From IMG/VR virus record IMGVR_UViG_3300037961_003088, positions 1 to 56,378 of that record: a DNA stretch of 56,378 bases; one strand, given 5' to 3'. Source of the DNA: a virus. Its lineage: Duplodnaviria > Caudoviricetes. Shown here piece after piece: positions 1 through 56,378 of this stretch (positions within the stretch are counted from its first letter, which is position 1; each line of letters opens with the position of its first letter). The notes under the pieces were generated by a model. The model was not told where the DNA came from, did not search any database, and worked only from the letters and a program-made list of their open reading frames with translations. Made by a program: the position numbers and the translations under genes.

Positions 1-196
1 CTGGGATAGTATCTTTGGCAAGAAAGATCATGGCACTAAAAGGAAGGACACCAAACAAAGCTGAAAGAAAGCACATGGACAGAGTTTCTCAGATAGGCTG
101 TATTGTTTGCAGAAATCTCGGTTATGGTTATGTGCCAGCAGAAATACATCATATAGAGGGTAAAACTAAAAAAGATAGTCATTTAAAAGTATTACC
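1..196 (+). repeat. Terminal direct repeat, copy 1 (assembly circularisation overlap)
   Basis: Identical to 56183-56378 except pos 47 (G vs A at 56229) and pos 119 (C vs A at 56301). Confidence 0.97.
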
Positions 197-344
197 TTTG
201 TGTTTTGAACATCACAGAAAGGGCAATGACAAACATCCTATAAGCAGACATCCCTATAAAAAAAGATTTGAAAACGCATATGGATCTGAGCTAAGTTTAT
301 TAGAAGATGTAAAAAATATTTTAAGAGATCATTATGAATTATAA
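30..344 (+). CDS. Ref-like (recombination enhancement/DUF968-type) HNH nuclease
   Basis: GCIVCR...AEIHHI...VLPLCFEHHR Zn/HNH pattern; ATG at 30 preferred over TTG at 15. Confidence 0.8.
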   Translation: MALKGRTPNKAERKHMDRVSQIGCIVCRNLGYGYVPAEIHHIEGKTKKDSHLKVLPLCFEHHRKGNDKHPISRHPYKKRFENAYGSELSLLEDVKNILRDHYEL

Positions 345-416
345 ATTTTGTTTATATCCTGCCGTTAATAAAAATATTTACCAGTCTATGTTTTTTCCTG
401 GATTTCAAGGAGAAAG

Positions 417-632
417 ATGAATAACACTAAATTTGATACAAAAAAAGGCAAAGTGTGTAAAAAATGCAAACAAAGATTACATTTGACTTTGTATAGGCAC
501 TTTCAAAAAGATTACGAGGTGTTGTACCTAGATATTTGTAAGATTTGTGAGAGGTCTTTTAGTAAAAAGAAATATCCTAAATTGGTACAGGGTTATAAAA
601 TAAATATGAGAAATGCAAAATGGCAAAGATAA
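417..632 (+). CDS. Small CxxC...CxxC zinc-finger protein
   Basis: CKKC and CKIC motifs; AGGAG RBS upstream. Confidence 0.65.
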   Translation: MNNTKFDTKKGKVCKKCKQRLHLTLYRHFQKDYEVLYLDICKICERSFSKKKYPKLVQGYKINMRNAKWQR

Positions 633-754
633 AAAAGACAATAAAAGTACTAGAATGGATAATTCTACTTCTAGTTTTCTTAATAATAGTTGTATATAAG
701 TATGTAGCATGGGATTGCATACTGATATGTGGAGATTGGTATGATGGTTCGTAA
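620..754 (+). CDS. Small membrane protein (44 aa, not in ORF track)
   Basis: MAKIKKTIKVLEWIILLLVFLIIVVYKYVAWDCILICGDWYDGS; fills the gap between adjacent + strand genes; single hydrophobic helix. Confidence 0.55.
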   Translation: MAKIKKTIKVLEWIILLLVFLIIVVYKYVAWDCILICGDWYDGS

Positions 755-768
755 AATGGGAGGTTATT

Positions 769-1137
769 TTGATAGATCATTATGAAAAAATATTACAAGA
801 AAGAAAAGAAGAATGGTGGGAATGGCACAAAAATAATCCTAAGGTTTGGGAAAAGTTTAGAGATTATACTTTAGACGTTATAAATAGCGGAAGAAACAAT
901 TATTCTCAATGGGCAATAGTAAATCGTATAAGATGGAATGAAGAGATTGAAACACAAGGTGGGGAGTTTAAGATAAACAATAACTATATATCTTTCTATG
1001 CTCGTATGTTTCATGCCAAATATCCTGAGCATGAGGGTTTTTTTAGACTTAAACCTTTTAAAGAAGAAAAAGAAATAGATAGGTTGAAAAGTCTTGGATA
1101 TGATGAAGAAACAAGGTTGTTTTTACATAAAGGTTAA
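769..1137 (+). CDS. Conserved phage hypothetical protein
   Basis: GGAGG RBS before TTG; NPKVW...YSQWAIVNRIRW...FKINNNYISFYAR pattern recalled from other phage proteins. Confidence 0.7.
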   Translation: MIDHYEKILQERKEEWWEWHKNNPKVWEKFRDYTLDVINSGRNNYSQWAIVNRIRWNEEIETQGGEFKINNNYISFYARMFHAKYPEHEGFFRLKPFKEEKEIDRLKSLGYDEETRLFLHKG

Positions 1138-4100
1138 AGCCCTGAAAATATTGGAGCTTTAGCTCTTTTTCTTAATTCAGGAACTATTGCTAGTCTTCTA
1201 TCTCTCTCAGCTTCTAGTTCAATAAGTAAATCATTTCTTACAGAGGCAGATATGTCATCTCTGTCATACAATCTATCTCTTCTATCTCGCCATGCGTCTA
1301 AATACCTCTCTAAAGCCCTCACTCGACCTCTAACGTCATTTAATCCTTTTACATTGCTCCTGTATGCCCTAAGTTCATCAAATCTCTTCTGTTCCCTTAA
1401 TCTGTTCATAGAAGCTACGGCTGTATCTACTTCATTTCTTAATTCGTAAAATTGTTGTTGCAGACCTCCTCCTGAAATATTCGGATCACGGAAAAATCTT
1501 CTTAATAACGGAAGATTGTTGAGGTTGGTAGGTATTAAGTTTTCACCTGTAACACCTCTAGCTACTATGTCTGCAAAATTTAAAACATATCCGCCTAAAG
1601 TTCCGCCATAACCTCTAAGAACGTGCTCTGTGACTATGGGTGATAAACCAAATGTTTTAGCAAATTCCTCTACTGCTTTATTGGTAGTCTTTCGAGTTTG
1701 TAGCACATTTTCTAATTTTAATTGATAGTAGGGTACGATTTCTGTATTTGTAAAACTATTTCTATTAGCCATAGCTTCTGCTATAGGTTTTAGAACTTGT
1801 ATGCCTGCTCCTGGTTGAAAAAATGGTATATTTAAAGAAGTTCCTGCTTGTCTTGTTATTGATTCTGTTGGATCTCCCTCTATTTGTCTGCCTAAAGGTG
1901 AAGCGTCTAAAAGTCTTTCTGGTATAGCTTTAAACATAGCTCCTACTTCAAAAGGTATAGGAATTTTTACTGATGGTATATCTCCTGGTAAAGGTATTAC
2001 CCAGTTATCATCTCTTTCCTCTCTACGCATACTTTTATACTCTTCTGTATCACTTACTAAGGCGTAATATATCAGAGTAATTAACATTAACGTTCCACCT
2101 CTTAAAAAAGCAGTTCTTATAATTCTATTTTGAACATCAGCCATTGTTTCACCAGCTTCTAATTTTTCTATAGAAGAGTATTGACCAGTAAATGCTCTAA
2201 ATAAAACATCTAAACCTTGTATTCTTGCATTTAAAAATGGTATAGCTGAGGTAATTATTCTAAAAGTTGGTGATAGTCCTCTACGACCAAAATTAATTAT
2301 TTCTAGAGCTTGATAAGCTGCTTCTGATTGTGCTTGTGCTTCTGTACCACCATTCTTTTTTACGTGATTATAAACAGCTCGAAAGACAGCTTTTCTTGTT
2401 ACAGCGTCTGATTTAGTTGTTAATGCTCCAAGACCATCCCAAACTTTAAAAAAAGCATTTTTTGCAGATAAACCATTGTCTAGTGATAATCCTTGCTGTC
2501 TTCTTGTTCTATCTATAAATTCTTTTATACTGCCTTCATCATTAGAAAAATCATAACCGCCTACAATACCAAACTGTTCTAGTTCAGAAACATCTTTCAT
2601 CATATTCTTAAATGAATCTATAATCGGCACAAATCCGTCACCACCTAAAGTAGCTCCTGATGTAACTGCAGATGACAATGTATCTCTTAAAATATTTACA
2701 ACGACAAAACCTGGATCTCTAGTAACTGTATCCCTTAAAAATGAGGCTGGTTTTGCTAATATGCCAACAACACCATCAGTACTAACTCCGCCTAAACCTC
2801 TTAAAGCGTCATGGACAAGTTTATCTTCAAGTTGATAAAAAACTTTTTTATTTTCTATAACTCCTGCTTCATTAGGCACATTTTCAAAAAAAGCTATAGT
2901 ATTAGGATGTCCTGCACTATCAACATCTTTACCTTTAGTTTCTAATCTATAATTTCTTACTAATTTTTTTATCCCATCATTTTTTAATGCAGCAGTTAAT
3001 ATTGCTAAAGAGTTTCTTGATATAGCTTCTATAGGATTTGTATCTATAGGATCTTCAGAACCTTTAATTTTTATACCTAAAGGATTATTAGGTAATACAC
3101 CAACAGCTATGTTTGGTCCTGCTAGATCACCATCTACCATCTTTCTATAAAAAGGATAGTAAGATGAATGATCTTTCCATAATTTAGCTGTTTCTGGGCT
3201 TAAAACTTCTTTTTGAACTGCAAAATCTATAAGTTTATTATTCCATCTATCATAATTATTTGATACTTCTACTACACTAGGATAATTTTTTTCTATACTA
3301 CGCATAGTTTCTTTCATTTTTTCTGTTCTTGGCGTAGTAATTTTTTTGCCTTGCTTATCAAAACTATCTATTCTTTTTAATTTTCTATATAAAGCAAATA
3401 TAGCTTCACGATCAATAGTAGGATCAGCATATAAAGGAGCAGTAATTTGCATAAAACCACCATAAGTTTTACCTGCTTCTCTTAAAACTTCTCCTGTAGT
3501 TTCATTTATTACATCTGCTTTTTCTGGAGCAACAAAAGGATTATATTTAGCTTCTATTTCTAAAGCCTGTGTTCTAGTAGCTCCCTCTTGACCATCTATT
3601 AAAGCAGTTGGATAACCATTAGTTAATAATCCTTGATATATACCTCTTGCTCTTTCACCTAGTCTTATATTAGCCATAGCAGAACTATCTGCAGTATTTT
3701 CTAATTGTCTTATTTCTTCGTTTTCTGTTTTTTGTCTTAAAATATCTTTATGTATTACATCATATTTATCTATAATAGATGTTCTTATAGTTGAAAATTG
3801 TTGTTTTATACTAGCTATAGGATTTTCGATATAATCTATTAATCTTTCACCATAGACTTTTACAGGTTTTTCATAACCTAAATCTTTTACTTGTTGTGCA
3901 TATTCTGGTGGTACAACAGCTTCATTTTTTGGCAAAGGAATATCTTGTTCTGGAACAGCAGAATTATTAAAATTAATCGCAGCATTTATAGCAATATCCG
4001 AAGCATTTAAATTAAAAGTTGGTATCTGACCTAAAGGTGTGCTTTTAACATCATATTCAGCTTTTCTCAAATTTCTTTCAATTTCAACATTTTGACTAGA

Positions 4101-7100
4101 TGGAGGATCTAGTGAACCAAGATTACTATACCTTTTAGCTTTCTTATACGTACCAAATGCACCAACTAACTGTTGTAAACCTAAAGTTCCTCCAGCATAT
4201 TTAGATAGTGTTAAAGCTTCACTTAAAATTAAAAAATTAGAAAAAACATTTTTAGTATCGACAGGGATATTTAAGAGTTGTGAAATTTCTTTTACAAATT
4301 CACTTAAAAAATTCTCTTCAGAAATTGGAAGAGGTTGTTCTAATTTTATTTCTTTTAATAAACCCTGAAAACCTCTATTAGTTAGACCAACAGCTAAAAA
4401 TTCTTGAACATTACTGCCATTAAAACCTTTTGATAAAACAAATCTTCTGTCATGAATTTGTACAGATTCTTCAAGTAAATCTTCATTAGATAATGTTCTT
4501 TTTCTTTCTTTTAACAGCATTTCATAATGACCACGATTATCCATATCGACTTTTCTTCTTGGACTAACAGTAATAAGTTGATTAAATGTTCCGCTTATAC
4601 CATACATAGTTTCAAGACTTTGCTGTTCTACTTTTCTAGCTAAATCTAAATCAGGTTTTTGTTTTCTAAATGCTGTAATTCCTGGCTGTACAAAAGGTTT
4701 ACTTCTAGATTTTTTTTCCATTCTAATGTCTCCATTTGGAAGAACATCAGAAACTTTTTCTTGTGATACTAATAAAGCTAAAGGTGTTAGATCAACATTT
4801 ATCGCAATAGGTATTTCTTTACCTGTATAATTAAATTTATCACGTTTAAAACCCTCTTTTAAAATTTTATCTATATACTTATCAGTAAATTCTTCAGGAT
4901 TAAATCTTTGTGCAACTGCTAATATTTGTTCTACTTCTTGACGTCTTTTATAAAATAATCTGCCACTTTCAAGTAATCTTGCTTTTACTCTGCTATTAAA
5001 TTTTCCAGTTTTATAAAAAATAACTGCTTGATCTTGCAATTTTTCAAAAACTTCCAGTTTAACATTTTCATTTTGTATCATATTAAAAGCAAACATTAAT
5101 TCTGAAATTTCTTGTTTTGTTTTAACTTCTAAAGTTTGTAAAGCATAATGAGAAATAATTTCAACTGGACTAACATTTTCTAAAATAGCTGCTAATGTAT
5201 TTAGAGAAGGTAGAACATTTTCATTAGCATTATTTAATAAATAACTTAATTCTCCTTTTTTTATAGATTTTTGTATTTTTAATAATTGATCGGTAGATTT
5301 TTTTAAATTTTGTTCTGCAGCTATTTTTTGTCTTAGATCATCCTTAACTCCTTTAAATCTTTCAAGAACACCAGTAAAATATTGTGTTTTTTTACCTATA
5401 TCATTTGGATTTATATTTTCTCCAGTGCTTTGTTCAGTAACATTTATAAAATCAACAAGAACTTTGTTACGACCACCTTTTATATTTAATTTTTCAAGAA
5501 ATTTTAAATTAACTCTTCCTCTATCTGCAGTAAAATACTTTATAAAATCTTTAGCTACTTTTGGTTTTAAACCCTCACTTTTTTCATTAGTTTCAAATAT
5601 ATTATTATTGCCAACTTTTTTTATAATGCCTGTCTTTAGCATATATTCATGAATCTCTTTCATAGAAGATATAGCTGCATTCATACTAGAAGTTGAACCC
5701 TGTGTAGCTAAATGCACTAATTCATGTAAAATTATTTCATAATTTACAGCGTCAGATTTAAATGCAAGATCATTAATATATAATCTAAAACCTGAATAAG
5801 CTTCTGTTAATTCTTCAAATCTAGAAGCAAATTTTTGATTACTTTTTGTTCTTTGTATTTCTGCTGCTAAAGAATTTTTTGAAGCAGGACCTGCTACAAA
5901 ACCAAGTGAACGCCCTTTTCCATAGTGTTGGTTATCGAATAATGGTAAAACATCATTGTTATCTTTTATAACTGTAAAAGATGTTTTTACACCTATTTTG
6001 TTAAATTGTTCTAATCTATCAACTATTTTTTTAGCTATGATTCTATAGTCTTTACTAGGAGCATTCTTAAATAAAATTTGAGCTACTTCTAAAGGAGTTT
6101 TATTAACTATATTATCCATTAAATATTTATAGTCTTGATCTTTTTGCTTATCAGTTAATTTTAAAAGATTATATATTCCACCTTTTAAACGAGGTTTTAT
6201 TTCCTCTAATGTCATATCAGGAGTAATTTCCGTAACCTGACCTATAGGCGAAACTTGCCCCCTATTAACTCTCCTACTGGTTTCTTGCTCTATTTCTGTT
6301 TTTAATAGAGGTTCATCTTCTACAGGTTTTTCTTCTGTTGTTTCTAAAGTTTCATCTATTTCTAAAATTGGTCTTAATTCATCATCTAGCCTTAATCTAT
6401 CTAACTCCTTAGTTGTTCTTATTTCACCTCTTTCTCTAGCACCTAATTTTCCTTCCTCTATAATAGAAAAAATTTCTGAAGCTCTTTTCATACCTGAACG
6501 TTTTACAGCTTTGCCTAGTAAATCAAAAAATTGTTCTACTTTGCCAAAAATACTTTCTGCTTTTGGAGCTACATCTGCAGGTGAAAACCTAGATTTATAT
6601 AAATCTGCTATGGCACTTTCTACATACATTTCTTCTAAAGCGTCTTTACCTGCTCCATAAGCTTGCATTTCTGCAGCTTTATTAGAATTTTTACGCAAAG
6701 AACGTTGATAATAACTAATACCTGCATTATTTTTATCAAAAGATAATGGAACTTTTGCTCTTCTTATGTAATTTCTAAAAAATTGATATTCTTTTTCAGT
6801 AAATAAATCTTTCTCTCTAAGAGCCTCTATAACATTACCATCTACTATTTTATTAATTCTTTGTTGTATTTCTAAATCACTAGCTGTGCCATCAGGATTT
6901 ATAGCATTTAAAGATACAAAAATTATATCTGTATTTTTATCGTATTCTCCTTTTATATTTTTAGCCTGTTCAGGATCACGAACTATAGTGCCATCTTCTT
7001 TTTCTACTAAAGTTCTTGTAGACAATAATTCATCAGATATAACAATGCCAGTTTCTCTCAAACCAACCACGTCTAACATTTTTCTTACTTCTTTAGCAAA

Positions 7101-9245
7101 TTTATTAAGTCTGCCTTTTTTTATAGCCTCGTCAAAATTGATCATTTTTGGCACAATTTCTGCAGGAGGTAAGAACTTACTTTGTTTTAGTTGCTCTTTT
7201 TCTACTAAATCTTTTATTGCCTCTTCAGAAAGTTCATTTTCTTGTCTTAAACGATTGCCAAACTCTTCAGGAGTTTCTTTAAAACCTTCAGCACGTCTAG
7301 CTATGTTGTAAGCAAAATCTTTAACCAGTCTATATTTATTACCATTAACTTTTTCTACACGACCACTATTTAATAAATCCTCTAAAAATATTTTTTGATC
7401 TAAAGCGTTTTGCCTAATAGATTCTGGTCCTATTTTTTGTAAATCTTTTAAAGTAAATAAATTATCATTTAAATTAGACACAAAATTAGCGACATCTACT
7501 GCATTATGTTTTCTAGGGGAAAAATCAGGAAAAGGTACTTTTATATTAAAGTTAGGGAGGGAATGTAAGCGTGCTATGAATAATTGTTTTGCTCCTACAG
7601 GTGCTTTTGAAATTTCTGCATATCCTGTAGTTGCTTTTGCAAAATAACGCACAGCTGGATCTTTTAGACTTTTTATATCTATATTTTTACTTGCTATTAA
7701 ATCTTTTATATAAGCAACACTAGTATTTATTTTATTTTTATCATCTCTTATAGAACCTAAACCATTTTCTTCAGATTTTTTAAATACTGTATCTGCTAAA
7801 TTTTTTTGTAATAAATTTAATTCTTTTTTATTTAATAATTTACCTTGATTTGCAAGCTTTACAGCTTCTTCAAAGCTAAATGTTTTATTTTTATTTTTCT
7901 CAAAATTTGGACTTTTTAATAAATTTTGTCTATCTTTTTCTGACAATCTTTGATTAAAATTAAATAAAGATTTAAGAGAAACTCTAGTAGAATTATTATC
8001 TAATAATAAGCTACCAACTTCTGTAGCTGTAGAACTTTTTTGTAAACCTAATATATATAAAACATTTTCTATTTCAGCTTTTACATCATTTACAGCAAAA
8101 GCGTCTAATTTTTTTTGTTTTTCAACTCTAGCTTCTGCTTCAGTAGCTATATCTTGTAATAAAAATTCATTAGTATCTTTATTGTATAAATCAAAAGTGC
8201 CTTTAGTATTATTTAAAATAACTAAATTAGGTTCTGGTTGCCTTTCTGCTGGTAAAGGAATATCTGGTGGTATTTGATCAGGCTGTTCTAATATATCTGA
8301 AACAATTCCTTGTTCTGTAGCTTTTTCAAATTTTTTAGATGATAAAATTGTTTCTCTATTATTTCTTGCTCTTTGTTCTCTATCTAAAAATTCTGCATTA
8401 GCTATTCCTCTTCTGCCAGCAAAACTATTTAAAACAAAATCTGTTGTAGCACCAACTATACCACCTATAGTAAATTCATCTAAAAGACTATCACCTATTG
8501 GTAGTTGGTCACTATATAAACCTCTAGCTATTAAATCTTGTGCTACAGAAGCAAAAACCTCTTGTCCACCCTCAACACCACCACTAAGTAATGCTCTTTT
8601 TATTTTTTCTTTTAAAACATTGTTTTTTAAAGCAGTTTTTGAAGTTTTAGATAAAATATATGAAACTGGTAAAATTTCTGATAATCCTACTGCACCACCG
8701 CCTATTTCAGCAAATGTTTCTGCAAAAGGTCCTACATCCTCTCCTAATTGTCTAGCTGCTTCTATTCTGTCTGCTTGTTGTGAAACACCTGCAGGAACAG
8801 CTATAGCTGCAGGTAAACCATACTGCCCTACAATAGGACTTACTAACTTTCTTTGTGCTAAAGCTCTACCTACTAAACCTGCACCGAAAAAAGGAGCAAA
8901 TGATCCAAATCCTTCAGAAAGTTTTGTTGTAAAAGTATCTTCATAGCCTTTAGCTGCTGCAAAAGGACTATCTTCTCTTAATCTTCTACTAGCCTCACGC
9001 AAGGAAGTTGTAGTTTGACCATCATTACCAACATCTAATAAAGATGACAAACCTAAAGGCACATCTATAGCAATACCTAAAGCACCTCTAGCTAAACCTT
9101 TAGGTATTTCTGCTATTTGTCCTAAAACACTAGTTTGATCAACATCAACACCATGTATAGATTTTACTAGCTGAACAAATCTCTCTCTTTCTTTTGGATC
9201 TGTAGGCACATTATAAGTTTTGCCTGCTACTGTAAATTGTTCCAT
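1134..9245 (-). CDS. Giant internal virion/ejection protein, polyvalent type (zincin HExxH domain, C-terminal LPD38-like domain)
   Basis: 2703 aa, last late gene; IILHELVH motif; C-terminal PFLNARIQG...DDNWVIP...IPIPFEVG...KAIPER typical of LPD38. Confidence 0.8.
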   Translation of the reverse strand: MEQFTVAGKTYNVPTDPKERERFVQLVKSIHGVDVDQTSVLGQIAEIPKGLARGALGIAIDVPLGLSSLLDVGNDGQTTTSLREASRRLREDSPFAAAKGYEDTFTTKLSEGFGSFAPFFGAGLVGRALAQRKLVSPIVGQYGLPAAIAVPAGVSQQADRIEAARQLGEDVGPFAETFAEIGGGAVGLSEILPVSYILSKTSKTALKNNVLKEKIKRALLSGGVEGGQEVFASVAQDLIARGLYSDQLPIGDSLLDEFTIGGIVGATTDFVLNSFAGRRGIANAEFLDREQRARNNRETILSSKKFEKATEQGIVSDILEQPDQIPPDIPLPAERQPEPNLVILNNTKGTFDLYNKDTNEFLLQDIATEAEARVEKQKKLDAFAVNDVKAEIENVLYILGLQKSSTATEVGSLLLDNNSTRVSLKSLFNFNQRLSEKDRQNLLKSPNFEKNKNKTFSFEEAVKLANQGKLLNKKELNLLQKNLADTVFKKSEENGLGSIRDDKNKINTSVAYIKDLIASKNIDIKSLKDPAVRYFAKATTGYAEISKAPVGAKQLFIARLHSLPNFNIKVPFPDFSPRKHNAVDVANFVSNLNDNLFTLKDLQKIGPESIRQNALDQKIFLEDLLNSGRVEKVNGNKYRLVKDFAYNIARRAEGFKETPEEFGNRLRQENELSEEAIKDLVEKEQLKQSKFLPPAEIVPKMINFDEAIKKGRLNKFAKEVRKMLDVVGLRETGIVISDELLSTRTLVEKEDGTIVRDPEQAKNIKGEYDKNTDIIFVSLNAINPDGTASDLEIQQRINKIVDGNVIEALREKDLFTEKEYQFFRNYIRRAKVPLSFDKNNAGISYYQRSLRKNSNKAAEMQAYGAGKDALEEMYVESAIADLYKSRFSPADVAPKAESIFGKVEQFFDLLGKAVKRSGMKRASEIFSIIEEGKLGARERGEIRTTKELDRLRLDDELRPILEIDETLETTEEKPVEDEPLLKTEIEQETSRRVNRGQVSPIGQVTEITPDMTLEEIKPRLKGGIYNLLKLTDKQKDQDYKYLMDNIVNKTPLEVAQILFKNAPSKDYRIIAKKIVDRLEQFNKIGVKTSFTVIKDNNDVLPLFDNQHYGKGRSLGFVAGPASKNSLAAEIQRTKSNQKFASRFEELTEAYSGFRLYINDLAFKSDAVNYEIILHELVHLATQGSTSSMNAAISSMKEIHEYMLKTGIIKKVGNNNIFETNEKSEGLKPKVAKDFIKYFTADRGRVNLKFLEKLNIKGGRNKVLVDFINVTEQSTGENINPNDIGKKTQYFTGVLERFKGVKDDLRQKIAAEQNLKKSTDQLLKIQKSIKKGELSYLLNNANENVLPSLNTLAAILENVSPVEIISHYALQTLEVKTKQEISELMFAFNMIQNENVKLEVFEKLQDQAVIFYKTGKFNSRVKARLLESGRLFYKRRQEVEQILAVAQRFNPEEFTDKYIDKILKEGFKRDKFNYTGKEIPIAINVDLTPLALLVSQEKVSDVLPNGDIRMEKKSRSKPFVQPGITAFRKQKPDLDLARKVEQQSLETMYGISGTFNQLITVSPRRKVDMDNRGHYEMLLKERKRTLSNEDLLEESVQIHDRRFVLSKGFNGSNVQEFLAVGLTNRGFQGLLKEIKLEQPLPISEENFLSEFVKEISQLLNIPVDTKNVFSNFLILSEALTLSKYAGGTLGLQQLVGAFGTYKKAKRYSNLGSLDPPSSQNVEIERNLRKAEYDVKSTPLGQIPTFNLNASDIAINAAINFNNSAVPEQDIPLPKNEAVVPPEYAQQVKDLGYEKPVKVYGERLIDYIENPIASIKQQFSTIRTSIIDKYDVIHKDILRQKTENEEIRQLENTADSSAMANIRLGERARGIYQGLLTNGYPTALIDGQEGATRTQALEIEAKYNPFVAPEKADVINETTGEVLREAGKTYGGFMQITAPLYADPTIDREAIFALYRKLKRIDSFDKQGKKITTPRTEKMKETMRSIEKNYPSVVEVSNNYDRWNNKLIDFAVQKEVLSPETAKLWKDHSSYYPFYRKMVDGDLAGPNIAVGVLPNNPLGIKIKGSEDPIDTNPIEAISRNSLAILTAALKNDGIKKLVRNYRLETKGKDVDSAGHPNTIAFFENVPNEAGVIENKKVFYQLEDKLVHDALRGLGGVSTDGVVGILAKPASFLRDTVTRDPGFVVVNILRDTLSSAVTSGATLGGDGFVPIIDSFKNMMKDVSELEQFGIVGGYDFSNDEGSIKEFIDRTRRQQGLSLDNGLSAKNAFFKVWDGLGALTTKSDAVTRKAVFRAVYNHVKKNGGTEAQAQSEAAYQALEIINFGRRGLSPTFRIITSAIPFLNARIQGLDVLFRAFTGQYSSIEKLEAGETMADVQNRIIRTAFLRGGTLMLITLIYYALVSDTEEYKSMRREERDDNWVIPLPGDIPSVKIPIPFEVGAMFKAIPERLLDASPLGRQIEGDPTESITRQAGTSLNIPFFQPGAGIQVLKPIAEAMANRNSFTNTEIVPYYQLKLENVLQTRKTTNKAVEEFAKTFGLSPIVTEHVLRGYGGTLGGYVLNFADIVARGVTGENLIPTNLNNLPLLRRFFRDPNISGGGLQQQFYELRNEVDTAVASMNRLREQKRFDELRAYRSNVKGLNDVRGRVRALERYLDAWRDRRDRLYDRDDISASVRNDLLIELEAERDRRLAIVPELRKRAKAPIFSGL

Positions 9246-9248
9246 TAT

Positions 9249-10988
9249 TTAATTTGCTTCAAATTGACTTAATTCATCTACACCCAAAGGAATCTCTTCT
9301 AATACAATAAGCCTATCTAATATAAGTTTTAGTGAATTAGCAAACTCAGGATCTTCTCCAAACATTTGCATATAATCAAAAATTGTCTTACCTAACTTTT
9401 GTAAATTTTCTTTTGGTTGATTTTCTATATTTGCTTGAATTTGCTCTATTTGTGCTTGAATTAATTGTCTTTGTAACTCTTGTGTCTCTCTAGTAGCTCT
9501 AGTTTCTTCTCTGTCAAGTTGTTCTTTTCTTCTGTTTTCAAATATTGCAGCTAAACCTGAAGAAAAATCTGCTAAATTTCTAGAACCTGCTACTACAGCA
9601 CCTAATTGAGTAATTAAAAGACTATCGTCATCAGTCATCATTTTATTTCTTTGATTTTTTGCTTGTACTAAATCATCTAATCCTACAAGATTAGAATCAT
9701 CAGATATAACTACATCTTCACCAGTTAAACCTACTAATCGTTTTTGTAAGTTTTCTTTACGTTTTCTATCTTCTTCTTCTTGTTTTTTTATTAGCAATTC
9801 ATTTGCTTCGTTTTCTTCTCTTTCTTCTCTATCTTCTGATCTTTCAAAAATATCATCACCGCCAAAAAGACCTGATACAACATTAACAGCTCTGCCAAAT
9901 AAAGAATCGCCTACATCACCTGCTCCTGCTGATCTTGTTACTAAATCTGTAGCTACACCAGTTGCAACTGTCCTGCCAGGAGAAAAAACTCTAAACCTTC
10001 CTTTTGCTACATCTTGTAAAAGATTATATGCTCGTAAATCATCTAAACCACCAAATGTTTTTGGTCCGCCAGGTTTTGTAAATAATTTTTGACCTTGTTG
10101 TTTTATAAATTCACCTACTTTTGTAAATGTTCCTGGTGGAATTTTATCAAAAAGTTTTTTACCTAAACCTACTGCACCTTTACCTGCTCTATAAGCTATT
10201 AAACCTGCAATTCCTGTGCCTATTGGATCTTCTAATAATTTTTTTGGATCTACATCTAAAATATTAGCTGCTTCATATGTTAAACCACCTACATCTTCTC
10301 TAGTATTATCTTCTAATACTCGTTTATTATGTAAATTAACAAATTCTTCAGCACTATTAGCAATAACAATAGGCATATTAGGATTATTAGACTTAAAAAA
10401 AGCTCTTTCACCTGTAAAAGGATTTATTCCTTTATCTATGCTATCTCTATCTTCTGCAGTCAAATCATTTACACTTATGGTTGAATCGTTTAATGCCATT
10501 TCTCTAGTAATTCCTGGTAATCCAGAAGCTTGCACACTCAAAAACTTTTCAATTGTATCGTCAAATGTAGGAATTGGAACACCTAAATTTGGATTATATG
10601 AAAATTGAGAAAATCGTTCTGGATTATTTTCTATAAAATCAAGAATATCTTGCGTAGACATACCTTGTTGCATTCCTACAAAACCACCCTCCGCCATGTT
10701 TAAAGTCGGTGGTATGCTCGATAAGCCAGTCATGGAAGGTTCTTGGGAGACTAAGGGATCTCTTGGCATACCACCTTGTAATTCTGCAACTTTCATTTCA
10801 GCTACAGTCATTTCTGGTCTATTTCGTTTTGCTAAATCAGCTTCATATTTTTTTCTATTAATGTTTCTTCTTTGAATTTCTGATAAAACTATAAACTCTG
10901 GATATATAGAAGATGGATTATTTACTAAAGAAATTAATTCTTGTTGTGACATAGTTTCTAATTCAGCAGCTCTATCTATTAAACTCAT
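9249..10988 (-). CDS. Internal virion (DNA ejection) protein
   Basis: Lies between pilot-like protein and giant protein; helical/coiled-coil and Gly-rich segments. Confidence 0.6.
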   Translation of the reverse strand: MSLIDRAAELETMSQQELISLVNNPSSIYPEFIVLSEIQRRNINRKKYEADLAKRNRPEMTVAEMKVAELQGGMPRDPLVSQEPSMTGLSSIPPTLNMAEGGFVGMQQGMSTQDILDFIENNPERFSQFSYNPNLGVPIPTFDDTIEKFLSVQASGLPGITREMALNDSTISVNDLTAEDRDSIDKGINPFTGERAFFKSNNPNMPIVIANSAEEFVNLHNKRVLEDNTREDVGGLTYEAANILDVDPKKLLEDPIGTGIAGLIAYRAGKGAVGLGKKLFDKIPPGTFTKVGEFIKQQGQKLFTKPGGPKTFGGLDDLRAYNLLQDVAKGRFRVFSPGRTVATGVATDLVTRSAGAGDVGDSLFGRAVNVVSGLFGGDDIFERSEDREEREENEANELLIKKQEEEDRKRKENLQKRLVGLTGEDVVISDDSNLVGLDDLVQAKNQRNKMMTDDDSLLITQLGAVVAGSRNLADFSSGLAAIFENRRKEQLDREETRATRETQELQRQLIQAQIEQIQANIENQPKENLQKLGKTIFDYMQMFGEDPEFANSLKLILDRLIVLEEIPLGVDELSQFEAN

Positions 10989-12091
10989 GATAAACCTCTA
11001 TATAAACCTAATCCTGATAATCCAGCACCTACAAGTTGCTGAAACAAACCAGGCTGTTGAGCAAAAGTACTTACAGTTCTTTCTGGACTTACAGGTACAC
11101 CACGTAATAAATTGCTGTATAAACCTAACTGTCTGCCAGTAAAATCCCTTTGTCGTAAAAAATCTTCATAACCTATATCTAAAGCAGCTTGATTAAGTGC
11201 TCTTTCTTGTGCTCCTAGATTTCTCAATGCAGCAATTCTAGCAAGGTTATCTGCTTGTCTAGATTTTCCTAAATCTTGTAATGCTTGTGCACTAGTTATC
11301 CCTAATTTACCAGCAGATTCTAAACCTGCTAATCTCATTCTTTCTTCTTGCTGTCTTGCTAGTTCATCTCTGGCAAAAGCTTGCTGTGCTAATTGCTCTT
11401 GCCTTTGTCTAGCTTGTTCACCTATTTGAAAACCGCTTAAATCTAATCTACCAGCAGCTATATCTGCAGCTCTTTCTCGTGCAACCTGATCCACTGCTCT
11501 GTCATACGCTGCTTGTGAACCTCTAGTTTGTATATCTGATAATCTTTGACCTAAACCTCTTTCTCTTTCTGCCTGCAATATTGCTTCTCTATAACCGCCT
11601 AAACCTCCAGCTTGTGAGGCAGCGTCTTCAATTCTACCTCCAGCTATATCTGATTCTCTTCTAGCCTCTCTTTTTGCTATATCAATAACACCTTGCTGAT
11701 AAGGTGACATAAATCTATTCACGCCCTCTTCAAAATTTATTGGTCTAAAGTTTGTGGGTGCTACACCTGCAGTGTATTCTGAAGGTCTTGAACTAGCAAA
11801 ATATTGTTGTCCAAAATTAGTAGGAACATTTTCTAAATTACTAAATGCTTGACCAAACTCTGCTGGAGTTCCTGAAGTAGCAAAACCTCTTGTCATAGCT
11901 CCAGAAACTAATTCATCTGGAGAAAAATATGCAAGTCTTTGACCACCATAAGTAGGTAAAGGCTGTAATGATTCAGCCTCAGCTCTTTTTAATATTCTCT
12001 CAAAATACGGCTGTACGTATTCTGGTAAATTAGTTTGTGTTACAGTTGTTTCTGTTGGTGCTTGTGAACCACCGCCTCCGCCTCCGCACAT
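10985..12091 (-). CDS. Internal virion/DNA pilot protein
   Basis: N-terminal MCGGGGGG, Gln/Ala-rich coiled coil, FMSPYQQGVID motif, C-terminal Gly-rich hydrophobic tail. Confidence 0.65.
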   Translation of the reverse strand: MCGGGGGGSQAPTETTVTQTNLPEYVQPYFERILKRAEAESLQPLPTYGGQRLAYFSPDELVSGAMTRGFATSGTPAEFGQAFSNLENVPTNFGQQYFASSRPSEYTAGVAPTNFRPINFEEGVNRFMSPYQQGVIDIAKREARRESDIAGGRIEDAASQAGGLGGYREAILQAERERGLGQRLSDIQTRGSQAAYDRAVDQVARERAADIAAGRLDLSGFQIGEQARQRQEQLAQQAFARDELARQQEERMRLAGLESAGKLGITSAQALQDLGKSRQADNLARIAALRNLGAQERALNQAALDIGYEDFLRQRDFTGRQLGLYSNLLRGVPVSPERTVSTFAQQPGLFQQLVGAGLSGLGLYRGLS

Positions 12092-12094
12092 ACT

Positions 12095-12559
12095 CTATAT
12101 CTCCTTTTTCATAATAAATCCTACATCTTTGTAGTCTTTAGATTTTAAATAATCTTTATATCTATTTCTTTTTAAAGCTGTAGAAGATCCAATACAAGTT
12201 TCTACAGCACCTTTTGATTTAGCCCATTCTTCAAATTTAGGTATAATAATATCTAAATACATATGTGAATCTTTTTTATACTCAGGTAAAAATATAACTA
12301 CTAAATCCTGTGCTAATTTTTCATTTGAAAAATAATATTCACTAATATTTCCCACAAAAGCACCTATAACTCTACTATCTATATCTACAACATATGCAAA
12401 AACATCTGAATCATCTTGTAAAGCATAATTAGATAATGAAAAAAACTTTTCATTATTCCAGCCTGATTTAGAAAAAGTGCTATTTTCCTGAAATGTTTTA
12501 GCTATTTGCATACATTGATGTACATCTTGTCTGTGATAAGGTCTTACAACTGCTTTCAT
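12095..12559 (-). CDS. GNAT-fold acyltransferase-like protein
   Basis: VRPY start, VIGAFVG strand, FLPEYK, FEEWAKSKGA, terminal YxxVG pattern; GNATs commonly precede ejection genes in podoviruses. Confidence 0.7.
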   Translation of the reverse strand: MKAVVRPYHRQDVHQCMQIAKTFQENSTFSKSGWNNEKFFSLSNYALQDDSDVFAYVVDIDSRVIGAFVGNISEYYFSNEKLAQDLVVIFLPEYKKDSHMYLDIIIPKFEEWAKSKGAVETCIGSSTALKRNRYKDYLKSKDYKDVGFIMKKEI

Positions 12560-15219
12560 ACTACCATGTCCTTAATATTTGTATCTAAAGGTTCTGCTTG
12601 TTTTTTTGTACCATACTTTTCTGTTCTTACAGCATTCATCATATTTTCTAATTCTTTAGCTCCTGAGTTAGTATCACCATCTCCTATCATAGAAACAACA
12701 TCCGCTGGTATTATAAATTCACCCTGAGATAAACCAACTGGCTGATTTTTGCCAATCATACCACCAATATCATCTTCCATGCCTCCACGATTATTGCCTT
12801 GAATTAATCCCTCTGTCTGTGGATTTGACTGAATTGCATTTTTTACCGCATTCTGCACATCTTGTAAGATTTCATTTCCATACTTATCTCTAAATCTTTG
12901 CAAAACAATATCATCAACATTTTCTCCTAAATAAAATGCGATTACAGCCTGTGTTAAAGGATCAGACATTAAAGTAGTAGATAAACCCATAGACATAAAG
13001 CCCATTTTATTTCTTACTTTTTCTGGTAATTTATGCAATCCTGGATTTTCTTCTTTTGGCGGTAATTCTTTTAAACTAGTGCTTTTACCATCACTCATAC
13101 CAAAATTTCTATAGTATTCAAAACTACTTACAGGCATTTTAAATTGTCTACCTGCACTATCAAAATAAATACCACCATAATTTCTAGCTATTTCTAATTT
13201 ATCTCCAAAATCTAAATCTTGATAATTTTCATTTTCAGATAAAATAAAATTGTCTGCTAATAATTCATCTCCTGGACCAGGTGCTGGTGTTGGTTCAGGT
13301 GCTGGTACAGGAGCTGTATCATCAGGTGGACTTTCTATGATTGAATCTTCAGGTGGAGGAGCTGGTGTTGGTTCAGGTGCTGGAGCAGGTGCTGGAGCAG
13401 GTGCTGGAGCTGGTGCTGGTGTAGGTGCTGGTGCTGGTGCAGGTGTTTGATCGCTTGGCGGTGGCGGTGGTGGTGGTGGTGCAAATATTGCTCCTGCGTT
13501 AGCAACTGGTCCTACACTAAAAGGTAAATTAGGATTGATAGAACCAGCAGAAACGCCATAAAAATTTTGATAACTTTGTTGTTGTGTTGGAGCAAAAGGC
13601 TCTGCCACTAAAGGATTAATTTGAAAAGTTCTTCCGTAGCCATATGGATTATCACCTTGATAACCTATTGTATCTCCTTCAAAAAAGGATAATGCACTAC
13701 CTAATTCACTAGCAGATGGATTTACATTACCAAAATATTGTAGCTCTGGACTAAATCCTGGCATAAAACCTATAGGTATATTAGCTTGAAATCTTTGTGT
13801 TGCTGTAACATTATCAGTGTCAGGTGCTTCTGTTTCTTCTCCTCCTTCTCCACTACCATTTACATTGCCACCTTCTTGAAAAGTAAGACCTCCAGAATTT
13901 GCAAATAAAACAGGTTGCACTTCAGGATATTGCTGTTGCAATCTTTTAGTTCTTTCTTCTTCTGATTCTAAACCTGCTAAATATGCTTGAAGAGCCTCTT
14001 GCGATTCTATAATACCTCTACCACCTGCACCCACAGCTGCTGGTATATATACACTTGGTCTAGAGGCAGATTCTGCTAATCTACCAGTTACATCAAATAC
14101 ATTTGGATCTCTACTTATAATCTCTCCTGTAGTAGGATTTATTTCAGGAACTGGTGCATTAATATTTGCAAATATATTCTTGCTTACTTCTCCTGAAGGT
14201 TGGAATTGTACACCTGTAGCAGATAAATTATTTAAAGATTCTGCTGTATCTTGAAATGCTTTTCCAACTATTTGTCTTTTTTGTGGATCGGATAATTCTG
14301 TGCCTAACTCTGCTACTATGTCAGAACCTTCTCCTAACGCTGTTTTTGCAGCTTCTGAACCAGCTTCTGCAAATTCCATACTTGCCTGAGCACTTTCTCC
14401 AGCACCTTTTAAAAATTGACCAACAGCAAATCCACTTAAACCTGCGAAAACTCCTTTTGTAATATCTTGTTCTACTATTGCTGTAGTTGCTCCTGAAGCC
14501 ACAGCACTTCCTACTGGACCGCCAAATAGACCTCCTACAAAACTTGCTATAGCTGGAAGTAAATCTTTTGCTTTAAAAGCCTCTGGTAGCCCTGTAATAG
14601 GGTTATAACTTAATGCTCCTAATTGTGCTAATCCTGATAATTCTTGTGGATTAACGTGCATTAACATATTATCTCCAAAACGACCTTGCTCTGCTATATT
14701 TTGTATATCTGATTGCATATTAGTTAAACCACCCATTTGAAAACTTTCTTTTTCTATATTTTTTTGTTTTCTTAATACTTTTAATAATTCTTGCATAGCG
14801 TCTACTCTAGACTTATTTATAATACGTGGTACTCCCATATCTTCATCAAATAATCTTCCTAAACCCTCTAATGGTGTAGTTAAAGTGCTTCTTATAGGTT
14901 TATTATCATCATCAAAATAAAAATTTCTTATTTTATCTTCATCAGACATAGCTGTCCTAGTTACTACTGCAGTTATTGGTGGTGCTATAGGTAAGTTTTT
15001 TTCTCGTATAGGGTATCTCTCTAAAAATTCTTTATCTGAAACTATAAAAGGTTTAGATTTATAGGGTGGTAGTGCACTTTTAGATTCTTTTGCCTCTTTT
15101 TCTTTGGCAAAAACATAATCTATACGTTCTTCTAAGTCTGATATAACAGTATCTATATCGTCTGTATTTTTGTAATATCCTGCTATGTTAAAAAGCTGTT
15201 CTATATTTTTATCTTTCAT
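12556..15219 (-). CDS. Internal virion protein with Pro/Ala-rich linker
   Basis: GRFGDNMLMHVNPQE...NPITGLPEAF motif, (PA)n tract, C-terminal LSQGEFIIPADVV motif. Confidence 0.65.
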   Translation of the reverse strand: MKDKNIEQLFNIAGYYKNTDDIDTVISDLEERIDYVFAKEKEAKESKSALPPYKSKPFIVSDKEFLERYPIREKNLPIAPPITAVVTRTAMSDEDKIRNFYFDDDNKPIRSTLTTPLEGLGRLFDEDMGVPRIINKSRVDAMQELLKVLRKQKNIEKESFQMGGLTNMQSDIQNIAEQGRFGDNMLMHVNPQELSGLAQLGALSYNPITGLPEAFKAKDLLPAIASFVGGLFGGPVGSAVASGATTAIVEQDITKGVFAGLSGFAVGQFLKGAGESAQASMEFAEAGSEAAKTALGEGSDIVAELGTELSDPQKRQIVGKAFQDTAESLNNLSATGVQFQPSGEVSKNIFANINAPVPEINPTTGEIISRDPNVFDVTGRLAESASRPSVYIPAAVGAGGRGIIESQEALQAYLAGLESEEERTKRLQQQYPEVQPVLFANSGGLTFQEGGNVNGSGEGGEETEAPDTDNVTATQRFQANIPIGFMPGFSPELQYFGNVNPSASELGSALSFFEGDTIGYQGDNPYGYGRTFQINPLVAEPFAPTQQQSYQNFYGVSAGSINPNLPFSVGPVANAGAIFAPPPPPPPPSDQTPAPAPAPTPAPAPAPAPAPAPAPEPTPAPPPEDSIIESPPDDTAPVPAPEPTPAPGPGDELLADNFILSENENYQDLDFGDKLEIARNYGGIYFDSAGRQFKMPVSSFEYYRNFGMSDGKSTSLKELPPKEENPGLHKLPEKVRNKMGFMSMGLSTTLMSDPLTQAVIAFYLGENVDDIVLQRFRDKYGNEILQDVQNAVKNAIQSNPQTEGLIQGNNRGGMEDDIGGMIGKNQPVGLSQGEFIIPADVVSMIGDGDTNSGAKELENMMNAVRTEKYGTKKQAEPLDTNIKDMVV
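13270..13481 (-). repeat. Coding low-complexity repeat (poly-Pro, PAPAPEPT)
   Basis: Tandem ggtgct/ggagca hexamers on the + strand. Confidence 0.9.
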
Positions 15220-15557
15220 TATCTTTCCTCAGTTGTTTCACAACCAAATACATTAAAACTCATATCGACAGCACTAGTATGCACTTTCAAAACATCTGCT
15301 TGATTTAGTGTCATACCTATCACTATAGCGAATGAATCATTTGCTGCTACTGATTTATCATAAAAAACAAATTGTTTATCATCAGCTCCAGCTCCTGCTA
15401 CATGAACACTTAATCTAAATGTTATAGCAGAGCCTGTTCTATTAGCAGCAACAATAGAACTTATTGTTGTCTGTGTTTTATCTGGCACTGTATAGAGAGT
15501 TGTAGTGGTTGTAGCAGCAGGATCAAGTTGTGCTAAAACTTTTAAACTATCAGCCAT
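15219..15557 (-). CDS. Small virion structural protein
   Basis: TTLYTVP motif, beta-rich, in tail operon. Confidence 0.6.
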   Translation of the reverse strand: MADSLKVLAQLDPAATTTTTLYTVPDKTQTTISSIVAANRTGSAITFRLSVHVAGAGADDKQFVFYDKSVAANDSFAIVIGMTLNQADVLKVHTSAVDMSFNVFGCETTEER

Positions 15558-15753
15558 GTTTTGCTCCCATTAGTAAAAATTGATGTCTTCGTATAGCTTT
15601 AGAAGTTATCGGATCTTGTGCTTTTTTTACTAGTCCTACCTCACTATTTATATCTTGAAATCCCTGTTCTATAGTTCTTCTATTTATAGATTCATTTAAT
15701 TCATCATATTCTTGTGTAGCTATAGGTAAAGGTATATTAGTTTTTTCAGCCAT
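15550..15753 (-). CDS. Hypothetical tail-associated protein
   Basis: Translationally coupled to both neighbours. Confidence 0.55.
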   Translation of the reverse strand: MAEKTNIPLPIATQEYDELNESINRRTIEQGFQDINSEVGLVKKAQDPITSKAIRRHQFLLMGAKHG

Positions 15754-17624
15754 TATTTTCTACCATCAGTTCTTAAATCTAATCTTATATCACCTAATCT
15801 CCATCCAAAAGAATTAGATGTATTTTCTATTCTAACAGCACTTTGTCTACTTCTGGCTCTTGTATTAGCAAATTTAGTAGTAGGATTTACTGAAATAGTT
15901 TGTAAACTAGATAAACTTTCTAAAGGAAAATTTCTACCTTTTATGGTTACACTAACTGTACTGCCATCATCACTATTTCCTCTATATTGCAAATCAGGTA
16001 TTAATCTAGATATAAACATAAATCTTTCTCCATCTGGATCTAAGTCAAAATCAGAAGATTCTATAAAAGCTGTAAAATTAGAACCATCAGCACTATGCCC
16101 AAATTCATGATTATATAAATAATTATCATCAGTATTATCTAACTTACTAGCTGCTAAAGGATATTGTTCAGAATATGCTGGATTCCAAGCTGTTCTTGTA
16201 AAACCATCATTAGTAGTTCCTATACTCCAAGATTTTTCTAAATAGTTATAAATAACGTATCTATTTACTTCTGAAGAGTTAGCACTAGGATAAAACCATA
16301 TAATCTCATTATGTTCTGGTATAGCTGCTCCAAAGACTTTGTAAGACTGATCTAAATTAAAATCACTAAATATATGATCTAATACTGTACATGGCAATTT
16401 TTGAGCTGATCCTCCATAAATATAAAAAGCTCCATTATCCATGAAAAAAACAGCTCCACCTACAGAAACTGCAGCATTTGGCGATATTAACGACATACCA
16501 TTTGCTACTTCATTAAATGTAAAAGTAAATGGTGCACCTACAAATCTCATAGATGTTATACCTGAATCAGTCCAAATTAATATTTCTTGTCTAGTTTTTA
16601 TAGCACCAACTATATAACTACCTGAAGATAACTGTACACCACCTGCTGAGTTTGTTGCAGTGGGTGTCCAATCAACAGCATTTTCTCTATCAGAAAATCT
16701 AACTAGCAATGGATCTATTGTAGATGATCCTATAGGATTACAACCAAATGCTATGACGTGCCTATCTATATCTGACATCATTATTTGTAATACTGCTGTT
16801 GGCGTATTGCTTGCTCCTGCTCTACTACTAGCTGCAACTGCTCTTGTGCTTAAACCTGAAGATTCATCCCAATAATATAATGGTCCACCTCTAGGACAAG
16901 CTATAATATCATCACCAAAATTATCTATACTCCATAATCTTAGTTGATTTGTATAACTTAATGATGTAGCTGAACCCCAAGCAGGACCACCCCATGTAGA
17001 AGCACCCCAACCTGTAGATTTTACATAATCATCTAGACCACTATTAATTTGATAAACAGCAACTGTGCTAGAGCCACCATTACCACTATCAGATGAATTA
17101 GCTAAAACTTCACTACCAGTGGTATCTTTAGCATTTATTTGAAATGTATTTACAGTTAAAATTCTAGTTATTTCATATTCTTGATTTAAAACTGTTGCTG
17201 TTATATTGCCACCTAAACTTGCAGCACTACTAAAAGTAACACTATCACCTGCAGTAGCTCCGTGACCATTTTCAGTTACTGTTATTAAACTAGAATCATC
17301 AGCTACTTTTGCAAAAGTTGGATCACCTGCAGAAGTTGTTAATCTTATAGGTGTAATATCATGAAAAGTTGTACCTTGTTGAGCGTACAACTTTTTATGT
17401 GTACCTAAAATATTATAGTAATCTTGATCTATTGTATTGTAGACATGAATTTTTCTGGCAGTTCCTCTATAAGAATTACTTGTTTGTTTTTCCCAACCAC
17501 CTATTCTTTCAGGTCTACCTTTTCTAAATCTTACTTTATCTGCGTCAAACCAACCACCTTCATTAGAATAGTTAGTGCCTTCTTTATTTATGCCAGGTTG
17601 AAATACAAATTTTCTTAAAGCCAT
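15753..17624 (-). CDS. Tail nozzle/stabilisation protein (P22 gp10-like beta-propeller)
   Basis: 623 aa, beta-rich; VRFRKGRPERIGGW, VRFSDREN..DW, EIIWFYPS motifs; gene position. Confidence 0.7.
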   Translation of the reverse strand: MALRKFVFQPGINKEGTNYSNEGGWFDADKVRFRKGRPERIGGWEKQTSNSYRGTARKIHVYNTIDQDYYNILGTHKKLYAQQGTTFHDITPIRLTTSAGDPTFAKVADDSSLITVTENGHGATAGDSVTFSSAASLGGNITATVLNQEYEITRILTVNTFQINAKDTTGSEVLANSSDSGNGGSSTVAVYQINSGLDDYVKSTGWGASTWGGPAWGSATSLSYTNQLRLWSIDNFGDDIIACPRGGPLYYWDESSGLSTRAVAASSRAGASNTPTAVLQIMMSDIDRHVIAFGCNPIGSSTIDPLLVRFSDRENAVDWTPTATNSAGGVQLSSGSYIVGAIKTRQEILIWTDSGITSMRFVGAPFTFTFNEVANGMSLISPNAAVSVGGAVFFMDNGAFYIYGGSAQKLPCTVLDHIFSDFNLDQSYKVFGAAIPEHNEIIWFYPSANSSEVNRYVIYNYLEKSWSIGTTNDGFTRTAWNPAYSEQYPLAASKLDNTDDNYLYNHEFGHSADGSNFTAFIESSDFDLDPDGERFMFISRLIPDLQYRGNSDDGSTVSVTIKGRNFPLESLSSLQTISVNPTTKFANTRARSRQSAVRIENTSNSFGWRLGDIRLDLRTDGRK

Positions 17625-17626
17625 AA

Positions 17627-18082
17627 TTACACCTCATGCCATTTTTTACCTTGAAATAAAAGTGCTTCTGCTTCTCTACGTCTTACTAATCCTTGCAAAA
17701 CTTCTCCGTTTGCTTTATTCCATCTTTTGATTTCTCTTGGTACATCATCATACTCACCAGCATTTAATACTTTTAATAAAGTAGATTGTTTTAAACTATT
17801 TGGTCCTAAGTTATAAACCCAGGCTACGAGGGCGTCAAATTGACTTTGTGATAAGGGAGCTTGTACGTAGTCATTTATATAGCCCTCGTATTCTTCTAGC
17901 TCTATATCAAGCATATGTTCTGCGTGTGATTGTGACCATTCATCATCTTCTTTAACACCTTTAACATGACCATAACCGATTGTTAATTTTCCTGCTGGAC
18001 ATCTATATGCTTTTAATTCACAGCCTTCAAATTTTTTTATTAAACTTTTACCTTCTTCTGAAATTTTCATATTGCTACTCAT
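17627..18082 (-). CDS. Endolysin, GH24 (T4-type) lysozyme
   Basis: IKKFEGCELKAYRCPAGKLTIGYGH...QFDAL...GLVRRREAE. Confidence 0.95.
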   Translation of the reverse strand: MSSNMKISEEGKSLIKKFEGCELKAYRCPAGKLTIGYGHVKGVKEDDEWSQSHAEHMLDIELEEYEGYINDYVQAPLSQSQFDALVAWVYNLGPNSLKQSTLLKVLNAGEYDDVPREIKRWNKANGEVLQGLVRRREAEALLFQGKKWHEV

Positions 18083-18440
18083 TTTCTATTTTAGGTTGAG
18101 TAGTTGTTACTGTTCTATAATAAACAACTACATCTTTTAGTTCAGTTATATATCTCTTTATCTCCTGCATATTATATGCCATTAACTCATAATCAGGTAT
18201 TGTCATAGCTAGAAAAACTAATTCACCTTCTTGCTCTTCTATTATTGCAAATTGTTCTTCAAAATTTTCAGGAGTAATTGTTAGCCATTTGACTTCTCTT
18301 AAATCTATCTCTCTAGGCATGACAGGTTGTATTATCTTTCTGTCTATAGGCTTTGTTTGTACTTCTATATTTTTAGTTGGAAGGAGACTGCAACTGCAAG
18401 CCATCATCAAGACTATCAACAGTACCACTGAGTTTTTCAA
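18075..18440 (-). CDS. Outer-membrane lipoprotein spanin (Rz1-like)
   Basis: TTG start at 18440 gives a basic + hydrophobic signal ending in lipobox-like ACSC; overlaps the i-spanin 3' end. Confidence 0.7.
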   Translation of the reverse strand: MKNSVVLLIVLMMACSCSLLPTKNIEVQTKPIDRKIIQPVMPREIDLREVKWLTITPENFEEQFAIIEEQEGELVFLAMTIPDYELMAYNMQEIKRYITELKDVVVYYRTVTTTQPKIENE

Positions 18441-18768
18441 TATCTTCCATAATGTGTTTAGTTCCATTATTTATCTTCCTTTGCATTTCTATTGGATCTT
18501 CTAAAATCTTAGCAGTAAGTTTATAGTTTCTTATAAACTCTGAGTATCTATTCAACTCTCTTTCTGCTGCTTGATTTTTTAAAGTCATTTCTAATAATGA
18601 ATTAGATTGTAATTCAAAATCAGCTTGTAAAGATTTTATAGTTTCTTTTTGTTCTGCTATAGCATTTTCTAGTTTTAAATTATTATCTTTTAAAACTGTG
18701 TTCTCATTCCAAATGTAATAACACAAACCTGAAAGTGATAGTATTATTGCAAATAAAAATTGATACAT
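18373..18768 (-). CDS. Inner-membrane spanin (Rz-like)
   Basis: N-terminal TM helix plus long coiled coil, next to endolysin. Confidence 0.7.
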   Translation of the reverse strand: MYQFLFAIILSLSGLCYYIWNENTVLKDNNLKLENAIAEQKETIKSLQADFELQSNSLLEMTLKNQAAERELNRYSEFIRNYKLTAKILEDPIEMQRKINNGTKHIMEDIEKLSGTVDSLDDGLQLQSPSN

Positions 18769-18986
18769 TATAGTTCCTCTATTTTATAATTAAGACCTTC
18801 AGCTCCTCGTATTTCTACTATTTCACCTTTTTTTGTTTTAAATTTAAGATGTTTTTCTTTCTTAACATAAAACTTTATAACTACAAAACTTTGATCATCT
18901 TTGTCACCCCAAGTCGCATTATAACTAACTGTTAAATTATAGTAAGTTGTAAATAAACTTTTGAGCCACTCCCAAAATTTTGCCAT
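18768..18986 (-). CDS. Hypothetical protein
   Basis: Coupled ORF in lysis region; amphipathic N-terminus. Confidence 0.55.
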   Translation of the reverse strand: MAKFWEWLKSLFTTYYNLTVSYNATWGDKDDQSFVVIKFYVKKEKHLKFKTKKGEIVEIRGAEGLNYKIEEL

Positions 18987-18987
18987 A

Positions 18988-19347
18988 TTAATTAGCTAGT
19001 GGATTTTTATCTAAGTCCTTTAGCTTTTCTTTTAACTCTTGTATATCTTCTTTAGAATCAGAAAGCTGTACTTTCATTGCAGCAAGCTCGCTTTCTATTT
19101 CAGATACATTAGGTATCTCTATACCATCTATTTCTTTTTGTAAAAATTCTACACTTGTTTCTATAGCTACAAATCTTTCTTCTATAGCTTGTACCTCATT
19201 TTCATTATCACTAATACCACCAATCTTAGATTCTAAATTTTCTAGTCTATTTATGTAAGTTGCACCTGTATAACCAAAACCAGCTAATGTTCCGACTATT
19301 GATACTAGAGCTATTAGTTGTGTTGTTTTATTTTGAAACCAATCCAT
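18988..19347 (-). CDS. Membrane-anchored coiled-coil protein
   Basis: N-terminal hydrophobic helix LIALVSIVGTLAGFGY followed by heptad repeats. Confidence 0.7.
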   Translation of the reverse strand: MDWFQNKTTQLIALVSIVGTLAGFGYTGATYINRLENLESKIGGISDNENEVQAIEERFVAIETSVEFLQKEIDGIEIPNVSEIESELAAMKVQLSDSKEDIQELKEKLKDLDKNPLAN

Positions 19348-21650
19348 TATTCCTCCTGTAAGTTTGGTTGTTCTTGTATCAAGATATTCATAGTATTTAT
19401 ATTACTACCTGCTAAACCATAAAAGGCATTTATATTATCGTTCATAACTATGTCACTGTAAATTTCTTTAGCCTCATACCATGTATCTTGTTTAGGCAAC
19501 TCTAAAACTTTATATCTATCAAAACCAGGTACAAAACCTAAATATGCAACTAAAGTTGTTTGATCTGCATATTCTCCTGTTTCTTGTTGTTGCTGTTGTA
19601 TTTCTTCTTGTTGATTCTTAATATTATTTTCTATTATCTGATTAGCTATTTCATCAGCCTCACTTGCAGATACAACTCCTGATGTAGCAGAACTAATATC
19701 ACCTTGTAAATTATTTATCTGCACTTCAGCCATAACCATTTGTCCACCATCTGCAGTAGGTAAAGGTATAAAGCTTGTAGTAATACTATCACCTACTTGT
19801 GATCCTGTACCTGACATATCTGCAGAATTTTGTGACATAGATAATAAATTATTATTTTGCATAGAGGCAGAAGCTATTTGATCACTTATACTAGGAGAAC
19901 TACTTGTAGAAATAGAACCACTAGATATGTTTTTATTATTGCCAGTGTAAACATTTGAATTAGAACTAGAACTACCTGTGCCATATCCTCCTGAATTAGA
20001 ACTTTGCCCACCATAATTAACACTTTGACTTGCTGTTGCTATAGAGCTATTTACTATATTTAATTTCATATCTCTTTTGCTATCACTATCAGCAACTAAC
20101 TCTTCTTCATGCAGTTCTAATATTTCTTCTTCAGAAACTTCTTCTTCAAGTTCTGCGACTTCTTCTTGTTCTTCTCTAATATCTTCTAAGACTTCTTCTA
20201 CTTCTTGCTCTATAATAACTTCTTCTCTTTGTTCTCTAACAAGTCTATCATCAGCTTGTGCTACTTCTTCGTAAGGTTCTTCTTGTCTGCCTCTTTCATT
20301 TTCAAACCATTCATCTAATTCTTCTATGCTATCAAACTCAACAAAAGTTGTAGGCTCTTGAAAATCATCTATTAATATAGTTTCTAAAACAACTAATTCA
20401 GATAGAAGTAAATCTGAACCTAAAGGAGGTAATACTTGTGAAACTTCATGATCTGGAACTTCAAAAGTATTGAAATTTATATAAGGTTGTTGATGATCTT
20501 GTTGTGTATCTATTGGCTCTACATCCATTCTAAACATAGAATCTGAATGATTATGAAAAACATCTTCATTATGTATATCAAAAACTAATACTTCATCAAA
20601 TAAACTATTTTCAAAAACATTATTTTGTCTAATTATTGTTACATCTAAAAAAGGATCATCAAGCAAAAAATCTCCTTGAAAAGAATTGTGACTTTGTGAA
20701 AACATATTATGTTCATCACTATTACCATAGTCTACATTCTCCTCTCTAAAATATGCTACAGAATCTTGTTGTCTATATCCTGCACAAAAAGGTGCATACT
20801 GAGGATCATCATCACATTGTTGCTCATCAAAAGCCTCGTCATAGTTAGGACAGCTTGTACTGTAGAGTTGTGATAAATTACATTGTTGATTTAAAAAAGC
20901 GTCTGCATAACCAGTGCAACTAGAATCATTTAAAGGATTGCTACAATCTATACTATGGTCTGAACCATCACTATAAAGTGAGCCACCATTCTCTAAAGTT
21001 GTATTAAAAGATGTATTATTCCAATTAGTATTTACACAACTGCTTGAATTAGTAGATCCTGTATTACATTCATCATGAAATAAATACGTGTATATTTTAC
21101 TAGAATCTGGTCCTTGTTCACCTATTAAAACATCATGATTAATTATATTAAGTGCACCATATCTATATTCAAATGTATGATTTGACCAAAGTATTATTTC
21201 AAAACTATTGTCTGTACCACTTCTATTGTACTCACGCAAATCATACCAACCAAAAATCATCTTTTCATTATCGCCATATGATTTAATTCTTGAATTATTA
21301 TCTCTAATCAAATCTGTCCAAAATGGATAAAGAGTATTTTTATATCTAGGCAAAGGATCAGGAGTAAAATCTCCACAATAATCTGCATAAGCAGTAGATG
21401 TTAAACCTAAATGCAAACACCCATTTGTAGCCATTCTAGCTGAATTAAAAGTATTGCCATAAAAATTAAAATCAAAAGAAAAATCTATAGCTGGCGAAAT
21501 GCCATCATCTACAATTTCATAAGCAAGCTCACCCTCAAAAGAATTAGCATTTGTTTGTAAATGATATAAAGGCTGATTAGCTTCGTATATATACTGAGAT
21601 TGTATTTTTAAACAGAATATAAATACTAGCCATAAAATTCGTCTAAGCAT
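19347..21650 (-). CDS. Secreted protein with NIDO-like domain, Cys-rich repeats, acidic and Ser-rich regions
   Basis: Signal peptide; DDGISPAIDFSFDFNFYG...ATNG...LYPFWTDL...SFEIIL NIDO-like pattern; QQC..LY...C..Y repeats. Confidence 0.7.
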   Translation of the reverse strand: MLRRILWLVFIFCLKIQSQYIYEANQPLYHLQTNANSFEGELAYEIVDDGISPAIDFSFDFNFYGNTFNSARMATNGCLHLGLTSTAYADYCGDFTPDPLPRYKNTLYPFWTDLIRDNNSRIKSYGDNEKMIFGWYDLREYNRSGTDNSFEIILWSNHTFEYRYGALNIINHDVLIGEQGPDSSKIYTYLFHDECNTGSTNSSSCVNTNWNNTSFNTTLENGGSLYSDGSDHSIDCSNPLNDSSCTGYADAFLNQQCNLSQLYSTSCPNYDEAFDEQQCDDDPQYAPFCAGYRQQDSVAYFREENVDYGNSDEHNMFSQSHNSFQGDFLLDDPFLDVTIIRQNNVFENSLFDEVLVFDIHNEDVFHNHSDSMFRMDVEPIDTQQDHQQPYINFNTFEVPDHEVSQVLPPLGSDLLLSELVVLETILIDDFQEPTTFVEFDSIEELDEWFENERGRQEEPYEEVAQADDRLVREQREEVIIEQEVEEVLEDIREEQEEVAELEEEVSEEEILELHEEELVADSDSKRDMKLNIVNSSIATASQSVNYGGQSSNSGGYGTGSSSSNSNVYTGNNKNISSGSISTSSSPSISDQIASASMQNNNLLSMSQNSADMSGTGSQVGDSITTSFIPLPTADGGQMVMAEVQINNLQGDISSATSGVVSASEADEIANQIIENNIKNQQEEIQQQQQETGEYADQTTLVAYLGFVPGFDRYKVLELPKQDTWYEAKEIYSDIVMNDNINAFYGLAGSNINTMNILIQEQPNLQEE

Positions 21651-22732
21651 TGTCTCCTACTTTTATATTTAGAAGCAAAAGGTTTATCACTTAAAGGTGA
21701 TGTAATTTTTTCACCCCAACTTCTTTTTCTCCAATTAGGATTTATTTGTTCCATACATTTTCGTAAAAAATCTTCTTCTGCTTGCAATCTATCAGGTCTT
21801 TCCCATGCGTTAGAAACCCACTCTGCTTTTGCCTCTTCTCCTATCTTGCCATTATAAGGACAAGGTGTTCCTGCTTTCCACATAGCTGAAAAAACTCTTT
21901 CATCTTGGCATAACAAAGCTACTGCTGCTACTTTCATGCCCATATCATAAACATACTTAGAAAGTTTCAATCTTTCACAGTTTTCATCTCTAATACTTTT
22001 ACCACCAGAAAAACCAAATATCTGCCCTTGATATGCTGCAGATAAACCTGTTGTGCAAAGATCCTGAGAATAACTCATTATGCTTGGTGCTATAGCAGAA
22101 GCTGGAGGTGCTTTTGTATTTATATTTTGTGTTATTACTTGTTCTGATTTACTTTCATTTATATTTCTATTTGTATTATTAGAAGTTGTATTATTCTCGT
22201 TTATATTTGTATTGTTAGTATTTACATTAGAATTTGATTCACTGTAATTATTATTAGTATTGGTATTATTTGAAGTTGAATTAGATTCATTATAATTACT
22301 ATTTGTATTGTTAGATGTAGTAGTGTTATTTACATTCTGATTTACAGTAGAATTAACAGTAGAATTTGATGTAGAAGTATTAACGTTAGTATTGGTATTA
22401 TTATTTGTACTAGTATTTACATTAGTATTATTAGCTGAAGAAGTAGATGTATTGACATTTGTATTAGTATTATTAGCAGTACTAGTATTTGTATTTACAT
22501 TAGTATTGCTAGCTGTTGATGTTGAAGTATTAACATTTGTATTTGAATTAGTATTTGTATTTGTATTTGTGTTGGTATTTGTATTTGTATTTGTAGTCGT
22601 TGTCGTATTAGTTGTATTTAATGCCTCACAATACTGACTACCAACAGTACAAGTTCCTGTTTGTTCTTGTGCTAATAATTCATTACCACAATACAAAAAT
22701 ATAAAAAATATTATTAATCTACTTATCTTCAC
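21626..22732 (-). CDS. Secreted Thr/Asn-repeat protein with Cys-rich C-terminal domain
   Basis: GTG start at 22732 gives a signal peptide; ~155 aa of NTNxNT repeats; PPASAIAPS...DLC...DENCERLKL...LLCQD...AGTPCP domain. Confidence 0.75.
   Translation of the reverse strand: MKISRLIIFFIFLYCGNELLAQEQTGTCTVGSQYCEALNTTNTTTTTNTNTNTNTNTNTNTNSNTNVNTSTSTASNTNVNTNTSTANNTNTNVNTSTSSANNTNVNTSTNNNTNTNVNTSTSNSTVNSTVNQNVNNTTTSNNTNSNYNESNSTSNNTNTNNNYSESNSNVNTNNTNINENNTTSNNTNRNINESKSEQVITQNINTKAPPASAIAPSIMSYSQDLCTTGLSAAYQGQIFGFSGGKSIRDENCERLKLSKYVYDMGMKVAAVALLCQDERVFSAMWKAGTPCPYNGKIGEEAKAEWVSNAWERPDRLQAEEDFLRKCMEQINPNWRKRSWGEKITSPLSDKPFASKYKSRRQCLDEFYG
22150..22620 (-). repeat. Coding Thr-Asn alternating repeat
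   Basis: Runs of gtattt/gtatta hexamers on the + strand; NTNVNTSTS units. Confidence 0.9.
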
Positions 22733-23102
22733 CTTTAAATCCTTTTGAAGAGTTAGATGTGCCAGCATATAAACCAAACCATGCTGCACCAGCTCCAACT
22801 ATTATTGATATTAAACCTGATTGTTCAAAACTTGGCTCTTCTAAAGCCATAAACCACATTGTTGAATAATATAGTAAAAATATATATACACTTAAAAAAG
22901 CTCTAGGGAATATACGCCATGAATCTACAGCTCTCGCTAGATGAATCCATTTTTGGTGAGGATTAACATTTTTAGTATCTTCTAGCTCTCTTATTTTATC
23001 TTTTAGAGCACCTATTTCCTCTATCATAGCCATAAACTTTTTGAGGTCCATCTCGACCTCATTTCTGTCCATATCACCTCTAAATCTACTATCTTGATCC
23101 AT
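22719..23102 (-). CDS. Two-TM membrane protein, holin candidate
   Basis: Coiled coil followed by two hydrophobic helices (RIFPRAFL..., LISIIVGAGAAWFGLY). Confidence 0.6.
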   Translation of the reverse strand: MDQDSRFRGDMDRNEVEMDLKKFMAMIEEIGALKDKIRELEDTKNVNPHQKWIHLARAVDSWRIFPRAFLSVYIFLLYYSTMWFMALEEPSFEQSGLISIIVGAGAAWFGLYAGTSNSSKGFKGEDK

Positions 23103-23279
23103 TTATTTATCCTTTGCTTTTCCTACATTTAAAGCTAACCAATCTATAAATTTATAATATTTTTTTATTACTAAATCATCTTTGGGAGTATCTGTGCAAG
23201 CTGCAACTATGGAAGCAATCATTACTAACCAAGGTATTACTTGTACCCATCTTATAATATATTCAAAAAACTCTAACAT
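23103..23279 (-). CDS. Small membrane protein with TPKDD motif, holin-like (58 aa, not in ORF track)
   Basis: MLEFFEYIIRWVQVIPWLVMIASIVAACTDTPKDDLVIKKYYKFIDWLALNVGKAKDK; strong AGGAGG RBS. Confidence 0.75.
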   Translation of the reverse strand: MLEFFEYIIRWVQVIPWLVMIASIVAACTDTPKDDLVIKKYYKFIDWLALNVGKAKDK

Positions 23280-23307
23280 AATTCCTCCTGTAATTTTTTG
23301 ATTTTAT

Positions 23308-23727
23308 TTAATCTATAGGAATGTATATTTCCTTATCTATTAAAATTTGTCTATTTGCTAAATGTTGTGAGGCAATTTCATCTTTACTTTGTCCTTTATA
23401 TGCAACTGCATGATGTTTATCAATCATTAAAAGATTAATATTTTTTCCATCACAATATATTTCGCCAAGTACTCTACCAAATTTACCTTTACCATCTACA
23501 CTAGTTTTTATAACGTGATCATCAGATGAAGCTAAACAATAAGATAAAAAGTCTTTTGCAAGTTTACCTCTAGCTTTTTCATCTAAATCTCTAGTTCTAG
23601 ATTCTGGAGTATCAATACCAAATAAGCGTACTCTACATTTATGTAGAATAGAAAAACCTAAATCTATAACTACATCTATAGTATCGCCATCAACAACTCT
23701 ATCTAATTTAAACTTATATTCATACAT
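23308..23727 (-). CDS. Thermonuclease (SNase-like) family nuclease
   Basis: VVDGDTIDV...RVRLFGIDTPE...GKFGRVLG. Confidence 0.9.
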   Translation of the reverse strand: MYEYKFKLDRVVDGDTIDVVIDLGFSILHKCRVRLFGIDTPESRTRDLDEKARGKLAKDFLSYCLASSDDHVIKTSVDGKGKFGRVLGEIYCDGKNINLLMIDKHHAVAYKGQSKDEIASQHLANRQILIDKEIYIPID

Positions 23728-23969
23728 TATCTTCTTTTACCTTTATGCAAACCATGTCTAGCGTGTTGTTTGCCTTTTCTAGTTGCCTCTCTCTTTTTTC
23801 TATTAGCTGCAGCTAATTTTCTTCTGCCTTTTGGAGTAGACTTTAATCTTTCTATTTGTTTTCTAGGAGCATAAACTTCACCTGTTTCAGATGACTTTTT
23901 ACCACTAGCTGTAGTCCAATCTTGACCTGTCCATGTTTTTAAACTTTTTTGTGTTTTTTTAAGTGCCAT
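23727..23969 (-). CDS. Small Lys/Arg-rich protein (DUF5872-like)
   Basis: QKSLKTWTGQDW.T.SGKKSSETGE.Y.P pattern; very basic; GGAG RBS. Confidence 0.7.
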   Translation of the reverse strand: MALKKTQKSLKTWTGQDWTTASGKKSSETGEVYAPRKQIERLKSTPKGRRKLAAANRKKREATRKGKQHARHGLHKGKRR

Positions 23970-23970
23970 A

Positions 23971-24570
23971 TTATTCTCCAAAAATAACTATGTAAGAATC
24001 TGTTTTTCTAGGTTTACTAATATAATGCCTTTCTACTATGTGTGGCACATCACATATTTTAAGCAGTTCCCAAAAACTTTCTCTACCAGGATCACACATT
24101 AATAATTGTTTACCATCTTTGACAACTCTTTTAATAAACTTTTTCCACTGTTTAATATGTTTTTTCCAAAAACAAACATCACAAGCTATAAAATAATCGT
24201 AGTCTATTTCAAAATCTTTTTTAAAAAAATCATCACATAAAAATAAAGTACTTACATTATTTATATCTGCTACACACTTAAAATATGGTTCTACGTTAGG
24301 ATCTTTATCAACTCCTACTACATTTGCTCCATTTAAAGCTAAATAAGAACTTAAAACACCCCAACCGCAACCTAAATCTAAAACAAGATTATTGTCATGA
24401 AATCTTATATTTAAATCTTTAATTGCGTCTATTAAAACTAAACTAGAGTTCCATACTTTATTGCCATGATCTGTATGATCATTACAAGCATTTTTTAATT
24501 TTTTTATATTTGGATGATTAGATTTTGGTATTTCTAAATCATCAATGAATATACTATTTGTAACCGCCAC
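23971..24570 (-). CDS. Class I SAM-dependent methyltransferase, Methyltransf_16 (protein-lysine MTase)-like
   Basis: GNKVWNSSLVL, VLDLGCGWG motif I, IACDVCF motif, DPGR. Confidence 0.8.
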   Translation of the reverse strand: MAVTNSIFIDDLEIPKSNHPNIKKLKNACNDHTDHGNKVWNSSLVLIDAIKDLNIRFHDNNLVLDLGCGWGVLSSYLALNGANVVGVDKDPNVEPYFKCVADINNVSTLFLCDDFFKKDFEIDYDYFIACDVCFWKKHIKQWKKFIKRVVKDGKQLLMCDPGRESFWELLKICDVPHIVERHYISKPRKTDSYIVIFGE

Positions 24571-24850
24571 CTGCAGCCTTGTATTGTTTTGCTAACATCT
24601 GTGCTTTTCTTGCAGACCATTGACCAGGATTACCACCTTTACCGCCTGCTTTAATTTTATTAAATAATCTTTTTCTCATACCAGGTTTTGTGTAATTACC
24701 AGCTTCATTAACTCTGCTTTTGCTTTTTTTAGTTTTACCACCTTTTTTAAAATTTAAAGATTCTAAACTTTTTGCTTGATTAGCATGAGCCTTGCTAGCC
24801 TTTTTAAGCTTGCCTACAACTCTTGATATAACTTTTTTTGCTCTACTCAT
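24554..24850 (-). CDS. Small Lys/Arg-rich protein (DUF5872-like)
   Basis: NYTKPGMRKRLF..IKAGGKGGNPGQWSARKAQMLAKQYKAAGGGY. Confidence 0.75.
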   Translation of the reverse strand: MSRAKKVISRVVGKLKKASKAHANQAKSLESLNFKKGGKTKKSKSRVNEAGNYTKPGMRKRLFNKIKAGGKGGNPGQWSARKAQMLAKQYKAAGGGYK

Positions 24851-25029
24851 GATAAATACCTACTTACTACTAATGCTCCTACAATAAAAGGATATACTCC
24901 CCACAACATAAGTTCTAGTCTATCAAACCTTTTAGAACCATCTTCTAGACGCTTTTCTATATTTTCATAACGAATAGCACATTCTTTTTCATGTGAAATA
25001 ATTTTTTCCATAGAACTAACTTTTTTCAT
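24847..25029 (-). CDS. Small coiled-coil protein with C-terminal TM helix
   Basis: HEKECAIRYENIEKRL...LWGVYPFIVGALVV. Confidence 0.65.
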   Translation of the reverse strand: MKKVSSMEKIISHEKECAIRYENIEKRLEDGSKRFDRLELMLWGVYPFIVGALVVSRYLS

Positions 25030-25219
25030 TTTTATTTTTTTCAGATAATTCTTTTGAACTTTCTGGAACATCTATACCATTTGACCAATTCTTTAATTTT
25101 ATAACTACCTCTTCTCTAATTTGTGCCAACAAAGCTAGCTCTGTACCTTCCCAAGCTCCTCTTCTTACAGAAACATCTATTAGCTGTAAAACATTTGCAT
25201 AAAATTTTTGTTCATCCAT
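25016..25219 (-). CDS. Hypothetical protein downstream of tail fibre
   Basis: IDVSVRRGAWEGTEL motif; coupled ORF. Confidence 0.6.
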   Translation of the reverse strand: MDEQKFYANVLQLIDVSVRRGAWEGTELALLAQIREEVVIKLKNWSNGIDVPESSKELSEKNKNEKS

Positions 25220-25222
25220 ATC

Positions 25223-26869
25223 TTAACTACCTTCTAATGTAGCTATTCTAGCCTCTAGCTCTTGTATAGTTTTTACTAAGTTTGGCACTAGTACTGAATA
25301 ATCTAACATCCACTTTTCTGTATCAGAACCCTCTGTGACACCTCTTGCATACTCTCCTATATCATCAAAAGCTTGCTTATAAGATTGTGCTCCAAAACCA
25401 CATCCATTAGTTACACCCTCAGATGGTCTTGTATATTTTATTGGCTCTAGTTTAGAAATTAAATTCCAACCATCAGCAGGTCCTGTAATTGTTTTGTATC
25501 TTTCATCAGATTCTACTGCTAATGAAATAGAATCTCCTGAAAGGTCATAATCAAGTTTAGCTAAACTAGAATTAGTATTTTTTCTGTAGAATCTTATAAA
25601 TCTATAAAAAGAAGCGTCACCTGTATCTGAATCTAAGGCTAAAACTGCGTCATCATTACTACCTGATTTTCTAATATTACAAGCTTCATTTTCAAACATA
25701 CCACCACTAAATCCACCACCGACAAGCAAACCTGTACTAATTATAGACGCTGTTTCTGAACCACCTGTATCAAATCTGATTTTATCTTCGTCAGAGGATT
25801 CCTCACATTGAACTTTAGTGTCACCATCAGCGTCAGCTATTGATGTTGGTGTGCCAGCAGATACAGTGCCAAAAGATAAAGCTCCACTACCATTAGTTTT
25901 TAATACTTGATCAGCACTACCATCTGATGTTGGGAAAGTATAAGCTCCATTAAATTGCACAACTTGGCTTTCATTAACACCAATAGCTACATTAGAACCT
26001 ACAGTGCTACCATTACCTATTAAAAGATCATCTGCCGAATCATCTAAACCAATATAAAAATCCTGAGCATTACCATCAAAAACTAATTTTGTATCTTCTT
26101 CACCTGCGTCACCTATAGTTAAAGTTGGTGTTGAGCCATTTATTACTACAGGACTTGCTATTGAAATACTAGATCCATCTGCTGATAGACTATCTAAAGC
26201 AATATCGCCAACGTTAGTAATATTTGCGTCATTAAAAGATGTAGCTCCAAAAGTATTTGAAGCAGCTGTTGATGTAATACCAGCTGCTGCTGTTATACCT
26301 CCGCCATCAGCTATTGTGATAGCGTTATCTCCATCTGTAAAACCTATATTTGCTGTTTGCACTTCACCACTTACTAATAAGTCGCCACCTACAGAAGCGT
26401 CATCTGTAACTGTCAAATCATCACTAACTTTTAAATCTACTGTTGATAAACTTGCAAAAGCGTCATTTACTGCTGCACCTGAGCCTGCACCATCTAGATA
26501 AACTACCTTAACATCTCCTGGACCAATAGTTACTGTAGATCCAGAACCTTGTTTTATTATTATGTTTTGACTACCTGACGTACCATTCTCTATAAAATGA
26601 ACTCTCTTTAATGTATTTGGTCCTATTGTTATAGTACAAGCACTGTCTAATGTGCCTGTATATTTAATGTACATAGCTCTAGCTTCATCTGCTGAACCAT
26701 CAGCTACAGTAGAAGCATGAGTATCTGCATTTGTTGTAATAGCCTCAGTACCAAAACCTAAACCCTCTCCAACTAATTCTAAATTTGTATTAGTAGAAGT
26801 ACCCCATGTTCCAGCTTCATCACCTGTAGCTATTTCTTTTAATCTTAAATTGTTTACATACGTTGCCAT
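25223..26869 (-). CDS. Tail fibre/spike with C-terminal intramolecular chaperone (Peptidase S74-like)
   Basis: N-terminal GTWGTSTNTNL anchor; C-terminal SDERYK...GFGAQ...DYSVLVPNLVKTIQELEARIATLE. Confidence 0.85.
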   Translation of the reverse strand: MATYVNNLRLKEIATGDEAGTWGTSTNTNLELVGEGLGFGTEAITTNADTHASTVADGSADEARAMYIKYTGTLDSACTITIGPNTLKRVHFIENGTSGSQNIIIKQGSGSTVTIGPGDVKVVYLDGAGSGAAVNDAFASLSTVDLKVSDDLTVTDDASVGGDLLVSGEVQTANIGFTDGDNAITIADGGGITAAAGITSTAASNTFGATSFNDANITNVGDIALDSLSADGSSISIASPVVINGSTPTLTIGDAGEEDTKLVFDGNAQDFYIGLDDSADDLLIGNGSTVGSNVAIGVNESQVVQFNGAYTFPTSDGSADQVLKTNGSGALSFGTVSAGTPTSIADADGDTKVQCEESSDEDKIRFDTGGSETASIISTGLLVGGGFSGGMFENEACNIRKSGSNDDAVLALDSDTGDASFYRFIRFYRKNTNSSLAKLDYDLSGDSISLAVESDERYKTITGPADGWNLISKLEPIKYTRPSEGVTNGCGFGAQSYKQAFDDIGEYARGVTEGSDTEKWMLDYSVLVPNLVKTIQELEARIATLEGS

Positions 26870-26881
26870 AATTTTCCTTTG

Positions 26882-27349
26882 TTATGCCACCTCTTGCCAA
26901 TCAGGCGTTTGAGATGTACTTATATTACTATAATTTGGTGTTTGTGAAGTATCTATTGCTCCCCAAACATTTACTCCACCTAAACTTAGAGCTAATGCGT
27001 CTAATGTTGTTATAGAAGAATTAGCGTCTGCAGTTACTGTTTCATCCCCTAATGATGTTGTTCCAGCAAAACCTGTAACTGATAAATTGTTATTTGTAAT
27101 TAATGATTCATTACCTAGTGCTGAAGTTCCAACTAGTCCTGTAACCGCTACATTAGCTGTTGCTGTAACTGATTCATCACCTAAACCAGATGTAGCAACT
27201 ACTGCACTAACACCTGAAACAGTGCTTATAGAAACTGATTCGTTTCCTAAAGCTGATGTACCAGCAACTCCAGTAACATCAACTGGTAAAGGATTACTCC
27301 AAGCACCTTCTCCCCAAGTGCCTCTACCCCAACCATTAATTATTGCCAT
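26882..27349 (-). CDS. Virion structural protein with short beta repeats
   Basis: GWGRGTWGEGAW start, repeated VTG..GTSALG.E units. Confidence 0.6.
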   Translation of the reverse strand: MAIINGWGRGTWGEGAWSNPLPVDVTGVAGTSALGNESVSISTVSGVSAVVATSGLGDESVTATANVAVTGLVGTSALGNESLITNNNLSVTGFAGTTSLGDETVTADANSSITTLDALALSLGGVNVWGAIDTSQTPNYSNISTSQTPDWQEVA

Positions 27350-27351
27350 AG

Positions 27352-27783
27352 TTAAGCTATTCTAATTATTGCATTTGAAGCGTCTGCTGTAGGAAACTGT
27401 ATTGTAAAATCTCCAGCAGTAGAAGTTTTATCTGCTCCAAAATCTAAAACACAAACTGCAGGATCTCCTGAAGCAGTGTCATTAAATATTAAACAGCCTC
27501 TAGCTGTAACACTTGCATTACTAAAAGTTAAATCAGCAAAATCTGTAAGTGCTGTAGTGCTAGAAGTAGAGGGATCAACTCTAGTTAGAGAAGCTCCTTT
27601 AGCTGTATAGTTCGTACCACTAGCTTCATTAGAAGTAGTGTATGCTGTGGTAGAAGCGTCTAAGCTAGCTGAACTTGTATAAAGTGCTAGTTTAAAATCA
27701 TTACCACCTGAGTTTTTAAAATTATGCACACCCTCTAAAAGTTCTTTTTTAAATGATGTACACATTGCTTGCGTTATCGCCAT
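27352..27783 (-). CDS. Virion structural protein
   Basis: AITQAMCTSFKKELL...FKLALYTS...YTTSNE pattern of marine phage tail modules. Confidence 0.65.
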   Translation of the reverse strand: MAITQAMCTSFKKELLEGVHNFKNSGGNDFKLALYTSSASLDASTTAYTTSNEASGTNYTAKGASLTRVDPSTSSTTALTDFADLTFSNASVTARGCLIFNDTASGDPAVCVLDFGADKTSTAGDFTIQFPTADASNAIIRIA

Positions 27784-28073
27784 TATAATCTCCTTATAAT
27801 TTCAGCCATATCTTTATGACCTTGTTTTTCTAATAAACCTGCCACAGTAGCTCTATCACTTGATACAGCTTGTTTCATATATAATAGAATTAAATTAGTT
27901 ATTGATTCTTTAAAAGCTTCAGCTTGTGCTTTCACCATAGGATCAGCATTATCGCTTATTGATACTAATCTTTCTACTACTCTTTCTGTCCAATATTCAG
28001 GACTAAGACCTTTATTATGAGTTGTTTTTACTCCTATATCACCTACACCAGATTTAACATCTACATTAAACAT
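27783..28073 (-). CDS. Hypothetical protein
   Basis: Coupled ORF in tail operon. Confidence 0.6.
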   Translation of the reverse strand: MFNVDVKSGVGDIGVKTTHNKGLSPEYWTERVVERLVSISDNADPMVKAQAEAFKESITNLILLYMKQAVSSDRATVAGLLEKQGHKDMAEIIRRL

Positions 28074-28714
28074 TATGTTCTTCTAACTCTATAAACTCCA
28101 TCTCTGTACTGTTCTCTTGTATTTTCACCCTCTCCTAAAGTTTTTAATCTAGCTAAAGCTTGATCATATCTTTTTTCATAAACTTGCATTAAATCAGGAT
28201 CACCTTTCATATAAGTATAACCCTCTAACAAAGATCCGTATAGTAAAGCATTCTCAGCATTAGTTGATAACCATGTTGTACCACTATCTGCACCTGCAGT
28301 TATAGAAGCTGGTTTATAAAAATAATGTAATTCTGCGGTAAAAGTAGCATTAGGTGTAGGACCTAATATAAAAGTAGTATTATCAAATAAAGCATAGTGT
28401 TTTGGCACTCCTGTAGTTGAAGCGTTTGGATATGCTTCTCTTATAAAATTTACATCTTTATATAATAAAAATTCTTGACTACTTGAATTGGTTATAGATA
28501 AAGAAAAATTATCTAAAAAATCTGATGGAGTATTTAAATATTTATTACCAGAAGTTACAGAACCCTCTACATTTTTTCTAAATACAGGTAACTTTACACT
28601 TTTAAGTATTCTAACCTCTGCTTGTTCTATGATCTTAGGTAAATCTGCAACAAAAGTTGTTTCAGTATTCTCTAAATAATTTTGTATTAAACTTTTTAAT
28701 TCTGAATAGGTCAT
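28073..28714 (-). CDS. Head-tail adaptor/tail tubular-like protein
   Basis: MTYSELKS.IQ.Y, GPTP, LLYGSL.E.Y.YMKG motifs. Confidence 0.65.
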   Translation of the reverse strand: MTYSELKSLIQNYLENTETTFVADLPKIIEQAEVRILKSVKLPVFRKNVEGSVTSGNKYLNTPSDFLDNFSLSITNSSSQEFLLYKDVNFIREAYPNASTTGVPKHYALFDNTTFILGPTPNATFTAELHYFYKPASITAGADSGTTWLSTNAENALLYGSLLEGYTYMKGDPDLMQVYEKRYDQALARLKTLGEGENTREQYRDGVYRVRRT

Positions 28715-29025
28715 TCTATTACCACCTTAACTACTCCTGTTTCTCCACGTAAAATTATACCTGTGCTTGAAACTGGCTCAAAACCAAAATAAACTGTAGA
28801 ATCTTTTTCTCCAGAATCTGGTCTAGGGTTAAATAAAGCCATTGGATCTGATGTATTTAATCTTCCCACTTGAAACTGAGGATGATCAGGATCAAAACAA
28901 TCTGAACAAACTCTTAAACCATTTCTTGTTTCATCTTCTACTTCATATTTAAGTTCTTTTAATTTAAATGTAAAACCACATCTATCACAAATTCCTAGTG
29001 CTTTAGAAGCTTTTGCATATGCCAT
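28711..29025 (-). CDS. Zn-finger virion morphogenesis protein
   Basis: CDRCG...VCSDC.DPDHPQ...PRPD. Confidence 0.6.
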   Translation of the reverse strand: MAYAKASKALGICDRCGFTFKLKELKYEVEDETRNGLRVCSDCFDPDHPQFQVGRLNTSDPMALFNPRPDSGEKDSTVYFGFEPVSSTGIILRGETGVVKVVIE

Positions 29026-29027
29026 AA

Positions 29028-29720
29028 TTAATAAACAGTTCCACCTGGAACAAATTTTACTGCAGCTCTTTCTCTATCTGCGTCAGAAACTTCATCCCAT
29101 AGTTCTAAATATCTACCTCTGATCATATTAACTTTATTTAAAGCTTCAGGCTCTTTACAAGCTATGTTATAAGCTAAAGCATATGTTAAACATGGTAAAT
29201 ATCTAGCTGGTACATCTGCATTGTTAGAAGCAACTGAACCAGCGTCTTCTATTCTTTTTATATAATCGTAAACTAAAGTATATGTTTGCGAATCATCTGG
29301 TGTTGCCCATAAAACTATATTTATACCACTAGTTCCTTTATCTGCAAAAAATTGTGTAGGCTTTGATCTTAAAAGTTTTTTTGCTTGATGATTGTATTCT
29401 GTTCTAGATATTCTTGTAAGTTGTTGATCAAACTGTTTATCAGTATCTCCGCTATCAGTTCTTATAAAAGCGTCTACTATTTCTAGTGCTGATGTTTCTG
29501 CTGCATAGCTACTAGTACCTGCTGTAAGAGTTTGTGTTGCTTGTTCTATCTTCCAAAGATTTAGACCTTTATTTTGCCACTCTAAAAATATTAAATTTAA
29601 AGCTCTTCTTGCTGTTCTGTAGTCATATCCTGATCTCATGGTAAGACCACATAACTCATATGCTTCTTCCATAATATCAGATAAATCTAAATTAAATGTT
29701 GTTGTACCACTTGTTGCCAT
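29028..29720 (-). CDS. Head-tail connector protein (P22 gp4-like)
   Basis: MATSGT..F.LD..DI.EEAYE.CG...ARRALNL...W.N.GLNLW. Confidence 0.65.
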   Translation of the reverse strand: MATSGTTTFNLDLSDIMEEAYELCGLTMRSGYDYRTARRALNLIFLEWQNKGLNLWKIEQATQTLTAGTSSYAAETSALEIVDAFIRTDSGDTDKQFDQQLTRISRTEYNHQAKKLLRSKPTQFFADKGTSGINIVLWATPDDSQTYTLVYDYIKRIEDAGSVASNNADVPARYLPCLTYALAYNIACKEPEALNKVNMIRGRYLELWDEVSDADRERAAVKFVPGGTVY

Positions 29721-30010
29721 TATTTACCTTCTTTTCTTCTAATAGCTTCTTTACCTTTTTTAGCTATTCTTGCTTGTTCATTTTTACCTGCTACTTTAGC
29801 TCTTTGTTCTAAAACAGTAAGTATTTGTATTTTACGTGCAAAAGGTTTTTTTATTCTTTTTACTTTTGCTACAGTTGCTCTAGCGTCTGCTGGTGTAGCA
29901 TATTTAATACTAACTGTATCTTTTGGATTTTCATCAGTATATAGTCTTCTATCACTACCTTTTGGTTTTTTTCCTGTTCCTACTTTAGGATCTCTTCTTT
30001 TTCTTTTCAC
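29720..30010 (-). CDS. Small basic protein
   Basis: K/R-rich; [13 protein letters not shown] motif. Confidence 0.65.
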
Positions 30011-30128
30011 TTTTACCAGCTTTTTGTAGTGCTATAGCTACCGCTTGTTTTTGCGGTTTACCCTCTTTTCTAAGCTTTGATATATTATCGCTTATTACTT
30101 CTCTTGATCTTCCTTTTCTTAAAGGCAT
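29985..30128 (-). CDS. Small basic protein (47 aa, not in ORF track)
   Basis: [56 protein letters not shown] motif is common in phage proteins. Confidence 0.75.
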
Positions 30129-30192
30129 TTTTTTTCCTCTTAGCAGGTGCTTTACTGGTCATTATTCTAGTATTGGCTCTTGTAATTACCAT
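30085..30192 (-). CDS. Small basic peptide (35 aa, not in ORF track)
   Basis: [38 protein letters not shown] overlaps the upstream gene end and the ORF fills the gap. Confidence 0.5.
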
Positions 30193-30476
30193 TTTACTTT
30201 ATGTGACCAGTATCTAGCACTTAATTTGCTCGGATTAGGATCTTGTGCATTATGTCTAGCATAGTAGGATTTCCTACGTGCTTTATCCTTTTTTGTTTTA
30301 GGATTTTTACCTGCACCTTTTACACCTTGTTGTCCAAAACGAATTGTCTTAACTTTATCGCCATCTTTTGCGACAACAACATGAGACTTAGTTGGATGAT
30401 TAGGTGTTCTTTTAGGTTTGTTATAGCCTGAAACTCCTGCTTTAGCCAACCTAGAATCCTTTGAGGCTCTAGACAT
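30186..30476 (-). CDS. Small basic protein
   Basis: KTIRFGQQG...RRKSYYARH...SARYWS..VKW. Confidence 0.75.
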   Translation of the reverse strand: MSRASKDSRLAKAGVSGYNKPKRTPNHPTKSHVVVAKDGDKVKTIRFGQQGVKGAGKNPKTKKDKARRKSYYARHNAQDPNPSKLSARYWSHKVKW

Positions 30477-30479
30477 ATT

Positions 30480-30710
30480 TTACTTAGTCTTGCCACCACC
30501 AAACATTTTTTTAACGTAATCTTGAAACATTATTGGTCCGCCATTATCTTTTCTAGCTTTTGACGCACCACCAGCTCTAAGGTTCTTTTTAGGCATTTTG
30601 CCGCCTCTAAGATTTACTTTTTTCTTTTTAGCTTTAGCTTTAGCGGCTTTACCACCTTTCATACCTGGAGCTTTTTTCTTTTTCATTTTATCTTTCATCA
30701 TGCCTGCCAT
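30480..30710 (-). CDS. Very Lys-rich small protein with repeated xxGG motifs
   Basis: MKGG, LRGG, RAGG, DNGG, FGGG; AGGAGG RBS. Confidence 0.7.
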   Translation of the reverse strand: MAGMMKDKMKKKKAPGMKGGKAAKAKAKKKKVNLRGGKMPKKNLRAGGASKARKDNGGPIMFQDYVKKMFGGGKTK

Positions 30711-31222
30711 TTTGTCCTCCTTTCAGTAAGCATTTTTAAAACATTGTCAGGATAATTTTTATAATACCCTTTCTTCATTATACTATCAGACGCTTTTACT
30801 AATGTATCTAATCTTTGTAAATAAATTTGATAATAGTCTTCGTCTAATTCAGATTCAAAATTTTCTTGATCAGCAGAATAATCTATAACAGTATCAGGAT
30901 GTGATCCCATAATATATAAATTTTTTTTAACTACTACATCTAATAAAATTTGTAATCTATCTTCAAATTCTTCACAAGTTATTTCTTCGTAGTCACTGCC
31001 ACAATATATTATGACATCATAACTATCGTCAAAATCTTGTATATACTGTATTAAATCTTTCCAAAGACCTCCCTCCCCTGATACAACTTTTACTCTTTTC
31101 TTATTCCAAGAGTGTTCTGCAAAAGGGCAAGCAGGTAAATTATTAAATTTTTTATTTGGTTTTTCTAATACATCAGAACTCCATTGACGTATTTCTTTCA
31201 TCAATAGAGTTTTATCTAACAT
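30698..31222 (-). CDS. DUF1415-like protein
   Basis: CPFA and SHPD motifs, LQR near the C-terminus. Confidence 0.5.
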   Translation of the reverse strand: MLDKTLLMKEIRQWSSDVLEKPNKKFNNLPACPFAEHSWNKKRVKVVSGEGGLWKDLIQYIQDFDDSYDVIIYCGSDYEEITCEEFEDRLQILLDVVVKKNLYIMGSHPDTVIDYSADQENFESELDEDYYQIYLQRLDTLVKASDSIMKKGYYKNYPDNVLKMLTERRTKWQA

Positions 31223-31506
31223 TATTTTTTAACAGATTTCTTTTTAGGTTTGCTAGATTTCTTTTTTAGAGGAGCTTTACCTGAAACATAAGCTTCGTTT
31301 ACATCTGGAGTAGATTCATCATCAGCTATAAAATGACCTTTATCATTTCTAGCTCTTTTACCTGAACCAGATAACTCTGCGTGTTTACGTTCTGCGTCTT
31401 CTAAATCAGGATCTGGACCAAATACTGGTCTAAGTATTCCATCATCATCTTGTTTTAAAACAAAATATTGTGCAGGAAAATCACCATTTTCAGAAATATA
31501 ATACAT
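31222..31506 (-). CDS. Hypothetical protein
   Basis: RARNDKGHFIADDESTPDVNEAY motif; AAGGAG RBS. Confidence 0.65.
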   Translation of the reverse strand: MYYISENGDFPAQYFVLKQDDDGILRPVFGPDPDLEDAERKHAELSGSGKRARNDKGHFIADDESTPDVNEAYVSGKAPLKKKSSKPKKKSVKK

Positions 31507-31515
31507 AGTTTCTCC

Positions 31516-31923
31516 TTAGTCAGAGTACACTTTAATCATCTCTAAGACGATTGAATATGTATCTCCTGAACTGTGTCCTTTAGTAGTAAATAAAATGTCT
31601 CCATTCTTGCCACTTCCTGCATTATTAGGAAGACCACCAAAGTCTTTGAAGTCCATATGTCCATTACTACTTTCTGCTAATTCCATAAGTAAAACATTAG
31701 AAGAAGCATTAAGAAATAATTGAACAGACATACCAACGATAGCATGACTTACTCTAAGTACTCGTACTTCTGAACAAGCCACGCCCTCTGCATTAGGAGC
31801 TAATTCAGAAACATCTACTTTAGCTACCGCAGATTCGCCAGTGCCATCACTAACATTAGTAAACTTCATAACACAGTTTCTTTCACCATCTATGATAGTT
31901 TGTGAAGTTACTGTATCAGCCAT
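31516..31923 (-). CDS. Virion structural protein
   Basis: MADTVTSQTI.DG...TNVSDGTGESAV.KVDVS; post-capsid position. Confidence 0.65.
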   Translation of the reverse strand: MADTVTSQTIIDGERNCVMKFTNVSDGTGESAVAKVDVSELAPNAEGVACSEVRVLRVSHAIVGMSVQLFLNASSNVLLMELAESSNGHMDFKDFGGLPNNAGSGKNGDILFTTKGHSSGDTYSIVLEMIKVYSD

Positions 31924-31935
31924 TGTTTACTCCTA

Positions 31936-32463
31936 TTAAGATTGGTCGGTAAATGCTGGAACATCTGCACCTTCTTGGCTACCCCAGATATACCAGTTTG
32001 TTGAATCTTTTGCCAATATATTAATCTCAAACACACCGAAGTCTGTAAGAGTTAATATAGAGTTTGAGTTTCCATCTGCGAACACAGATACGTTATCTGC
32101 ATTTGAATCTAAATGAACAATACCGCCTAAAAAGAAGTTGGTATCTGAACCTGAATCAATGATAAGATTTTCTGTTTCTTCTGCTGCACCACCATAAATA
32201 ATCTTGAAGTAAACTCCTGCTGATGGTGAAGGAAGCGATAATGTGCAGTTCTGACCTAGTGCAGGTACTACTGATACCCTACCACCATGTGTTGCTGCTG
32301 TTAGCGAAATAGCTGCTGAATCAGCTAGTGCTACAGGTGCTACTTGTAAACCTGAACCATCTAATACAAATGATTCTGTTACAGCTCCTGAGCTTGAATC
32401 TTTAGATATGACTTTAAAGCCATTTTCGGACCTTACTGGTCCATTAAAAGAAGTATTTGCCAT
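31936..32463 (-). CDS. Capsid-associated (decoration/fibre-like) protein
   Basis: MANTSFNGPVRSENGF start; gene immediately after the MCP. Confidence 0.6.
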   Translation of the reverse strand: MANTSFNGPVRSENGFKVISKDSSSGAVTESFVLDGSGLQVAPVALADSAAISLTAATHGGRVSVVPALGQNCTLSLPSPSAGVYFKIIYGGAAEETENLIIDSGSDTNFFLGGIVHLDSNADNVSVFADGNSNSILTLTDFGVFEINILAKDSTNWYIWGSQEGADVPAFTDQS

Positions 32464-32484
32464 GTTTCCTCCTTCGGAAAAAAA

Positions 32485-32542
32485 TCTATCGTCTTGGCTT
32501 GTCTGCTAGGGCAGTCGATAGAAAAGTTAAAAAAATCCCTAG
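32485..32542 (-). ncRNA. Pseudoknotted RNA element downstream of the capsid gene (probably Mu-gpT-DE-type motif)
   Basis: Minus strand: UCUAUCG/CGAUAGA stem with inner CUG/CAG hairpin whose CCCUAG loop pairs with upstream CUAGGG; location matches the described Mu-gpT-DE context. Confidence 0.6.
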
Positions 32543-32548
32543 ATATAG

Positions 32549-32571
32549 AAAAAGGGGAGCTTATGCTCCCC
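32549..32571 (-). terminator. Rho-independent terminator after the major capsid gene
   Basis: GGGGAGC-ATAA-GCTCCCC followed by TTTTT on the minus strand. Confidence 0.85.
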
Positions 32572-32578
32572 TAAAGTA

Positions 32579-33520
32579 TTAACTTGATCCTGGTGAACCA
32601 AAGATACCAAGTGGATCAGATACTCCAAAGGAATATCTTTCTCTAGCTTTGTATCTAACATTACCAGTGTCAAAGTCTCCGTCCATGCTTGAAACCATAG
32701 GACTTCTGACAAAATGCTTCATGCCATCAGGCACATCAGTGATTAAAAAGAAAGCATTTGTATCAGTTAAATAATGATTAACTGAATAGCCTTCTGGAAT
32801 CACACCATTGTTTCTAATTGCATTGATGTCATTGTCAGCAGAACTAGGTCTAAATTCACTCTCCAGTAGTCGAGTTGCAACAAACTGTAGGTCTGATGGA
32901 ACGATTAACTTTCTTGGTCTTGCTGCGATTTTAAGACCTCTTTCATCAGTCCATTTACCGATTTGAATTACTGCGTCTTCTAAAGAAGTTTCATTTAAAT
33001 CAGCACCTGTAACTGGTCTGTTTGAGTTCTTACCGCCATTAACCAATGGATGTCCGTCACCACCAGTAACTCCATCACCACTTGCTGTAAATAGGTTTAC
33101 CCCATCTCCAGATTGGAAAGAATTACTGAATCCATTATTCAATGGAAACGCTGCTTTGACTTGCTTTGTGTAAGCCATAGCTCTTGCTAAAGCTTTTGTG
33201 TATCTAGCAGATAGTGAAACATAGAGATTATCCTCCATAGCTTCTTCTGTGATACTAAAGCCCATAGCAATAGTTTCATGTGAATAACGTGCTACAAAAG
33301 ATTCTTGTGCGACATCATAAGATACTGCTGCACCTTCATCTTTTACTGGAGCAGCTCCAAATCCTGAAAGTTTTAGTTCCTCTTCAAATGATCTCTCAGA
33401 GTTTTCACTTACATAAATTTGTTCATGCTCGTTTTCGTAATTATTGTACTCTTCACCAAACAGTGCATTAAGTCCAGGAAGAAGTTGTTTTAGCTGATTT
33501 GCTCTTGAAATAGCTGCCAT
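32579..33520 (-). CDS. Major capsid protein (HK97 fold, Mu gpT-like)
   Basis: AISRA.QLKQLLPGLNALFG, SERSFEEE..LSGFG.AP.K.EG, YKARERYSFGVSDP. Confidence 0.9.
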   Translation of the reverse strand: MAAISRANQLKQLLPGLNALFGEEYNNYENEHEQIYVSENSERSFEEELKLSGFGAAPVKDEGAAVSYDVAQESFVARYSHETIAMGFSITEEAMEDNLYVSLSARYTKALARAMAYTKQVKAAFPLNNGFSNSFQSGDGVNLFTASGDGVTGGDGHPLVNGGKNSNRPVTGADLNETSLEDAVIQIGKWTDERGLKIAARPRKLIVPSDLQFVATRLLESEFRPSSADNDINAIRNNGVIPEGYSVNHYLTDTNAFFLITDVPDGMKHFVRSPMVSSMDGDFDTGNVRYKARERYSFGVSDPLGIFGSPGSS

Positions 33521-33532
33521 GTTATTCTCCTA

Positions 33533-34120
33533 TTAACCTATACCTGTTGTGTTAAGTAGTTGATGTCCAACATTGAACATAACTAATACGTCAGTTTTAC
33601 TATCACCAATAGCACTATCTGGACCATCAACAAAGTCGATAATCTTTAAAGGTAGTGTATTAGTTGTTGCTGCTGTACTACCATCAATGGCGTTTTTACT
33701 AACACCAAAAACTGTAGAACCAGCAGTTTGTACCACTGCTACATTCTTGCCCAAGTCATCTTGGTCAAGCGATTCATCTGATTGCATTTGCATTACTAAG
33801 AATGGATCAGACGCTACGTAAGCAATAATATCATCTGCTGCTGTTGAAGCAGGATATTGATTGTCTTGTCGAAATTCTCCTGATACTGGATCAGTGTAAG
33901 AAACTCCCAAGAAAACACCAATAGGTGTTAAAGAGGTTGTTCCTGTATCTTTTTGTATAGTTGTGTTTGGATTATCATCCGCCCACTTTACAAAGTCACC
34001 ATAAAATATGGCTGTGCCATAATTATTTTTAATTTTATAGTGAGAAATCTTTGCATTATACGCACAAGATACTAATGATCCTACAGGTCTTGCACCATGA
34101 GGTGCTGCACTTGCTGCCAT
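33533..34120 (-). CDS. Minor capsid/decoration protein
   Basis: Immediately upstream of the MCP; IFYGDFV, IGVFLGVSYTDP motifs. Confidence 0.6.
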   Translation of the reverse strand: MAASAAPHGARPVGSLVSCAYNAKISHYKIKNNYGTAIFYGDFVKWADDNPNTTIQKDTGTTSLTPIGVFLGVSYTDPVSGEFRQDNQYPASTAADDIIAYVASDPFLVMQMQSDESLDQDDLGKNVAVVQTAGSTVFGVSKNAIDGSTAATTNTLPLKIIDFVDGPDSAIGDSKTDVLVMFNVGHQLLNTTGIG

Positions 34121-34166
34121 TTTATCTCCTTAAAATGATTAAAATTAATTGTTAATATAATAAGAT

Positions 34167-34679
34167 TTAAGAATCTCTACCAAAAGTTGTTTTTGTTTTT
34201 CTCTCAAAAACTTGTTTTGTAGCCATTCTAGAATCTTGATCTTTAAAATATGCGTTATCAACAGATTCCATTTGATTAGCAGCCATATTCTTAAAGTATT
34301 GATCTCTAGTGTCTGCTTTCTCTTTTGGCATTTTGCATAATAACTGACCACCTATTTCTATATGTCCTTTTTCTGCCCATTCGGACTTATGATCCATCAT
34401 CTGAATATGTAGTTCTGGATGATCTTCCGCTTTACATGGAATCCAGCCCTCTCTGAATTTTTTTGACACATTAGGATTATCAGTATTACCTAATAAACTA
34501 GTTCTAATATATCTAAAAACCCATCCAGCTTGTGGATTTGGACTTGGTAAATTAGATGGATTTTCCCAACTCTCTACTCGTTGAGTTACCTCTCGGCTTT
34601 CTGAACCCCTAGGGTTACGCACTTGATCAGATTCAACTGAATCTTTTTCGTTTAGTTTTTCTTCAAATTTATCATTCAT
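34167..34679 (-). CDS. Head-module hypothetical protein
   Basis: GWVFRYIRTS..G..D..NVSKKFREGW...IGGQLLCKMP. Confidence 0.65.
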   Translation of the reverse strand: MNDKFEEKLNEKDSVESDQVRNPRGSESREVTQRVESWENPSNLPSPNPQAGWVFRYIRTSLLGNTDNPNVSKKFREGWIPCKAEDHPELHIQMMDHKSEWAEKGHIEIGGQLLCKMPKEKADTRDQYFKNMAANQMESVDNAYFKDQDSRMATKQVFERKTKTTFGRDS

Positions 34680-34683
34680 ATAA

Positions 34684-35721
34684 CTAACCTTTTAATAGTT
34701 GTTTTGCGTATTGCTCAGGCGTAATACCAAGTTGTCGTGCTAATTTAACTTGCGTCTTAGTCAATACTACGTTGCGAGGGTTATTATTCCCGCTATCCCT
34801 CGTTGCAGGTGCGACAACATTTGCAGGTTGTCGTTTTTCTTCAGTTTGTACCACTTCATTCTCTTGTATGTTTTGCTGTGATACACCAAAAAAACTTGGA
34901 AACTCTTCTCTCATTCCTTTGTCTATTTCTGCATAGAATTTTTCTGAATCTCTAACTGGATCAATATTTTCTGATTTTAACTTTTTATCTAAATACAAAG
35001 AATAAGATGTCATTTGTTGATGATTTGGATCGTTACTCATAAACCAAGGATTTTTTTGTGCCCATGCGTTTAAAGCAGGATCAGGTTCTGGTAACTTTTG
35101 TTCAGTTTGTGCTTCTGGTATTTGCTGTTGAATAGCTTGTGCATATCCAGGTGCTTGCTGTTCAGCTAAAACTGCTTTAGAAAGCTCCTCTTGTGCTTTT
35201 GCCATTTCATCTGAGTTACCTTCATCATATGCTTTTTTATATTTTTCTTGTGCATTTAACTTAGCAAACTGAGCATTATTTAAAGCTTGTTGATTTAATA
35301 CTTTACCACCTTCATCTACTATGGTTTGTAATCTTTTATTTTCATTTAATATAGTTTGTAATCTTTTAACTGCTTCAGTAGATTCTCTTTGTGCTGCTTC
35401 TTTAGCTCTACGTTCTTCATGAAACTCATATTTTATTTGATTTATTCTATCTGCAGCTCTTTTGCTATATTCAGATATTTCTTTATCTACTTCTTCGTTA
35501 TCAACTTTTTGTTCTTTATTTTGTTTTTTTGCTGGTCGTCTATCTTCTTCAGGCGTATCATCTACAATTTCTACAGCAACGTCTTTACTTTCTTTAACTT
35601 CTTTATTTGCTATTTCAGTTTGTACACCAAAAAATTTATCTTCTTGTGTCTGTGGAACTACTTTTCCATCAGCGTCTTCTTCAAACGTAGTCTCTATTTT
35701 ATTTTCAGCTTGATCACTCAT
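34684..35721 (-). CDS. Capsid scaffolding protein
   Basis: Acidic N-terminus, long coiled coil, W...NPWF, C-terminal LARQLGITPEQYAK. Confidence 0.7.
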   Translation of the reverse strand: MSDQAENKIETTFEEDADGKVVPQTQEDKFFGVQTEIANKEVKESKDVAVEIVDDTPEEDRRPAKKQNKEQKVDNEEVDKEISEYSKRAADRINQIKYEFHEERRAKEAAQRESTEAVKRLQTILNENKRLQTIVDEGGKVLNQQALNNAQFAKLNAQEKYKKAYDEGNSDEMAKAQEELSKAVLAEQQAPGYAQAIQQQIPEAQTEQKLPEPDPALNAWAQKNPWFMSNDPNHQQMTSYSLYLDKKLKSENIDPVRDSEKFYAEIDKGMREEFPSFFGVSQQNIQENEVVQTEEKRQPANVVAPATRDSGNNNPRNVVLTKTQVKLARQLGITPEQYAKQLLKG

Positions 35722-36113
35722 GCTCTTACCACTCCTGTTGGATCTTCGACAACTGCTTCTACAGTATCATCATTAATTAAACGAAACTCTTTTCCATACA
35801 TTTTCATGCGAGTTCCTGAGTAAGCTCTGAAAACAACCCAATCACCTTTTTTGCACCAAGGTCCACTAGGGAATCTATTTTTATCTTTGTAACAATCTGG
35901 ACCTAATTTTAATACATATCCAGAAATATTACTGACCTCTTCATCTCTAATAGTTTGTGTAGCTTTTACAATACCACCCTCAGTTTTTTCATCTACTTCA
36001 GGCATAGCTACTAAAATTTTCCAGCCTTTAGGTTCAGGTAATTGACTTTTAATTTTAGAATCTACTTTAGGTTCTGCTACACTTTCAGGTTTTATATTTA
36101 CAGCGTCACTCAT
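35718..36113 (-). CDS. groES: Co-chaperonin GroES-like protein
   Basis: P.GWKILV...EKTEGGIV...VLKLGPD...KKGDWVVF..YSGT.M...GKEFRLINDD.VEAVV (Cpn10 pattern). Confidence 0.85.
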   Translation of the reverse strand: MSDAVNIKPESVAEPKVDSKIKSQLPEPKGWKILVAMPEVDEKTEGGIVKATQTIRDEEVSNISGYVLKLGPDCYKDKNRFPSGPWCKKGDWVVFRAYSGTRMKMYGKEFRLINDDTVEAVVEDPTGVVRA

Positions 36114-36118
36114 AATAT

Positions 36119-36331
36119 TTATTTTCTGGAGTGTTGCTCTAGCCAATCTAAAACTTCACGTTCTGCAATAGCTAATCCATTTATAACACCACACATAGAT
36201 TTATACTCTGCATGATCTTTACAACTACCTGTTGATATATGATCTGCGTGTTCATTCATATGTTTACGTAGAGTTTTTTTAAGATACTCAGACAGTGATT
36301 GCTCTTTGATTGCAACTTGCACACTCTTCAT
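36119..36331 (-). CDS. Small protein downstream of portal
   Basis: EYKSMCGVINGL motif; coupled to the portal stop. Confidence 0.65.
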   Translation of the reverse strand: MKSVQVAIKEQSLSEYLKKTLRKHMNEHADHISTGSCKDHAEYKSMCGVINGLAIAEREVLDWLEQHSRK

Positions 36332-38814
36332 TACTGAATATCTTTAACTATATCTTTTGCTATGTCAAGCCCTAACTTAAAGTCTTCTTTGGATTGCTTT
36401 TTGCTTTCACGATCTTGTTCTTGCAATGTGCTAGCAATATCATTACCAACTTTCATACCCTCTAAGATAGTTTCAGCTTTTAATCTATCTCTTTCTATTG
36501 CTGCTTCAATAGCTCTTAATTCTTGTTCAGCTGCTTGTTTTTGTGCAGCTAATGTAAATCTAGCTTGATCACCAATAGATTTTCTCTGTACTTCTGCTTC
36601 TTTTGCAGCAACTTCTCTTTCTCTCATTACAAGCATTGGATCTCTCTGTTGCTCTTCTATTCTTCTTTGATCCTCTCTAAGTTGAGCATTTACTCCAACT
36701 CTCTGAGCAGCTTCTGCAACAAGTTCTGATATTCGTTTTTCAATATCTACAGGGATAGGTTCGCCTAGTGGTGGTAATTCTATACCCATTTCTTTTTCTA
36801 CTTCATTTCTAAACTTCATTGTTAAATGATCTATTACATAAGCTGAACCTGAAGCTAATATATTATTAGCTAAAGGCGACTGCTGCACTAAAGCGACTAT
36901 CTCTGGGTTTTGTTGTGCAGCAACCACTGTTTGTATGTGTGCGTCATGATCTTGATGTTCAAAAGCTTTTACTGGTTTATTATTAATAATATTCTGAACT
37001 GCTGATACAGGATCTACTGGATCAATATCATCAGATTCAGGAACTATATTATCTACATCTTGAATGCCTAAAACTTCTAACATTTGTCTGTGTAATTCTT
37101 CCATATCATACATCTGCGGTGCAGATTGTGCTAATTGAAATGCTGCTTGATATTGCATTATTCTTTGTGCCATAGTAGCTGCATTTGGATCTGATACAGG
37201 TAAAACATCTACTCTATCGTCAAAGTCTTCAGACTTTATAAATTCTTCATCACTGACTTCATATGGATAACTTGGATTACCAAAGTCTTTAATTATGCCA
37301 ACTAGAATATTAAACTCTTTTTTCATGGAAGCATGAAGTCTAGCTTGCACAGCACTCATAACTTTCATGTTTCTTTCAAGTAAAGCAAGAGTAGTTCCCA
37401 CAGGAGCTTGATTATTCATATCTGATATTTTCATATCTGAAATGCTAGCAAAACGTCTGCCCTCTTCTACTATGTTTTGCAGTAACTGATAAAGTGTAGG
37501 AGATGGCTCTTTATATGGTAAAAAGGTTATATTGTCTTTTATAGCTCCACCTGGTACATCTACATCTCTAAACTCACCTGGCATAATAGGAGTATCATCT
37601 CCTTTAATACGTAAACCTCTAGCTTTTAAACCACCTGGTAAATTAGACAATGTTCCTGCGTCTACTAGCTGTCTTAGTAAACTAGTTGCTGATTTAGCTA
37701 AACCACCTATCATATGTATTAAACCAAAGCCATAAAAACCTAAACCTGGTAAATACTGATAATGTACAAAGTGTGATCTTTTCTTTTTTTGTTCATCATC
37801 TTTATAGTAGTTTCTTCTAATGCTTAAAATTTTACCGCTTGGATATTCAAGAGTTACTACATAAGGTAATTGTATTCCTGTAGCAATACCATTTTTCATA
37901 TCTTCAAAACCAGGCAAATCTAAATTTACTTGCATTTCTAATATAGTGTGTCTTTGATCATATGATCCAGATTGCATTTCACCACTAAGTTCATCATACT
38001 TTTCTGTAATATCAGAATAACTACTTTGTGATTCAGATAATTCTATATCTCTATAAAAACCACTAACTTGCATTTTTCTTACATCATTAGCTGATTTACG
38101 CATAACATGAGTTGCTCTTTCACAAGTTTCTAAATCACTTGCTCCATAATTAACAACTACATCTTCTGATGGAACAAATATACCGCTAGGTCTATCTAAA
38201 TTAGGATCATAGTAAATTTTTCTAAAAGCTGAACCTGCCAAAGGTAATGAAAATAATAACTTTTCTGTTTCTGTTCTATATTCAGACATCTCATGAGTTA
38301 ATAAATAATTCATGTAGTCTTCTACTCTGCTAGCCTGTTTTGACTTTTCATCAGTTATCTTGCCAACTATTTTTGCTTTTACTGGACCTTGTGCTGGAAA
38401 TATTTCTGATATTGCTTGTGACTGAAATCTAATTATTGCTTCAGATAACATAGGATGAAAAACACCACAAGCTCCGTTCCAAGGCTGTGTACGTTCTTCT
38501 ATTTTTAATCCAAGTTGATCTAAACCTTTAGTATAGGTATCTTCCCACTCTTTTCTTGAATCTTTATCCATGCTATAAGCATTAATTAGATCAGAGCCTA
38601 TTTTATCTAAATCATCATCAGATATAAAATTTACTAAATTACTATCAAAAGAACTTGGATCTTGTTCTTGTTGTGGATCAAAATCTATGATCATACCACC
38701 ATCTTCAGTTTCTACAGCAACTGATTCTGGATTTTCTATTGTTATACTAATATCATCTATTTCAGGTTCTTGTTCTATAGTTCCATCAATAGGTGTTCTT
38801 GGTTCTATTGCCAT
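36331..38814 (-). CDS. Portal protein
   Basis: 827 aa directly after TerL; LPLAGSAFRKIYYD, FYGFGLIHMIGGL, C-terminal coiled-coil barrel. Confidence 0.9.
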   Translation of the reverse strand: MAIEPRTPIDGTIEQEPEIDDISITIENPESVAVETEDGGMIIDFDPQQEQDPSSFDSNLVNFISDDDLDKIGSDLINAYSMDKDSRKEWEDTYTKGLDQLGLKIEERTQPWNGACGVFHPMLSEAIIRFQSQAISEIFPAQGPVKAKIVGKITDEKSKQASRVEDYMNYLLTHEMSEYRTETEKLLFSLPLAGSAFRKIYYDPNLDRPSGIFVPSEDVVVNYGASDLETCERATHVMRKSANDVRKMQVSGFYRDIELSESQSSYSDITEKYDELSGEMQSGSYDQRHTILEMQVNLDLPGFEDMKNGIATGIQLPYVVTLEYPSGKILSIRRNYYKDDEQKKKRSHFVHYQYLPGLGFYGFGLIHMIGGLAKSATSLLRQLVDAGTLSNLPGGLKARGLRIKGDDTPIMPGEFRDVDVPGGAIKDNITFLPYKEPSPTLYQLLQNIVEEGRRFASISDMKISDMNNQAPVGTTLALLERNMKVMSAVQARLHASMKKEFNILVGIIKDFGNPSYPYEVSDEEFIKSEDFDDRVDVLPVSDPNAATMAQRIMQYQAAFQLAQSAPQMYDMEELHRQMLEVLGIQDVDNIVPESDDIDPVDPVSAVQNIINNKPVKAFEHQDHDAHIQTVVAAQQNPEIVALVQQSPLANNILASGSAYVIDHLTMKFRNEVEKEMGIELPPLGEPIPVDIEKRISELVAEAAQRVGVNAQLREDQRRIEEQQRDPMLVMREREVAAKEAEVQRKSIGDQARFTLAAQKQAAEQELRAIEAAIERDRLKAETILEGMKVGNDIASTLQEQDRESKKQSKEDFKLGLDIAKDIVKDIQ

Positions 38815-38822
38815 TAAATATC

Positions 38823-40322
38823 CTAATAATAGTTTGCAGTTCTGTCGTGTTCTATTTCCTCATCTTCTTCATCTGAGTATAAAGGAACAAAACCTCCCTG
38901 TCTAAATCTTAACAAAGCTTGCGTGCTGCTATCAACTAAATCATCATGTTCAGCATTTGGAAAAGCAGCAAACTCTTCTACGACTTCTTCTGCCCATCTT
39001 GTCTGTGGACACCATACAATACCTGAAGAAAACAAATCAGCTACTGCATTAACTCTAGCAATCTTATCATTACCCCTACTAGGTGTATATTCTTGCACTG
39101 GTATTCCCATTTGTCTTAACTCAAATATTAATGGCATACCAGCAGCCTTAGCTTCTATAATAAAAGCGTCAGGTTTATAAAATCTGTATTTTTCCATAGC
39201 TTTCTTCTTTAACTCTGGAAACTCTAATCTCTCTTTATGTGCGTCTAATAAAATAACTTGTGGAGCTAATGTGCCACTATCTTCATCTTCACGATAAAAA
39301 ACACCCCAAGTAGTACACGCAGAATAGTCAGCTCTTTGCGATTTTAAAAAAGCAGTATCCCAAGATTGAATAATAAACTCACATTTCGGAGGTTCGTTTT
39401 GATTCCATTCTCGCCACCACTCTCTCTTTATAATAGCTCCTTCCTCTGCAGTAGGATCTTGCTGATACTGAGCCATCCACTTAGCAGAAGGTAGTTCTGA
39501 TCTTAGTGCTTCTAGTTCTTCTAATTTCCAGAACTCAGCCCATAAAGGATTACCTGAAGGTAGTATTGCAGGTAATTCTATAACTTCCCATTCATCTGCA
39601 CCGCCACGTTTAACACTTGCGTCAATTAATTGACCTGTTAGATCCCTGTCGTGCCATCTTGTCATAACTACAACAATAGATCCTTTCGGCTGTAAACGTT
39701 GTCTAGGTCCAGATGTGTACCACTCGTAGGTTTTATTGAAAACATTTATATCTGAAGAAGCACCCTCTTGTTCTGAATGAGGATCATCTATAATAAGTAG
39801 ATCAGCACCTTTACCAGTAACTGCACCACCAACACCAATAGCAAAATATTCGCCACCTTTGTTAGTATTCCATCTTCCAGCCGCCTTGCTATCTGCTTGC
39901 AAGCTTACATCAGGGAATATTTTCTTAAAATCTTGACTATTTACTAAGTTTCTTACTTTTCGACCAAAACCAACAGCTAATTCTGCAGTATGAGCCGTCT
40001 GAATAATCTTTTTATCTGGATTTTTACCCAAAAACCATGCAGGAAGTAGGTATGAAGCAAATTCTGACTTAGTATGTCGAGGAGGCATATTAATAATTAG
40101 CCTTTTTATCTCACCTTTAGCTACTTTTTCAAAAGCTTCCGACATAATTTCATGATGTTTACCATGAATAAAGGCAGCCCACATAAAATTAACAAAAGAT
40201 AAGAAACTATCTTCACAATCTTCTCGTTTTTTTGCGTTTTCTAATTCATCTAAGAGGCTCAAAAGTTCTAATTTATCCTCATTAGACAAATTTTGTATGT
40301 TATTAAGTAAATTACTATTCAT
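38823..40322 (-). CDS. terL: Terminase large subunit
   Basis: MPPRHTKSE Walker A variant, LIIDDP Walker B, MTRWH, QSWDTA, HDDLVDS nuclease motifs. Confidence 0.95.
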   Translation of the reverse strand: MNSNLLNNIQNLSNEDKLELLSLLDELENAKKREDCEDSFLSFVNFMWAAFIHGKHHEIMSEAFEKVAKGEIKRLIINMPPRHTKSEFASYLLPAWFLGKNPDKKIIQTAHTAELAVGFGRKVRNLVNSQDFKKIFPDVSLQADSKAAGRWNTNKGGEYFAIGVGGAVTGKGADLLIIDDPHSEQEGASSDINVFNKTYEWYTSGPRQRLQPKGSIVVVMTRWHDRDLTGQLIDASVKRGGADEWEVIELPAILPSGNPLWAEFWKLEELEALRSELPSAKWMAQYQQDPTAEEGAIIKREWWREWNQNEPPKCEFIIQSWDTAFLKSQRADYSACTTWGVFYREDEDSGTLAPQVILLDAHKERLEFPELKKKAMEKYRFYKPDAFIIEAKAAGMPLIFELRQMGIPVQEYTPSRGNDKIARVNAVADLFSSGIVWCPQTRWAEEVVEEFAAFPNAEHDDLVDSSTQALLRFRQGGFVPLYSDEEDEEIEHDRTANYY

Positions 40323-40763
40323 ATATATATGTAGTACATAAGTAATTGGTAGAAACTGAATAAAAATGTATGTAGTTCATATGGTAGGTACATACTATAG
40401 GTAAATTCTAGGTATATCTAACTACAGATTATACAATAATGCACCTCTTCACATAAAAAAGCAATAAAAATAGAAAAAATTTTTTTGCGTCTAGGATTCC
40501 TTAACGTTTTTTTTGAAAAAAGGGGGTAGGGGGTATATGAAATCTACTATTTGAATGAGTAAATTACTATGTATATACTGTCGGCTGACTGCAAGCAGTA
40601 CAAGGGGGTGTGGGTATCCTTAGTGGATCTAAAAAAATAGGGTGGTGTCACTTTTCTTCTTTATAAAAAAAACATTTTTAAAAGTGGCTAAAAATAAGGC
40701 TTCTATAAAACTGGATCTCTTTCATCTGGTCGCTGATCAGTGGGAGCTGGATCTAAAGGAAGG

Positions 40764-41246
40764 TCATTGATCTTGAAGCTGACTAAGTTTCTTAATGATT
40801 TCTTCTTCTATGTCTGATGACTGTCTTCTGTCTGTCGATTGTTGGATAACATCACTGAATAGGGCTACAGATTTGCCTAATAGCTCCAATGCCCTTATTT
40901 GACTAGCTGAGGTGTCCGCTTCTTTGCTCTGTTTGTACAATTGATCTACAACATAGTTTCTTGTTCGTAGGTCGCTGGCTACTGCTGTGTCCTCTTTTCT
41001 CTGGAATGCCTTCTGTATACTTTGGGATATCTTAGGGTTACACATTAAGCGACTAGCTTCTACCTCTACCCATTTAGGTATTGATCCTTTCTTAGTTAGT
41101 TTCACGTTGTAAGCTTTCGCATATGCTTCTTTATAACTTCCTAACTTGCCCTTAATGATCTCGTCCACAAATGCTTTTTGTTTTATGGTCAGTTGTTGTT
41201 CTTTCTTTACGAGTTTTAATTTAGGTTGATCCTGTTCTTTTGTCAT
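40764..41246 (-). CDS. terS: Terminase small subunit
   Basis: LTIKQKAFV...AY.KAY...ASRLM.NPKI...ALELLGK (Terminase_2-like). Confidence 0.8.
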   Translation of the reverse strand: MTKEQDQPKLKLVKKEQQLTIKQKAFVDEIIKGKLGSYKEAYAKAYNVKLTKKGSIPKWVEVEASRLMCNPKISQSIQKAFQRKEDTAVASDLRTRNYVVDQLYKQSKEADTSASQIRALELLGKSVALFSDVIQQSTDRRQSSDIEEEIIKKLSQLQDQ

Positions 41247-41309
41247 ATGAAAAGTTTAACTGGTTCTGCTTTTCTTTGTAATGCTCTCATTATGATTGCA
41301 AATATAATG

Positions 41310-41337
41310 TTGAATTTAATGTGTCTTCTGCTAATAT
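41310..41337 (+). promoter_or_regulatory. Putative sigma70 promoter for the early arm
   Basis: TTGAAT-16-TAATAT with extended TGn. Confidence 0.5.
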
Positions 41338-41450
41338 AAAATGATGAACTTTATCAAGGGAGGTTTACCACAAAGAAGTTATATAAGAAGTCTAATTTTA
41401 ATTAGTGAAGTCTTTAGATTTTTTGCTTTATTACTCAAAAAAAATCAGCT

Positions 41451-41502
41451 GGCGGTGAGTTCTGATCTCTGTGTTGTTTCTTCTAACTCACTGCCCTCTT
41501 TT
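41451..41502 (+). terminator. Large-loop hairpin/terminator-like element
   Basis: GGCGGTGAGTT/AACTCACTGCC 11-bp stem (one G-U), 23-nt loop, then CTCTTTT. Confidence 0.5.
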
Positions 41503-41560
41503 ATGTGCAATTTATGTGGCGGTAGATTGTTGTCATTAATGCCAAAACAATGGAGGACTT

Positions 41561-41857
41561 ATGTCTAGAAAAGAATTAAGCGATAAAGCTCTTAGAAGTA
41601 TGATTGAAGAGTTTAATAAATACAGTAGTGCAGATAACAAGTTTCTTGATGAAACTCTATCCGAATTTCTTTTTAAGAAGTTTGAGGAAATCATGTTAGT
41701 GCAAAAGTGTCCGAGTGTACTCAGTGACGAAGAGAAAAAAGAGTACCGCAGAATTGTAGAAGATACCGCAAAATTTATAAGCGGTCTGAGAATGCGACAA
41801 GCTTGGGATATTTTAAAAAGCATGGAGAATGCTGAGGAGGTTCAAAGTAATGATTGA
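41561..41857 (+). CDS. Hypothetical early protein
   Basis: GGAGG RBS; first gene of the + arm. Confidence 0.7.
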   Translation: MSRKELSDKALRSMIEEFNKYSSADNKFLDETLSEFLFKKFEEIMLVQKCPSVLSDEEKKEYRRIVEDTAKFISGLRMRQAWDILKSMENAEEVQSND

Positions 41858-42095
41858 AGACACTTGGACTTGTCACATTTGTGGCTTGCCTTATTGCTCA
41901 GGGTTTGGAAATAATCCTGAGCCATTTGGTGAGTACGAGCAAAGATGTTGTGACGACTGCAACGAAAAAGTTGTAATCCCTATAAGAATTTTAAGTATGT
42001 CCGAAAAGGCAGAAAGTAGAGCAAAAGCAAAATCATTTTATGACTTGATTATGAAAAGGATTGAAAAGAGATTGCAAAAGGAGGAGGGCAAGTAA
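41850..42095 (+). CDS. Small Zn-binding protein
   Basis: CHICG...GNNPEP...CCDDCN..VVIP.R; GAGGAGG RBS. Confidence 0.75.
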   Translation: MIEDTWTCHICGLPYCSGFGNNPEPFGEYEQRCCDDCNEKVVIPIRILSMSEKAESRAKAKSFYDLIMKRIEKRLQKEEGK

Positions 42096-42463
42096 TGGAT
42101 TTTCCTAGTCAAGAACAGATAGAAGCTTTTGAACGTCACGAAGAATTTGTTAAGCAAAGAGATAGAGAGTTCGCAGAAGCAAAAGAAAATATATATTTTC
42201 GACTTGCTGGACATGATAAATATTACAATGCTTTTAATTGCAAAAAATTTGAAGATAACGTCAAAATGTTTGGCTTTGATCATATAGCAACTGCGGAAGA
42301 AGTGCAGAAGCAGGGATTAATATTTAGCAAATATGCAATTAGTCTTGGTGATGTTCATGGACACGATTTAAGAAGGTTTAACAGTAAGGAAGAATTACTG
42401 GGTTTTGTAGCTGGGTGTAATCACACCTATAACCAAATGCGACTAGTGAAAAAACTAGTCTAA
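42095..42463 (+). CDS. Hypothetical early protein
   Basis: Coupled (TAATG), GGAGG RBS. Confidence 0.7.
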   Translation: MDFPSQEQIEAFERHEEFVKQRDREFAEAKENIYFRLAGHDKYYNAFNCKKFEDNVKMFGFDHIATAEEVQKQGLIFSKYAISLGDVHGHDLRRFNSKEELLGFVAGCNHTYNQMRLVKKLV

Positions 42464-42474
42464 GGATCTTAAAG

Positions 42475-42503
42475 ATAGCCACGTTAATCGTGGCTATTTT
42501 TTT
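42475..42503 (+). terminator. Rho-independent terminator
   Basis: ATAGCCACG-TTAAT-CGTGGCTAT followed by T6. Confidence 0.85.
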
Positions 42504-42526
42504 ACCTAATAAAAGGATTTGAACGA

Positions 42527-42859
42527 ATGACAGATAAGAAAGAATTATCGCAAGATGAAGCAACTTTTAGGACGCTTGTAATTGTTAATGCAGAAGACAT
42601 AGGCAGAGATTATAGGCTTATGACTAAAGAGCAAATTGATGAAACAGTTGTTCATTATGGTTTCAATAAAAGACAGATAAGAGCATATATTATTTTACTA
42701 GAGGAAAAAGACAGACTGGTTAAGGTTTCAAAATTAAGAGTACTAAAAGAAGCTCAAACTAAATATGACGAGAAACAAGAAGAAAACATTGATTATGATC
42801 TGGTTGATTTTGTTCTTGAAGCTAAAACAAAATTTAAATATATCTATAAAATTTATTGA
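42527..42859 (+). CDS. Hypothetical protein
   Basis: 110-aa ORF with AAGGA RBS. Confidence 0.6.
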   Translation: MTDKKELSQDEATFRTLVIVNAEDIGRDYRLMTKEQIDETVVHYGFNKRQIRAYIILLEEKDRLVKVSKLRVLKEAQTKYDEKQEENIDYDLVDFVLEAKTKFKYIYKIY

Positions 42860-42987
42860 TCTAAAGCTTAAAAGCTTTACTGATGAAAGTGTAAACTTAT
42901 TAACATACTTATCGCTTGATAGTCTGTTGATGGTCTATGAAGACCGAAATCAGTAAATTTTAACATTTAAAAAAATGGAGGTTTTAA

Positions 42988-44076
42988 ATGAGTGTTAATC
43001 CAAAATTAGCTAAACAGCTAATGTCGAAAATTTTAGAAGGTGGCAATGTGCCATTTCTATTAGGTGGAACTGGAGTTGGTAAATCTGCTCTAGTTTTTGA
43101 AGTTGCTCAGGACTTAGCAAATGGTCGTGAGATAGTTGTAGATAATGTTAAACCAAATAAGGAGGAATTTGGTTTCATTGATTTTAGACTTTCGCTTTAT
43201 GAAAGTATTGATCTTGGCGGTTTACCCTATATTGATCTTAAAAGTAACCAACAATGTAGAGCTTTTTTAGGTAACTTGCCTGTAGCTAACGAAGGTTTGT
43301 TGTTTTTAGATGAATTTGCTCAGGCTCATAGTTCTGTTCAGGCGGTATGTGGACAGTTGCTATACGACAGAAGACTTGGTGAATATAAGTTTCCTGATGG
43401 ATGGCATATTGTTTGTGCTGGTAACAGAGCAAGCGATAGGGCTGGTTCTACACACTTGCCCTCTATGGTTACACAACGTTGCACAATGATTGACTTTGAA
43501 GCTGATTTTAGTGATTGGCTCGCTTGGGCTTTAGAAAATGATGTTCATGGTTCGGTAACTGGTTTTTTACAGTGGCAAAGTCAGTATTTAAGAAAATTTG
43601 ACAGTAAAGATACAAAGGCACAGCCCTCACCTAGAAGCTGGGTAAGGTTAAGTGACACTATGAAAACTGCTCCCTCAAATAATCTTATACCTAAGTTAGC
43701 TGAGGGTGATGTTGGTGAGGAAGCTTCTTTAGAGTTTACAAACTTTGTAAACATGATTGATGAAGTTCCTAATTTATCTGACATTCTTAGCGGTAAAGAT
43801 GTAGATACTCCTGAAAAAGCTGGAGTTTGTTTTGCAACAGTTGTAGCCCTAGTAAATGCTATTACTAATGAAGCTAAGGGTAATAAAGCTGGCTCTAAGG
43901 ATCTTTATAAGTTCTTTGATCATGCTCTTTCTTATATTCAAAAATTTGCTACTCCTGAATATTCGATATTTTTCGTTAGACAAGTGACAAGCAAAAACGA
44001 AATGCTTAAAGATACAAGTACCTTTAGCAAATTTAAGATCGATAACGTAGATGTAGAGTTTGGAGGTGGTGAATAA
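42988..44076 (+). CDS. MoxR-like AAA+ ATPase
   Basis: Walker A GGTGVGKS, Walker B LLFLDE, AGNR sensor, PSPRSW. Confidence 0.9.
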   Translation: MSVNPKLAKQLMSKILEGGNVPFLLGGTGVGKSALVFEVAQDLANGREIVVDNVKPNKEEFGFIDFRLSLYESIDLGGLPYIDLKSNQQCRAFLGNLPVANEGLLFLDEFAQAHSSVQAVCGQLLYDRRLGEYKFPDGWHIVCAGNRASDRAGSTHLPSMVTQRCTMIDFEADFSDWLAWALENDVHGSVTGFLQWQSQYLRKFDSKDTKAQPSPRSWVRLSDTMKTAPSNNLIPKLAEGDVGEEASLEFTNFVNMIDEVPNLSDILSGKDVDTPEKAGVCFATVVALVNAITNEAKGNKAGSKDLYKFFDHALSYIQKFATPEYSIFFVRQVTSKNEMLKDTSTFSKFKIDNVDVEFGGGE

Positions 44077-44630
44077 TGCCTAAGACAATAACTAAAAAAT
44101 TTACAATTTATGATCTTGAAGATTTAAAAAAAGATAATAAATTGTGCGACAGAATATATGCAGAGTTTTGGCTGGATAGTAGCAACACTAATGCTTGGCT
44201 AGACGAAAATATTAGAAGTTTAGAAGCTTTTGCTAAAACTTTATACATGACATTAAACTACGAACTATCCGATAATCTACATGGTGATTACAGAGATTTT
44301 ATAGTGCTAACACCTAAAGATGATTTCTATGCCTTAGAAAACAAAAACTATAAAAAGTTGTTAAAAAACTATGAGGGTATTGGCTATTATATGTGCGAAG
44401 ACCTAAAAATATTCACCTTAAAACTATTAGATAAAAAAGAATATAAAGTTTTAGATGAAAGTTCTACTAAGAAATTTAAACAAGAAATAGAAAATAGAAT
44501 GTTGAGTATGTGGAGATTAGATAATGCTCACCATTTTTCTAAAGAGAATTTTTTAGAAGTTGTAGAAGGTAACGATTACAAATTTTATGAAGATGGTACT
44601 TTATATAAGGAGAACGAAGATGAGCAATAA
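44076..44630 (+). CDS. Hypothetical protein
   Basis: Coupled ORF; IYDLEDL start and NDYKFYEDG end. Confidence 0.65.
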   Translation: MPKTITKKFTIYDLEDLKKDNKLCDRIYAEFWLDSSNTNAWLDENIRSLEAFAKTLYMTLNYELSDNLHGDYRDFIVLTPKDDFYALENKNYKKLLKNYEGIGYYMCEDLKIFTLKLLDKKEYKVLDESSTKKFKQEIENRMLSMWRLDNAHHFSKENFLEVVEGNDYKFYEDGTLYKENEDEQ

Positions 44631-44952
44631 TTTTAAACCAATACATTTTTACAATCATAGTACCAATGAAAGTTTTCAAATAACTTCAAGGAAAGGATTG
44701 ATAAATTGGATAAACGATTTTACAGAAAATCATAATGCTTTTGATTGCTATGAGGAATTAAAAGAAAGATGTTTAGAGAGAGAGAAGATGAAAGTTAAAG
44801 ACCTTATAAAGACTTTAAAAAAGTTTGACGATAATGATGAAGTAATTTTCTATCATCTAAAAAATCATAATCTTGAAAGTTGTAAATTTGAAAGTGTTAT
44901 AGAAACTGAATTAGGTGTTGAACTAACAATAGAGGGGGTGTCTGATGAGTGA
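44620..44952 (+). CDS. Hypothetical protein, possibly two fused small genes (internal start MKVKDLI at 44788)
   Basis: AAGGAG RBS at the first start; internal purine-rich RBS + ATG. Confidence 0.55.
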   Translation: MSNNFKPIHFYNHSTNESFQITSRKGLINWINDFTENHNAFDCYEELKERCLEREKMKVKDLIKTLKKFDDNDEVIFYHLKNHNLESCKFESVIETELGVELTIEGVSDE

Positions 44953-45964
44953 TATAGGAAATCATTTATCTGAAACCGCCACATTAGTGAGGTTTACTAC
45001 TAAATTTTGGAGTGGAATTAAATCGGATAAATTCTTAGAAAAAAAATTAGTAGAAAGTACTAATTGCGATAAAGGTTCTGTTAATGCACAAAAATATTTA
45101 GTGGGAAAAGAATATGCTAAACATTTCAGGAGCATTATTAATCAAGTTAGAAATGAATATTATTACCCTTTAACTTTAGCTTGGGATGATAATACTCACG
45201 ACAATGATGGAAAGGTAGTAAGTGGCTGGAGATTATGTCCTAACAGAAATTTAGATAAGCTTGTATATGAATTAGATAAAGCTGAGATAAATTTTAAGAA
45301 AGAAGTTAGAGGATTTATCAAAGATTATCCTACTTTGATCTCGGAAGCTAAACAGAAGCTGGGTGAAGCTTTTAATATAGAAGATTATCCACAGCCTGAA
45401 AAACTTGTAACCTATTACACAGATAATGAGGGCAAAGAAAGAATGAGAGGTAAATTTCGTTTTGACGTAAAGTTTAATGAAATACCTAACTGGGCTGAAC
45501 ATAAAGGCAAAGATGTAAGGTTAAATATTTCTAGCTCTGTAATTAACAGAATAAAAAATGACGTTGAAAGCAGAGTTCTAGTTAATAGAAACAATTCTAT
45601 GAAAACTTATTTAAAGGACATAGAAAAGAAAGCCTACGACTTAGCAGAACGTTTAGCTAATTATGATCCTAAAGATAAAAAAAATAGAAGTTTTTTTAAA
45701 AATCAAGGCATTAATACTTTACGTGGGATAGTCCAAGTTCTGCCTAGTATGAATGAAGACGTATTCGGTAATGATGAAACTATTAATGAAATCCATCAAA
45801 AATTAGTTGTTGCTTTAGCTGGCATAGGAAATCCTGAAGAACTGAGGGAGGATAGTGCAACAGCAAAAGAGAAAAGGGCTAATATTAGTACTAAGTTAAA
45901 AAAAGCTGTAGATCCTATTAATCAGGGTTTTATGGATCAATTAGCTGGGGGTGGTAATGACTAA
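44945..45964 (+). CDS. DUF3150-like protein
   Basis: WSG.K.D...K.L...TLAWDD..GWRL.P...FIKDYP...LGEAFN.EDYP pattern; context with AAA and vWA genes. Confidence 0.6.
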   Translation: MSDIGNHLSETATLVRFTTKFWSGIKSDKFLEKKLVESTNCDKGSVNAQKYLVGKEYAKHFRSIINQVRNEYYYPLTLAWDDNTHDNDGKVVSGWRLCPNRNLDKLVYELDKAEINFKKEVRGFIKDYPTLISEAKQKLGEAFNIEDYPQPEKLVTYYTDNEGKERMRGKFRFDVKFNEIPNWAEHKGKDVRLNISSSVINRIKNDVESRVLVNRNNSMKTYLKDIEKKAYDLAERLANYDPKDKKNRSFFKNQGINTLRGIVQVLPSMNEDVFGNDETINEIHQKLVVALAGIGNPEELREDSATAKEKRANISTKLKKAVDPINQGFMDQLAGGGND

Positions 45965-47303
45965 ATATCCAAAGATAGTTCTTTGTCGAGCAAGATTGAT
46001 GAAAGAGAATATAGGTTTGGCAAGTATGTTAATGCCTTTACCATTAATCGAAGACGATACGTTACCTACAATGGCTACAGATGGAACTTGTATAAGATAT
46101 AATCCATCTTTTGTTGAAGAGCATTCTAGTGAGCAAATTCAAGGAGTTTTGATACATGAAGCTTGCCACGTTCTTTTTGAACATCCTTTAAGAAAAGGTA
46201 AAAGAAATCATAAGCTGTGGAACGTTGCTTGCGATTATGCGATAAATAACTACTTAATTTACGACACTGATATTGATCTTGTTGAGGGCGGTATGTGGGA
46301 TATAAAGTATAGAGGTATGAGTGCTGAAAAAATCTACAGCATTTTAGATGAAGATGAAAAAAGTTTTAAAAAGGCTATTGATCAAATGAATAATCAAAGA
46401 AATTTTGATAAAGCTAACAATGATCAATCCTCTAGTCCTGATACTGATGAAGATAATACTGCTGATGATCAAGATAATTCTAAATCTTCAAATAATGAGG
46501 AAGAGAAAAATCTTGGTGATAAGTATGACCAAATTCCTGAAAGTATTGGTGAGGTCTTTACTCCTGTTGATGAAAATGGAAAAGAACTTAGTCATGTAAA
46601 AATGCAAGAAATCAGCGAAGAAATTAAACGTAATGTACATATGGCAGATAAGTATTGTTCAATGGATGGAACTGCTGGATTAACCGAAAGTATTAAAGGA
46701 GATCAATTAAGCAAAATTCGTTGGAATGATCACTTACGAGAAAGTCTTACAAGTATTTTTAAGACTGAAACAAGCTGGAAGTCTTTAAATAGAAGACATC
46801 AATTTAGAGGAATACACTTACCTGCTAGAAATGTCGCTGGTAAAGGTGGTATTGTTGCGATTGCAAACGACACTTCAGGGAGTGTCACTTCGCAAGAATT
46901 AGAATACTATGCCAGCGAAAGCCAAAAAATATTAGAGGATTGTGGTATAGAGAAAGTCTATGTTTGTTATTGCGACAGCACTGTTAGGAAAAATGATAAA
47001 GGTGAGTGGTGGGATATATATGATCTTACTGCTGGAGATACTTTAAATTTTGAGCCTAGAGGTAGAGGAGGTACAAGATTTGAACCAGTATTTAATTTGC
47101 TGGCGGATTACACTGAGCAATTAGATGAAATACAAGCCTTAATATATTTTACAGATGGTTATGCTACTATCAGTCAAGACTACGAGCCTGATTTTCCAGT
47201 ATTTTGGGGAATATCAAGCAATTTAGAAACCGAAGCACTAAGGGAATACATTCCATTCGGAGAATTAATCAAAATTGACAACGAAGATTGTTATAGAGAT
47301 TAA
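45957..47303 (+). CDS. Metallopeptidase-vWA protein (DUF2201-like)
   Basis: TMATDG, LIHEACH (HExxH), WNVACDYAIN; MIDAS DTSGS, GGTRF, FTDG. Confidence 0.9.
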   Translation: MTKYPKIVLCRARLMKENIGLASMLMPLPLIEDDTLPTMATDGTCIRYNPSFVEEHSSEQIQGVLIHEACHVLFEHPLRKGKRNHKLWNVACDYAINNYLIYDTDIDLVEGGMWDIKYRGMSAEKIYSILDEDEKSFKKAIDQMNNQRNFDKANNDQSSSPDTDEDNTADDQDNSKSSNNEEEKNLGDKYDQIPESIGEVFTPVDENGKELSHVKMQEISEEIKRNVHMADKYCSMDGTAGLTESIKGDQLSKIRWNDHLRESLTSIFKTETSWKSLNRRHQFRGIHLPARNVAGKGGIVAIANDTSGSVTSQELEYYASESQKILEDCGIEKVYVCYCDSTVRKNDKGEWWDIYDLTAGDTLNFEPRGRGGTRFEPVFNLLADYTEQLDEIQALIYFTDGYATISQDYEPDFPVFWGISSNLETEALREYIPFGELIKIDNEDCYRD

Positions 47304-47317
47304 TATGCCTTAAATGA

Positions 47318-47345
47318 GTAGAACACTATTTAGGTAGTGTTCTAC
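47318..47345. other. Perfect 11-bp hairpin after the vWA gene
   Basis: GTAGAACACTA-TTTAGG-TAGTGTTCTAC; no U-tract. Confidence 0.7.
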
Positions 47346-47512
47346 CATGCCTTAGACCAAATAAACTCGTTAGAAGCGAAATTAGGAGGTCGAAATTTTA
47401 CAAATTACCAAAATTTAGACATTTATTGATCTAAAAGTATCTTTTGTTGTTTAAAAAACAAATTTTACTTTTTCGCTGGTTCGTTTAGTGATCGTAAAAA
47501 GGGGGGGGGTAA

Positions 47513-47538
47513 GTTTCTCCCACCCTAGAGGGAGAAAC
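47513..47538. other. 9-bp hairpin next to a G9 run
   Basis: GTTTCTCCC-ACCCTAGA-GGGAGAAAC. Confidence 0.65.
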
Positions 47539-47665
47539 GTAAAATATTTTTGATTGTCTTTTAAAAACATAGACTAGTTAATATTTTTAGATGGGGGCGA
47601 AAAAAACACGCAAAACAGTGCAAAAACATATTTTACTTATTAGATATTTTGATAGTCTTAATTAC

Positions 47666-48190
47666 GTCAATACAGAACCTCCATTGTTCTTATGACTTTG
47701 GTAGAGAGTTTGACAAGACTATTTATTACTCATATTAGTGTTATTGTCAGGTAGTAGTTTTTCTTTAACACTATAGAAGTCTGCTTCATTATAAATCCTA
47801 GATTTAATTCGGGGATATGGAGTGACGATAAATCTTGTCATACTCTCCTATCAATCCCCTAAATTATTAGGAACAATTTAGAGGTCTGTTTGGCACTTTA
47901 GTCTTCCTAACAGTATTGATACTGACTGTCAGACGACTTAAAAAGTGCAAGTATCTAGTCTGATTTTTCTCATTTAGCGAGGGGTTTGAACAGACGATAA
48001 ACAACAAAGCCAATATGTGCAGTCCGATTTCCCACACGTGTGGAGGTTTAGATAGACTTAAAACTAAAAGCCACAATTTGCGAGGCAACTGTTTTGCTAG
48101 TTTCAAAGTCTTAAACAAATAAAAAACTAGCTTCGGACTAGTCTAGTCTATATATATCGAGTGACTGTTGATCGACAACTCTCTCAGTTT
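47666..48190 (+). ncRNA. Candidate large structured ncRNA (~520 nt)
   Basis: Extended -10 TGATAGTCT at 47650-47658; consecutive helices including a ~35-bp irregular duplex (47698-47735/47815-47854) and repeated covarying hairpins; G-U pairs favour the + strand. Confidence 0.65.
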
Positions 48191-48231
48191 TGTAAAAGTT
48201 TGATTTTATTTTGTATTTATGTATGATATTT

Positions 48232-48330
48232 GTTAGTAGTTTTAATTTTCCCTATTATTTAAAACTATGTAACTATAATGTCAATAAGTTTTTTCCTATA
48301 TTCATATAAATAGGGTTCAATTCAGAACCT
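48232..48330 (+). ncRNA. Candidate small RNA with pyrimidine-rich loop
   Basis: TTGATT-16-TATGAT promoter (48200-48227); TAGTTTTAA/TTAAAACTA stem with TTTTCCCTATTAT loop; two further hairpins. Confidence 0.4.
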
Positions 48331-48455
48331 TGCAATTACTTTCATAATGAACGTCTATGTGGTTAAAAAAAACGCAGACCAGTAAATATTTTTCTAGCAG
48401 GAGATCCCATGTGTTCGCTGTGAGCTTTTCTGATTCTAAACATAATTAATAGATC

Positions 48456-48495
48456 CACGCTTTATTAAATCTATGCACGCTTTATTAAATCTATG
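48456..48495 (+). repeat. 20-bp perfect tandem repeat x2 (partial third copy at 48574-48588)
   Basis: CACGCTTTATTAAATCTATG twice. Confidence 0.9.
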
Positions 48496-48632
48496 ACTGA
48501 TAAATATTTTTATCTCACCCAAGAACGATTCCAAGACTGTTTAGTAGGTAAAAAAAATTTCAGGTGGTGAAGAGCTTATTAAATCTATAACTAGTAAATA
48601 TTTTTCACGCAGGCGTGCAAGAAATTAGTGCG

Positions 48633-48680
48633 TAATACGAATACTAACACTAATACTAACACTAATACGACTACTGATAC
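48633..48680 (+). repeat. Degenerate hexamer tandem repeat
   Basis: TAATAC/GAATAC/TAACAC/TGATAC-type units, about 8 copies. Confidence 0.75.
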
Positions 48681-48724
48681 GTTAAATATTTCATTATGAT
48701 TGCAAAATGATTTATAATTTTTAA

Positions 48725-49030
48725 ATGTTTGCAGTTGTTAGACATACTTTTGAAATGGACACTGAGGATAAATATGCTTCAGTAGGAGAGTGGAAACATA
48801 ACGTATGGCTGTTTGATACTGAAGAAGAAGCAATGACTTTTGCAGTGACGTTATTAGATAATCCTATACTCTTAGCTAATGCCCATTCCTTAGCTTATGC
48901 TGTAGAAACTTTACGAACAGGAAAGTATTTTCAAGTAGGCAGAGAGAGTGTTGCCATAGGCAAAGTTCAAGACAAAATAAAAGTTATTGTAGAAAACGAG
49001 GATGAAGATGGAAAAAAATTTATTCATTAG
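48725..49030 (+). CDS. Hypothetical protein, probably leaderless
   Basis: TATAAT at 48713-48718 with 6 nt between it and the ATG; no SD. Confidence 0.65.
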   Translation: MFAVVRHTFEMDTEDKYASVGEWKHNVWLFDTEEEAMTFAVTLLDNPILLANAHSLAYAVETLRTGKYFQVGRESVAIGKVQDKIKVIVENEDEDGKKFIH

Positions 49031-49241
49031 GTGTAGTGAAGAAACTTATAAACTTGCTCATGCTTTGGCTCATAAAGAAAGTCGGTCTTTAAATAAACAG
49101 ATTATTCATATGATACATAAGGAAGCAGAGAAACAAGATTTAGATATTAAGGAAATAGAAAATAGTACTTTAGTAAAAGAAAAACCTCAAATTAAATTGG
49201 GTTTGCAATCGCTTGCTGAAACAAAGATACAGGAGAATTAG
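49002..49241 (+). CDS. Arc-like ribbon-helix-helix DNA-binding protein
   Basis: LFIRCSEETY......A.KESRSLNKQIIHMI. Confidence 0.8.
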   Translation: MKMEKNLFIRCSEETYKLAHALAHKESRSLNKQIIHMIHKEAEKQDLDIKEIENSTLVKEKPQIKLGLQSLAETKIQEN

Positions 49242-49713
49242 TATCTATATACCAGTAGTTGAGTAAAGCATGACTACATTTTTTTAAAACTAATACTTCG
49301 ATCTTTGATAGTTTTTTTGGCTCACTTGTCATTATGTGCCAAAACATCCTTTCGTTTTCAACTCCACATGACTTTCTCAACACTCTTTGTACTTTAATTA
49401 AAATTAAAGATTTGGGAGGCTGAAAAAAACTATGACTAGTAAATATTTTTTCTCTTGGAGATGAATCCGTAATCCCAAAAGTGCCTGATGTGTGAATTAA
49501 ACCAAGATATTTATCGCAAGCATTATGTTCAAATTCACTAATTTTTTTGTCTAGAAATAACTGATCTATTATATGTTGATTGTAAACTATGGCTCTGCCT
49601 AAATTACTACGACCTATCTGTGCAACACCTATTTTTTTTTGTTTGTGTAAATAAGTATTTCCTAGCTCATTAAAATGTAGCTTCTTTTTATATTTCCCAG
49701 TCGAAGTTGTCAT
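49192..49713 (-). CDS. Hypothetical protein downstream of primase-helicase
   Basis: Coupled ORF; IDQLFLDKKIS..EH.A helical motif. Confidence 0.6.
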   Translation of the reverse strand: MTTSTGKYKKKLHFNELGNTYLHKQKKIGVAQIGRSNLGRAIVYNQHIIDQLFLDKKISEFEHNACDKYLGLIHTSGTFGITDSSPREKIFTSHSFFQPPKSLILIKVQRVLRKSCGVENERMFWHIMTSEPKKLSKIEVLVLKKCSHALLNYWYIDTNSPVSLFQQAIANPI

Positions 49714-51427
49714 CTGCTTCTTCTTTTTCTTTATATCTGCCATTTACAGAATTAAAATCCATATTAACACTTCCTAACTTACCTTGCCAGCCCCATCTAG
49801 CTTTCCAAGAGTGTATCTGAACTCCGTCTTCTCCTCTAAAAACTGTTACTCCAGTGTCTGCTTTTGAAAACCAAGCATAAGATTTTGCTATATCAACACC
49901 AGTAGCTATCTGTTTTTTACTTCTGTCCATTGGTTTAGTTGGGTGAGCTACGAACATGACTAAGCAATCATGTGCTTTGGCAAACAGTTGAACTTTTGTA
50001 AGCATATCTGAAACCATGTCTGTTTCTAAAGCATATTGTTTGTCTGTCTGTATAAAATTAAATGGATCAATTACTAATATTCTTATGCCATACCTCATAA
50101 CAGCACTTGCTCCTTTTTCTAAAATGGCTTCTATTGTAGGCATATCTCCGTCTAAATAATCTTGAAAAAGAATATGTTCTTTTATCCAGCTTTCAGCATA
50201 ATCTTTCTCCTCTTGTGTCATTCTTTCGTTCACTCCCTTAAAAAATGGCTTACCAGTGATAATTTGTGAGAGTTGCACACTATGAAGTTGCGGTGGTTTT
50301 TCAAAAGAACAAAAGCAAGTTTTCCAGCCATTATTACGACCTACATTTACTATTAATTGATCAATAAATGCTGATTTACCATCCCCAGCATGACCAGTAA
50401 AAATGTAAAGGTTGCCTGTTGTAAGAGTAAAAAGTTTATCTACACTCGCAAATCCAGTTGATACACCGCTAGGCATACCTTTATCGTATAAACTCTGAAA
50501 TGCTTCTGCATAACTGTCTATGGTATTTAAGTTGTGCAATGGTATTGGCTCGCTATCTAAGACTTGTTTTACTAATACATCTTTACCCTCGCTTATTAGC
50601 AATTCATTGCTATCTTTATAGCCTTTATAATCTACTCTATAACATCTTGCCTTGTTTAATCTTCTAGAAAGTTCATCTGCTAGTATATCTCCAGCGAGAT
50701 CGCTATCCGTTGCCAATATAATTCTTTTTTTGTTCTCAAACTTTTCCCTTTCATTCCAAACGTATTTAAATCTACCATCTTCGCTAGGATCTACTTTATT
50801 ATCTGATATTTTGTTTGGACTGCCATTTGGTACTGAATAAACTTCTAAATTTGCAACGTCTTTGAAAGCAGTTCTAATTGCAAGGCAATCCATTTCACCC
50901 TCTGTTACAACGATAGTATCTGATAAATCTAACTCTTTATTGTCTAATTTTTTATCATATGTAAAATTACCCCATAGCCTTTGTGCATTACCATCCCACC
51001 AAAACAATTTATCCCCATTTGCTGTCCTAAATTTTACAGCTTCAACTCCATCCTCTGCAGGATAGGTAAAAGCTATGACTGGTTTATATTTTTTTTCTGT
51101 CGCCAGACATCCAGATTTTTTTGCTACATCAGGACATATTTTTCTATCTTTTAACCATTGCACTGCTTTTTCATTTTCTAGTTTTGGCACATCTACCTTT
51201 TTTTGTTTTTTCACTATATTAAGTTTTGTGGACACATTGTTATTAACGATACCATTTTCACCGCAATGGTGACAGTAATAAGCGACAGTATTATTATCCT
51301 TATTTACTGATAAAGGTCTATCTCCTTTATTCTTGGTTCTACTGCTTTGACACACAGGACATTTAATCTTATGTTGTCCGTGTTGTAAATTTCTAGTGCT
51401 ACATTCAATTTCTGTATTGACATTCAT
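49688..51427 (-). CDS. Primase-helicase (T7 gp4/Twinkle-like)
   Basis: CPVC...CHHC Zn finger, TOPRIM TEGEMD and ATDSD.AG, Walker A GHAGDGKS, IDP, VAHPTK. Confidence 0.92.
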   Translation of the reverse strand: MNVNTEIECSTRNLQHGQHKIKCPVCQSSRTKNKGDRPLSVNKDNNTVAYYCHHCGENGIVNNNVSTKLNIVKKQKKVDVPKLENEKAVQWLKDRKICPDVAKKSGCLATEKKYKPVIAFTYPAEDGVEAVKFRTANGDKLFWWDGNAQRLWGNFTYDKKLDNKELDLSDTIVVTEGEMDCLAIRTAFKDVANLEVYSVPNGSPNKISDNKVDPSEDGRFKYVWNEREKFENKKRIILATDSDLAGDILADELSRRLNKARCYRVDYKGYKDSNELLISEGKDVLVKQVLDSEPIPLHNLNTIDSYAEAFQSLYDKGMPSGVSTGFASVDKLFTLTTGNLYIFTGHAGDGKSAFIDQLIVNVGRNNGWKTCFCSFEKPPQLHSVQLSQIITGKPFFKGVNERMTQEEKDYAESWIKEHILFQDYLDGDMPTIEAILEKGASAVMRYGIRILVIDPFNFIQTDKQYALETDMVSDMLTKVQLFAKAHDCLVMFVAHPTKPMDRSKKQIATGVDIAKSYAWFSKADTGVTVFRGEDGVQIHSWKARWGWQGKLGSVNMDFNSVNGRYKEKEEADDNFDWEI

Positions 51428-51453
51428 TTAGTTTTCTCCTATTTTTTTTACTA

Positions 51454-51510
51454 GTATATACTTACTTGTATATACTTATTATTAAAATATAGTAAGTATA
51501 TACTTACTAT
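51454..51510. repeat. GTATATACTTA x3 and a 22-bp perfect palindrome
   Basis: Copies at 51454, 51468 and 51496; ATAGTAAGTATATACTTACTAT at 51489-51510. Confidence 0.9.
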
Positions 51511-51797
51511 TGCCAGCAATCGCATTCATCCTCTTCTATCATAAATAAATGTTTATCTATCATGCCTGATATTTTATTAGCTATCTTTTTACGTGATATT
51601 ATAGGGTAATCATACATCTCGGTAATGCTGTCTTTAACCCCTTTTTTATCCATTTTCAGATGTTCGCATAAACTAGCAAAATCTTCGGTATTGAAGTAAA
51701 ATAAAGCTTGTTGAGAAGTTTCAGGATCTTTGCTTGCAACATCCCTTATGGCTTGTTTCAATATGCTTCCTTGTAACTTTTGCAATTCTTTATTCAT
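51507..51797 (-). CDS. Hypothetical protein
   Basis: ILKQAIRD...A..YF...DF..LC pattern. Confidence 0.65.
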   Translation of the reverse strand: MNKELQKLQGSILKQAIRDVASKDPETSQQALFYFNTEDFASLCEHLKMDKKGVKDSITEMYDYPIISRKKIANKISGMIDKHLFMIEEDECDCWQ

Positions 51798-51819
51798 TTC
51801 TAAATCCTAAACCATTATC

Positions 51820-51847
51820 TTGACATTATCAATACATCAATTAAACT
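51820..51847 (+). promoter_or_regulatory. Sigma70 promoter for the recombination operon
   Basis: TTGACA-16-TAAACT in a divergent intergenic gap. Confidence 0.65.
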
Positions 51848-51896
51848 TGTATTTAACATCATTTTAAGCGACTTGATTTAATTGGAGATAAATATA

Positions 51897-52142
51897 GTGA
51901 AATTTGAAATAAAAGATGGCATACCCTTGCCTGAAAACGTAGGAAGACCTAGAAAATATGATATTGATTTAGATTTGCTAGAAAGAGGGCAAATGTTAAA
52001 AGTTAATATTGCAAAAGTAGATATATCTAGAGAGGCAAAAATTTTGAGAAATTACATACTTAGATATACACATAAAAATCCAAGAAAGAAATTTAGTGTT
52101 AGATCGCTTTCAGATGGTGTAGGAATTTGGAGGATTAAATGA
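51897..52142 (+). CDS. Small putative DNA-binding protein
   Basis: IKDGIPLP..GRPRKY...L..G...FSVR...GVGIWRI; GGAG RBS before GTG. Confidence 0.65.
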   Translation: MKFEIKDGIPLPENVGRPRKYDIDLDLLERGQMLKVNIAKVDISREAKILRNYILRYTHKNPRKKFSVRSLSDGVGIWRIK

Positions 52143-52270
52143 GATCAAATACAAGCATGATAGTTGAACTATTAGATAAATTTCACGAAGACGATTTTGC
52201 AGATTTGTTAATCGAAATTATTAAAAATATGCGAGAGCAAAAAGAAACAAGGGGAGATAATGATAACTAA
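52139..52270 (+). CDS. Hypothetical protein (43 aa, not in ORF track)
   Basis: ATGA overlap, GGAGG RBS; MRSNTSMIVELLDKFHEDDF... Confidence 0.55.
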   Translation: MRSNTSMIVELLDKFHEDDFADLLIEIIKNMREQKETRGDNDN

Positions 52271-52451
52271 AAAAGAGTTAGAGAAAAATAATTGGACTGT
52301 TGTTCCTAAAGGAGTTTGGTTTGGTGTTGATTTTGATCAAGCACATAAAGTAAATGTTTTACAGATACTTACCGATCTGTTGGATTTAGATACAAACGCA
52401 GAAGGCTATAATTTTGTAGTTTGTGCCTATAAAAAAGAAGGAGGAGAATAA
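52260..52451 (+). CDS. Hypothetical protein
   Basis: GGGGAG RBS, coupled. Confidence 0.6.
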   Translation: MITKKELEKNNWTVVPKGVWFGVDFDQAHKVNVLQILTDLLDLDTNAEGYNFVVCAYKKEGGE

Positions 52452-52801
52452 TGACACTATATAATATTTACTATCACGATAGTTGTGGCAATACAGATTT
52501 AGTTGCCACTACTAATAATCCTAATAAATGGTTAGAAGTCAATAATCAACAAAGAATTGGTGATGGCAACGAGCCTGAAAAACTTGAAGATTTTGAAATT
52601 CAAGAAACTAATTCATTTATTTATGAGGAGAAGATGGATAAACCTAAGATGGAAATAGTGTCTGATGATCTTGTTTGGATAGATTTTAAGGGCAAAGAAA
52701 TTAGATTAGAACAAGATAATCTTTACAACGAAGGCAAATTGATGATAACTGTTCACAACAAAGGTGAAGATTATCATGAAAAACTTTTAGTTGAGGAATG
52801 A
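52451..52801 (+). CDS. Hypothetical protein, possibly two fused small genes (internal start MDKPK at 52634)
   Basis: Internal GAGGAG RBS + ATG in frame. Confidence 0.55.
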   Translation: MTLYNIYYHDSCGNTDLVATTNNPNKWLEVNNQQRIGDGNEPEKLEDFEIQETNSFIYEEKMDKPKMEIVSDDLVWIDFKGKEIRLEQDNLYNEGKLMITVHNKGEDYHEKLLVEE

Positions 52802-53049
52802 TGAGTGCTGAGATAGTGACTGATTACAAAATTATAAATTACAAAAAATTTAATTGGTATGACACACAAGCATACAAATTTAGTGGTGATGATAATAATG
52901 GCTTCATTTATGGGTATGTTGAATGGTATGGAAATCAAGCATTAGATGACGCTTTAGAATATGCCAATGATGATGTGTATTGGTCATGGTTTAAAACTAA
53001 AGAAGAAAGAGATAAAGATTTAAGTAAGTGGATGGAGATGAATGATTGA
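52798..53049 (+). CDS. Hypothetical protein
   Basis: Coupled; WFKTKEERD motif. Confidence 0.6.
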   Translation: MMSAEIVTDYKIINYKKFNWYDTQAYKFSGDDNNGFIYGYVEWYGNQALDDALEYANDDVYWSWFKTKEERDKDLSKWMEMND

Positions 53050-53936
53050 AACACACTAACATACATAATATACCAGTAGAAATAATCAGAGCCATAGAAA
53101 ATGATAGCTATTCTAAAGGCAATGCAGATATATCAGTCACAGGCTTAATACAATCTCCAAGAATAAGACTTTTACACAAAAAACACCAAACAGAACTAAC
53201 ATCAGATTATGCAGACGAAATATGGAAAGTATTAGGGCAAGCAGTACACACAATACTAGAGAGGGCAAATCAAGATCAAGAAGATACCATTACAGAGCAA
53301 AGATTTTTTTATCCTGTAAATAATTGGGTAGTAAGTGGGCAGACTGATAGTATGTCAGTTAATGAAAATACACTAAAAGATTTTAAGGTTACGTCTGTTT
53401 GGAGCATAATCTCAGCTTTACAGGATGGCAAACTTGATTGGGAAAGACAATTAAATTGCTATGCTTGGCTATATCATATGAACACAGGAAAAAAAATAGA
53501 CCAGTTAAATATTATTGCATTAGCTAGAGATTGGAACAAACGAGAACTTCAAAGAAGAGGAGGTGATTATCCCTCTACTGCAATATCAGTGATAAAAATA
53601 CCTTTATGGACAACAAAAAAACAAAAAGAATATATTGAACAAAGAGTATCAGAACATCAAACATCTAACCTAAACTTCGACATTGATGGCAATTTGCCTT
53701 TATGTTCGGATGAAGATAGATGGAAAAAGAAAGACACATATCGAGTGCTAAAGAAAGGAAGAAAAACTGCTTTGCGAGTTTTTGATTCTATGTCTGAAGC
53801 AAGTAAATATGTAAAGGGCAATGAAGCTAGTGATATAAGTATCGAACATTCTCATGGCGAGTTTGCAAGATGTGTTGGAAATTACTGCGGAGTTGCTGAA
53901 TTTTGTACTCAATTTAACGGAGGTAAAAATGGATGA
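53046..53936 (+). CDS. PD-(D/E)xK exonuclease (Cas4/AddB-like)
   Basis: G.AVH..LE, GQTD, DFKVT, QLNCY, C-terminal Cys cluster RC..NYC.VAEFC.Q. Confidence 0.85.
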   Translation: MKHTNIHNIPVEIIRAIENDSYSKGNADISVTGLIQSPRIRLLHKKHQTELTSDYADEIWKVLGQAVHTILERANQDQEDTITEQRFFYPVNNWVVSGQTDSMSVNENTLKDFKVTSVWSIISALQDGKLDWERQLNCYAWLYHMNTGKKIDQLNIIALARDWNKRELQRRGGDYPSTAISVIKIPLWTTKKQKEYIEQRVSEHQTSNLNFDIDGNLPLCSDEDRWKKKDTYRVLKKGRKTALRVFDSMSEASKYVKGNEASDISIEHSHGEFARCVGNYCGVAEFCTQFNGGKNG

Positions 53937-54285
53937 TACAAAAAATAATTTGGTAGAAAATAATTTCTACTTTTATGTAAGTACCCTCTGCAAAGATGGT
54001 AGCCATGAATATACTGATGGCTTTTTAGTAGCTAGTTCGGAAAATCTTTTATCACATGATGAAAAGTGGGAAATATATCAAGAAGTAATTCTTGACTGGA
54101 ACTACAATCATTGTGAATGGAATGGAAGCATAAACTCTTACTGGGATGGCGAGAGGCTTATATCAGTAAGGTCTATAGTAGCACTGCCATACCATAAATA
54201 CGAAGTAATGAGTGAATATTTGCCATGTGTATTAGATTTTGACAGACTTTTAGAGGGTTCTGACGAGGAGACAGTACATGAGTAG
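53929..54285 (+). CDS. Hypothetical protein
   Basis: GGAGG RBS; inserted between exonuclease and annealase. Confidence 0.65.
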   Translation: MDDTKNNLVENNFYFYVSTLCKDGSHEYTDGFLVASSENLLSHDEKWEIYQEVILDWNYNHCEWNGSINSYWDGERLISVRSIVALPYHKYEVMSEYLPCVLDFDRLLEGSDEETVHE

Positions 54286-55150
54286 TGAGAATATAAACGA
54301 CAAAATACATGATGAAGTAAATGCAGTACAAGATCCAACAGCCTATAGCCCTAATTATAGTGAAATATGGAGCAAACTTAGTGTCATAAACTGTGAAGAT
54401 AAAGTAGAGAAAAAAATGGGTTTAAGTTTTTTATCTTGGGCATGGGCTTGGGATAAAGTCATGGAAGTTTATCCTAATGCTCAATACTACTTTTACGAAG
54501 ATAAAAATACCCATGTGCCTTATGTTAGATACCCTGATGGAAGTGCTGAGGTACGTTGTACAGTAATAATAGGTCACTGTGTAAGGGAAATGTGGCTTCC
54601 TGTGATGGATTATAAAAATAATGCCATAACTGAGCCTAACTCTAGACAGGTAAGCGATACAAAAATGAGATGTTTGGTAAAGTGCTTGGCTATGTTTGGT
54701 CTTGGACATCATATCTATGCTGGTGAAGATGTGCCAAAACAAAAAAGCACTACGCAAAAAGAAGACAAATCAGCGAAGGCTAGTAAAAACCTAGACCAGT
54801 CAAATATTTCTACACAAGCAGCGACCACGCAGCGTGAAAAAAATTCTGAAAATGACGACAGTTCTCCTAGTAAGGATTTACAAGAAGAAACTGTTGATTG
54901 GAAACTAGCTCCTAATGAAACTCAAATGGAAGAGGGAGCTAAAATGTGGAAAGATGGATTTATTTCTAGTCTTACACTTTTTAAAACTAAAGAAGAAGTT
55001 AATGGTCAGTGGCTCAATGAAGAGAACAGACCGAATATTACTTTTATGGAAAAGAAATTTCCTGAAATATACAGAGAAATGGTAAATGCTATAAAAGATT
55101 ATGTATCAAAACTACCACAGGAGGAAAAAGATGGAAAAGATACAAAGTGA
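54278..55150 (+). CDS. Sak3/DUF1071-like ssDNA annealing protein
   Basis: LSFLSWAWAW...LPVMDYKN...MRCLVK.LAMFGLG.HIYAGED. Confidence 0.85.
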   Translation: MSSENINDKIHDEVNAVQDPTAYSPNYSEIWSKLSVINCEDKVEKKMGLSFLSWAWAWDKVMEVYPNAQYYFYEDKNTHVPYVRYPDGSAEVRCTVIIGHCVREMWLPVMDYKNNAITEPNSRQVSDTKMRCLVKCLAMFGLGHHIYAGEDVPKQKSTTQKEDKSAKASKNLDQSNISTQAATTQREKNSENDDSSPSKDLQEETVDWKLAPNETQMEEGAKMWKDGFISSLTLFKTKEEVNGQWLNEENRPNITFMEKKFPEIYREMVNAIKDYVSKLPQEEKDGKDTK

Positions 55151-55478
55151 TGGAGCGATTTACATCAATGATTTTAAATCGAAAAGTACTCAACCTGATT
55201 GGACAGGTAAAGTTGAACTTAGTACAGAACTGTTAAAACAGTTAGTGACTAAGGTTAAGGAAAATGAAAAGGCTGAACTTAGGATAGCACTTTGGGATAG
55301 AACTTCTAAGCAAGATAAAGAGTATAAGTATGCAAGACTAGACGTACCAGTGGAACAGAAAAAAGATGAAACTGTAGAAGCTAAAGTTGTAGATACTCCT
55401 ATGGATGAATCTGCTGTTGAAGAGGTCGCAGAGCCTAATAAAAAACAGGATGATTATGAAGACAAAATCCCATTTTAG
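55131..55478 (+). CDS. Putative single-stranded DNA-binding protein
   Basis: QPDWTG.V...IALW; acidic tail ending DKIPF. Confidence 0.75.
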   Translation: MEKIQSDGAIYINDFKSKSTQPDWTGKVELSTELLKQLVTKVKENEKAELRIALWDRTSKQDKEYKYARLDVPVEQKKDETVEAKVVDTPMDESAVEEVAEPNKKQDDYEDKIPF

Positions 55479-55722
55479 TACAAGACCTAATAACAAATAT
55501 CAAAAATGGAAAGATACTGTGATCGACATAGAGAGCAGTATTGATCCACAGGTATTTTTAGAATTTGAAGTAGCATATGATCATTTAATTAAAGACTTAT
55601 CTAAAATTAAAGATGGATTTAAAACTACTGCTCATAATTTACTATTAGATTACCTCTCTCATAGAAAAGGTGTAGAGAGGGATGAACGTTTAGAGGAAAT
55701 GCAAGAAAAAAGGAGAATTTAA
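55405..55722 (+). CDS. Hypothetical protein (start uncertain)
   Basis: Coupled ORF in the recombination operon. Confidence 0.55.
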   Translation: MNLLLKRSQSLIKNRMIMKTKSHFSTRPNNKYQKWKDTVIDIESSIDPQVFLEFEVAYDHLIKDLSKIKDGFKTTAHNLLLDYLSHRKGVERDERLEEMQEKRRI

Positions 55723-56069
55723 TGATAGAAGATCAACAAGAAAGTTGGATGTCTAAGATAAGAAATTTTGCTCCTATAATAGAAAAAGCAGAGTACGAAC
55801 TCTTTAAAAGCAAAGCAGATGTGCAAAAAATAAATGCAAAATTAAAAGCACAAGCTATAGATAAAGGTTTTAAAACTGTATCAGGGCAAGAGAATTATGC
55901 TGAAAATCAGGAAGAGCTTTATCAAGCTAGATTATTAGTAGGTGTTAAACAAGGATTTTTAACATCTACTAAAGTCCAATTAGAAGCAATAAAAGTTGGT
56001 TTTGAAGAATGGCGAACCAAAATGGTAAATAAAAGAGAAGAACGTAGAAGATATGCTGTCAGCGAATAG
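55722..56069 (+). CDS. Helical coiled-coil protein (UvsY-like fold possible)
   Basis: AE......K...A.LK....QE.YA...Y...EEWRT pattern. Confidence 0.55.
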   Translation: MIEDQQESWMSKIRNFAPIIEKAEYELFKSKADVQKINAKLKAQAIDKGFKTVSGQENYAENQEELYQARLLVGVKQGFLTSTKVQLEAIKVGFEEWRTKMVNKREERRRYAVSE

Positions 56070-56132
56070 GAGGATTAACTAGCAATAAATATTAACTGAG
56101 TTCATTCAATTTGTTGCTAGTTATTTGTTATG
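56068..56132 (+). promoter_or_regulatory. Split RBS: SD and start codon bridged by a 15-bp hairpin
   Basis: AGGAGG at 56068-56073, hairpin at 56076-56123, ATG at 56130. Confidence 0.6.
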
Positions 56133-56246
56133 TCAAAAGGAAGTAATAGAAGACCTGAAGACAGAAAGAAAATAGATAAAAACTGGGATAGTATCTTTGG
56201 CAAGAAAGATCATGGCACTAAAAGGAAGAACACCAAACAAAGCTGA
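56130..56246 (+). CDS. Small conserved phage peptide (38 aa, not in ORF track)
   Basis: MSKGSNRRPEDRKKIDKNWDSIFGKK...; matches the MSKGS.R....NWD.IF pattern recalled from other phages. Confidence 0.7.
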   Translation: MSKGSNRRPEDRKKIDKNWDSIFGKKDHGTKRKNTKQS

Positions 56247-56378
56247 AAGAAAGCACATGGACAGAGTTTCTCAGATAGGCTGTATTGTTTGCAGAAATCT
56301 AGGTTATGGTTATGTGCCAGCAGAAATACATCATATAGAGGGTAAAACTAAAAAAGATAGTCATTTAAAAGTATTACC
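56183..56378 (+). repeat. Terminal direct repeat, copy 2
   Basis: 194/196 identity to 1-196. Confidence 0.97.

Follow-up and report, generated by a model that had tools for sequence, protein, structure and literature searches.

In the window, i.e. the whole stretch of 56,378 nucleotides of viral DNA analysed here, a methyltransferase gene (MTase) is flanked by A and B, two late genes which are conserved and encode polybasic proteins. Judged on its sequence and structural model, the product is a seven-β-strand methyltransferase of the Family-16, protein-lysine-methyltransferase-like kind, with putative activity, and we infer lysine to be its acceptor. A new observation, made in sister phages, is a minimal SET-domain protein, which belongs to the other class of lysine methyltransferase, and the presence of lysine methyltransferases of two classes among the same genes suggests that these phages may mark their own basic proteins. 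The features concerned are the following.

24554..24850, minus strand: gene A, 98-aa polybasic protein (phrog_17747, E 1.3e-34)
24554..24570, minus strand: A/MTase overlap of 17 nt, with the GTG start of the MTase within A's last codons
23971..24570, minus strand: MTase, 199 aa, GTG start; seven-β-strand, Family-16 (METTL21)-like, putative protein-lysine methyltransferase
23727..23969, minus strand: gene B, 80-aa polybasic protein from the ATG at 23969 (phrog_14910, E 8.4e-17)
23727..23981, minus strand: gene B as the mechanical ORF from a TTG, 84 aa
29720..30710, minus strand: second polybasic cluster, four small ORFs with pI 10.9-11.2 and 27-34% Lys+Arg
29720-30010, 29985-30128, 30186-30476 and 30480-30710, minus strand: the polybasic ORFs of this second cluster, directly upstream of the adaptor gene
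29028-29720: adaptor gene (SU10_adaptor match, E 7.5e-11)

In the ORF list of the window, A, MTase and B are three ORFs on the same (minus) strand which overlap or abut one another, as in the original prediction of a methyltransferase gene overlapping or abutting two very basic small genes. Reading of the DNA places the GTG start of the MTase at 24570 within the codons of A's conserved C-terminal GGGYK, A's TAG being found at 24554-24556, and the coordinates of related loci display overlap or abutment at the A/MTase junction as well. At the other end of the gene, the MTase TAA occupies 23971-23973 and the ATG of B (23969) is found one base beyond, preceded by a GGAG at 23976-23979. Since most B homologues align from the Met at 23969, gene B more likely encodes 80 aa (23727..23969) and abuts the MTase rather than overlapping it. 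The three genes are part of the late operon of structural and lysis genes in an HMO-2011-type marine podophage, one long minus-strand operon in which terminase, portal, head and adaptor genes are followed by a tail-fibre-like gene, by A-MTase-B and then by spanin and endolysin genes. The MTase gene thus belongs to the late operon and lies outside the replication arm, and this terminase-to-endolysin context fits the earlier designation of A and B as late proteins. The four polybasic proteins encoded at 29720..30710 are candidate further substrates of the MTase.

All four motifs from which a class I methyltransferase had been proposed are present in the 199-aa protein, namely G36-NKVWNSSLVL46, L64-DLGCGWG71, A129-CDVCF134 and D160-PGR163. 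The accompanying claim that it is not a DNA methyltransferase also stands: the dipeptide PP is absent from the entire 199-aa sequence, hence it has no DPPY-type motif (motif IV, (D/N/S)PP(Y/F/W)), and no DNA methyltransferase family is found among its Pfam or NCBIfam matches. In Pfam, PF10294 (Methyltransf_16) matches residues 31-160 over profile positions 13-157 of 174 with 24.6 bits, for a cut-off of 21, and 11 of 23 members of the MTase family match it at E<=0.001, the best at 5.2e-10. The generic SAM-binding models Methyltransf_25, Methyltransf_11 and TehB outscore Methyltransf_16 on the MTase, and a profile search of the PDB places a TehB homologue first at 2e-9 with METTL21C at 5.4e-7, the TehB match being limited to the SAM-binding half of the protein (residues 38-146).

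The AlphaFold2 model of the MTase has a pLDDT of 90.2. With VIA-align, ranks 1 to 9 are all Family-16 lysine methyltransferases (METTL21B, FAM86A, METTL21A, several entries of VCP-KMT (METTL21D), and METTL21C), with Z of 17.2-19.4 and 176-184 of the 199 residues aligned; RsmC comes below them at Z 15.7, a gap of 1.5-3.7 Z units, and all other entries are at 15.7 or less. The Foldseek ranking, which had been put forward as a check, agrees, as METTL21A-D and FAM86A come first (TM 0.61-0.73). All Family-16 enzymes are reported to carry a [D/E]XX[Y/F] motif after β-strand 4 (PMC5324768). In the MTase this motif is D131-V-C-F134, and together with the PF10294 score above its cut-off and the nine top-ranked structures it bears out the Methyltransf_16/METTL21 type that had been assigned from sequence. 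All 23 aligned sequences of the family have D131 and F134, and these two residues, W40 and the GxGxG residues do not vary among the 35 distinct viral homologues. W40, which belongs to the KVW motif, falls inside the PF10294 match, while residues 20-62 compared with the PDB returned only chance β-lactamase matches. The MTase is under purifying selection, with a dN/dS of ~ 0.02-0.2 in most close pairs. Thirty-two homologues range from 110 to 213 aa and no protein above 350 aa contains the MTase; hence no fusion with A or B is found. Five of the 32 bear the source label 'predicted nicotinamide N-methyase'.

Compared with the known Family-16 enzymes (METTL21A-D, FAM86A/eEF2-KMT and CaM-KMT), the phage MTase has the same fold over 199 residues with an rmsd of ~ 3 Å, and has in common with them PF10294 and the [D/E]XX[Y/F] motif; a conserved Trp that precedes motif I is a putative counterpart of theirs. 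However, sequence identity is only 13-21% and the N-terminal region of the phage protein, of ~ 35 residues, is much shorter than in Family-16 members. Furthermore, the MTase is a viral protein whose gene has a polybasic gene on either side, whereas known Family-16 members act on folded proteins of the cell, e.g. chaperones and elongation factors.

Homologues of the MTase with 47-99% identity are encoded at 54 IMG/VR loci. Gene B is directly downstream in 54/54 and gene A directly upstream in 50/50 of those that can be assessed, the four others being cut at the contig end. Given these counts, the A-MTase-B arrangement is not due to chance, and the synteny survey that had been suggested finds the position of the MTase among relatives to be constant rather than random. 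The counts omit six partial matches in IMG/VR (L058-L063, 27-33%), of which the one examined, L058, is a different methyltransferase of 244 aa located among 2OG-oxygenase-like genes. In cultured relatives A and B are direct neighbours, so that the MTase is indeed an insertion as the original prediction proposed, even though the DUF5872 likeness on which that proposal was based failed. Isolates that carry A and B include HTVC034P, HTVC035P, CRP-13 and HMO-2011. No MTase was found in 50,697 cultured phage records, and the cultured phages with adjoining A and B carry neither MTase nor SET, which indicates that A and B work without methylation.

The junction of A and B also accepts other cargo. 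In HMO-2011 it holds a Rieske-type oxygenase and two hypothetical genes, and among 80 loci anchored on B, 24 have a gene here called C230 and 16 have small ORFs. When 72 distinct rows of A and B flanks are placed on a tree, 9 changes are required to account for the MTase label, of which at least 3 are forced by well-supported branches, and one MTase locus is nested among loci bearing SET and C230 with 99% SH-aLRT. From this nesting it follows that MTase and SET cassettes have replaced each other. The MTase is a swappable accessory cargo of HMO-2011-type marine podophages.

Both flanking proteins are very basic: the 98 residues of A include 22 Lys (pI 11.3), and the 84 residues of B include 16 Lys and 10 Arg (pI 11.5). 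The C-terminal ~ 52 residues of A form a highly conserved module with 36 invariant columns in 12 sequences, and B has 20 invariant columns in 12 sequences. At the DNA level the 3' part of A shows 70-85% identity in cultured pelagiphages, roseophages, HMO-2011 and Methylophilales phages. The A module is also found in 497 longer proteins, and A-type and B-type modules are fused within single long proteins. Such modules are also found in long proteins which bear a peptidoglycan-binding domain, suggesting ejected proteins. The proposed resemblance of A and B to DUF5872 was not borne out by the Pfam HMM (PF19197), which gave no match to either protein at E<=10 and none at E<=1 when the window and 5 related phage records were translated in six frames. 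In a language-model search for look-alikes, clusters named DUF5872 scored 0.96 and 0.91 with B and 0.87 with A; these scores are a lead only.

The SET protein of the sister phages, of 108-116 aa, is encoded between A and B or inside another polybasic array; the window itself has no SET gene. Two of these proteins match Pfam SET with 41.8 bits (L189:1325-1663, E 1.6e-10) and 32.8 bits (L155:3954-4280, E 1e-7) for a cut-off of 22.4, the matches covering the C-terminal half of the model. An adaptor homologue is present at 55 of 80 SET loci, and there SET is part of the polybasic array found upstream of that adaptor, i.e. the sister-phage equivalent of the array at 29720..30710 holds the SET gene; 5 of the 80 loci are SNase-proximal, as in the window. 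Among 60 distinct SET loci, a polybasic gene adjoins SET upstream at 55 of the 59 that can be assessed and downstream at 42 of 56, and the median number of polybasic ORFs within 2 kb is 5. Since SET is found among polybasic genes in both the adaptor-proximal and the SNase-proximal neighbourhoods, the association follows the polybasic genes and not one fixed site. SET homologues with 40-45% identity occur in the cyanomyophages P-SSM7 and P-RSM6 and in the pelagiphage Kolga, none of which is among the records with A.

In sister phages SET is usually accompanied by C230, and both genes are also present in T4-like cyanophages, nowhere near an A gene. C230 has no Pfam match, and a PDB profile search returned nothing below E 0.025. 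Its model (pLDDT 87.9) gives no Foldseek match at E<=0.001, the weak top rows being mostly tandem Tudor/Agenet domains, and with VIA-align residues 4-86 and 106-189 reach Z of at most 6.4 to chromo, BAH, PWWP and Tudor domains, values within the range of a common arrangement. These models weakly suggest that C230 may consist of two Tudor/SH3-like barrels. A relationship to the HMO-2011 oxygenase was considered and no BLASTP similarity was found; likewise, no match backs the 'ferredoxin' and 'PurM' labels borne by phage relatives of C230.

Cellular homologues of the MTase were sought in 185,579 species genomes. Among the matches listed, the closest are full-length proteins with 30-33% identity in Alloalcanivorax, an Alcanivorax MAG and an uncultured bacterium, located in ordinary chromosomal surroundings; these are the only full-length ones among the best 80 loci, and A and B are absent at E<=0.01 from the three genomes. 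Rhizobiales loci, again among the matches listed, encode weak partial relatives with 26-31% identity. Bacterial methyltransferases of the METTL20 and COG3897 types are among the closest known systems; some database sources give MTase homologues the label 'predicted nicotinamide N-methylase' that goes with them. Viral and cellular members share invariant or near-invariant N-terminal residues (S17, H19, K24-L25-K26, H35 and K38). In Family 16 the choice of substrate reportedly depends on the N-terminal region (PMC5324768), and the residues shared by viral and cellular proteins hence argue for a cellular substrate.

With regard to what the MTase modifies, we tentatively favour the phage's own lysine-rich polybasic proteins over a host protein, at a little less than an even chance, and we infer which substrates it has and what their methylation brings about as follows. 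The MTase would be an active SAM-dependent protein methyltransferase of the Family-16 (METTL21/FAM86) type; its gene, inserted between A and B, would be translationally coupled to both. It would mono- to tri-methylate lysine side chains of the phage's small lysine-rich proteins produced from the same late operon, the targets being A, B and the products of the four polybasic genes clustered at 29.7-30.7 kb. Lysine methylation would keep the positive charge while adding bulk and removing hydrogen-bond donors, and it could tune the binding of the polybasic proteins to DNA or other polyanions, or shield them from proteases. The SET genes found among the same polybasic genes give this proposal new comparative support. 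Several observations count against it: the slot between A and B also takes unrelated cargo (the Rieske-type oxygenase, C230 and small ORFs), SET homologues occur in phages without A (P-SSM7, P-RSM6 and Kolga), the closest listed cellular homologues of the MTase are in genomes without A or B, and no fusion of the MTase to A or B is found. Moreover, characterised Family-16 enzymes reportedly have folded substrates and narrow specificity (PMC5324768), whereas A and B are lysine-rich and probably flexible.

A host target for the same class of enzyme, e.g. a translation factor, a ribosomal protein, a chaperone or an envelope protein, is in our estimation rather unlikely, yet it has genuine evidence in its favour in the cellular homologues that lack A and B. 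The A/B junction would then be a mere parking place for accessory genes, whose neighbours tell nothing of their function, and this agrees with the varied cargo of the slot, with the occurrence of C230 and SET in T4-like cyanophages far from A, and with the conserved N-terminal region shared with bacterial homologues that lack A and B. The bacterial METTL20 homologue of Agrobacterium, which reportedly methylates L7/L12 and ETF-beta (cited in PMC10238732), counts in the same direction, as do the known Family-16 substrates, which are described as folded cellular proteins. However, SET keeps to polybasic genes in two distinct genomic neighbourhoods, two of the few enzyme cargos represent both known lysine methyltransferase classes, full-length homologues in cells are few (3 of the best 80 loci), and a late operon is hardly where a gene for taking over the host would be expected, unless its product is packaged. 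Packaging of the MTase with the polybasic proteins, followed by injection and action on the host nucleoid or other host proteins early in the next infection, would suit a gene placed among virion and ejection genes of the late operon and the presence of A- and B-type modules in long proteins with a peptidoglycan-binding domain, and the chlorovirus vSET offers a parallel for a packaged and injected methyltransferase. The MTase, however, has no evident packaging signal, and we regard this course of events as improbable. Equally improbable is a non-protein substrate, either a small molecule (TehB-like or N-methyltransferase-like enzyme) or RNA (RsmC-like). Searches by sequence only are indeed generic, with three SAM-binding models above Methyltransf_16 and TehB ahead of METTL21C, the nicotinamide label is found on 5/32 homologues and RsmC is the next structural neighbour (Z 15.7); but nine Family-16 entries come first over the whole length by 1.5-3.7 Z units, the TehB match is confined to the SAM-binding half, and the invariant D131xxF134, and putatively W40, stand where Family 16 has its hallmarks. 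A more elaborate form of the own-protein proposal is a chromatin-like system in which lysine-methylated polybasic arrays, possibly packaged or ejected with the DNA, are served by interchangeable seven-β-strand and SET writers and might be read by C230; this we consider doubtful.

Methylation of lysine-rich proteins is known elsewhere, as in mycobacterial HBHA/LBP and in archaeal Sso7d/Cren7, which are modified by aKMT in the latter case. These systems embody the same idea of lysine-rich basic targets, with protection from proteolysis or tuning of binding as the proposed role, but their enzymes and organisms differ from those of the phage MTase. The target of vSET is the host histone H3. Like vSET, the sister-phage SET (108-116 aa) is a minimal viral SET, one that adjoins basic proteins, and the SET fold is unrelated to that of the phage MTase.

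No paper on phage-encoded protein lysine methylation was found in the available parts of the literature searched, nor was anything on the MTase gene in those of two papers on HMO-2011-type phages, and the subject appears essentially undescribed. Abstracts describe HMO-2011-type phages and pelagiphages as dominant marine viruses. If the phage's own polybasic proteins are methylated, this would add a new layer to the biology of virions or of genome packaging and provide a clean case of non-homologous enzyme replacement (seven-β-strand versus SET), while a host target would represent a new kind of host manipulation.

Short contigs of 151-152 nt with 0-1 differences, all within 23923-24284 and some spanning the MTase/B junction, were found in 3 metatranscriptome runs from 3 studies. 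They are a weak hint of transcription at MTase/B, since contigs from RNA libraries could be DNA carry-over. DNA near-identical to the A-MTase-B locus is present in 14 DNA runs from 6 studies dated 2014-2025.

The window (an IMG/VR virus record of 56,378 bases, completeness estimate 96%) is an HMO-2011-type marine podophage, and its small conserved genes are common to Puniceispirillum phage HMO-2011, pelagiphages, RCA roseophages and Methylophilales phages. Gene assignment with PHROGs gives a long minus-strand late operon ordered terminase, portal, head, adaptors, tail-fibre-like gene, A-MTase-B, SNase, spanins, endolysin and ejection proteins, where A and B are lysine-rich and MTase is the methyltransferase between them. 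The original prediction described a 199-aa methyltransferase overlapping or abutting two very basic small genes, and the three open reading frames are indeed present:

24554-24850, minus strand: A, 98 aa, 22 Lys, pI 11.3
23971-24570, minus strand: MTase, 199 aa, GTG start
23727-23981 from TTG, minus strand: B, 16 Lys and 10 Arg, pI 11.5

A and MTase overlap by 17 nt, the last codons of A containing the GTG start of MTase. For B, the ATG at 23969, one base past the MTase stop and preceded by a GGAG in the last MTase codons, appears a more likely start than the TTG. No convincing intergenic promoter or terminator was found among the three genes.

Sequence searches alone were ambiguous as to the class of MTase, with generic SAM-binding models on top. 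Methyltransf_16 (PF10294, Family 16) scored 24.6 bits against a cut-off of 21 with the longest coverage among matching models, and a profile of the MTase family, run against the PDB, ranked a TehB homologue (2e-9) ahead of PrmA and METTL21C (each about 5e-7). The predicted structure, an AlphaFold2 model from a 23-sequence alignment (pLDDT 90.2), settles the class better. Foldseek, a check suggested with the original prediction, ranked the Family-16 enzymes METTL21D, METTL21C, FAM86A and METTL21A first (TM 0.61-0.73), and in VIA-align nine Family-16 entries reached Z 17.2-19.4 over 176-184 residues, all others staying at or below 15.7. With PF10294 above its cut-off and Family-16 structures ranked first, the proposed Methyltransf_16/METTL21-type assignment holds, as does the claimed absence of a DNA-methyltransferase DPPY-type motif, none being found in MTase. 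Hamey et al. (2016, PMC5324768) describe [D/E]XX[Y/F] and an invariant Trp in the active site as features of all Family-16 enzymes, whose variable N-termini are likely to determine specificity. In all 35 distinct viral homologues D131-V-C-F134, W40 (a candidate counterpart of that Trp), G67/G69/G71, D88 and D90 are invariant, and dN/dS is 0.02-0.2 in most close gene pairs. The structural ranking, the invariant motif residues and the low dN/dS thus argue that MTase works as a protein methyltransferase; it is probably a functional enzyme of Family-16-like type, with lysine as the putative acceptor residue.

MTase is inserted cargo between A and B. None of 50,697 cultured-phage records encodes it. 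Both A and B occur in eleven cultured phages, in every case with A upstream on the same strand, and the gap between the end of A and B's first aligned residue is -1 to 2 nt in six of them (HTVC034P, HTVC035P, Lederberg, CRP-13, CRP-345 and CRP-603), which bears out the predicted insertion. The gap is 105-147 nt in three others, 395 nt in HTVC033P, with two small basic genes within, and 1,759 nt in HMO-2011, a space taken up by a gene of 76 aa, one for a Rieske-type oxygenase and another of 151 aa. A search of IMG/VR with MTase gave 60 loci, 54 of them at 47-99% identity; the other six, partial matches (27-33%), were left out of the synteny counts. B follows MTase in 54/54 loci and A precedes it in 50/50 with upstream sequence; hence the synteny survey proposed earlier finds a fixed, not a random, position. 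L058, a related podophage contig and the one partial match read, encodes a different enzyme. Its stretch 2818-5788 holds a 244-aa class I methyltransferase with four genes around it that on visual inspection resemble 2OG-Fe(II) oxygenases, and may be another modification cassette.

In order to survey the slot, the A-to-B gap was measured in the best 80 of 276 IMG/VR loci encoding B; these were picked by likeness to the window's B, and the shares are therefore not population frequencies.

Contents of the A-to-B gap in 80 loci
MTase: 22
C230, an acidic 226-235-aa protein: 24
Short inserts (66-392 nt), for the most part additional basic or membrane ORFs: 16
A and B adjacent: 14
Upstream sequence too short: 4

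Two C230 loci have a SET-domain protein of 108-112 aa between A and C230 (L189:1325-1663 and L155:3954-4280; Pfam SET, E 1.6e-10 and 1e-7). SET enzymes make up the second class of protein-lysine methyltransferases and are unrelated to the class of MTase. The HMO-2011 slot gene (L001 2858-3940, minus strand; record 47357-48439) is annotated 'methanesulfonate monooxygenase', but the sole domain that Pfam detects is the catalytic one of Rieske oxygenases (Ring_hydroxyl_A, E 3e-6), a class with some members that act on N-methyl or trimethylammonium groups. C230 (e.g. L182:4321-5001) usually accompanies SET. Its family (phrog_3704) occurs in 108 cultured phage records, mostly of cyanomyophages, labelled 'PurM' or 'ferredoxin'; these labels look wrong because the confident model predicts two SH3/Tudor-like barrels, whose likeness to methyl-lysine readers is weak (Z at most 6.4).

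Marine podophage contigs commonly encode minimal SET-domain proteins (108-116 aa), whose genes always lie among polybasic ones. A search of IMG/VR with the SET protein gave 90 loci, and in all 80 kept (L221-L300) a polybasic module or C230 lies beside SET.

Layouts of the SET loci (the rest of the 80 are too short to assign)
45 loci: bas101-type basic gene, SET, more polybasic genes, C230, adaptor
10 loci: A, SET, C230, (bas101), B, adaptor
5 loci: A, SET, C230, B, SNase, or the portion present

The last layout resembles the window's own SNase neighbourhood. In three loci read fully, SET is embedded in an unbroken series of eight to ten genes whose products have pI 10.3-12, some with seven-fold Lys/Gly-rich repeats. 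Small proteins built of about seven such tandem repeats belong to the polybasic arrays beside SET at L241:4293-4562, L249:4298-4552 and L254:4193-4489. Across 60 distinct SET loci, the neighbouring gene on the upstream side is polybasic in 55 of 59 assessable cases and that on the downstream side in 42 of 56, counts possibly somewhat inflated by a mechanical ORF finder on AT-rich DNA. The window has neither SET nor C230. It does have, at 29720-30710 (minus strand) directly upstream of the SU10-type adaptor gene, four small polybasic ORFs (pI 10.9-11.2) equivalent to the adaptor-proximal array of sister phages; one of these shares 90% identity with the bas101 type that lies beside SET in sister phages, and one weakly resembles DUF6321 (E 0.004). 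On a tree of the A-domain and B flanks, weakly resolved because its 72 distinct rows offer just 136 columns, the MTase label requires nine changes, at least three forced by well-supported branches, and one MTase locus is nested among SET+C230 loci (99% SH-aLRT). It follows that the MTase and SET+C230 cassettes have taken each other's place on more than one occasion, on a tree that recombination inside A or B could distort.

A and B match no Pfam or NCBIfam family. The earlier suggestion of DUF5872 is not confirmed by HMM; only a language-model search points to it. The C-terminal module of A occurs in 497 longer proteins. Among eleven long proteins read, P0084 and P0111 each start with a B-type N-terminus (E 5e-7) and also contain DUF6321 (E 2.6e-18) as well as the A module (E 7e-31); a peptidoglycan-binding domain is present in one of the two. 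In P0033 the bas101 type is linked with A, as judged by eye. Given these fusions, A and B are shuffled modules of a polybasic phage protein family.

Mainly because both unrelated lysine-methyltransferase classes are found among these polybasic genes, in at least two genomic settings, we tentatively favour the phage's own polybasic proteins as the substrate of MTase. On the same grounds a host protein seems somewhat less likely, and an injected-enzyme variant or a non-protein acceptor would each be improbable. Several observations nevertheless speak against an own substrate. Full-length cellular homologues (30-33% identity) lie in ordinary chromosomal contexts, as in Alloalcanivorax between an alpha/beta hydrolase and Lon, A and B are absent from the three genomes concerned, and conserved N-terminal residues are common to cellular and viral enzymes; such homologues are rare among the matches listed (3 of 80 loci kept). 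Likewise, SET homologues are present in cyanomyophages, where they adjoin nrdAB and talC, as well as in pelagiphage Kolga (40-45% identity in P-SSM7, P-RSM6 and Kolga, annotated hypothetical), A being absent from these phages, and the cyanomyophage bias of C230 counts in the same direction. Furthermore, some phages have A and B yet lack a methyltransferase, and no Rosetta-stone fusion was seen among MTase homologues.

Elsewhere in the late operon, a 154-aa acetyltransferase-like gene (12095-12559, minus strand; phrog_1249, E 1.2e-13) lies among ejection/internal-protein genes, adjoining a 'DNA ejection protein' and upstream of a giant ORF of 2,703 aa (1134-9245), and may encode a second protein-modifying enzyme. 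A 390-aa protein (21626-22798, minus strand) with a long Asn/Thr-rich low-complexity stretch (NTNTN runs) adjoins a 767-aa protein (19347-21650, minus strand) with Cys-rich, acidic and Ser-rich segments; besides a weak PHROG of unknown function, no family was found for either. DNA near-identical to 23300-25300 (86-97% of sampled words) is present in 14 DNA runs from six studies of marine or estuary metagenomes (2014-2025), and short contigs of three metatranscriptome studies match the interior of the MTase gene.

Follow-up and report, generated by a model that had tools for sequence, protein, structure and literature searches.

The largest gene-free gap in the window (the whole 56,378-nt stretch of phage DNA that was analysed) raises the question of whether it encodes a functional RNA and, if so, of what design. 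The gap, 47304-48724, is a genuine 1.4-kb gene-free stretch. Its single ORF of at least 60 aa (83 aa, TTG start, minus strand, 47867-48118) gives a product without a family in a Pfam search. Because homologue alignment A1 carries 1-nt indels across this ORF, and because the frame is shortened to 58 aa with a different N-terminus in strain L289 (92.5% identical), the ORF is not coding, and an earlier inspection of the letters alone, here called the sequence-only reading, was right that the gap holds no credible ORF: the sole candidate is not kept as a frame among homologues. ARAGORN finds no tRNA and no tmRNA, and TRF reports no tandem array within 47666-48190. Iteron-like repeats lie just 3' of the RNA region (two copies of a 20-nt unit, 30-nt copies at 48482 and 48576, and 2.4 copies of a 12-nt unit), and 48350-48720 is rich in repeats and in A and T. 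The next gene, 590 nt downstream of the array of modules described below, encodes a 101-aa protein, also without a family in a Pfam search.

Expression, extent and strand of the RNA

The features that bear on expression are the following.

47650-47658, plus strand: putative extended -10 (TGATAGTCT), present in the sequence
47679-48022, plus strand: stretch covered by metatranscriptome contigs in 4/4 runs, expressed RNA of an L289-like strain
48132-48190, plus strand: 3' tail of the RNA as first claimed, unsupported as part of it, with no RNA contig

All four seawater metatranscriptome RNA runs contain one contig each, 290-318 nt long at a depth of 10.5-12, which corresponds to 47679-47774 joined to 47828-48020 (5' ends at 47678/47679, 3' ends between 48019 and 48022). 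RNA contig cover of the upstream flank (46300-47678) is zero in all four runs and there is none at 48172-49800, save a short 48633-48680 piece in one run, these figures being contig-based, subject to a filter that may drop records and taken from RNA runs only. The gap thus encodes a discrete non-coding RNA that accumulates far more than the neighbouring genes in seawater RNA, as the sequence-only reading had supposed of an expressed, discrete species. The RNA starts near 47679 and reaches 48020 or beyond, its 3' limit being probably near 48131. The boundary proposed earlier, 48190, is not supported, since 48132-48190 has no RNA contig cover; 48128-48215 folds no better than shuffled sequence (z +1.13). 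The closing pair of 5' and 3' ends, AGAGAGTT/AACTCTCT, is likewise unsupported, the RNA contigs ending short of 48176. In one run the adapter follows directly after 48019; this junction is seen in that run only, and contig ends in general may be assembly breaks. At the other end, the contigs start 20 nt downstream of the putative -10 and at the first loop base of a predicted 5' hairpin, whose 5' arm (before 47678/47679) lies outside RNA contig cover. A sigma-70 consensus scan gave no site at 47650-47658 and none elsewhere in the window.

Comparison of folding energy with shuffled controls, a check proposed together with the original claim, gives -130.8 kcal/mol against -114.2 +/- 6.3 for the plus strand of 47666-48190 (z -2.64), with one of 100 shuffles as good. 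The minus strand folds better still in silico (z -4.66), so that thermodynamics does not choose the strand. The plus strand is likely the sense strand, because the modules of relatives lie 3' of consensus promoters and 5' of Shine-Dalgarno sites and ORFs on that strand. Frequent G-U pairs had been taken earlier as a sign of plus-strand RNA. In the PK1 module G-U outnumbers A-C by 32 to 5 in the RNAalifold register and by 14 to 9 in an alternative P3 register, and in the M0 module by 4 to 3. This modest excess, together with the promoter and ORF context, speaks for the claim, while the contigs, which carry no strand information, and the better fold of the minus strand do not.

The 5' half of the RNA contains these elements.

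47666-47696, plus strand: 5' hairpin with a CCUCC-containing loop; -6.0 kcal/mol, z -2.47
47700-47849, plus strand: long irregular duplex domain (inverted repeat I1; arms 47704-47726/47828-47847), enclosing a hairpin at 47736-47773
47775-47827, plus strand: insertion module of 53 nt within the duplex domain, folding as an extended hairpin
47858-47872, plus strand: small local hairpin CCTAA/TTAGG (CCTAAT/ATTAGG in close strains, alignment A3)

The 5' hairpin folds better than its shuffles, as expected from its first description, and is identical in all three close strains aligned (L286, L288 and L289), so that it is uninformative for covariation. The long duplex and the inner TAGTGTTA/TAACACTA hairpin, both recognised from the outset, are present in the minimum-energy fold, and the domain reaches -42 kcal/mol against -29.2 +/- 3.4 for shuffled sequence (z -3.75). 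All homologues found for the 5' half are 92-98% identical, too close for covariation, and the support here is folding energy. An exact 20-mer from the 3' duplex arm has no match in viral contigs, and one from the 5' arm has four matches only, all in near-identical metagenome contigs. The 53-nt module is missing from four close metagenome strains and from the RNA contigs that match the window; copies of it, 90.6% identical, occur in the unrelated leaders L108 and L140 and in further RNA contigs. A proposed CCTAAATT/AATTTAG helix is unsupported: its z is -0.39, and in L286 and L288 a 108-nt insertion separates the arms. The strain-specific 5' domain, consisting of the 5' hairpin and the long duplex, appears to belong to the same RNA as the modules that follow.

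Pseudoknot modules of the 3' half

In the 3' half of the RNA, H-type pseudoknot modules that fold independently follow one another in a chain: M0, two copies of PK1, then PK2.

47893-47955, plus strand: M0 pseudoknot (alignment A4, 16 sequences); P1 47900-47903/47935-47938, hairpin stem 47907-47914/47925-47932, loop-to-tail helix 47918-47923/47950-47955
47957-48020, plus strand: PK1 copy a (nhmmer E 5.6e-15; covariance model 72.5 bits); P1 47958-47962/47991-47995, P2 47968-47971/47979-47982, P3 47983-47988/48005-48011, linker to 48020
48021-48081, plus strand: PK1 copy b, tandem and diverged (covariance model 52.6 bits, E 8.2e-11); P2 is CCAC/GUGG, 48032-48035/48040-48043
48082-48131, plus strand: PK2 pseudoknot; S1 48082-48086/48108-48112, S2 48096-48103/48124-48131

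PK1 is a three-helix H-type pseudoknot in which P1 and P3 interleave and the hairpin P2 lies within loop 1. In an alignment of 62 sequences, 87.6% of 1021 cells are paired against 76.1% in shuffles, none of 500 of which reach the observed value; 8 of 17 pairs have changed on both sides, with a covariation of 0.244 against 0.082 and at most 0.10 in slid controls, many of the aligned copies being near-identical, so that the effective sequence number is 3.65. RNAalifold finds P2 and P3 unaided. Loop 1 is U-rich and loop 3 A-rich, both nearly invariant, with T13-T15 and the A runs of loop 3 invariant across the 62 sequences, and the loops and linkers (UUUUU, AAACAACAAA, UGC) hardly vary across phages that differ in gene content. 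The compensatory changes in interleaved helices, combined with invariant loops, imply selection on the RNA fold. A further helix of class A, CAATG/CATTG, was dropped; it is not retained in L013, L022, L049 or class B. The two copies in the window, 64 and 61 nt long, match the same nhmmer profile very unequally (E 5.6e-15 for copy a, 0.0032 for copy b), and copy b is missing from four close strains, each with a single PK1.

In the M0 alignment 96.6% of cells are paired and 5 of 18 pairs have changed on both sides, with a covariation of 0.261 against 0.118 in shuffles and at most 0.10 in slid controls. Where the window has an A-C mismatch, at 47909/47930, relatives and the RNA contigs have a U-A pair. 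The inner helix first drawn here, CAGTAT/ATACTG, is not supported: the conserved, covarying helix at this place is CTAACAGT/ACTGT(C/T)AG, accompanied by the loop-to-tail pseudoknot. The GCACTTT/AAAGTGC pairing proposed with it is present in the window but retained in only some relatives. The pseudoknots, which are the best-supported structures of the region, were missed by the sequence-only reading.

A GCTAGTTT/AAACTAGC helix named in that reading turns out to be stem S2 of PK2 and covaries, for example as GCTGGT/ACCAGC. For S1, the mean helix length over 26 distinct variants is 5.06, against 4.33 +/- 0.21 with permuted partners, a value reached by 7 of 5000 permutations; trimmed segments were used in this test to avoid the confounding pairing of U runs with A runs. 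The idea that PK2 is a general intrinsic terminator was dropped, as a U run follows only a minority of copies.

Close strains, 92-98% identical, differ by gain or loss of whole modules. The single ~520-nt fold originally envisaged therefore gives way to conserved units, pseudoknot modules of 50-65 nt, each of which can be moved, duplicated or lost without the others.

Spread, novelty and genomic setting of the modules

To date the family is known only from contigs of uncultured marine viruses, where each genome has a single locus, on the sense strand. Of 46 primase-relative loci (a set collected via the primase itself) 13 contain PK1, as do 64 of 117 viral loci found by pattern, and nhmmer gives 82 matches at E <=1e-3. 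Tandem PK1 is seen in the window and in L020, L147 and L150, and relatives carry a fourth pseudoknot module family, PK-x. A loose pattern search of bacterial and archaeal genomes gave no true PK1 among the 120 matches listed (best nhmmer E 0.0087), and a search for relatives through the neighbouring DUF2201/VWA gene yielded one distant locus (43% identity) whose gaps have no DNA similarity.

The modules form an undescribed RNA family. The covariance models of Rfam 15 (4227 models, among them GOLLD, ROOL, SAM-II, SAM-V, preQ1-II, tmRNA and ribozymes), another check suggested at the outset, give no match at the gathering score in the whole window; a permissive search of 47200-48800 yields nothing beyond noise, namely snoJ33 and SCARNA15 (16.4 bits, the cut-off being 65), and the same kind of search in the relatives' leaders likewise gives noise only, with no riboswitch model even at E up to 10. 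GenBank phages show no blastn match to the whole gap, nor to PK1 plus PK2 of L073 and L013 at E up to 1, and no description of these modules was found in literature listings and the opening parts of abstracts. The earlier suspicion of an undescribed phage RNA class is borne out as far as the 4227 Rfam families go, but not in the form of one large fold like ROOL or GOLLD. Two further candidates were rejected. The boxA motif GCTCTTTAACAA belongs to the antitermination leaders of rrn operons and lambda nut sites; allowing two mismatches, boxA-like sequences occur 15 times against 13.1 expected and never on the plus strand of the gap, which speaks against a boxA-led leader. Targeting of the anti-Shine-Dalgarno sequence gives 31 matches with up to three mismatches against 22 expected, reached by 6 of 100 shuffles, and is not significant overall.

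The modules precede the leading gene of early operons of various kinds, and consensus promoters of host type often lie upstream of them. PK1 usually lies 54-260 nt upstream of these varied first genes; an ORF with a Shine-Dalgarno site follows on the same strand within 900 nt in 59 of 65 rows, and a sigma-70 promoter with at least 11 of 12 consensus positions precedes 15 of 62 regions (8 of them perfect), against 5 of 111 control windows. The last module mostly abuts the ribosome-binding site of the gene, with no terminator after it. The stand-alone RNA gene first proposed therefore has to be revised for most relatives, where the modules are the leader of protein-coding operons; in the window, the same search for a structured leader gave no promoter and a next gene far downstream. 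An exception of another kind is L079, where the array stands between a stop codon and a terminator, in a 3'-end position.

This setting, with tandem PK1 arrays a short distance upstream of start codons, would also suit a riboswitch-like sensor, with PK1 as aptamer and PK2 plus the ribosome-binding site as expression platform, tuning early operons to the metabolic state of the host. SAM-II, SAM-V and preQ1-II are H-type pseudoknot aptamers whose loop 1 is U-rich and whose loop 3 is A-rich, an architecture that PK1 recalls with its invariant loops and embedded hairpin. The sensor is nevertheless quite improbable, as no Rfam riboswitch model scores, no mutually exclusive pairing of aptamer and platform was found, the array of L079 stands at a 3' end, and the downstream genes have no common pathway: among 10 downstream proteins sampled from relatives, 8 fall into no Pfam or PHROG family, the others being a primase-helicase and a DUF932 protein.

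The primase-helicase is the first ORF 3' of the array in five distinct pattern-found loci, and this repeated neighbourhood, together with the iteron-like repeats just downstream in the window, could suggest that the RNA runs towards 48350-48720, to act there as a primer or activator of DNA replication in the manner of ColE1 RNA II or the T7 origin promoters. The RNA contigs end before the repeats, in most relatives an ordinary gene rather than a repeat region follows the array, and the proximity to primase is biased because the 46 loci were collected through that gene, so that an origin transcript is very improbable.

PK1 is absent within 6 kb in 21 of 34 close primase relatives and is therefore dispensable. 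This patchy presence, the varying order and number of modules in near-identical strains, the position of the array on differing sides of the primase gene and the unrelated neighbouring genes are what would be expected of a selfish mosaic intergenic element, spread by recombination like REP/BIME and tolerated and transcribed with no specific benefit to the phage. Such an element is hardly probable here, given that near-complete genomes have exactly one locus in five of five cases with no spread within the genome, that the array always keeps the same orientation to its flanking genes, and that three interleaved helices show compensatory changes around invariant loops.

Proposed role and comparison with known systems

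The reading that accounts best for these results, and is held as probable rather than firm, is an expressed modular pseudoknot non-coding RNA that would most likely serve as a nuclease-resistant leader. According to this proposal the RNA would be transcribed from the plus strand, and base triples of the U-rich loop 1 and the A-rich loop 3 with P3 and P1 would make the knots compact and mechanically tough. Placed in cis, the knots may form a leader that shields early phage transcripts from host RNases and that itself survives as a stable fragment. The mapped 3' end, 8-11 nt after P3 of PK1, is as a stalled 3'-to-5' exonuclease would leave it. That the knots act in cis is a more tentative matter, falling a little short of an even balance, and the 590 nt without RNA cover before the next gene in the window are more easily reconciled with a stand-alone RNA than with a message-protecting leader.

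The same accumulation of the RNA without the neighbouring genes, and the same distance to the next gene, can be read in favour of a decoy or sponge acting in trans, in which knots released from the early transcript soak up some conserved RNA-binding factor of the host, for instance a ribosomal protein, an RNase or a protein of defence, much as CsrB-type and pseudo-antitoxin RNAs titrate their targets. Repeated units whose copy number varies between strains 92-98% identical show the turnover expected of an arms race, and loops and linkers that stay nearly invariant despite differing gene content would suit a conserved target. Such a decoy is unlikely all the same: no partner is known, no mimicked host RNA is seen (none of the 120 bacterial and archaeal pattern matches listed being a true PK1), the last module of relatives mostly abuts a ribosome-binding site with no terminator, a U run following only a minority of PK2 copies, and no ToxN-like gene was seen nearby in the window or in the 10 relatives sampled.

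Taking the nuclease-resistant leader and the decoy together, a broader picture may be sketched, and it is put forward as a possibility more doubtful than action in cis. Interchangeable triple-helix pseudoknot modules (M0, PK1, PK2 and PK-x) would form an evolvable chain at the head of early transcripts, as RNase-proof knots or host-factor decoys, and would constitute a previously unrecognised RNA class of marine phages. Strains more than 92% identical would gain, lose and swap modules in the course of an arms race against RNA decay or defence in the host. Much less of the structured RNA of phages has been charted than of phage proteins. The present RNA reaches high abundance in ocean metatranscriptomes, above that of the phage's own messages, and belongs to a family widespread in uncultured marine phages. 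Its design is unusual in that small self-contained pseudoknots are strung together and reshuffled between near-identical strains, and it offers a concrete model of how a phage may shield its early transcripts, regulate them or disarm host factors. Such compact knots might in addition be put to use as RNA-stabilising parts.

Several known systems resemble the modules in part. GOLLD, ROOL and the IMES motifs are likewise of phage or marine origin, were found by structure and conservation and are highly expressed, but here 50-65-nt modules are reshuffled between strains in place of one large fold, and no Rfam model matches. PK1 shares with SAM-II, SAM-V and preQ1-II the interleaved helices, the U-rich loop 1 and A-rich loop 3, the embedded hairpin, the place in a 5' leader and, sometimes, a tandem arrangement; it differs in that no covariance model matches, the genes downstream of PK1 arrays share no pathway, and the base triples are predicted from the loops. 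Type III antitoxin RNAs (ToxI, CptI, TenpI) and the pseudo-ToxI decoys of phages consist of identical 34-45-nt tandem pseudoknot repeats ahead of a gene. The modules are similar as tandem pseudoknot units before a gene, varying in number between strains, with a covariation-supported pseudoknot in each unit, but the units of the array are 60-67 nt long and diverged, and a ToxN/AbiQ-like gene directly downstream was found neither in the window nor among the proteins sampled from 10 relatives. The leader of the T4 gene 32 mRNA has an H-type pseudoknot in an early, replication-related phage message. The likeness extends to L013-type genomes, where recombination proteins and an SSB are encoded by the operon that follows the array, whereas here several knots of at least three families stand in a row ahead of many unrelated genes. 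Enterobacterial REP/BIME elements, simple palindromes in hundreds of copies per genome, are transcribed and can stabilise messages. They too are intergenic mosaics of few unit types in variable number and order, in contrast to the pseudoknots at one locus per genome described here. The xrRNA and dumbbell arrays that give rise to flavivirus sfRNA are also tandem pseudoknot modules, with a variable degree of duplication, that leave an abundant surviving non-coding fragment. They belong to an RNA virus and to its 3' UTR, where a ring fold blocks a 5'-to-3' exonuclease, whereas the present modules belong to a DNA phage, occupy a leader position and have a mapped end that suggests trimming from 3' to 5'.

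Expressed RNA in the gene-free gap

The RNA of the gap is expressed and conserved; it is built as a chain of pseudoknot modules and belongs to a family outside Rfam 15. The contig in which it lies (56,378 bp, completeness rating 96%, G+C ~32%) has near-identical DNA in marine and estuary metagenomes from several studies. The primase encoded by the window is less than 32% identical to that of any GenBank phage, and no cultured phage is a close relative. The sequence-only reading had found no credible ORF in the gap and this is borne out, the 83-aa minus-strand frame being not conserved.

The gap, its neighbours and the RNA modules
42988-47303, operon ending at the gap: AAA_5 (MoxR-like, weak match) ATPase, weak DUF3150-match protein, DUF2201 metallopeptidase-VWA gene
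47304-48724, gap between the DUF2201 metallopeptidase/VWA gene and two small plus-strand genes
47775-47827, movable 53-nt hairpin
47893-47955, module M0
47957-48020 and 48021-48081, copies a and b of module PK1
48082-48131, module PK2
Beyond the two small genes, minus strand, primase-helicase gene

For the VWA protein, viral contigs yielded a single distant relative, whose gaps have no DNA similarity to this one. Directly 3' of the VWA gene is a very stable hairpin (47314-47348, -18.1 kcal/mol, z -4.89). The direct repeat ATGCCTTA stands on either side of it and no U run follows; it is either a possible terminator or a possible insertion scar.

Six metatranscriptome runs contain about a tenth of the gap's sequence words. 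Four of these were mapped on 46300-49800 as contigs, and each yielded a single contig (290-318 nt, depth 10.5-12), from which neither the strand nor the true RNA ends can be read. In the contigs, 47679 (47678 in one run) to 47774 runs straight on into 47828-48019..48022; they differ from the window by the substitution C47930T and the insertion of one T, and match a strain like L289, one of its close relatives. In the four mapped runs there is no cover of 46300-47678, and past 48172 only a short variant contig at 48633-48680 in one run; the absence of the flanking genes beside the presence of this RNA argues against DNA carry-over. One contig runs into Illumina-type adapter immediately 3' of 48019, which suggests that many fragments end there. 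Other family members are transcribed as well, since smaller contigs of other phages carry, in different contexts, the 53-nt module and sequence of PK1/PK2 type.

The single ~520-nt RNA proposed at 47666-48190 folds somewhat better than shuffled sequences on the plus strand (z -2.64, 1/100 as good), but the minus strand folds more strongly (z -4.66), and thermodynamics alone therefore neither proves an RNA nor picks its strand. Within it, the long-duplex domain (47700-47849, z -3.75) and the 5' hairpin (z -2.47) stand out from shuffles, while the later modules, scored as nested structures, do no better than shuffles, as is to be expected of modules whose conserved form is a pseudoknot. The expressed RNA includes 47679-47898, for which the homologues found are all near-identical, too alike for any covariation test of the long duplex, except for the movable hairpin, which occupies the apical region of the duplex; the duplex persists when the hairpin is lost. 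Neither RNA cover nor a folding signal was seen for the tail 48132-48190 or for the 5'/3' closing helix that had been proposed.

The RNA contigs start exactly at the first loop base of the 5' hairpin, 47679. Two early genes have ribosome-binding regions complementary to the loop (47676-47688), at 41546-41558 with 2 mismatches and 42971-42983 with 1; genome-wide, 31 matches at ≤3 mismatches compare with 22 expected, which is not significant.

Pseudoknot modules and their relatives

A primase search yielded 46 relative loci; when the gap is compared with them, conservation is confined to 47899-48008 and 48078-48133. Most relatives have the homologous stretch on the opposite side of the primase gene, in the divergent region at the head of a recombination operon, with a ribosome-binding site and a 52-aa gene immediately behind it. 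Enlarged by a pattern scan of viral contigs and then an nhmmer screen, the PK1 family comprises at least 82 matches (E 1e-3 or better), in 13 of the 46 primase loci and at least 64 pattern-found loci (64/117 among the matches listed). All five near-complete genomes have one PK1 locus each, with 1 or 2 tandem copies. The modules have no match in Rfam 15, were not found in GenBank phages, are absent from cellular sequence among the 120 pattern matches listed, and are not described in the titles and abstracts of the papers searched. The suggestion of a new phage RNA class is supported in part, in the form of a real, apparently undescribed family with an unusual modular build.

Helices of PK1 and variable stem of PK2
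PK1 P1: AGUCUG/CAGACU
PK1 P2, embedded hairpin: CCAC/GUGG or CCUC/GAGG
PK1 P3: GGUUUG/CAAAGCC; second subclass GUGUUU/AAACAC
PK2 S1 variants: GACAG/CUGUC, CACAG/CUGUG, GUGUCU/AGACAC, AAGACU/AGUCUU, GAGUU/AACUC
PK2 S1 in the window: GAGGC/GUCUU

In PK1, P1 and P3 interleave. The alignment holds 62 distinct copies, exact duplicates and one copy truncated at a contig end being left out; pairing holds in 87.6% of 1021 cells, compared with 76.1% in shuffles (reached by 0/500), and 8 of 17 pairs are altered on both sides. Covariation scores 0.244, compared with 0.082 (≤0.10 when slid by 1-3 columns), from copies that are often near-identical (effective number of sequences 3.65). RNAalifold recovers P2 and P3 unaided. 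A weak point is the 'class A' subclass, which keeps only three P1 pairs, with about half of the cells unpaired at three P1 positions. Two stretches are invariant: loop 1 (UUU), and loop 3 together with the P3 strand (AAA.AA.CAAA).

The M0 hairpin, C(U/C)AACAGU/ACUGUU(A/G)G, covaries across 16 aligned sequences, and its loop pairs with the 3' tail as GAUACU/AGUAUC, replaced elsewhere by GUUGUU/AACAAC, CUACU/AGUAG or GCUAC/GUAGC. Pairing reaches 96.6% of cells, 5 of 18 pairs are altered on both sides, and the score is 0.261 against 0.118 (slid controls ≤0.10). This hairpin and loop-tail pairing supersede the CAGUAU/AUACUG helix drawn earlier. The structured RNA first proposed is confirmed in part.

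In PK2, stem S2 (GCUAGU/ACUAGC) is crossed by the variable stem S1. Over 17 distinct 5' segments, the mean length of the best S1 helix is 5.06 bp, compared with 4.33 +/- 0.21 with permuted partners (reached in 7/5000); as relatedness inflates this test, support for a real crossing stem is graded moderate.

A fourth knot-like module, PK-x, was seen by eye: UAGC/GCUA crossed by UGGAU/AUCCA, with DNA variants TAGC/GCTA or TATC/GGTA crossed by TGGAT/ATCCA or AGGAT/ATCCT, and a conserved loop, TTAAAGTATAA. It occurs in relatives (L013 5400-5480) and, in close strains, within a 108-nt insertion 3' of window 47877, and comes and goes between near-identical strains.

Four metagenome contigs are 92-98% identical to 47000-49300, and nearly all of their differences from the window concern whole modules. 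The 53-nt hairpin, met again at 90.6% identity in unrelated leaders, is missing from all four. L286, L288 and L289 have one PK1 rather than two and another PK2 variant, L286 and L288 carry the extra 108-nt PK-x block, and L287 ends before the PK1/PK2 region. A selfish mosaic element is a less likely reading of the RNA than a leader or a decoy.

Strand, genomic setting and possible function

In 59 of 65 rows a same-strand ORF of at least 35 aa with a Shine-Dalgarno site follows PK1 within 900 nt, mostly at 54-260 nt, a few of the calls being doubtful. The downstream genes are diverse: among 10 sampled, one encodes a T7-type primase-helicase and one a DUF932 protein; the other eight have no Pfam/PHROG family. 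A promoter matching TTGACA-16..18-TATAAT at 11 or more of 12 positions lies upstream of PK1 in 15 of 62 distinct regions (8 perfectly), 12 of them within ~310 nt (116-311 nt before PK1), whereas only 5 of 111 control windows have an equally good one. G-U exceeds A-C by 32 to 5 with the helices assigned by RNAalifold, though by no more than 14 to 9 with our own assignment and 4 to 3 in M0. Together, downstream genes, upstream promoters and the G-U excess favour the plus strand as the RNA sense. Five loci (L162, L155, L106, L051, L053) combine a perfect TTGACA-17/18-TATAAT upstream of PK1 with strong GGAGG ribosome-binding sites; their host is probably a classical sigma-70 and Shine-Dalgarno user, which makes Bacteroidota improbable.

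In the window no consensus promoter was found, and the next gene is 590 nt from the array across repeat-rich DNA. At the relative locus L079 the M0-PK1-PK2 array (4900-5160, minus strand of the locus) begins 40 nt past a stop codon; behind it come a G-rich hairpin resembling a terminator (z -2.47) and a fresh promoter, TTGCAT-16-TATCAT, serving the homologue of the window's 101-aa gene; an array is thus able to end a transcription unit, not only to head one. Both layouts are exceptions to the leader picture. A search for the boxA antitermination motif at up to 2 mismatches gave no match on the plus strand of the gap.

Repeats in the gap and nearby DNA
47576, 48381, 48593 and 49438, plus strand, exact AGT(A/T)AATATTTTT; 48499, plus strand, same with 2 mismatches
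48482 and 48576, longer copies, of 30 nt, of this repeat
48456-48495, 20-nt unit CACGCTTTATTAAATCTATG x2
48640-48668, 12-nt unit AATACTAACACT x2.4

The AGT(A/T)AATATTTTT motif recurs within 47534-47588, 48357-48691 and at 49438-49450, and may represent iterons, operators or an array of promoters. Its copy at 49438 is antisense inside a 183-aa ORF, and sequence like the 48479-48603 copies occurs in the homologous ORF of L010, L013, L014 and L017. At 47503-47539 a nine-G run precedes a hairpin, GTTTCTCCC/GGGAGAAAC, after which the TAAAATATTTTT motif occurs once more. The tandem repeats occupy an AT-rich stretch that separates the RNA from the next gene, and may be the sign of a replication origin; that the RNA itself is an origin transcript is among the less likely readings.

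For function, we tentatively favour a cis-acting, nuclease-resistant leader, at somewhat short of an even chance. The main rival, a released decoy or sponge RNA, suits the window's own layout better, and a riboswitch is less likely than either. The leader reading draws on the position of the arrays at the head of early operons, on knots presumably of the compact triple-helix type, and on an RNA fragment that appears to outlast its neighbours and to end 8-11 nt beyond P3, a place at which 3' exonucleases typically stall. The PK1 loops presumably form base triples as in other H-type knots.

What the first reader, a model, noticed from the sequence alone, without database searches (positions are those of the whole stretch)
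47676..47688. 5' loop of the ncRNA is an anti-Shine-Dalgarno matching two early-gene RBSs
Seen: AACCTCCATTGTT (loop CUCCAUU) is the reverse complement of AACAATGGAGGTT. The first early gene has AACAATGGAGG at its RBS (41546-41556; 11 nt perfect). The AAA ATPase gene has AATGGAGGTT (42974-42983; 10 nt perfect, extendable with a G-U). On the minus strand this GGAGG leads only to 2-5-codon ORFs, so it is unlikely to be a plain RBS. Known: CU-rich loop sRNAs such as RNAIII and alphaproteobacterial cuckoo RNAs block translation by SD pairing. Inference: a phage-encoded trans-acting translational repressor that shuts off early genes, including the AAA-vWA module; it might also act on host mRNAs.
Basis: partly seen in the sequence, partly recalled or inferred. 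Interest (0 to 1): 0.8.

Follow-up and report, generated by a model that had tools for sequence, protein, structure and literature searches.

The report
Phage small RNA with anti-ribosome-site box
The short CCUCC stretch belongs to a small RNA that is conserved in a large group of uncultured marine phages and probably pairs with the ribosome-binding sites of the neighbouring early gene cluster, though in this phage it may sit at the RNA's end rather than in a hairpin loop.

Summary
AACCTCCATTGTT (47676-88) is perfectly complementary to 11 nt at the RBS of ORF 41561-41857 and to 10 nt at the RBS of the AAA ATPase gene.

Within the window alone this is marginal: random flanks give P about 0.02-0.06, and the two sites rank 3rd and 4th of 76 by duplex energy.

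Relatives change the picture.
- 45 of 47 close relatives with enough sequence carry a 76-117-nt small-RNA gene at the same place and on the same strand.
- It has a sigma70-like promoter, a 5' hairpin, an unpaired (A/U)CCUCCA box, a second hairpin and a terminator.
- Box flanks differ between lineages and tend to match the RBS flanks of the adjacent ATPase/VWA operon (permutation p about 1e-4 to 0.05).
- Operon RBSs read UGGAGG in 55 of 76 cases, against 19 of 96 elsewhere.

Four metatranscriptome runs hold a roughly 290-318-nt RNA contig covering only 47679-48022. It ends inside the box, so the proposed hairpin arm is not in that RNA. Folding pairs the box with 47868-83.

Verdict: an anti-SD small RNA is the best reading (about 0.5). 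The hairpin-loop presentation and the exclusive two-target claim are not supported. The family has no Rfam match.

The parts
47678..47682 (+). CCUCC box, the core of the finding. It is the only CCTCC on the + strand of the 1.4-kb gap 47304-48724.
   Evidence: A box at the same place and strand occurs in 41 loci under strict criteria and in 4 more under relaxed criteria.
47676..47688 (+). The 13-mer AACCTCCATTGTT, complementary to two RBS regions.
47666..47696 (+). It is weak, and its 5' arm is absent from the RNA contigs.
   Evidence: -6.2 kcal/mol, z -2.3. (all 4 contigs end at 47678/79).
47679..48022 (.). Stretch covered by RNA contigs of 4 metatranscriptome runs. They skip 47775-47827 (53 nt). 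The strand cannot be read from contigs.
   Evidence: contigs of 290-318 nt at depth 10-12. There is no cover on 47300-47677; 3' of 48022 only low-depth, partly matching contigs on 48078-48131 (2 runs) and none on 48132-48724.
47868..47883 (+). Internal partner predicted to pair with 47679-47692, the box and its 3' flank. This is the rival structural role.
   Evidence: the first 12 nt have unpaired probability of 0.09 or less, apart from one bulged C.
41546..41556 (+). RBS region of ORF 41561-41857 (98 aa, no family). It is an 11-nt perfect complement of the box region.
   Evidence: no family.
42974..42983 (+). RBS region of the AAA ATPase gene 42988-44076. It is a 10-nt perfect complement, or 12 bp with one G-U.
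   Evidence: The ATPase matches phrog_1297 at 5.6e-73; AAA_5 scores just under its cut-off.
41836..41843 (+). GGAGGTTC at the RBS of ORF 41850-42095, an 8-nt complement on the other flank of the box. Genes with the same first three codons (ATGATTGAA) lying just upstream of the ATPase gene in G007 and G006, read here as its counterparts, match their own boxes over 15 and 10 nt.
41561..47303 (+). Operon upstream of the box: small ORFs, the AAA ATPase, a DUF3150-like gene, and a DUF2201 metallopeptidase with a VWA-like domain. It is the proposed target set.
   Evidence: Seven of the top 8 duplex energies fall between 41561 and 45964.
47898..48133 (+). Conserved structured modules 3' of the box; the RNA contigs that start at the box cover them to about 48022. 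This is the only part of the gap that blastn or nhmmer finds in relatives.
47650..47658 (+). TGATAGTCT, a possible extended -10 element. The family's TTGCAA-17-TAnnnT promoter is not clearly present in the window.
   Evidence: Inconclusive.

Best explanation
The box at 47678-82 is this phage's copy of the seed of a conserved phage small RNA.

In relatives the RNA is 76-117 nt long. It has its own sigma70-type promoter and an intrinsic terminator, and it presents (A/U)CCUCCA single-stranded between two hairpins.

The box copies the core of the 16S anti-SD but is followed by A. It therefore pairs best with the UGGAGG-type ribosome-binding sites that are concentrated in the AAA-ATPase/metallopeptidase-VWA operon just upstream. 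Pairing would occlude those sites and turn down translation of the whole operon.

In the window the RNA is a long form that runs from the box into conserved structured modules. The box lies at or near one end of the stable RNA, not in a hairpin loop.

Shown: the sequences, conservation of the RNA gene, strand asymmetry, predicted accessibility in relatives, flank complementarity, and RNA contigs.

Inferred: pairing in vivo, repression, timing, and the + sense of the window's RNA.
For: (1) An RNA gene is present in relatives.
- 41 of 64 primase-linked loci have CCTCC followed by a hairpin and T6+ at the same place and strand. Four more appear with relaxed criteria.
- That gives 45 of the 47 close loci that hold at least 1.5 kb past the primase.
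- The promoter is TTGCAA/T, 16-18 nt, TAnnnT.

(2) Folding of the 27 unique RNAs.
- The box has mean unpaired probability 0.83, against 0.41 for the whole RNA.
- 25 of 27 are more stable in this sense than as the reverse complement (-26.3 versus -19.4 kcal/mol).
- The terminator has U-G and G-U pairs that would be mismatches on the other strand.
- The 5' hairpins have unrelated sequences in different lineages.

(3) The box is CCUCC in all 41 loci by the way they were found. It is followed by A in 39 of 41.

(4) Flank complementarity.
- Own-genome RBS matches reach 8-15 nt in all 11 whole genomes.
- In G007 the match is 15 nt (P about 0.001).
- The G007 and G006 genes just upstream of the ATPase, which share their start and RBS 3' flank (read here as counterparts), have CAATGGAGG and CTTTGGAGG, facing boxes CCUCCAUUG and CCUCCAAAG.
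- Permuting seeds among 18 seed classes: 49 of 151 RBSs match over at least 8 nt, against 28.0 +/- 5.3 (p about 1e-4). At 9 nt or more it is 22 against 14.1 +/- 4.2 (p about 0.05).
- For ATPase RBSs alone the diagonal sum is 135 against 119.6 +/- 4.5, p about 0.001.

(5) Operon RBSs have T before GGAGG in 55 of 76 cases, against 19 of 96 elsewhere. All 22 ATPase RBSs read TGGAGG.

(6) RNA contigs in 4 runs cover only 47679-48022.
Against: - The window-only match is marginal, P 0.02-0.06.
- By duplex energy the two named sites rank 3rd and 4th of 76. Per-genome P values are mostly 0.05-0.6.
- The permutation tests do not correct for shared ancestry. Several seed classes belong to one CTT/AAG clade.
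- There are counter-examples. L010/L047 have CCUCCG and only 5 nt with their ATPase RBS. L025/L053 have 7 nt. Other lineages' seeds often fit an ATPase RBS as well as or better than its own (matrix).
- In the window the family promoter and terminator are not evident.
- The box is predicted to be paired with 47868-83 in the RNA form seen. In G007 it pairs with an adjacent GAGG.
- The minus strand of the region folds at least as well as the plus strand (z -4.4 versus -2.8).
- Contigs give no strand. All RNA runs may come from one campaign.
- The host and its SD usage are unknown.
Confidence: 0.5

Rival explanations
1. The box has a structural role only. Together with its 3' flank it forms the basal helix of a structured, stable non-coding RNA whose function lies elsewhere, for example in the conserved modules. 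The fit to two RBSs is then a by-product of every CCUCC matching every GGAGG in an A/T-rich genome.
For: - The MFE and partition function pair 47679-47692 with 47868-47883: a 10-bp helix plus a 3-bp helix, with unpaired probability of 0.09 or less.
- The RNA contigs begin exactly where that helix begins.
- Window-only statistics are marginal.
- In G007 the box is also next to a GAGG that it can pair with.
Against: - In 27 short-form relatives the box is unpaired between hairpins, yet it is the most conserved element.
- This reading does not explain the lineage-specific flank matches or the operon-specific UGGAGG.
- The long-range helix is a prediction for one sequence, with no covariation support.
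Confidence: 0.25
2. The small RNA is real and uses its CCUCC box, but not on the phage's own operon. It acts on host mRNAs, or it serves as a mimic of the 16S 3' tail that titrates a protein or a nuclease.
For: - The box copies the core of the rRNA anti-SD (recalled knowledge).
- Per-genome flank matches are often only 8 nt.
- Non-own seeds often fit as well.
Against: - The enrichment of UGGAGG is specific to the operon next to the RNA gene.
- The 15-nt and 10-11-nt matches in G007, G006, G001 and the window are to operon genes.
- No host genome is known, so this reading cannot be tested here.
Confidence: 0.13
3. The functional strand is the minus strand. GGAGG at 47682-47678 is a ribosome-binding site for a tiny or decayed ORF, and it resembles other RBSs because it is one.
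For: - In 27 of 41 loci a CAT lies 3-14 nt 5' of the box. On the other strand that is an ATG at SD spacing.
- The minus strand of the window region folds well.
Against: - ORFs after that GGAGG run from 2 to 102 codons, and 4 of 23 loci have no start. In the window the ORF is 2 codons.
- The U-tract follows the terminator hairpin only in + sense.
- G-U pairs make + sense more stable in 25 of 27.
- The promoter is in + sense.
- The 53-nt difference in the RNA contigs breaks the frame of the only nearby minus-strand ORF, 47719-47841.
Confidence: 0.07

Closest known systems
c4 antisense RNA of phages P1 and P7
   Same: It is a phage-encoded small RNA that binds complementary sequences around a ribosome-binding site of a phage operon and blocks translation. 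Specificity differs between related phages through matching changes in RNA and target. Source: a passage of the review PMC12197685 read; the P1/P7 heteroimmunity detail comes partly from that passage and partly from recall.
   Different: - c4 uses loop sequences specific to one target, not the generic SD core.
- c4 is processed from the leader of the operon it controls, whereas this RNA has its own promoter downstream of the operon.
- No sequence or Rfam relation was found.
Cuckoo RNAs (the RSs0680 sRNAs of Rhodobacter sphaeroides and the C14/A6-type sRNAs of Sinorhizobium meliloti) of alphaproteobacteria
   Same: They are small RNAs whose only conserved sequence is an anti-SD-like C/U-rich motif, while the stems vary through compensatory changes. 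Translational repression by RBS occlusion is the proposed mode. Source: PMC4615179, abstract and passages.
   Different: - Cuckoo RNAs carry CCUCCUCCC in the loops of 2-4 adjacent hairpins and are chromosomal.
- Here there is a single CCUCCA in a linker between hairpins (in the window, at an RNA end or in a weak loop), it is phage-encoded, and it sits next to its presumed target operon.
C-rich-seed sRNAs of Firmicutes (RsaE/RoxS, RNAIII)
   Same: They pair C-rich unpaired motifs with SD sequences of several mRNAs. This is recalled knowledge and was not checked in a paper here.
   Different: They have UCCC/CCCC motifs in loops, are host-encoded, and have metabolic or virulence regulons. They are unrelated in sequence.
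Other phage-encoded sRNAs (AsxR/AgvB of EHEC prophages; the phage sRNA in bioRxiv 10.1101/2024.10.31.621285)
   Same: They show that phages encode trans-acting base-pairing RNAs. Source: the search listing and a passage.
   Different: Those act on host sRNAs or mRNAs with specific seeds. By their titles and abstracts, none is described as an anti-SD box aimed at the phage's own operon.

Membership tests
Trans-acting base-pairing sRNA that occludes ribosome-binding sites | An independent transcription unit with a promoter and an intrinsic terminator | tested here: met
   In relatives the promoter is TTGCAA/T, 16-18 nt, TAnnnT, with a GC-rich hairpin and U6-9 downstream. In the window itself this is not evident, but RNA contigs exist.
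Trans-acting base-pairing sRNA that occludes ribosome-binding sites | A seed that is accessible (unpaired) | tested here: inconclusive
   In relatives the mean unpaired probability is 0.83 over 27 RNAs. In the window there is a weak hairpin loop, but the RNA-contig form folds with the box paired.
Trans-acting base-pairing sRNA that occludes ribosome-binding sites | Seed and target complementarity kept through changes on both sides | tested here: inconclusive
   Own-versus-permuted excess gives p about 1e-4 at 8 nt or more and p about 0.05 at 9 nt or more, and p about 0.001 for ATPase RBSs. The G007/G006 pair is compensatory. The tests are not corrected for phylogeny, and there are counter-examples (L010, L025, L053).
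Trans-acting base-pairing sRNA that occludes ribosome-binding sites | Repression of target translation | not testable with these tools
   This needs reporters or toeprinting.
Cuckoo RNA family | Two to four adjacent hairpins, each with CCUCCUCCC in the loop (PMC4615179) | tested here: not met
   There is one CCUCC(A) box, not CCUCCUCCC, and it lies in a linker or at an RNA end.
Any Rfam family (including phage antisense RNAs held there) | A covariance-model match at gathering score | tested here: not met
   There were 0 matches in the window. Only 3 chance-level matches at E <= 10 fell in 47250-48800. There were 0 matches in 5 relatives' loci.
Protein-coding gene start on the minus strand | A conserved ORF after the GGAGG | tested here: not met
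   ORFs run from 2 to 102 codons, 4 of 23 loci have no start, and the window ORF is 2 codons.

The most novel reading that the evidence does not exclude
A family of marine-phage small RNAs works as a private anti-SD. It copies the 16S tail core but ends CCUCCA instead of CCUCCU. The phage writes a matching UGGAGG dialect into the ribosome-binding sites of one whole operon (AAA ATPase / VWA-peptidase module). One RNA can then switch off a polycistronic gene set as a block while leaving the AGGAGG-type sites of other genes to the ribosome. Lineages would keep the pair matched by co-evolving the flanks, and long forms such as the window's would mask the box in a helix until processing frees it at the 5' end.
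Probability: 0.3. Interest if true: 0.85.

Novelty: new member of a known kind. Interest (0 to 1): 0.72.

Why it matters
Regulatory RNAs of uncultured marine phages are almost unknown. My two literature searches on this found nothing: 'pelagiphage' with 'small RNA', and 'phage-encoded', 'small RNA' and 'anti-Shine-Dalgarno' together.

Here a sequence hint in a single window leads to an RNA gene that is:
- conserved in dozens of related phage genomes,
- seen in metatranscriptomes,
- absent from Rfam.

Its proposed target rule is simple and testable: CCUCCA against UGGAGG.

If it holds, this is a compact way for a phage to time a whole early operon. It would also be a natural example of SD-dialect-specific control, and it gives a handle on the poorly understood AAA/VWA module of these phages.

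Tried and rejected
- **DNA similarity.** blastn of the gap against 50,697 GenBank phages found no match. The ATPase and VWA proteins used as related-loci queries gave 0 and 1 distant locus; L003 had no comparable gap. The primase query was the one that worked.
- **Other feature scans.** No tRNA or tmRNA was found. Generic promoter and terminator scans of the gap found no more than shuffles do.
- **Alignments.** MAFFT of window, L052 and L004 aligned only the modules, not the box region. A MAFFT/RNAalifold run on 19 of the 27 unique short RNAs recovered only the terminator helix, because the other hairpins share no sequence. For that reason I built no covariance model.
- **Local homology.** Local alignment of 47660-47730 to relatives' RNAs gave weak homology to L005 and L004 (3 and 10 of 300 shuffles as good) and none to L052, L017, L012 or L043.
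- **Duplex ranking.** RNAduplex with a 44-nt RNA part against 140-203 crude ORF starts per genome was noisy, with large internal loops and many spurious ORFs. I use it only qualitatively.
- **DnaA-box idea.** The gap has no cluster in the window: 17 matches genome-wide against 17.7 expected.
- **Pelagiphage link.** The isolates that share the terminase (about 54-59% identity) do not share the primase, so the host stays unknown.
- **Parts of 47300-48724 without RNA cover.** These are not evidence of absence.
- **Earlier notes.** The search of earlier findings by sequence found nothing on other DNA.
- **Closed sources.** Supplements of papers were closed. Any phage-sRNA lists held there were not seen.

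Full report
**What the window is.** The window is a whole IMG/VR virus record of 56,378 bp, estimated 96% complete, with about 33% G+C.
- Its large terminase is about 54-59% identical to those of Pelagibacter phages HTVC027P and HTVC023P and of two uncultured phages. Its primase/helicase is not shared with them, so the host is unknown.
- The finding lies in the largest gene-free gap, 47304-48724.
- On one side is a + strand operon, 41561-47303. It encodes small ORFs, an AAA ATPase (phrog_1297 at 5.6e-73; Pfam AAA_5 just under its cut-off), a DUF3150-like protein, and a DUF2201 metallopeptidase with a VWA-like domain.
- On the other side is ORF 48725-49030.

**The observation.**
- AATGGAGG occurs three times in the genome on both strands: the two RBSs and the reverse complement of the box.
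- Taken alone this is weak. Against the 15 GGAGG-type RBSs of the genome the perfect matches are 11, 10, 8, 7, 7 and shorter.
- Random flanks of the gap's composition give P(best >= 11) = 0.058 and P(two >= 10) = 0.017.
- 4 of all 52 CCTCC sites of the genome, the real box among them, do as well.
- By RNAduplex the two sites rank 3rd and 4th of 76 translation-initiation regions. Seven of the top eight are in the same operon, and the ranking correlates (r = 0.67) with pairing to a generic anti-SD.
- The hairpin that would display the loop is weak: -6.2 kcal/mol, z -2.3.

**Relatives.** A primase query gave 64 loci in IMG/VR.
- blastn and nhmmer of the gap found only 47898-48133 conserved. These are structured modules. 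In about ten relatives they sit in the 5' leader of another gene; in the syntenic relatives L004 and L052 they sit in the same gap as in the window.
- Each syntenic gap, however, has exactly one CCTCC on the window-sense strand.
- A scan for CCTCC followed by a stable hairpin and a T-run found it at the same place and strand in 41 of the 64 loci. Relaxed criteria added L029, L031, L034 and L038.
- That makes 45 of the 47 close loci (primase identity 59% or more) that hold at least 1.5 kb past the primase. L052 has the box without a terminator, and L032 has none. Five close loci are too short to judge. The 12 distant loci show nothing convincing.

**Anatomy in relatives.**
- The promoter is TTGCAA/T, 16-18 nt, TAnnnT, and the predicted RNA is 76-117 nt.
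- The RNA has a 5' hairpin whose sequence differs completely between lineages, then (A/U)CCUCCA, a small second hairpin, and a GC-rich terminator with U6-9.
- In 27 unique RNAs the box has mean unpaired probability 0.83, against 0.41 overall.
- 25 of 27 fold better than their reverse complements (-26.3 versus -19.4 kcal/mol).
- The terminator helix has frequent U-G and G-U pairs. The U-tract and the promoter are also in this sense.
- On the other strand the GGAGG is followed by ORFs of 2-102 codons, and 4 of 23 loci have no start. It is not a gene start.
- Rfam has nothing, either in the window or in five relatives.
- I conclude that this is an undescribed small-RNA family, and that the window's box, the only + strand CCTCC in the homologous gap, is its counterpart. 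Direct sequence homology of the box region is weak: 3 and 10 of 300 shuffles as good for L005 and L004, and none for four other relatives.

**Does the box address the operon's RBSs?** I restored eleven whole genomes.
- In each, the box matches RBSs of the operon just upstream over 8-15 nt.
- The flanks differ between lineages and often match: window AUU with AAT; G007 CCUCCAUUG with CAATGGAGG (15 nt in all, P about 0.001); G006 CCUCCAAAG with CTTTGGAGG at the counterpart gene; the large CCUCCAAG clade with CTTGGAGG at 5-7 operon genes; G001 and G006 AUUACCUCC with GGAGGTAAT at the ATPase.
- Permuting seeds among 18 seed-class representatives gives 49 of 151 RBSs with at least 8 nt, against 28.0 +/- 5.3 (p about 1e-4). 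At 9 nt or more it is 22 against 14.1 +/- 4.2 (p about 0.05).
- For the ATPase RBS alone, with 16 unique combinations, the diagonal sum is 135 against 119.6 +/- 4.5 (p about 0.001).

These tests do not remove shared ancestry. Per-genome P values are mostly 0.05-0.6. L010/L047 (CCUCCG, 5 nt) and L025/L053 (7 nt) are counter-examples, and foreign seeds often fit an ATPase RBS as well as its own.

An independent signal is a sequence dialect in the operon.
- GGAGG RBSs inside the 7.5 kb upstream of the box have T at -1 in 55 of 76 cases, against 19 of 96 elsewhere, where A dominates (65 of 96). The Fisher test gives 3e-12, uncorrected for phylogeny, and the trend runs the same way in all 11 genomes.
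- All 22 ATPase RBSs read TGGAGG, and the box is followed by A in 39 of 41 loci.
- From recalled knowledge of the 16S tail (CCUCCU), a U before GGAGG adds a pair with the small RNA but not with the ribosome.

**Expression.** Six metatranscriptome runs hold about a tenth of the gap's words. I laid four of them.
- Each has one contig of 290-318 nt, at depth 10-12, covering 47678/79-47774 joined to 47828-48019/22. It skips 53 nt and has one substitution and one inserted T.
- There is no cover on 47300-47677. 3' of 48022 the only cover is low-depth, partly matching contigs on 48078-48131 in two runs, and none on 48132-48724.
- All four contigs end at 47678/79 with no loose end. One carries adapter sequence after 48019. 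One runs on for 26 nt into a module-like sequence.
- By the tool's own caveat this is a weak hint of a real RNA end. The runs may belong to one campaign, and contigs give no strand.

The consequences are as follows.
- One of its ends falls inside the box, so the 5' arm of the proposed hairpin (47666-77) is not part of it.
- If the RNA is + sense, the box is 5'-terminal.
- Folding of that form pairs its first 12 nt with 47868-83 (the full-length fold does the same). This gives a rival, purely structural reading.
- The 53-nt difference breaks the frame of the only nearby minus-strand ORF, 47719-47841.

**Comparison with known systems.**
- In mechanism it resembles RBS-occluding sRNAs. The nearest phage example is c4 RNA of P1/P7 (passage of PMC12197685). 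The nearest in seed type are the cuckoo RNAs, which have CCUCCUCCC loops and variable stems (PMC4615179).
- It is a member of neither. The motif, the number of motifs and their placement differ, and no covariance model matches.
- Two searches found no paper on small RNAs of pelagiphage-like phages or on a phage anti-SD sRNA. A third, on CCUCC with sRNA, gave only host-encoded families by their titles and abstracts. Supplements were closed.

**Verdict.**
- I give about 0.85 that the box belongs to a real, conserved phage RNA.
- I give about 0.5 that its function is anti-SD pairing with the neighbouring operon.
- The hairpin-loop display and the restriction to two targets are not supported.
- It is a new family of a known kind, and it comes with a concrete testable rule.

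Noticed in passing
window 47898-48133; L022, L012, L018, L009, L015, L011, L014, L023, L008, L017 around 5100-5450: Conserved, repeated structured modules (GACTGATTTTT..GCGAGG..GTCGATAAA type). In the window, L004 and L052 they are part of the non-coding RNA. In about ten other relatives they form a 200-400-nt 5' leader between a TTGACA-type promoter and a gene starting MTTLDEKE. The number of copies varies.
   Followed up: partly
window 47575-86, 48380-91, 48592-603, 49437-48 (+); 372-383, 56087-98 (-); relatives: The motif (A)CYRGTWAATATTT(TT) is over-represented: 20 matches with up to 1 mismatch against 9.7 expected. It is clustered in the gap and recurs before genes in relatives. It is probably a phage-specific promoter or regulator site. 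In short-form relatives it lies inverted just upstream of the small-RNA promoter.
   Followed up: partly
relatives, e.g. L012 8930-8990, L043, L048; not in the window gap: Two to four TGTGGATAA-like repeats (DnaA-box-like, by recall) lie directly 5' of the small-RNA promoter in many relatives. This could be an origin of replication, or DnaA-controlled transcription of the RNA.
   Followed up: partly
window 47651-58 and 42918-25 (+), four more on the - strand; relatives downstream of the sRNA terminator: GATAGTCT occurs 6 times against 1.9 expected (2 of 100 shuffles reach this). One copy lies about 20 nt before the box and one about 50 nt before the ATPase RBS. In relatives it is repeated after the sRNA terminator.
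   Followed up: no
41 relatives' loci, within 30 nt 5' of the box: UUCAU is conserved in or beside the loop of the 5' hairpin in 26 of 41 loci (16 of 27 unique). It is complementary to AUGAA, the start of many operon genes, so the RNA might clamp both the SD and the start codon.
   Followed up: partly
   Followed up: no
window 48117-48145 (-): A hairpin ACTAG..CTAGT followed by T6ATTT on the minus strand looks like an intrinsic terminator pointing into the modules from the right. No minus-strand gene lies upstream of it.
   Followed up: no
window 47501-47538: A G9 run is followed by a 9-bp GC-containing hairpin (GTTTCTCCC / GGGAGAAAC) about 200 nt after the stop of the VWA gene. It may be the operon's terminator. 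The homopolymer could be error-prone in assembly.
   Followed up: no
window 47719-47841 (-): A 40-codon minus-strand ORF with GGAGAG 2 nt before its ATG lies inside the long inverted repeat 47704-31 / 47820-47. The 53-nt variant breaks its frame, so it is probably not coding.
   Followed up: partly
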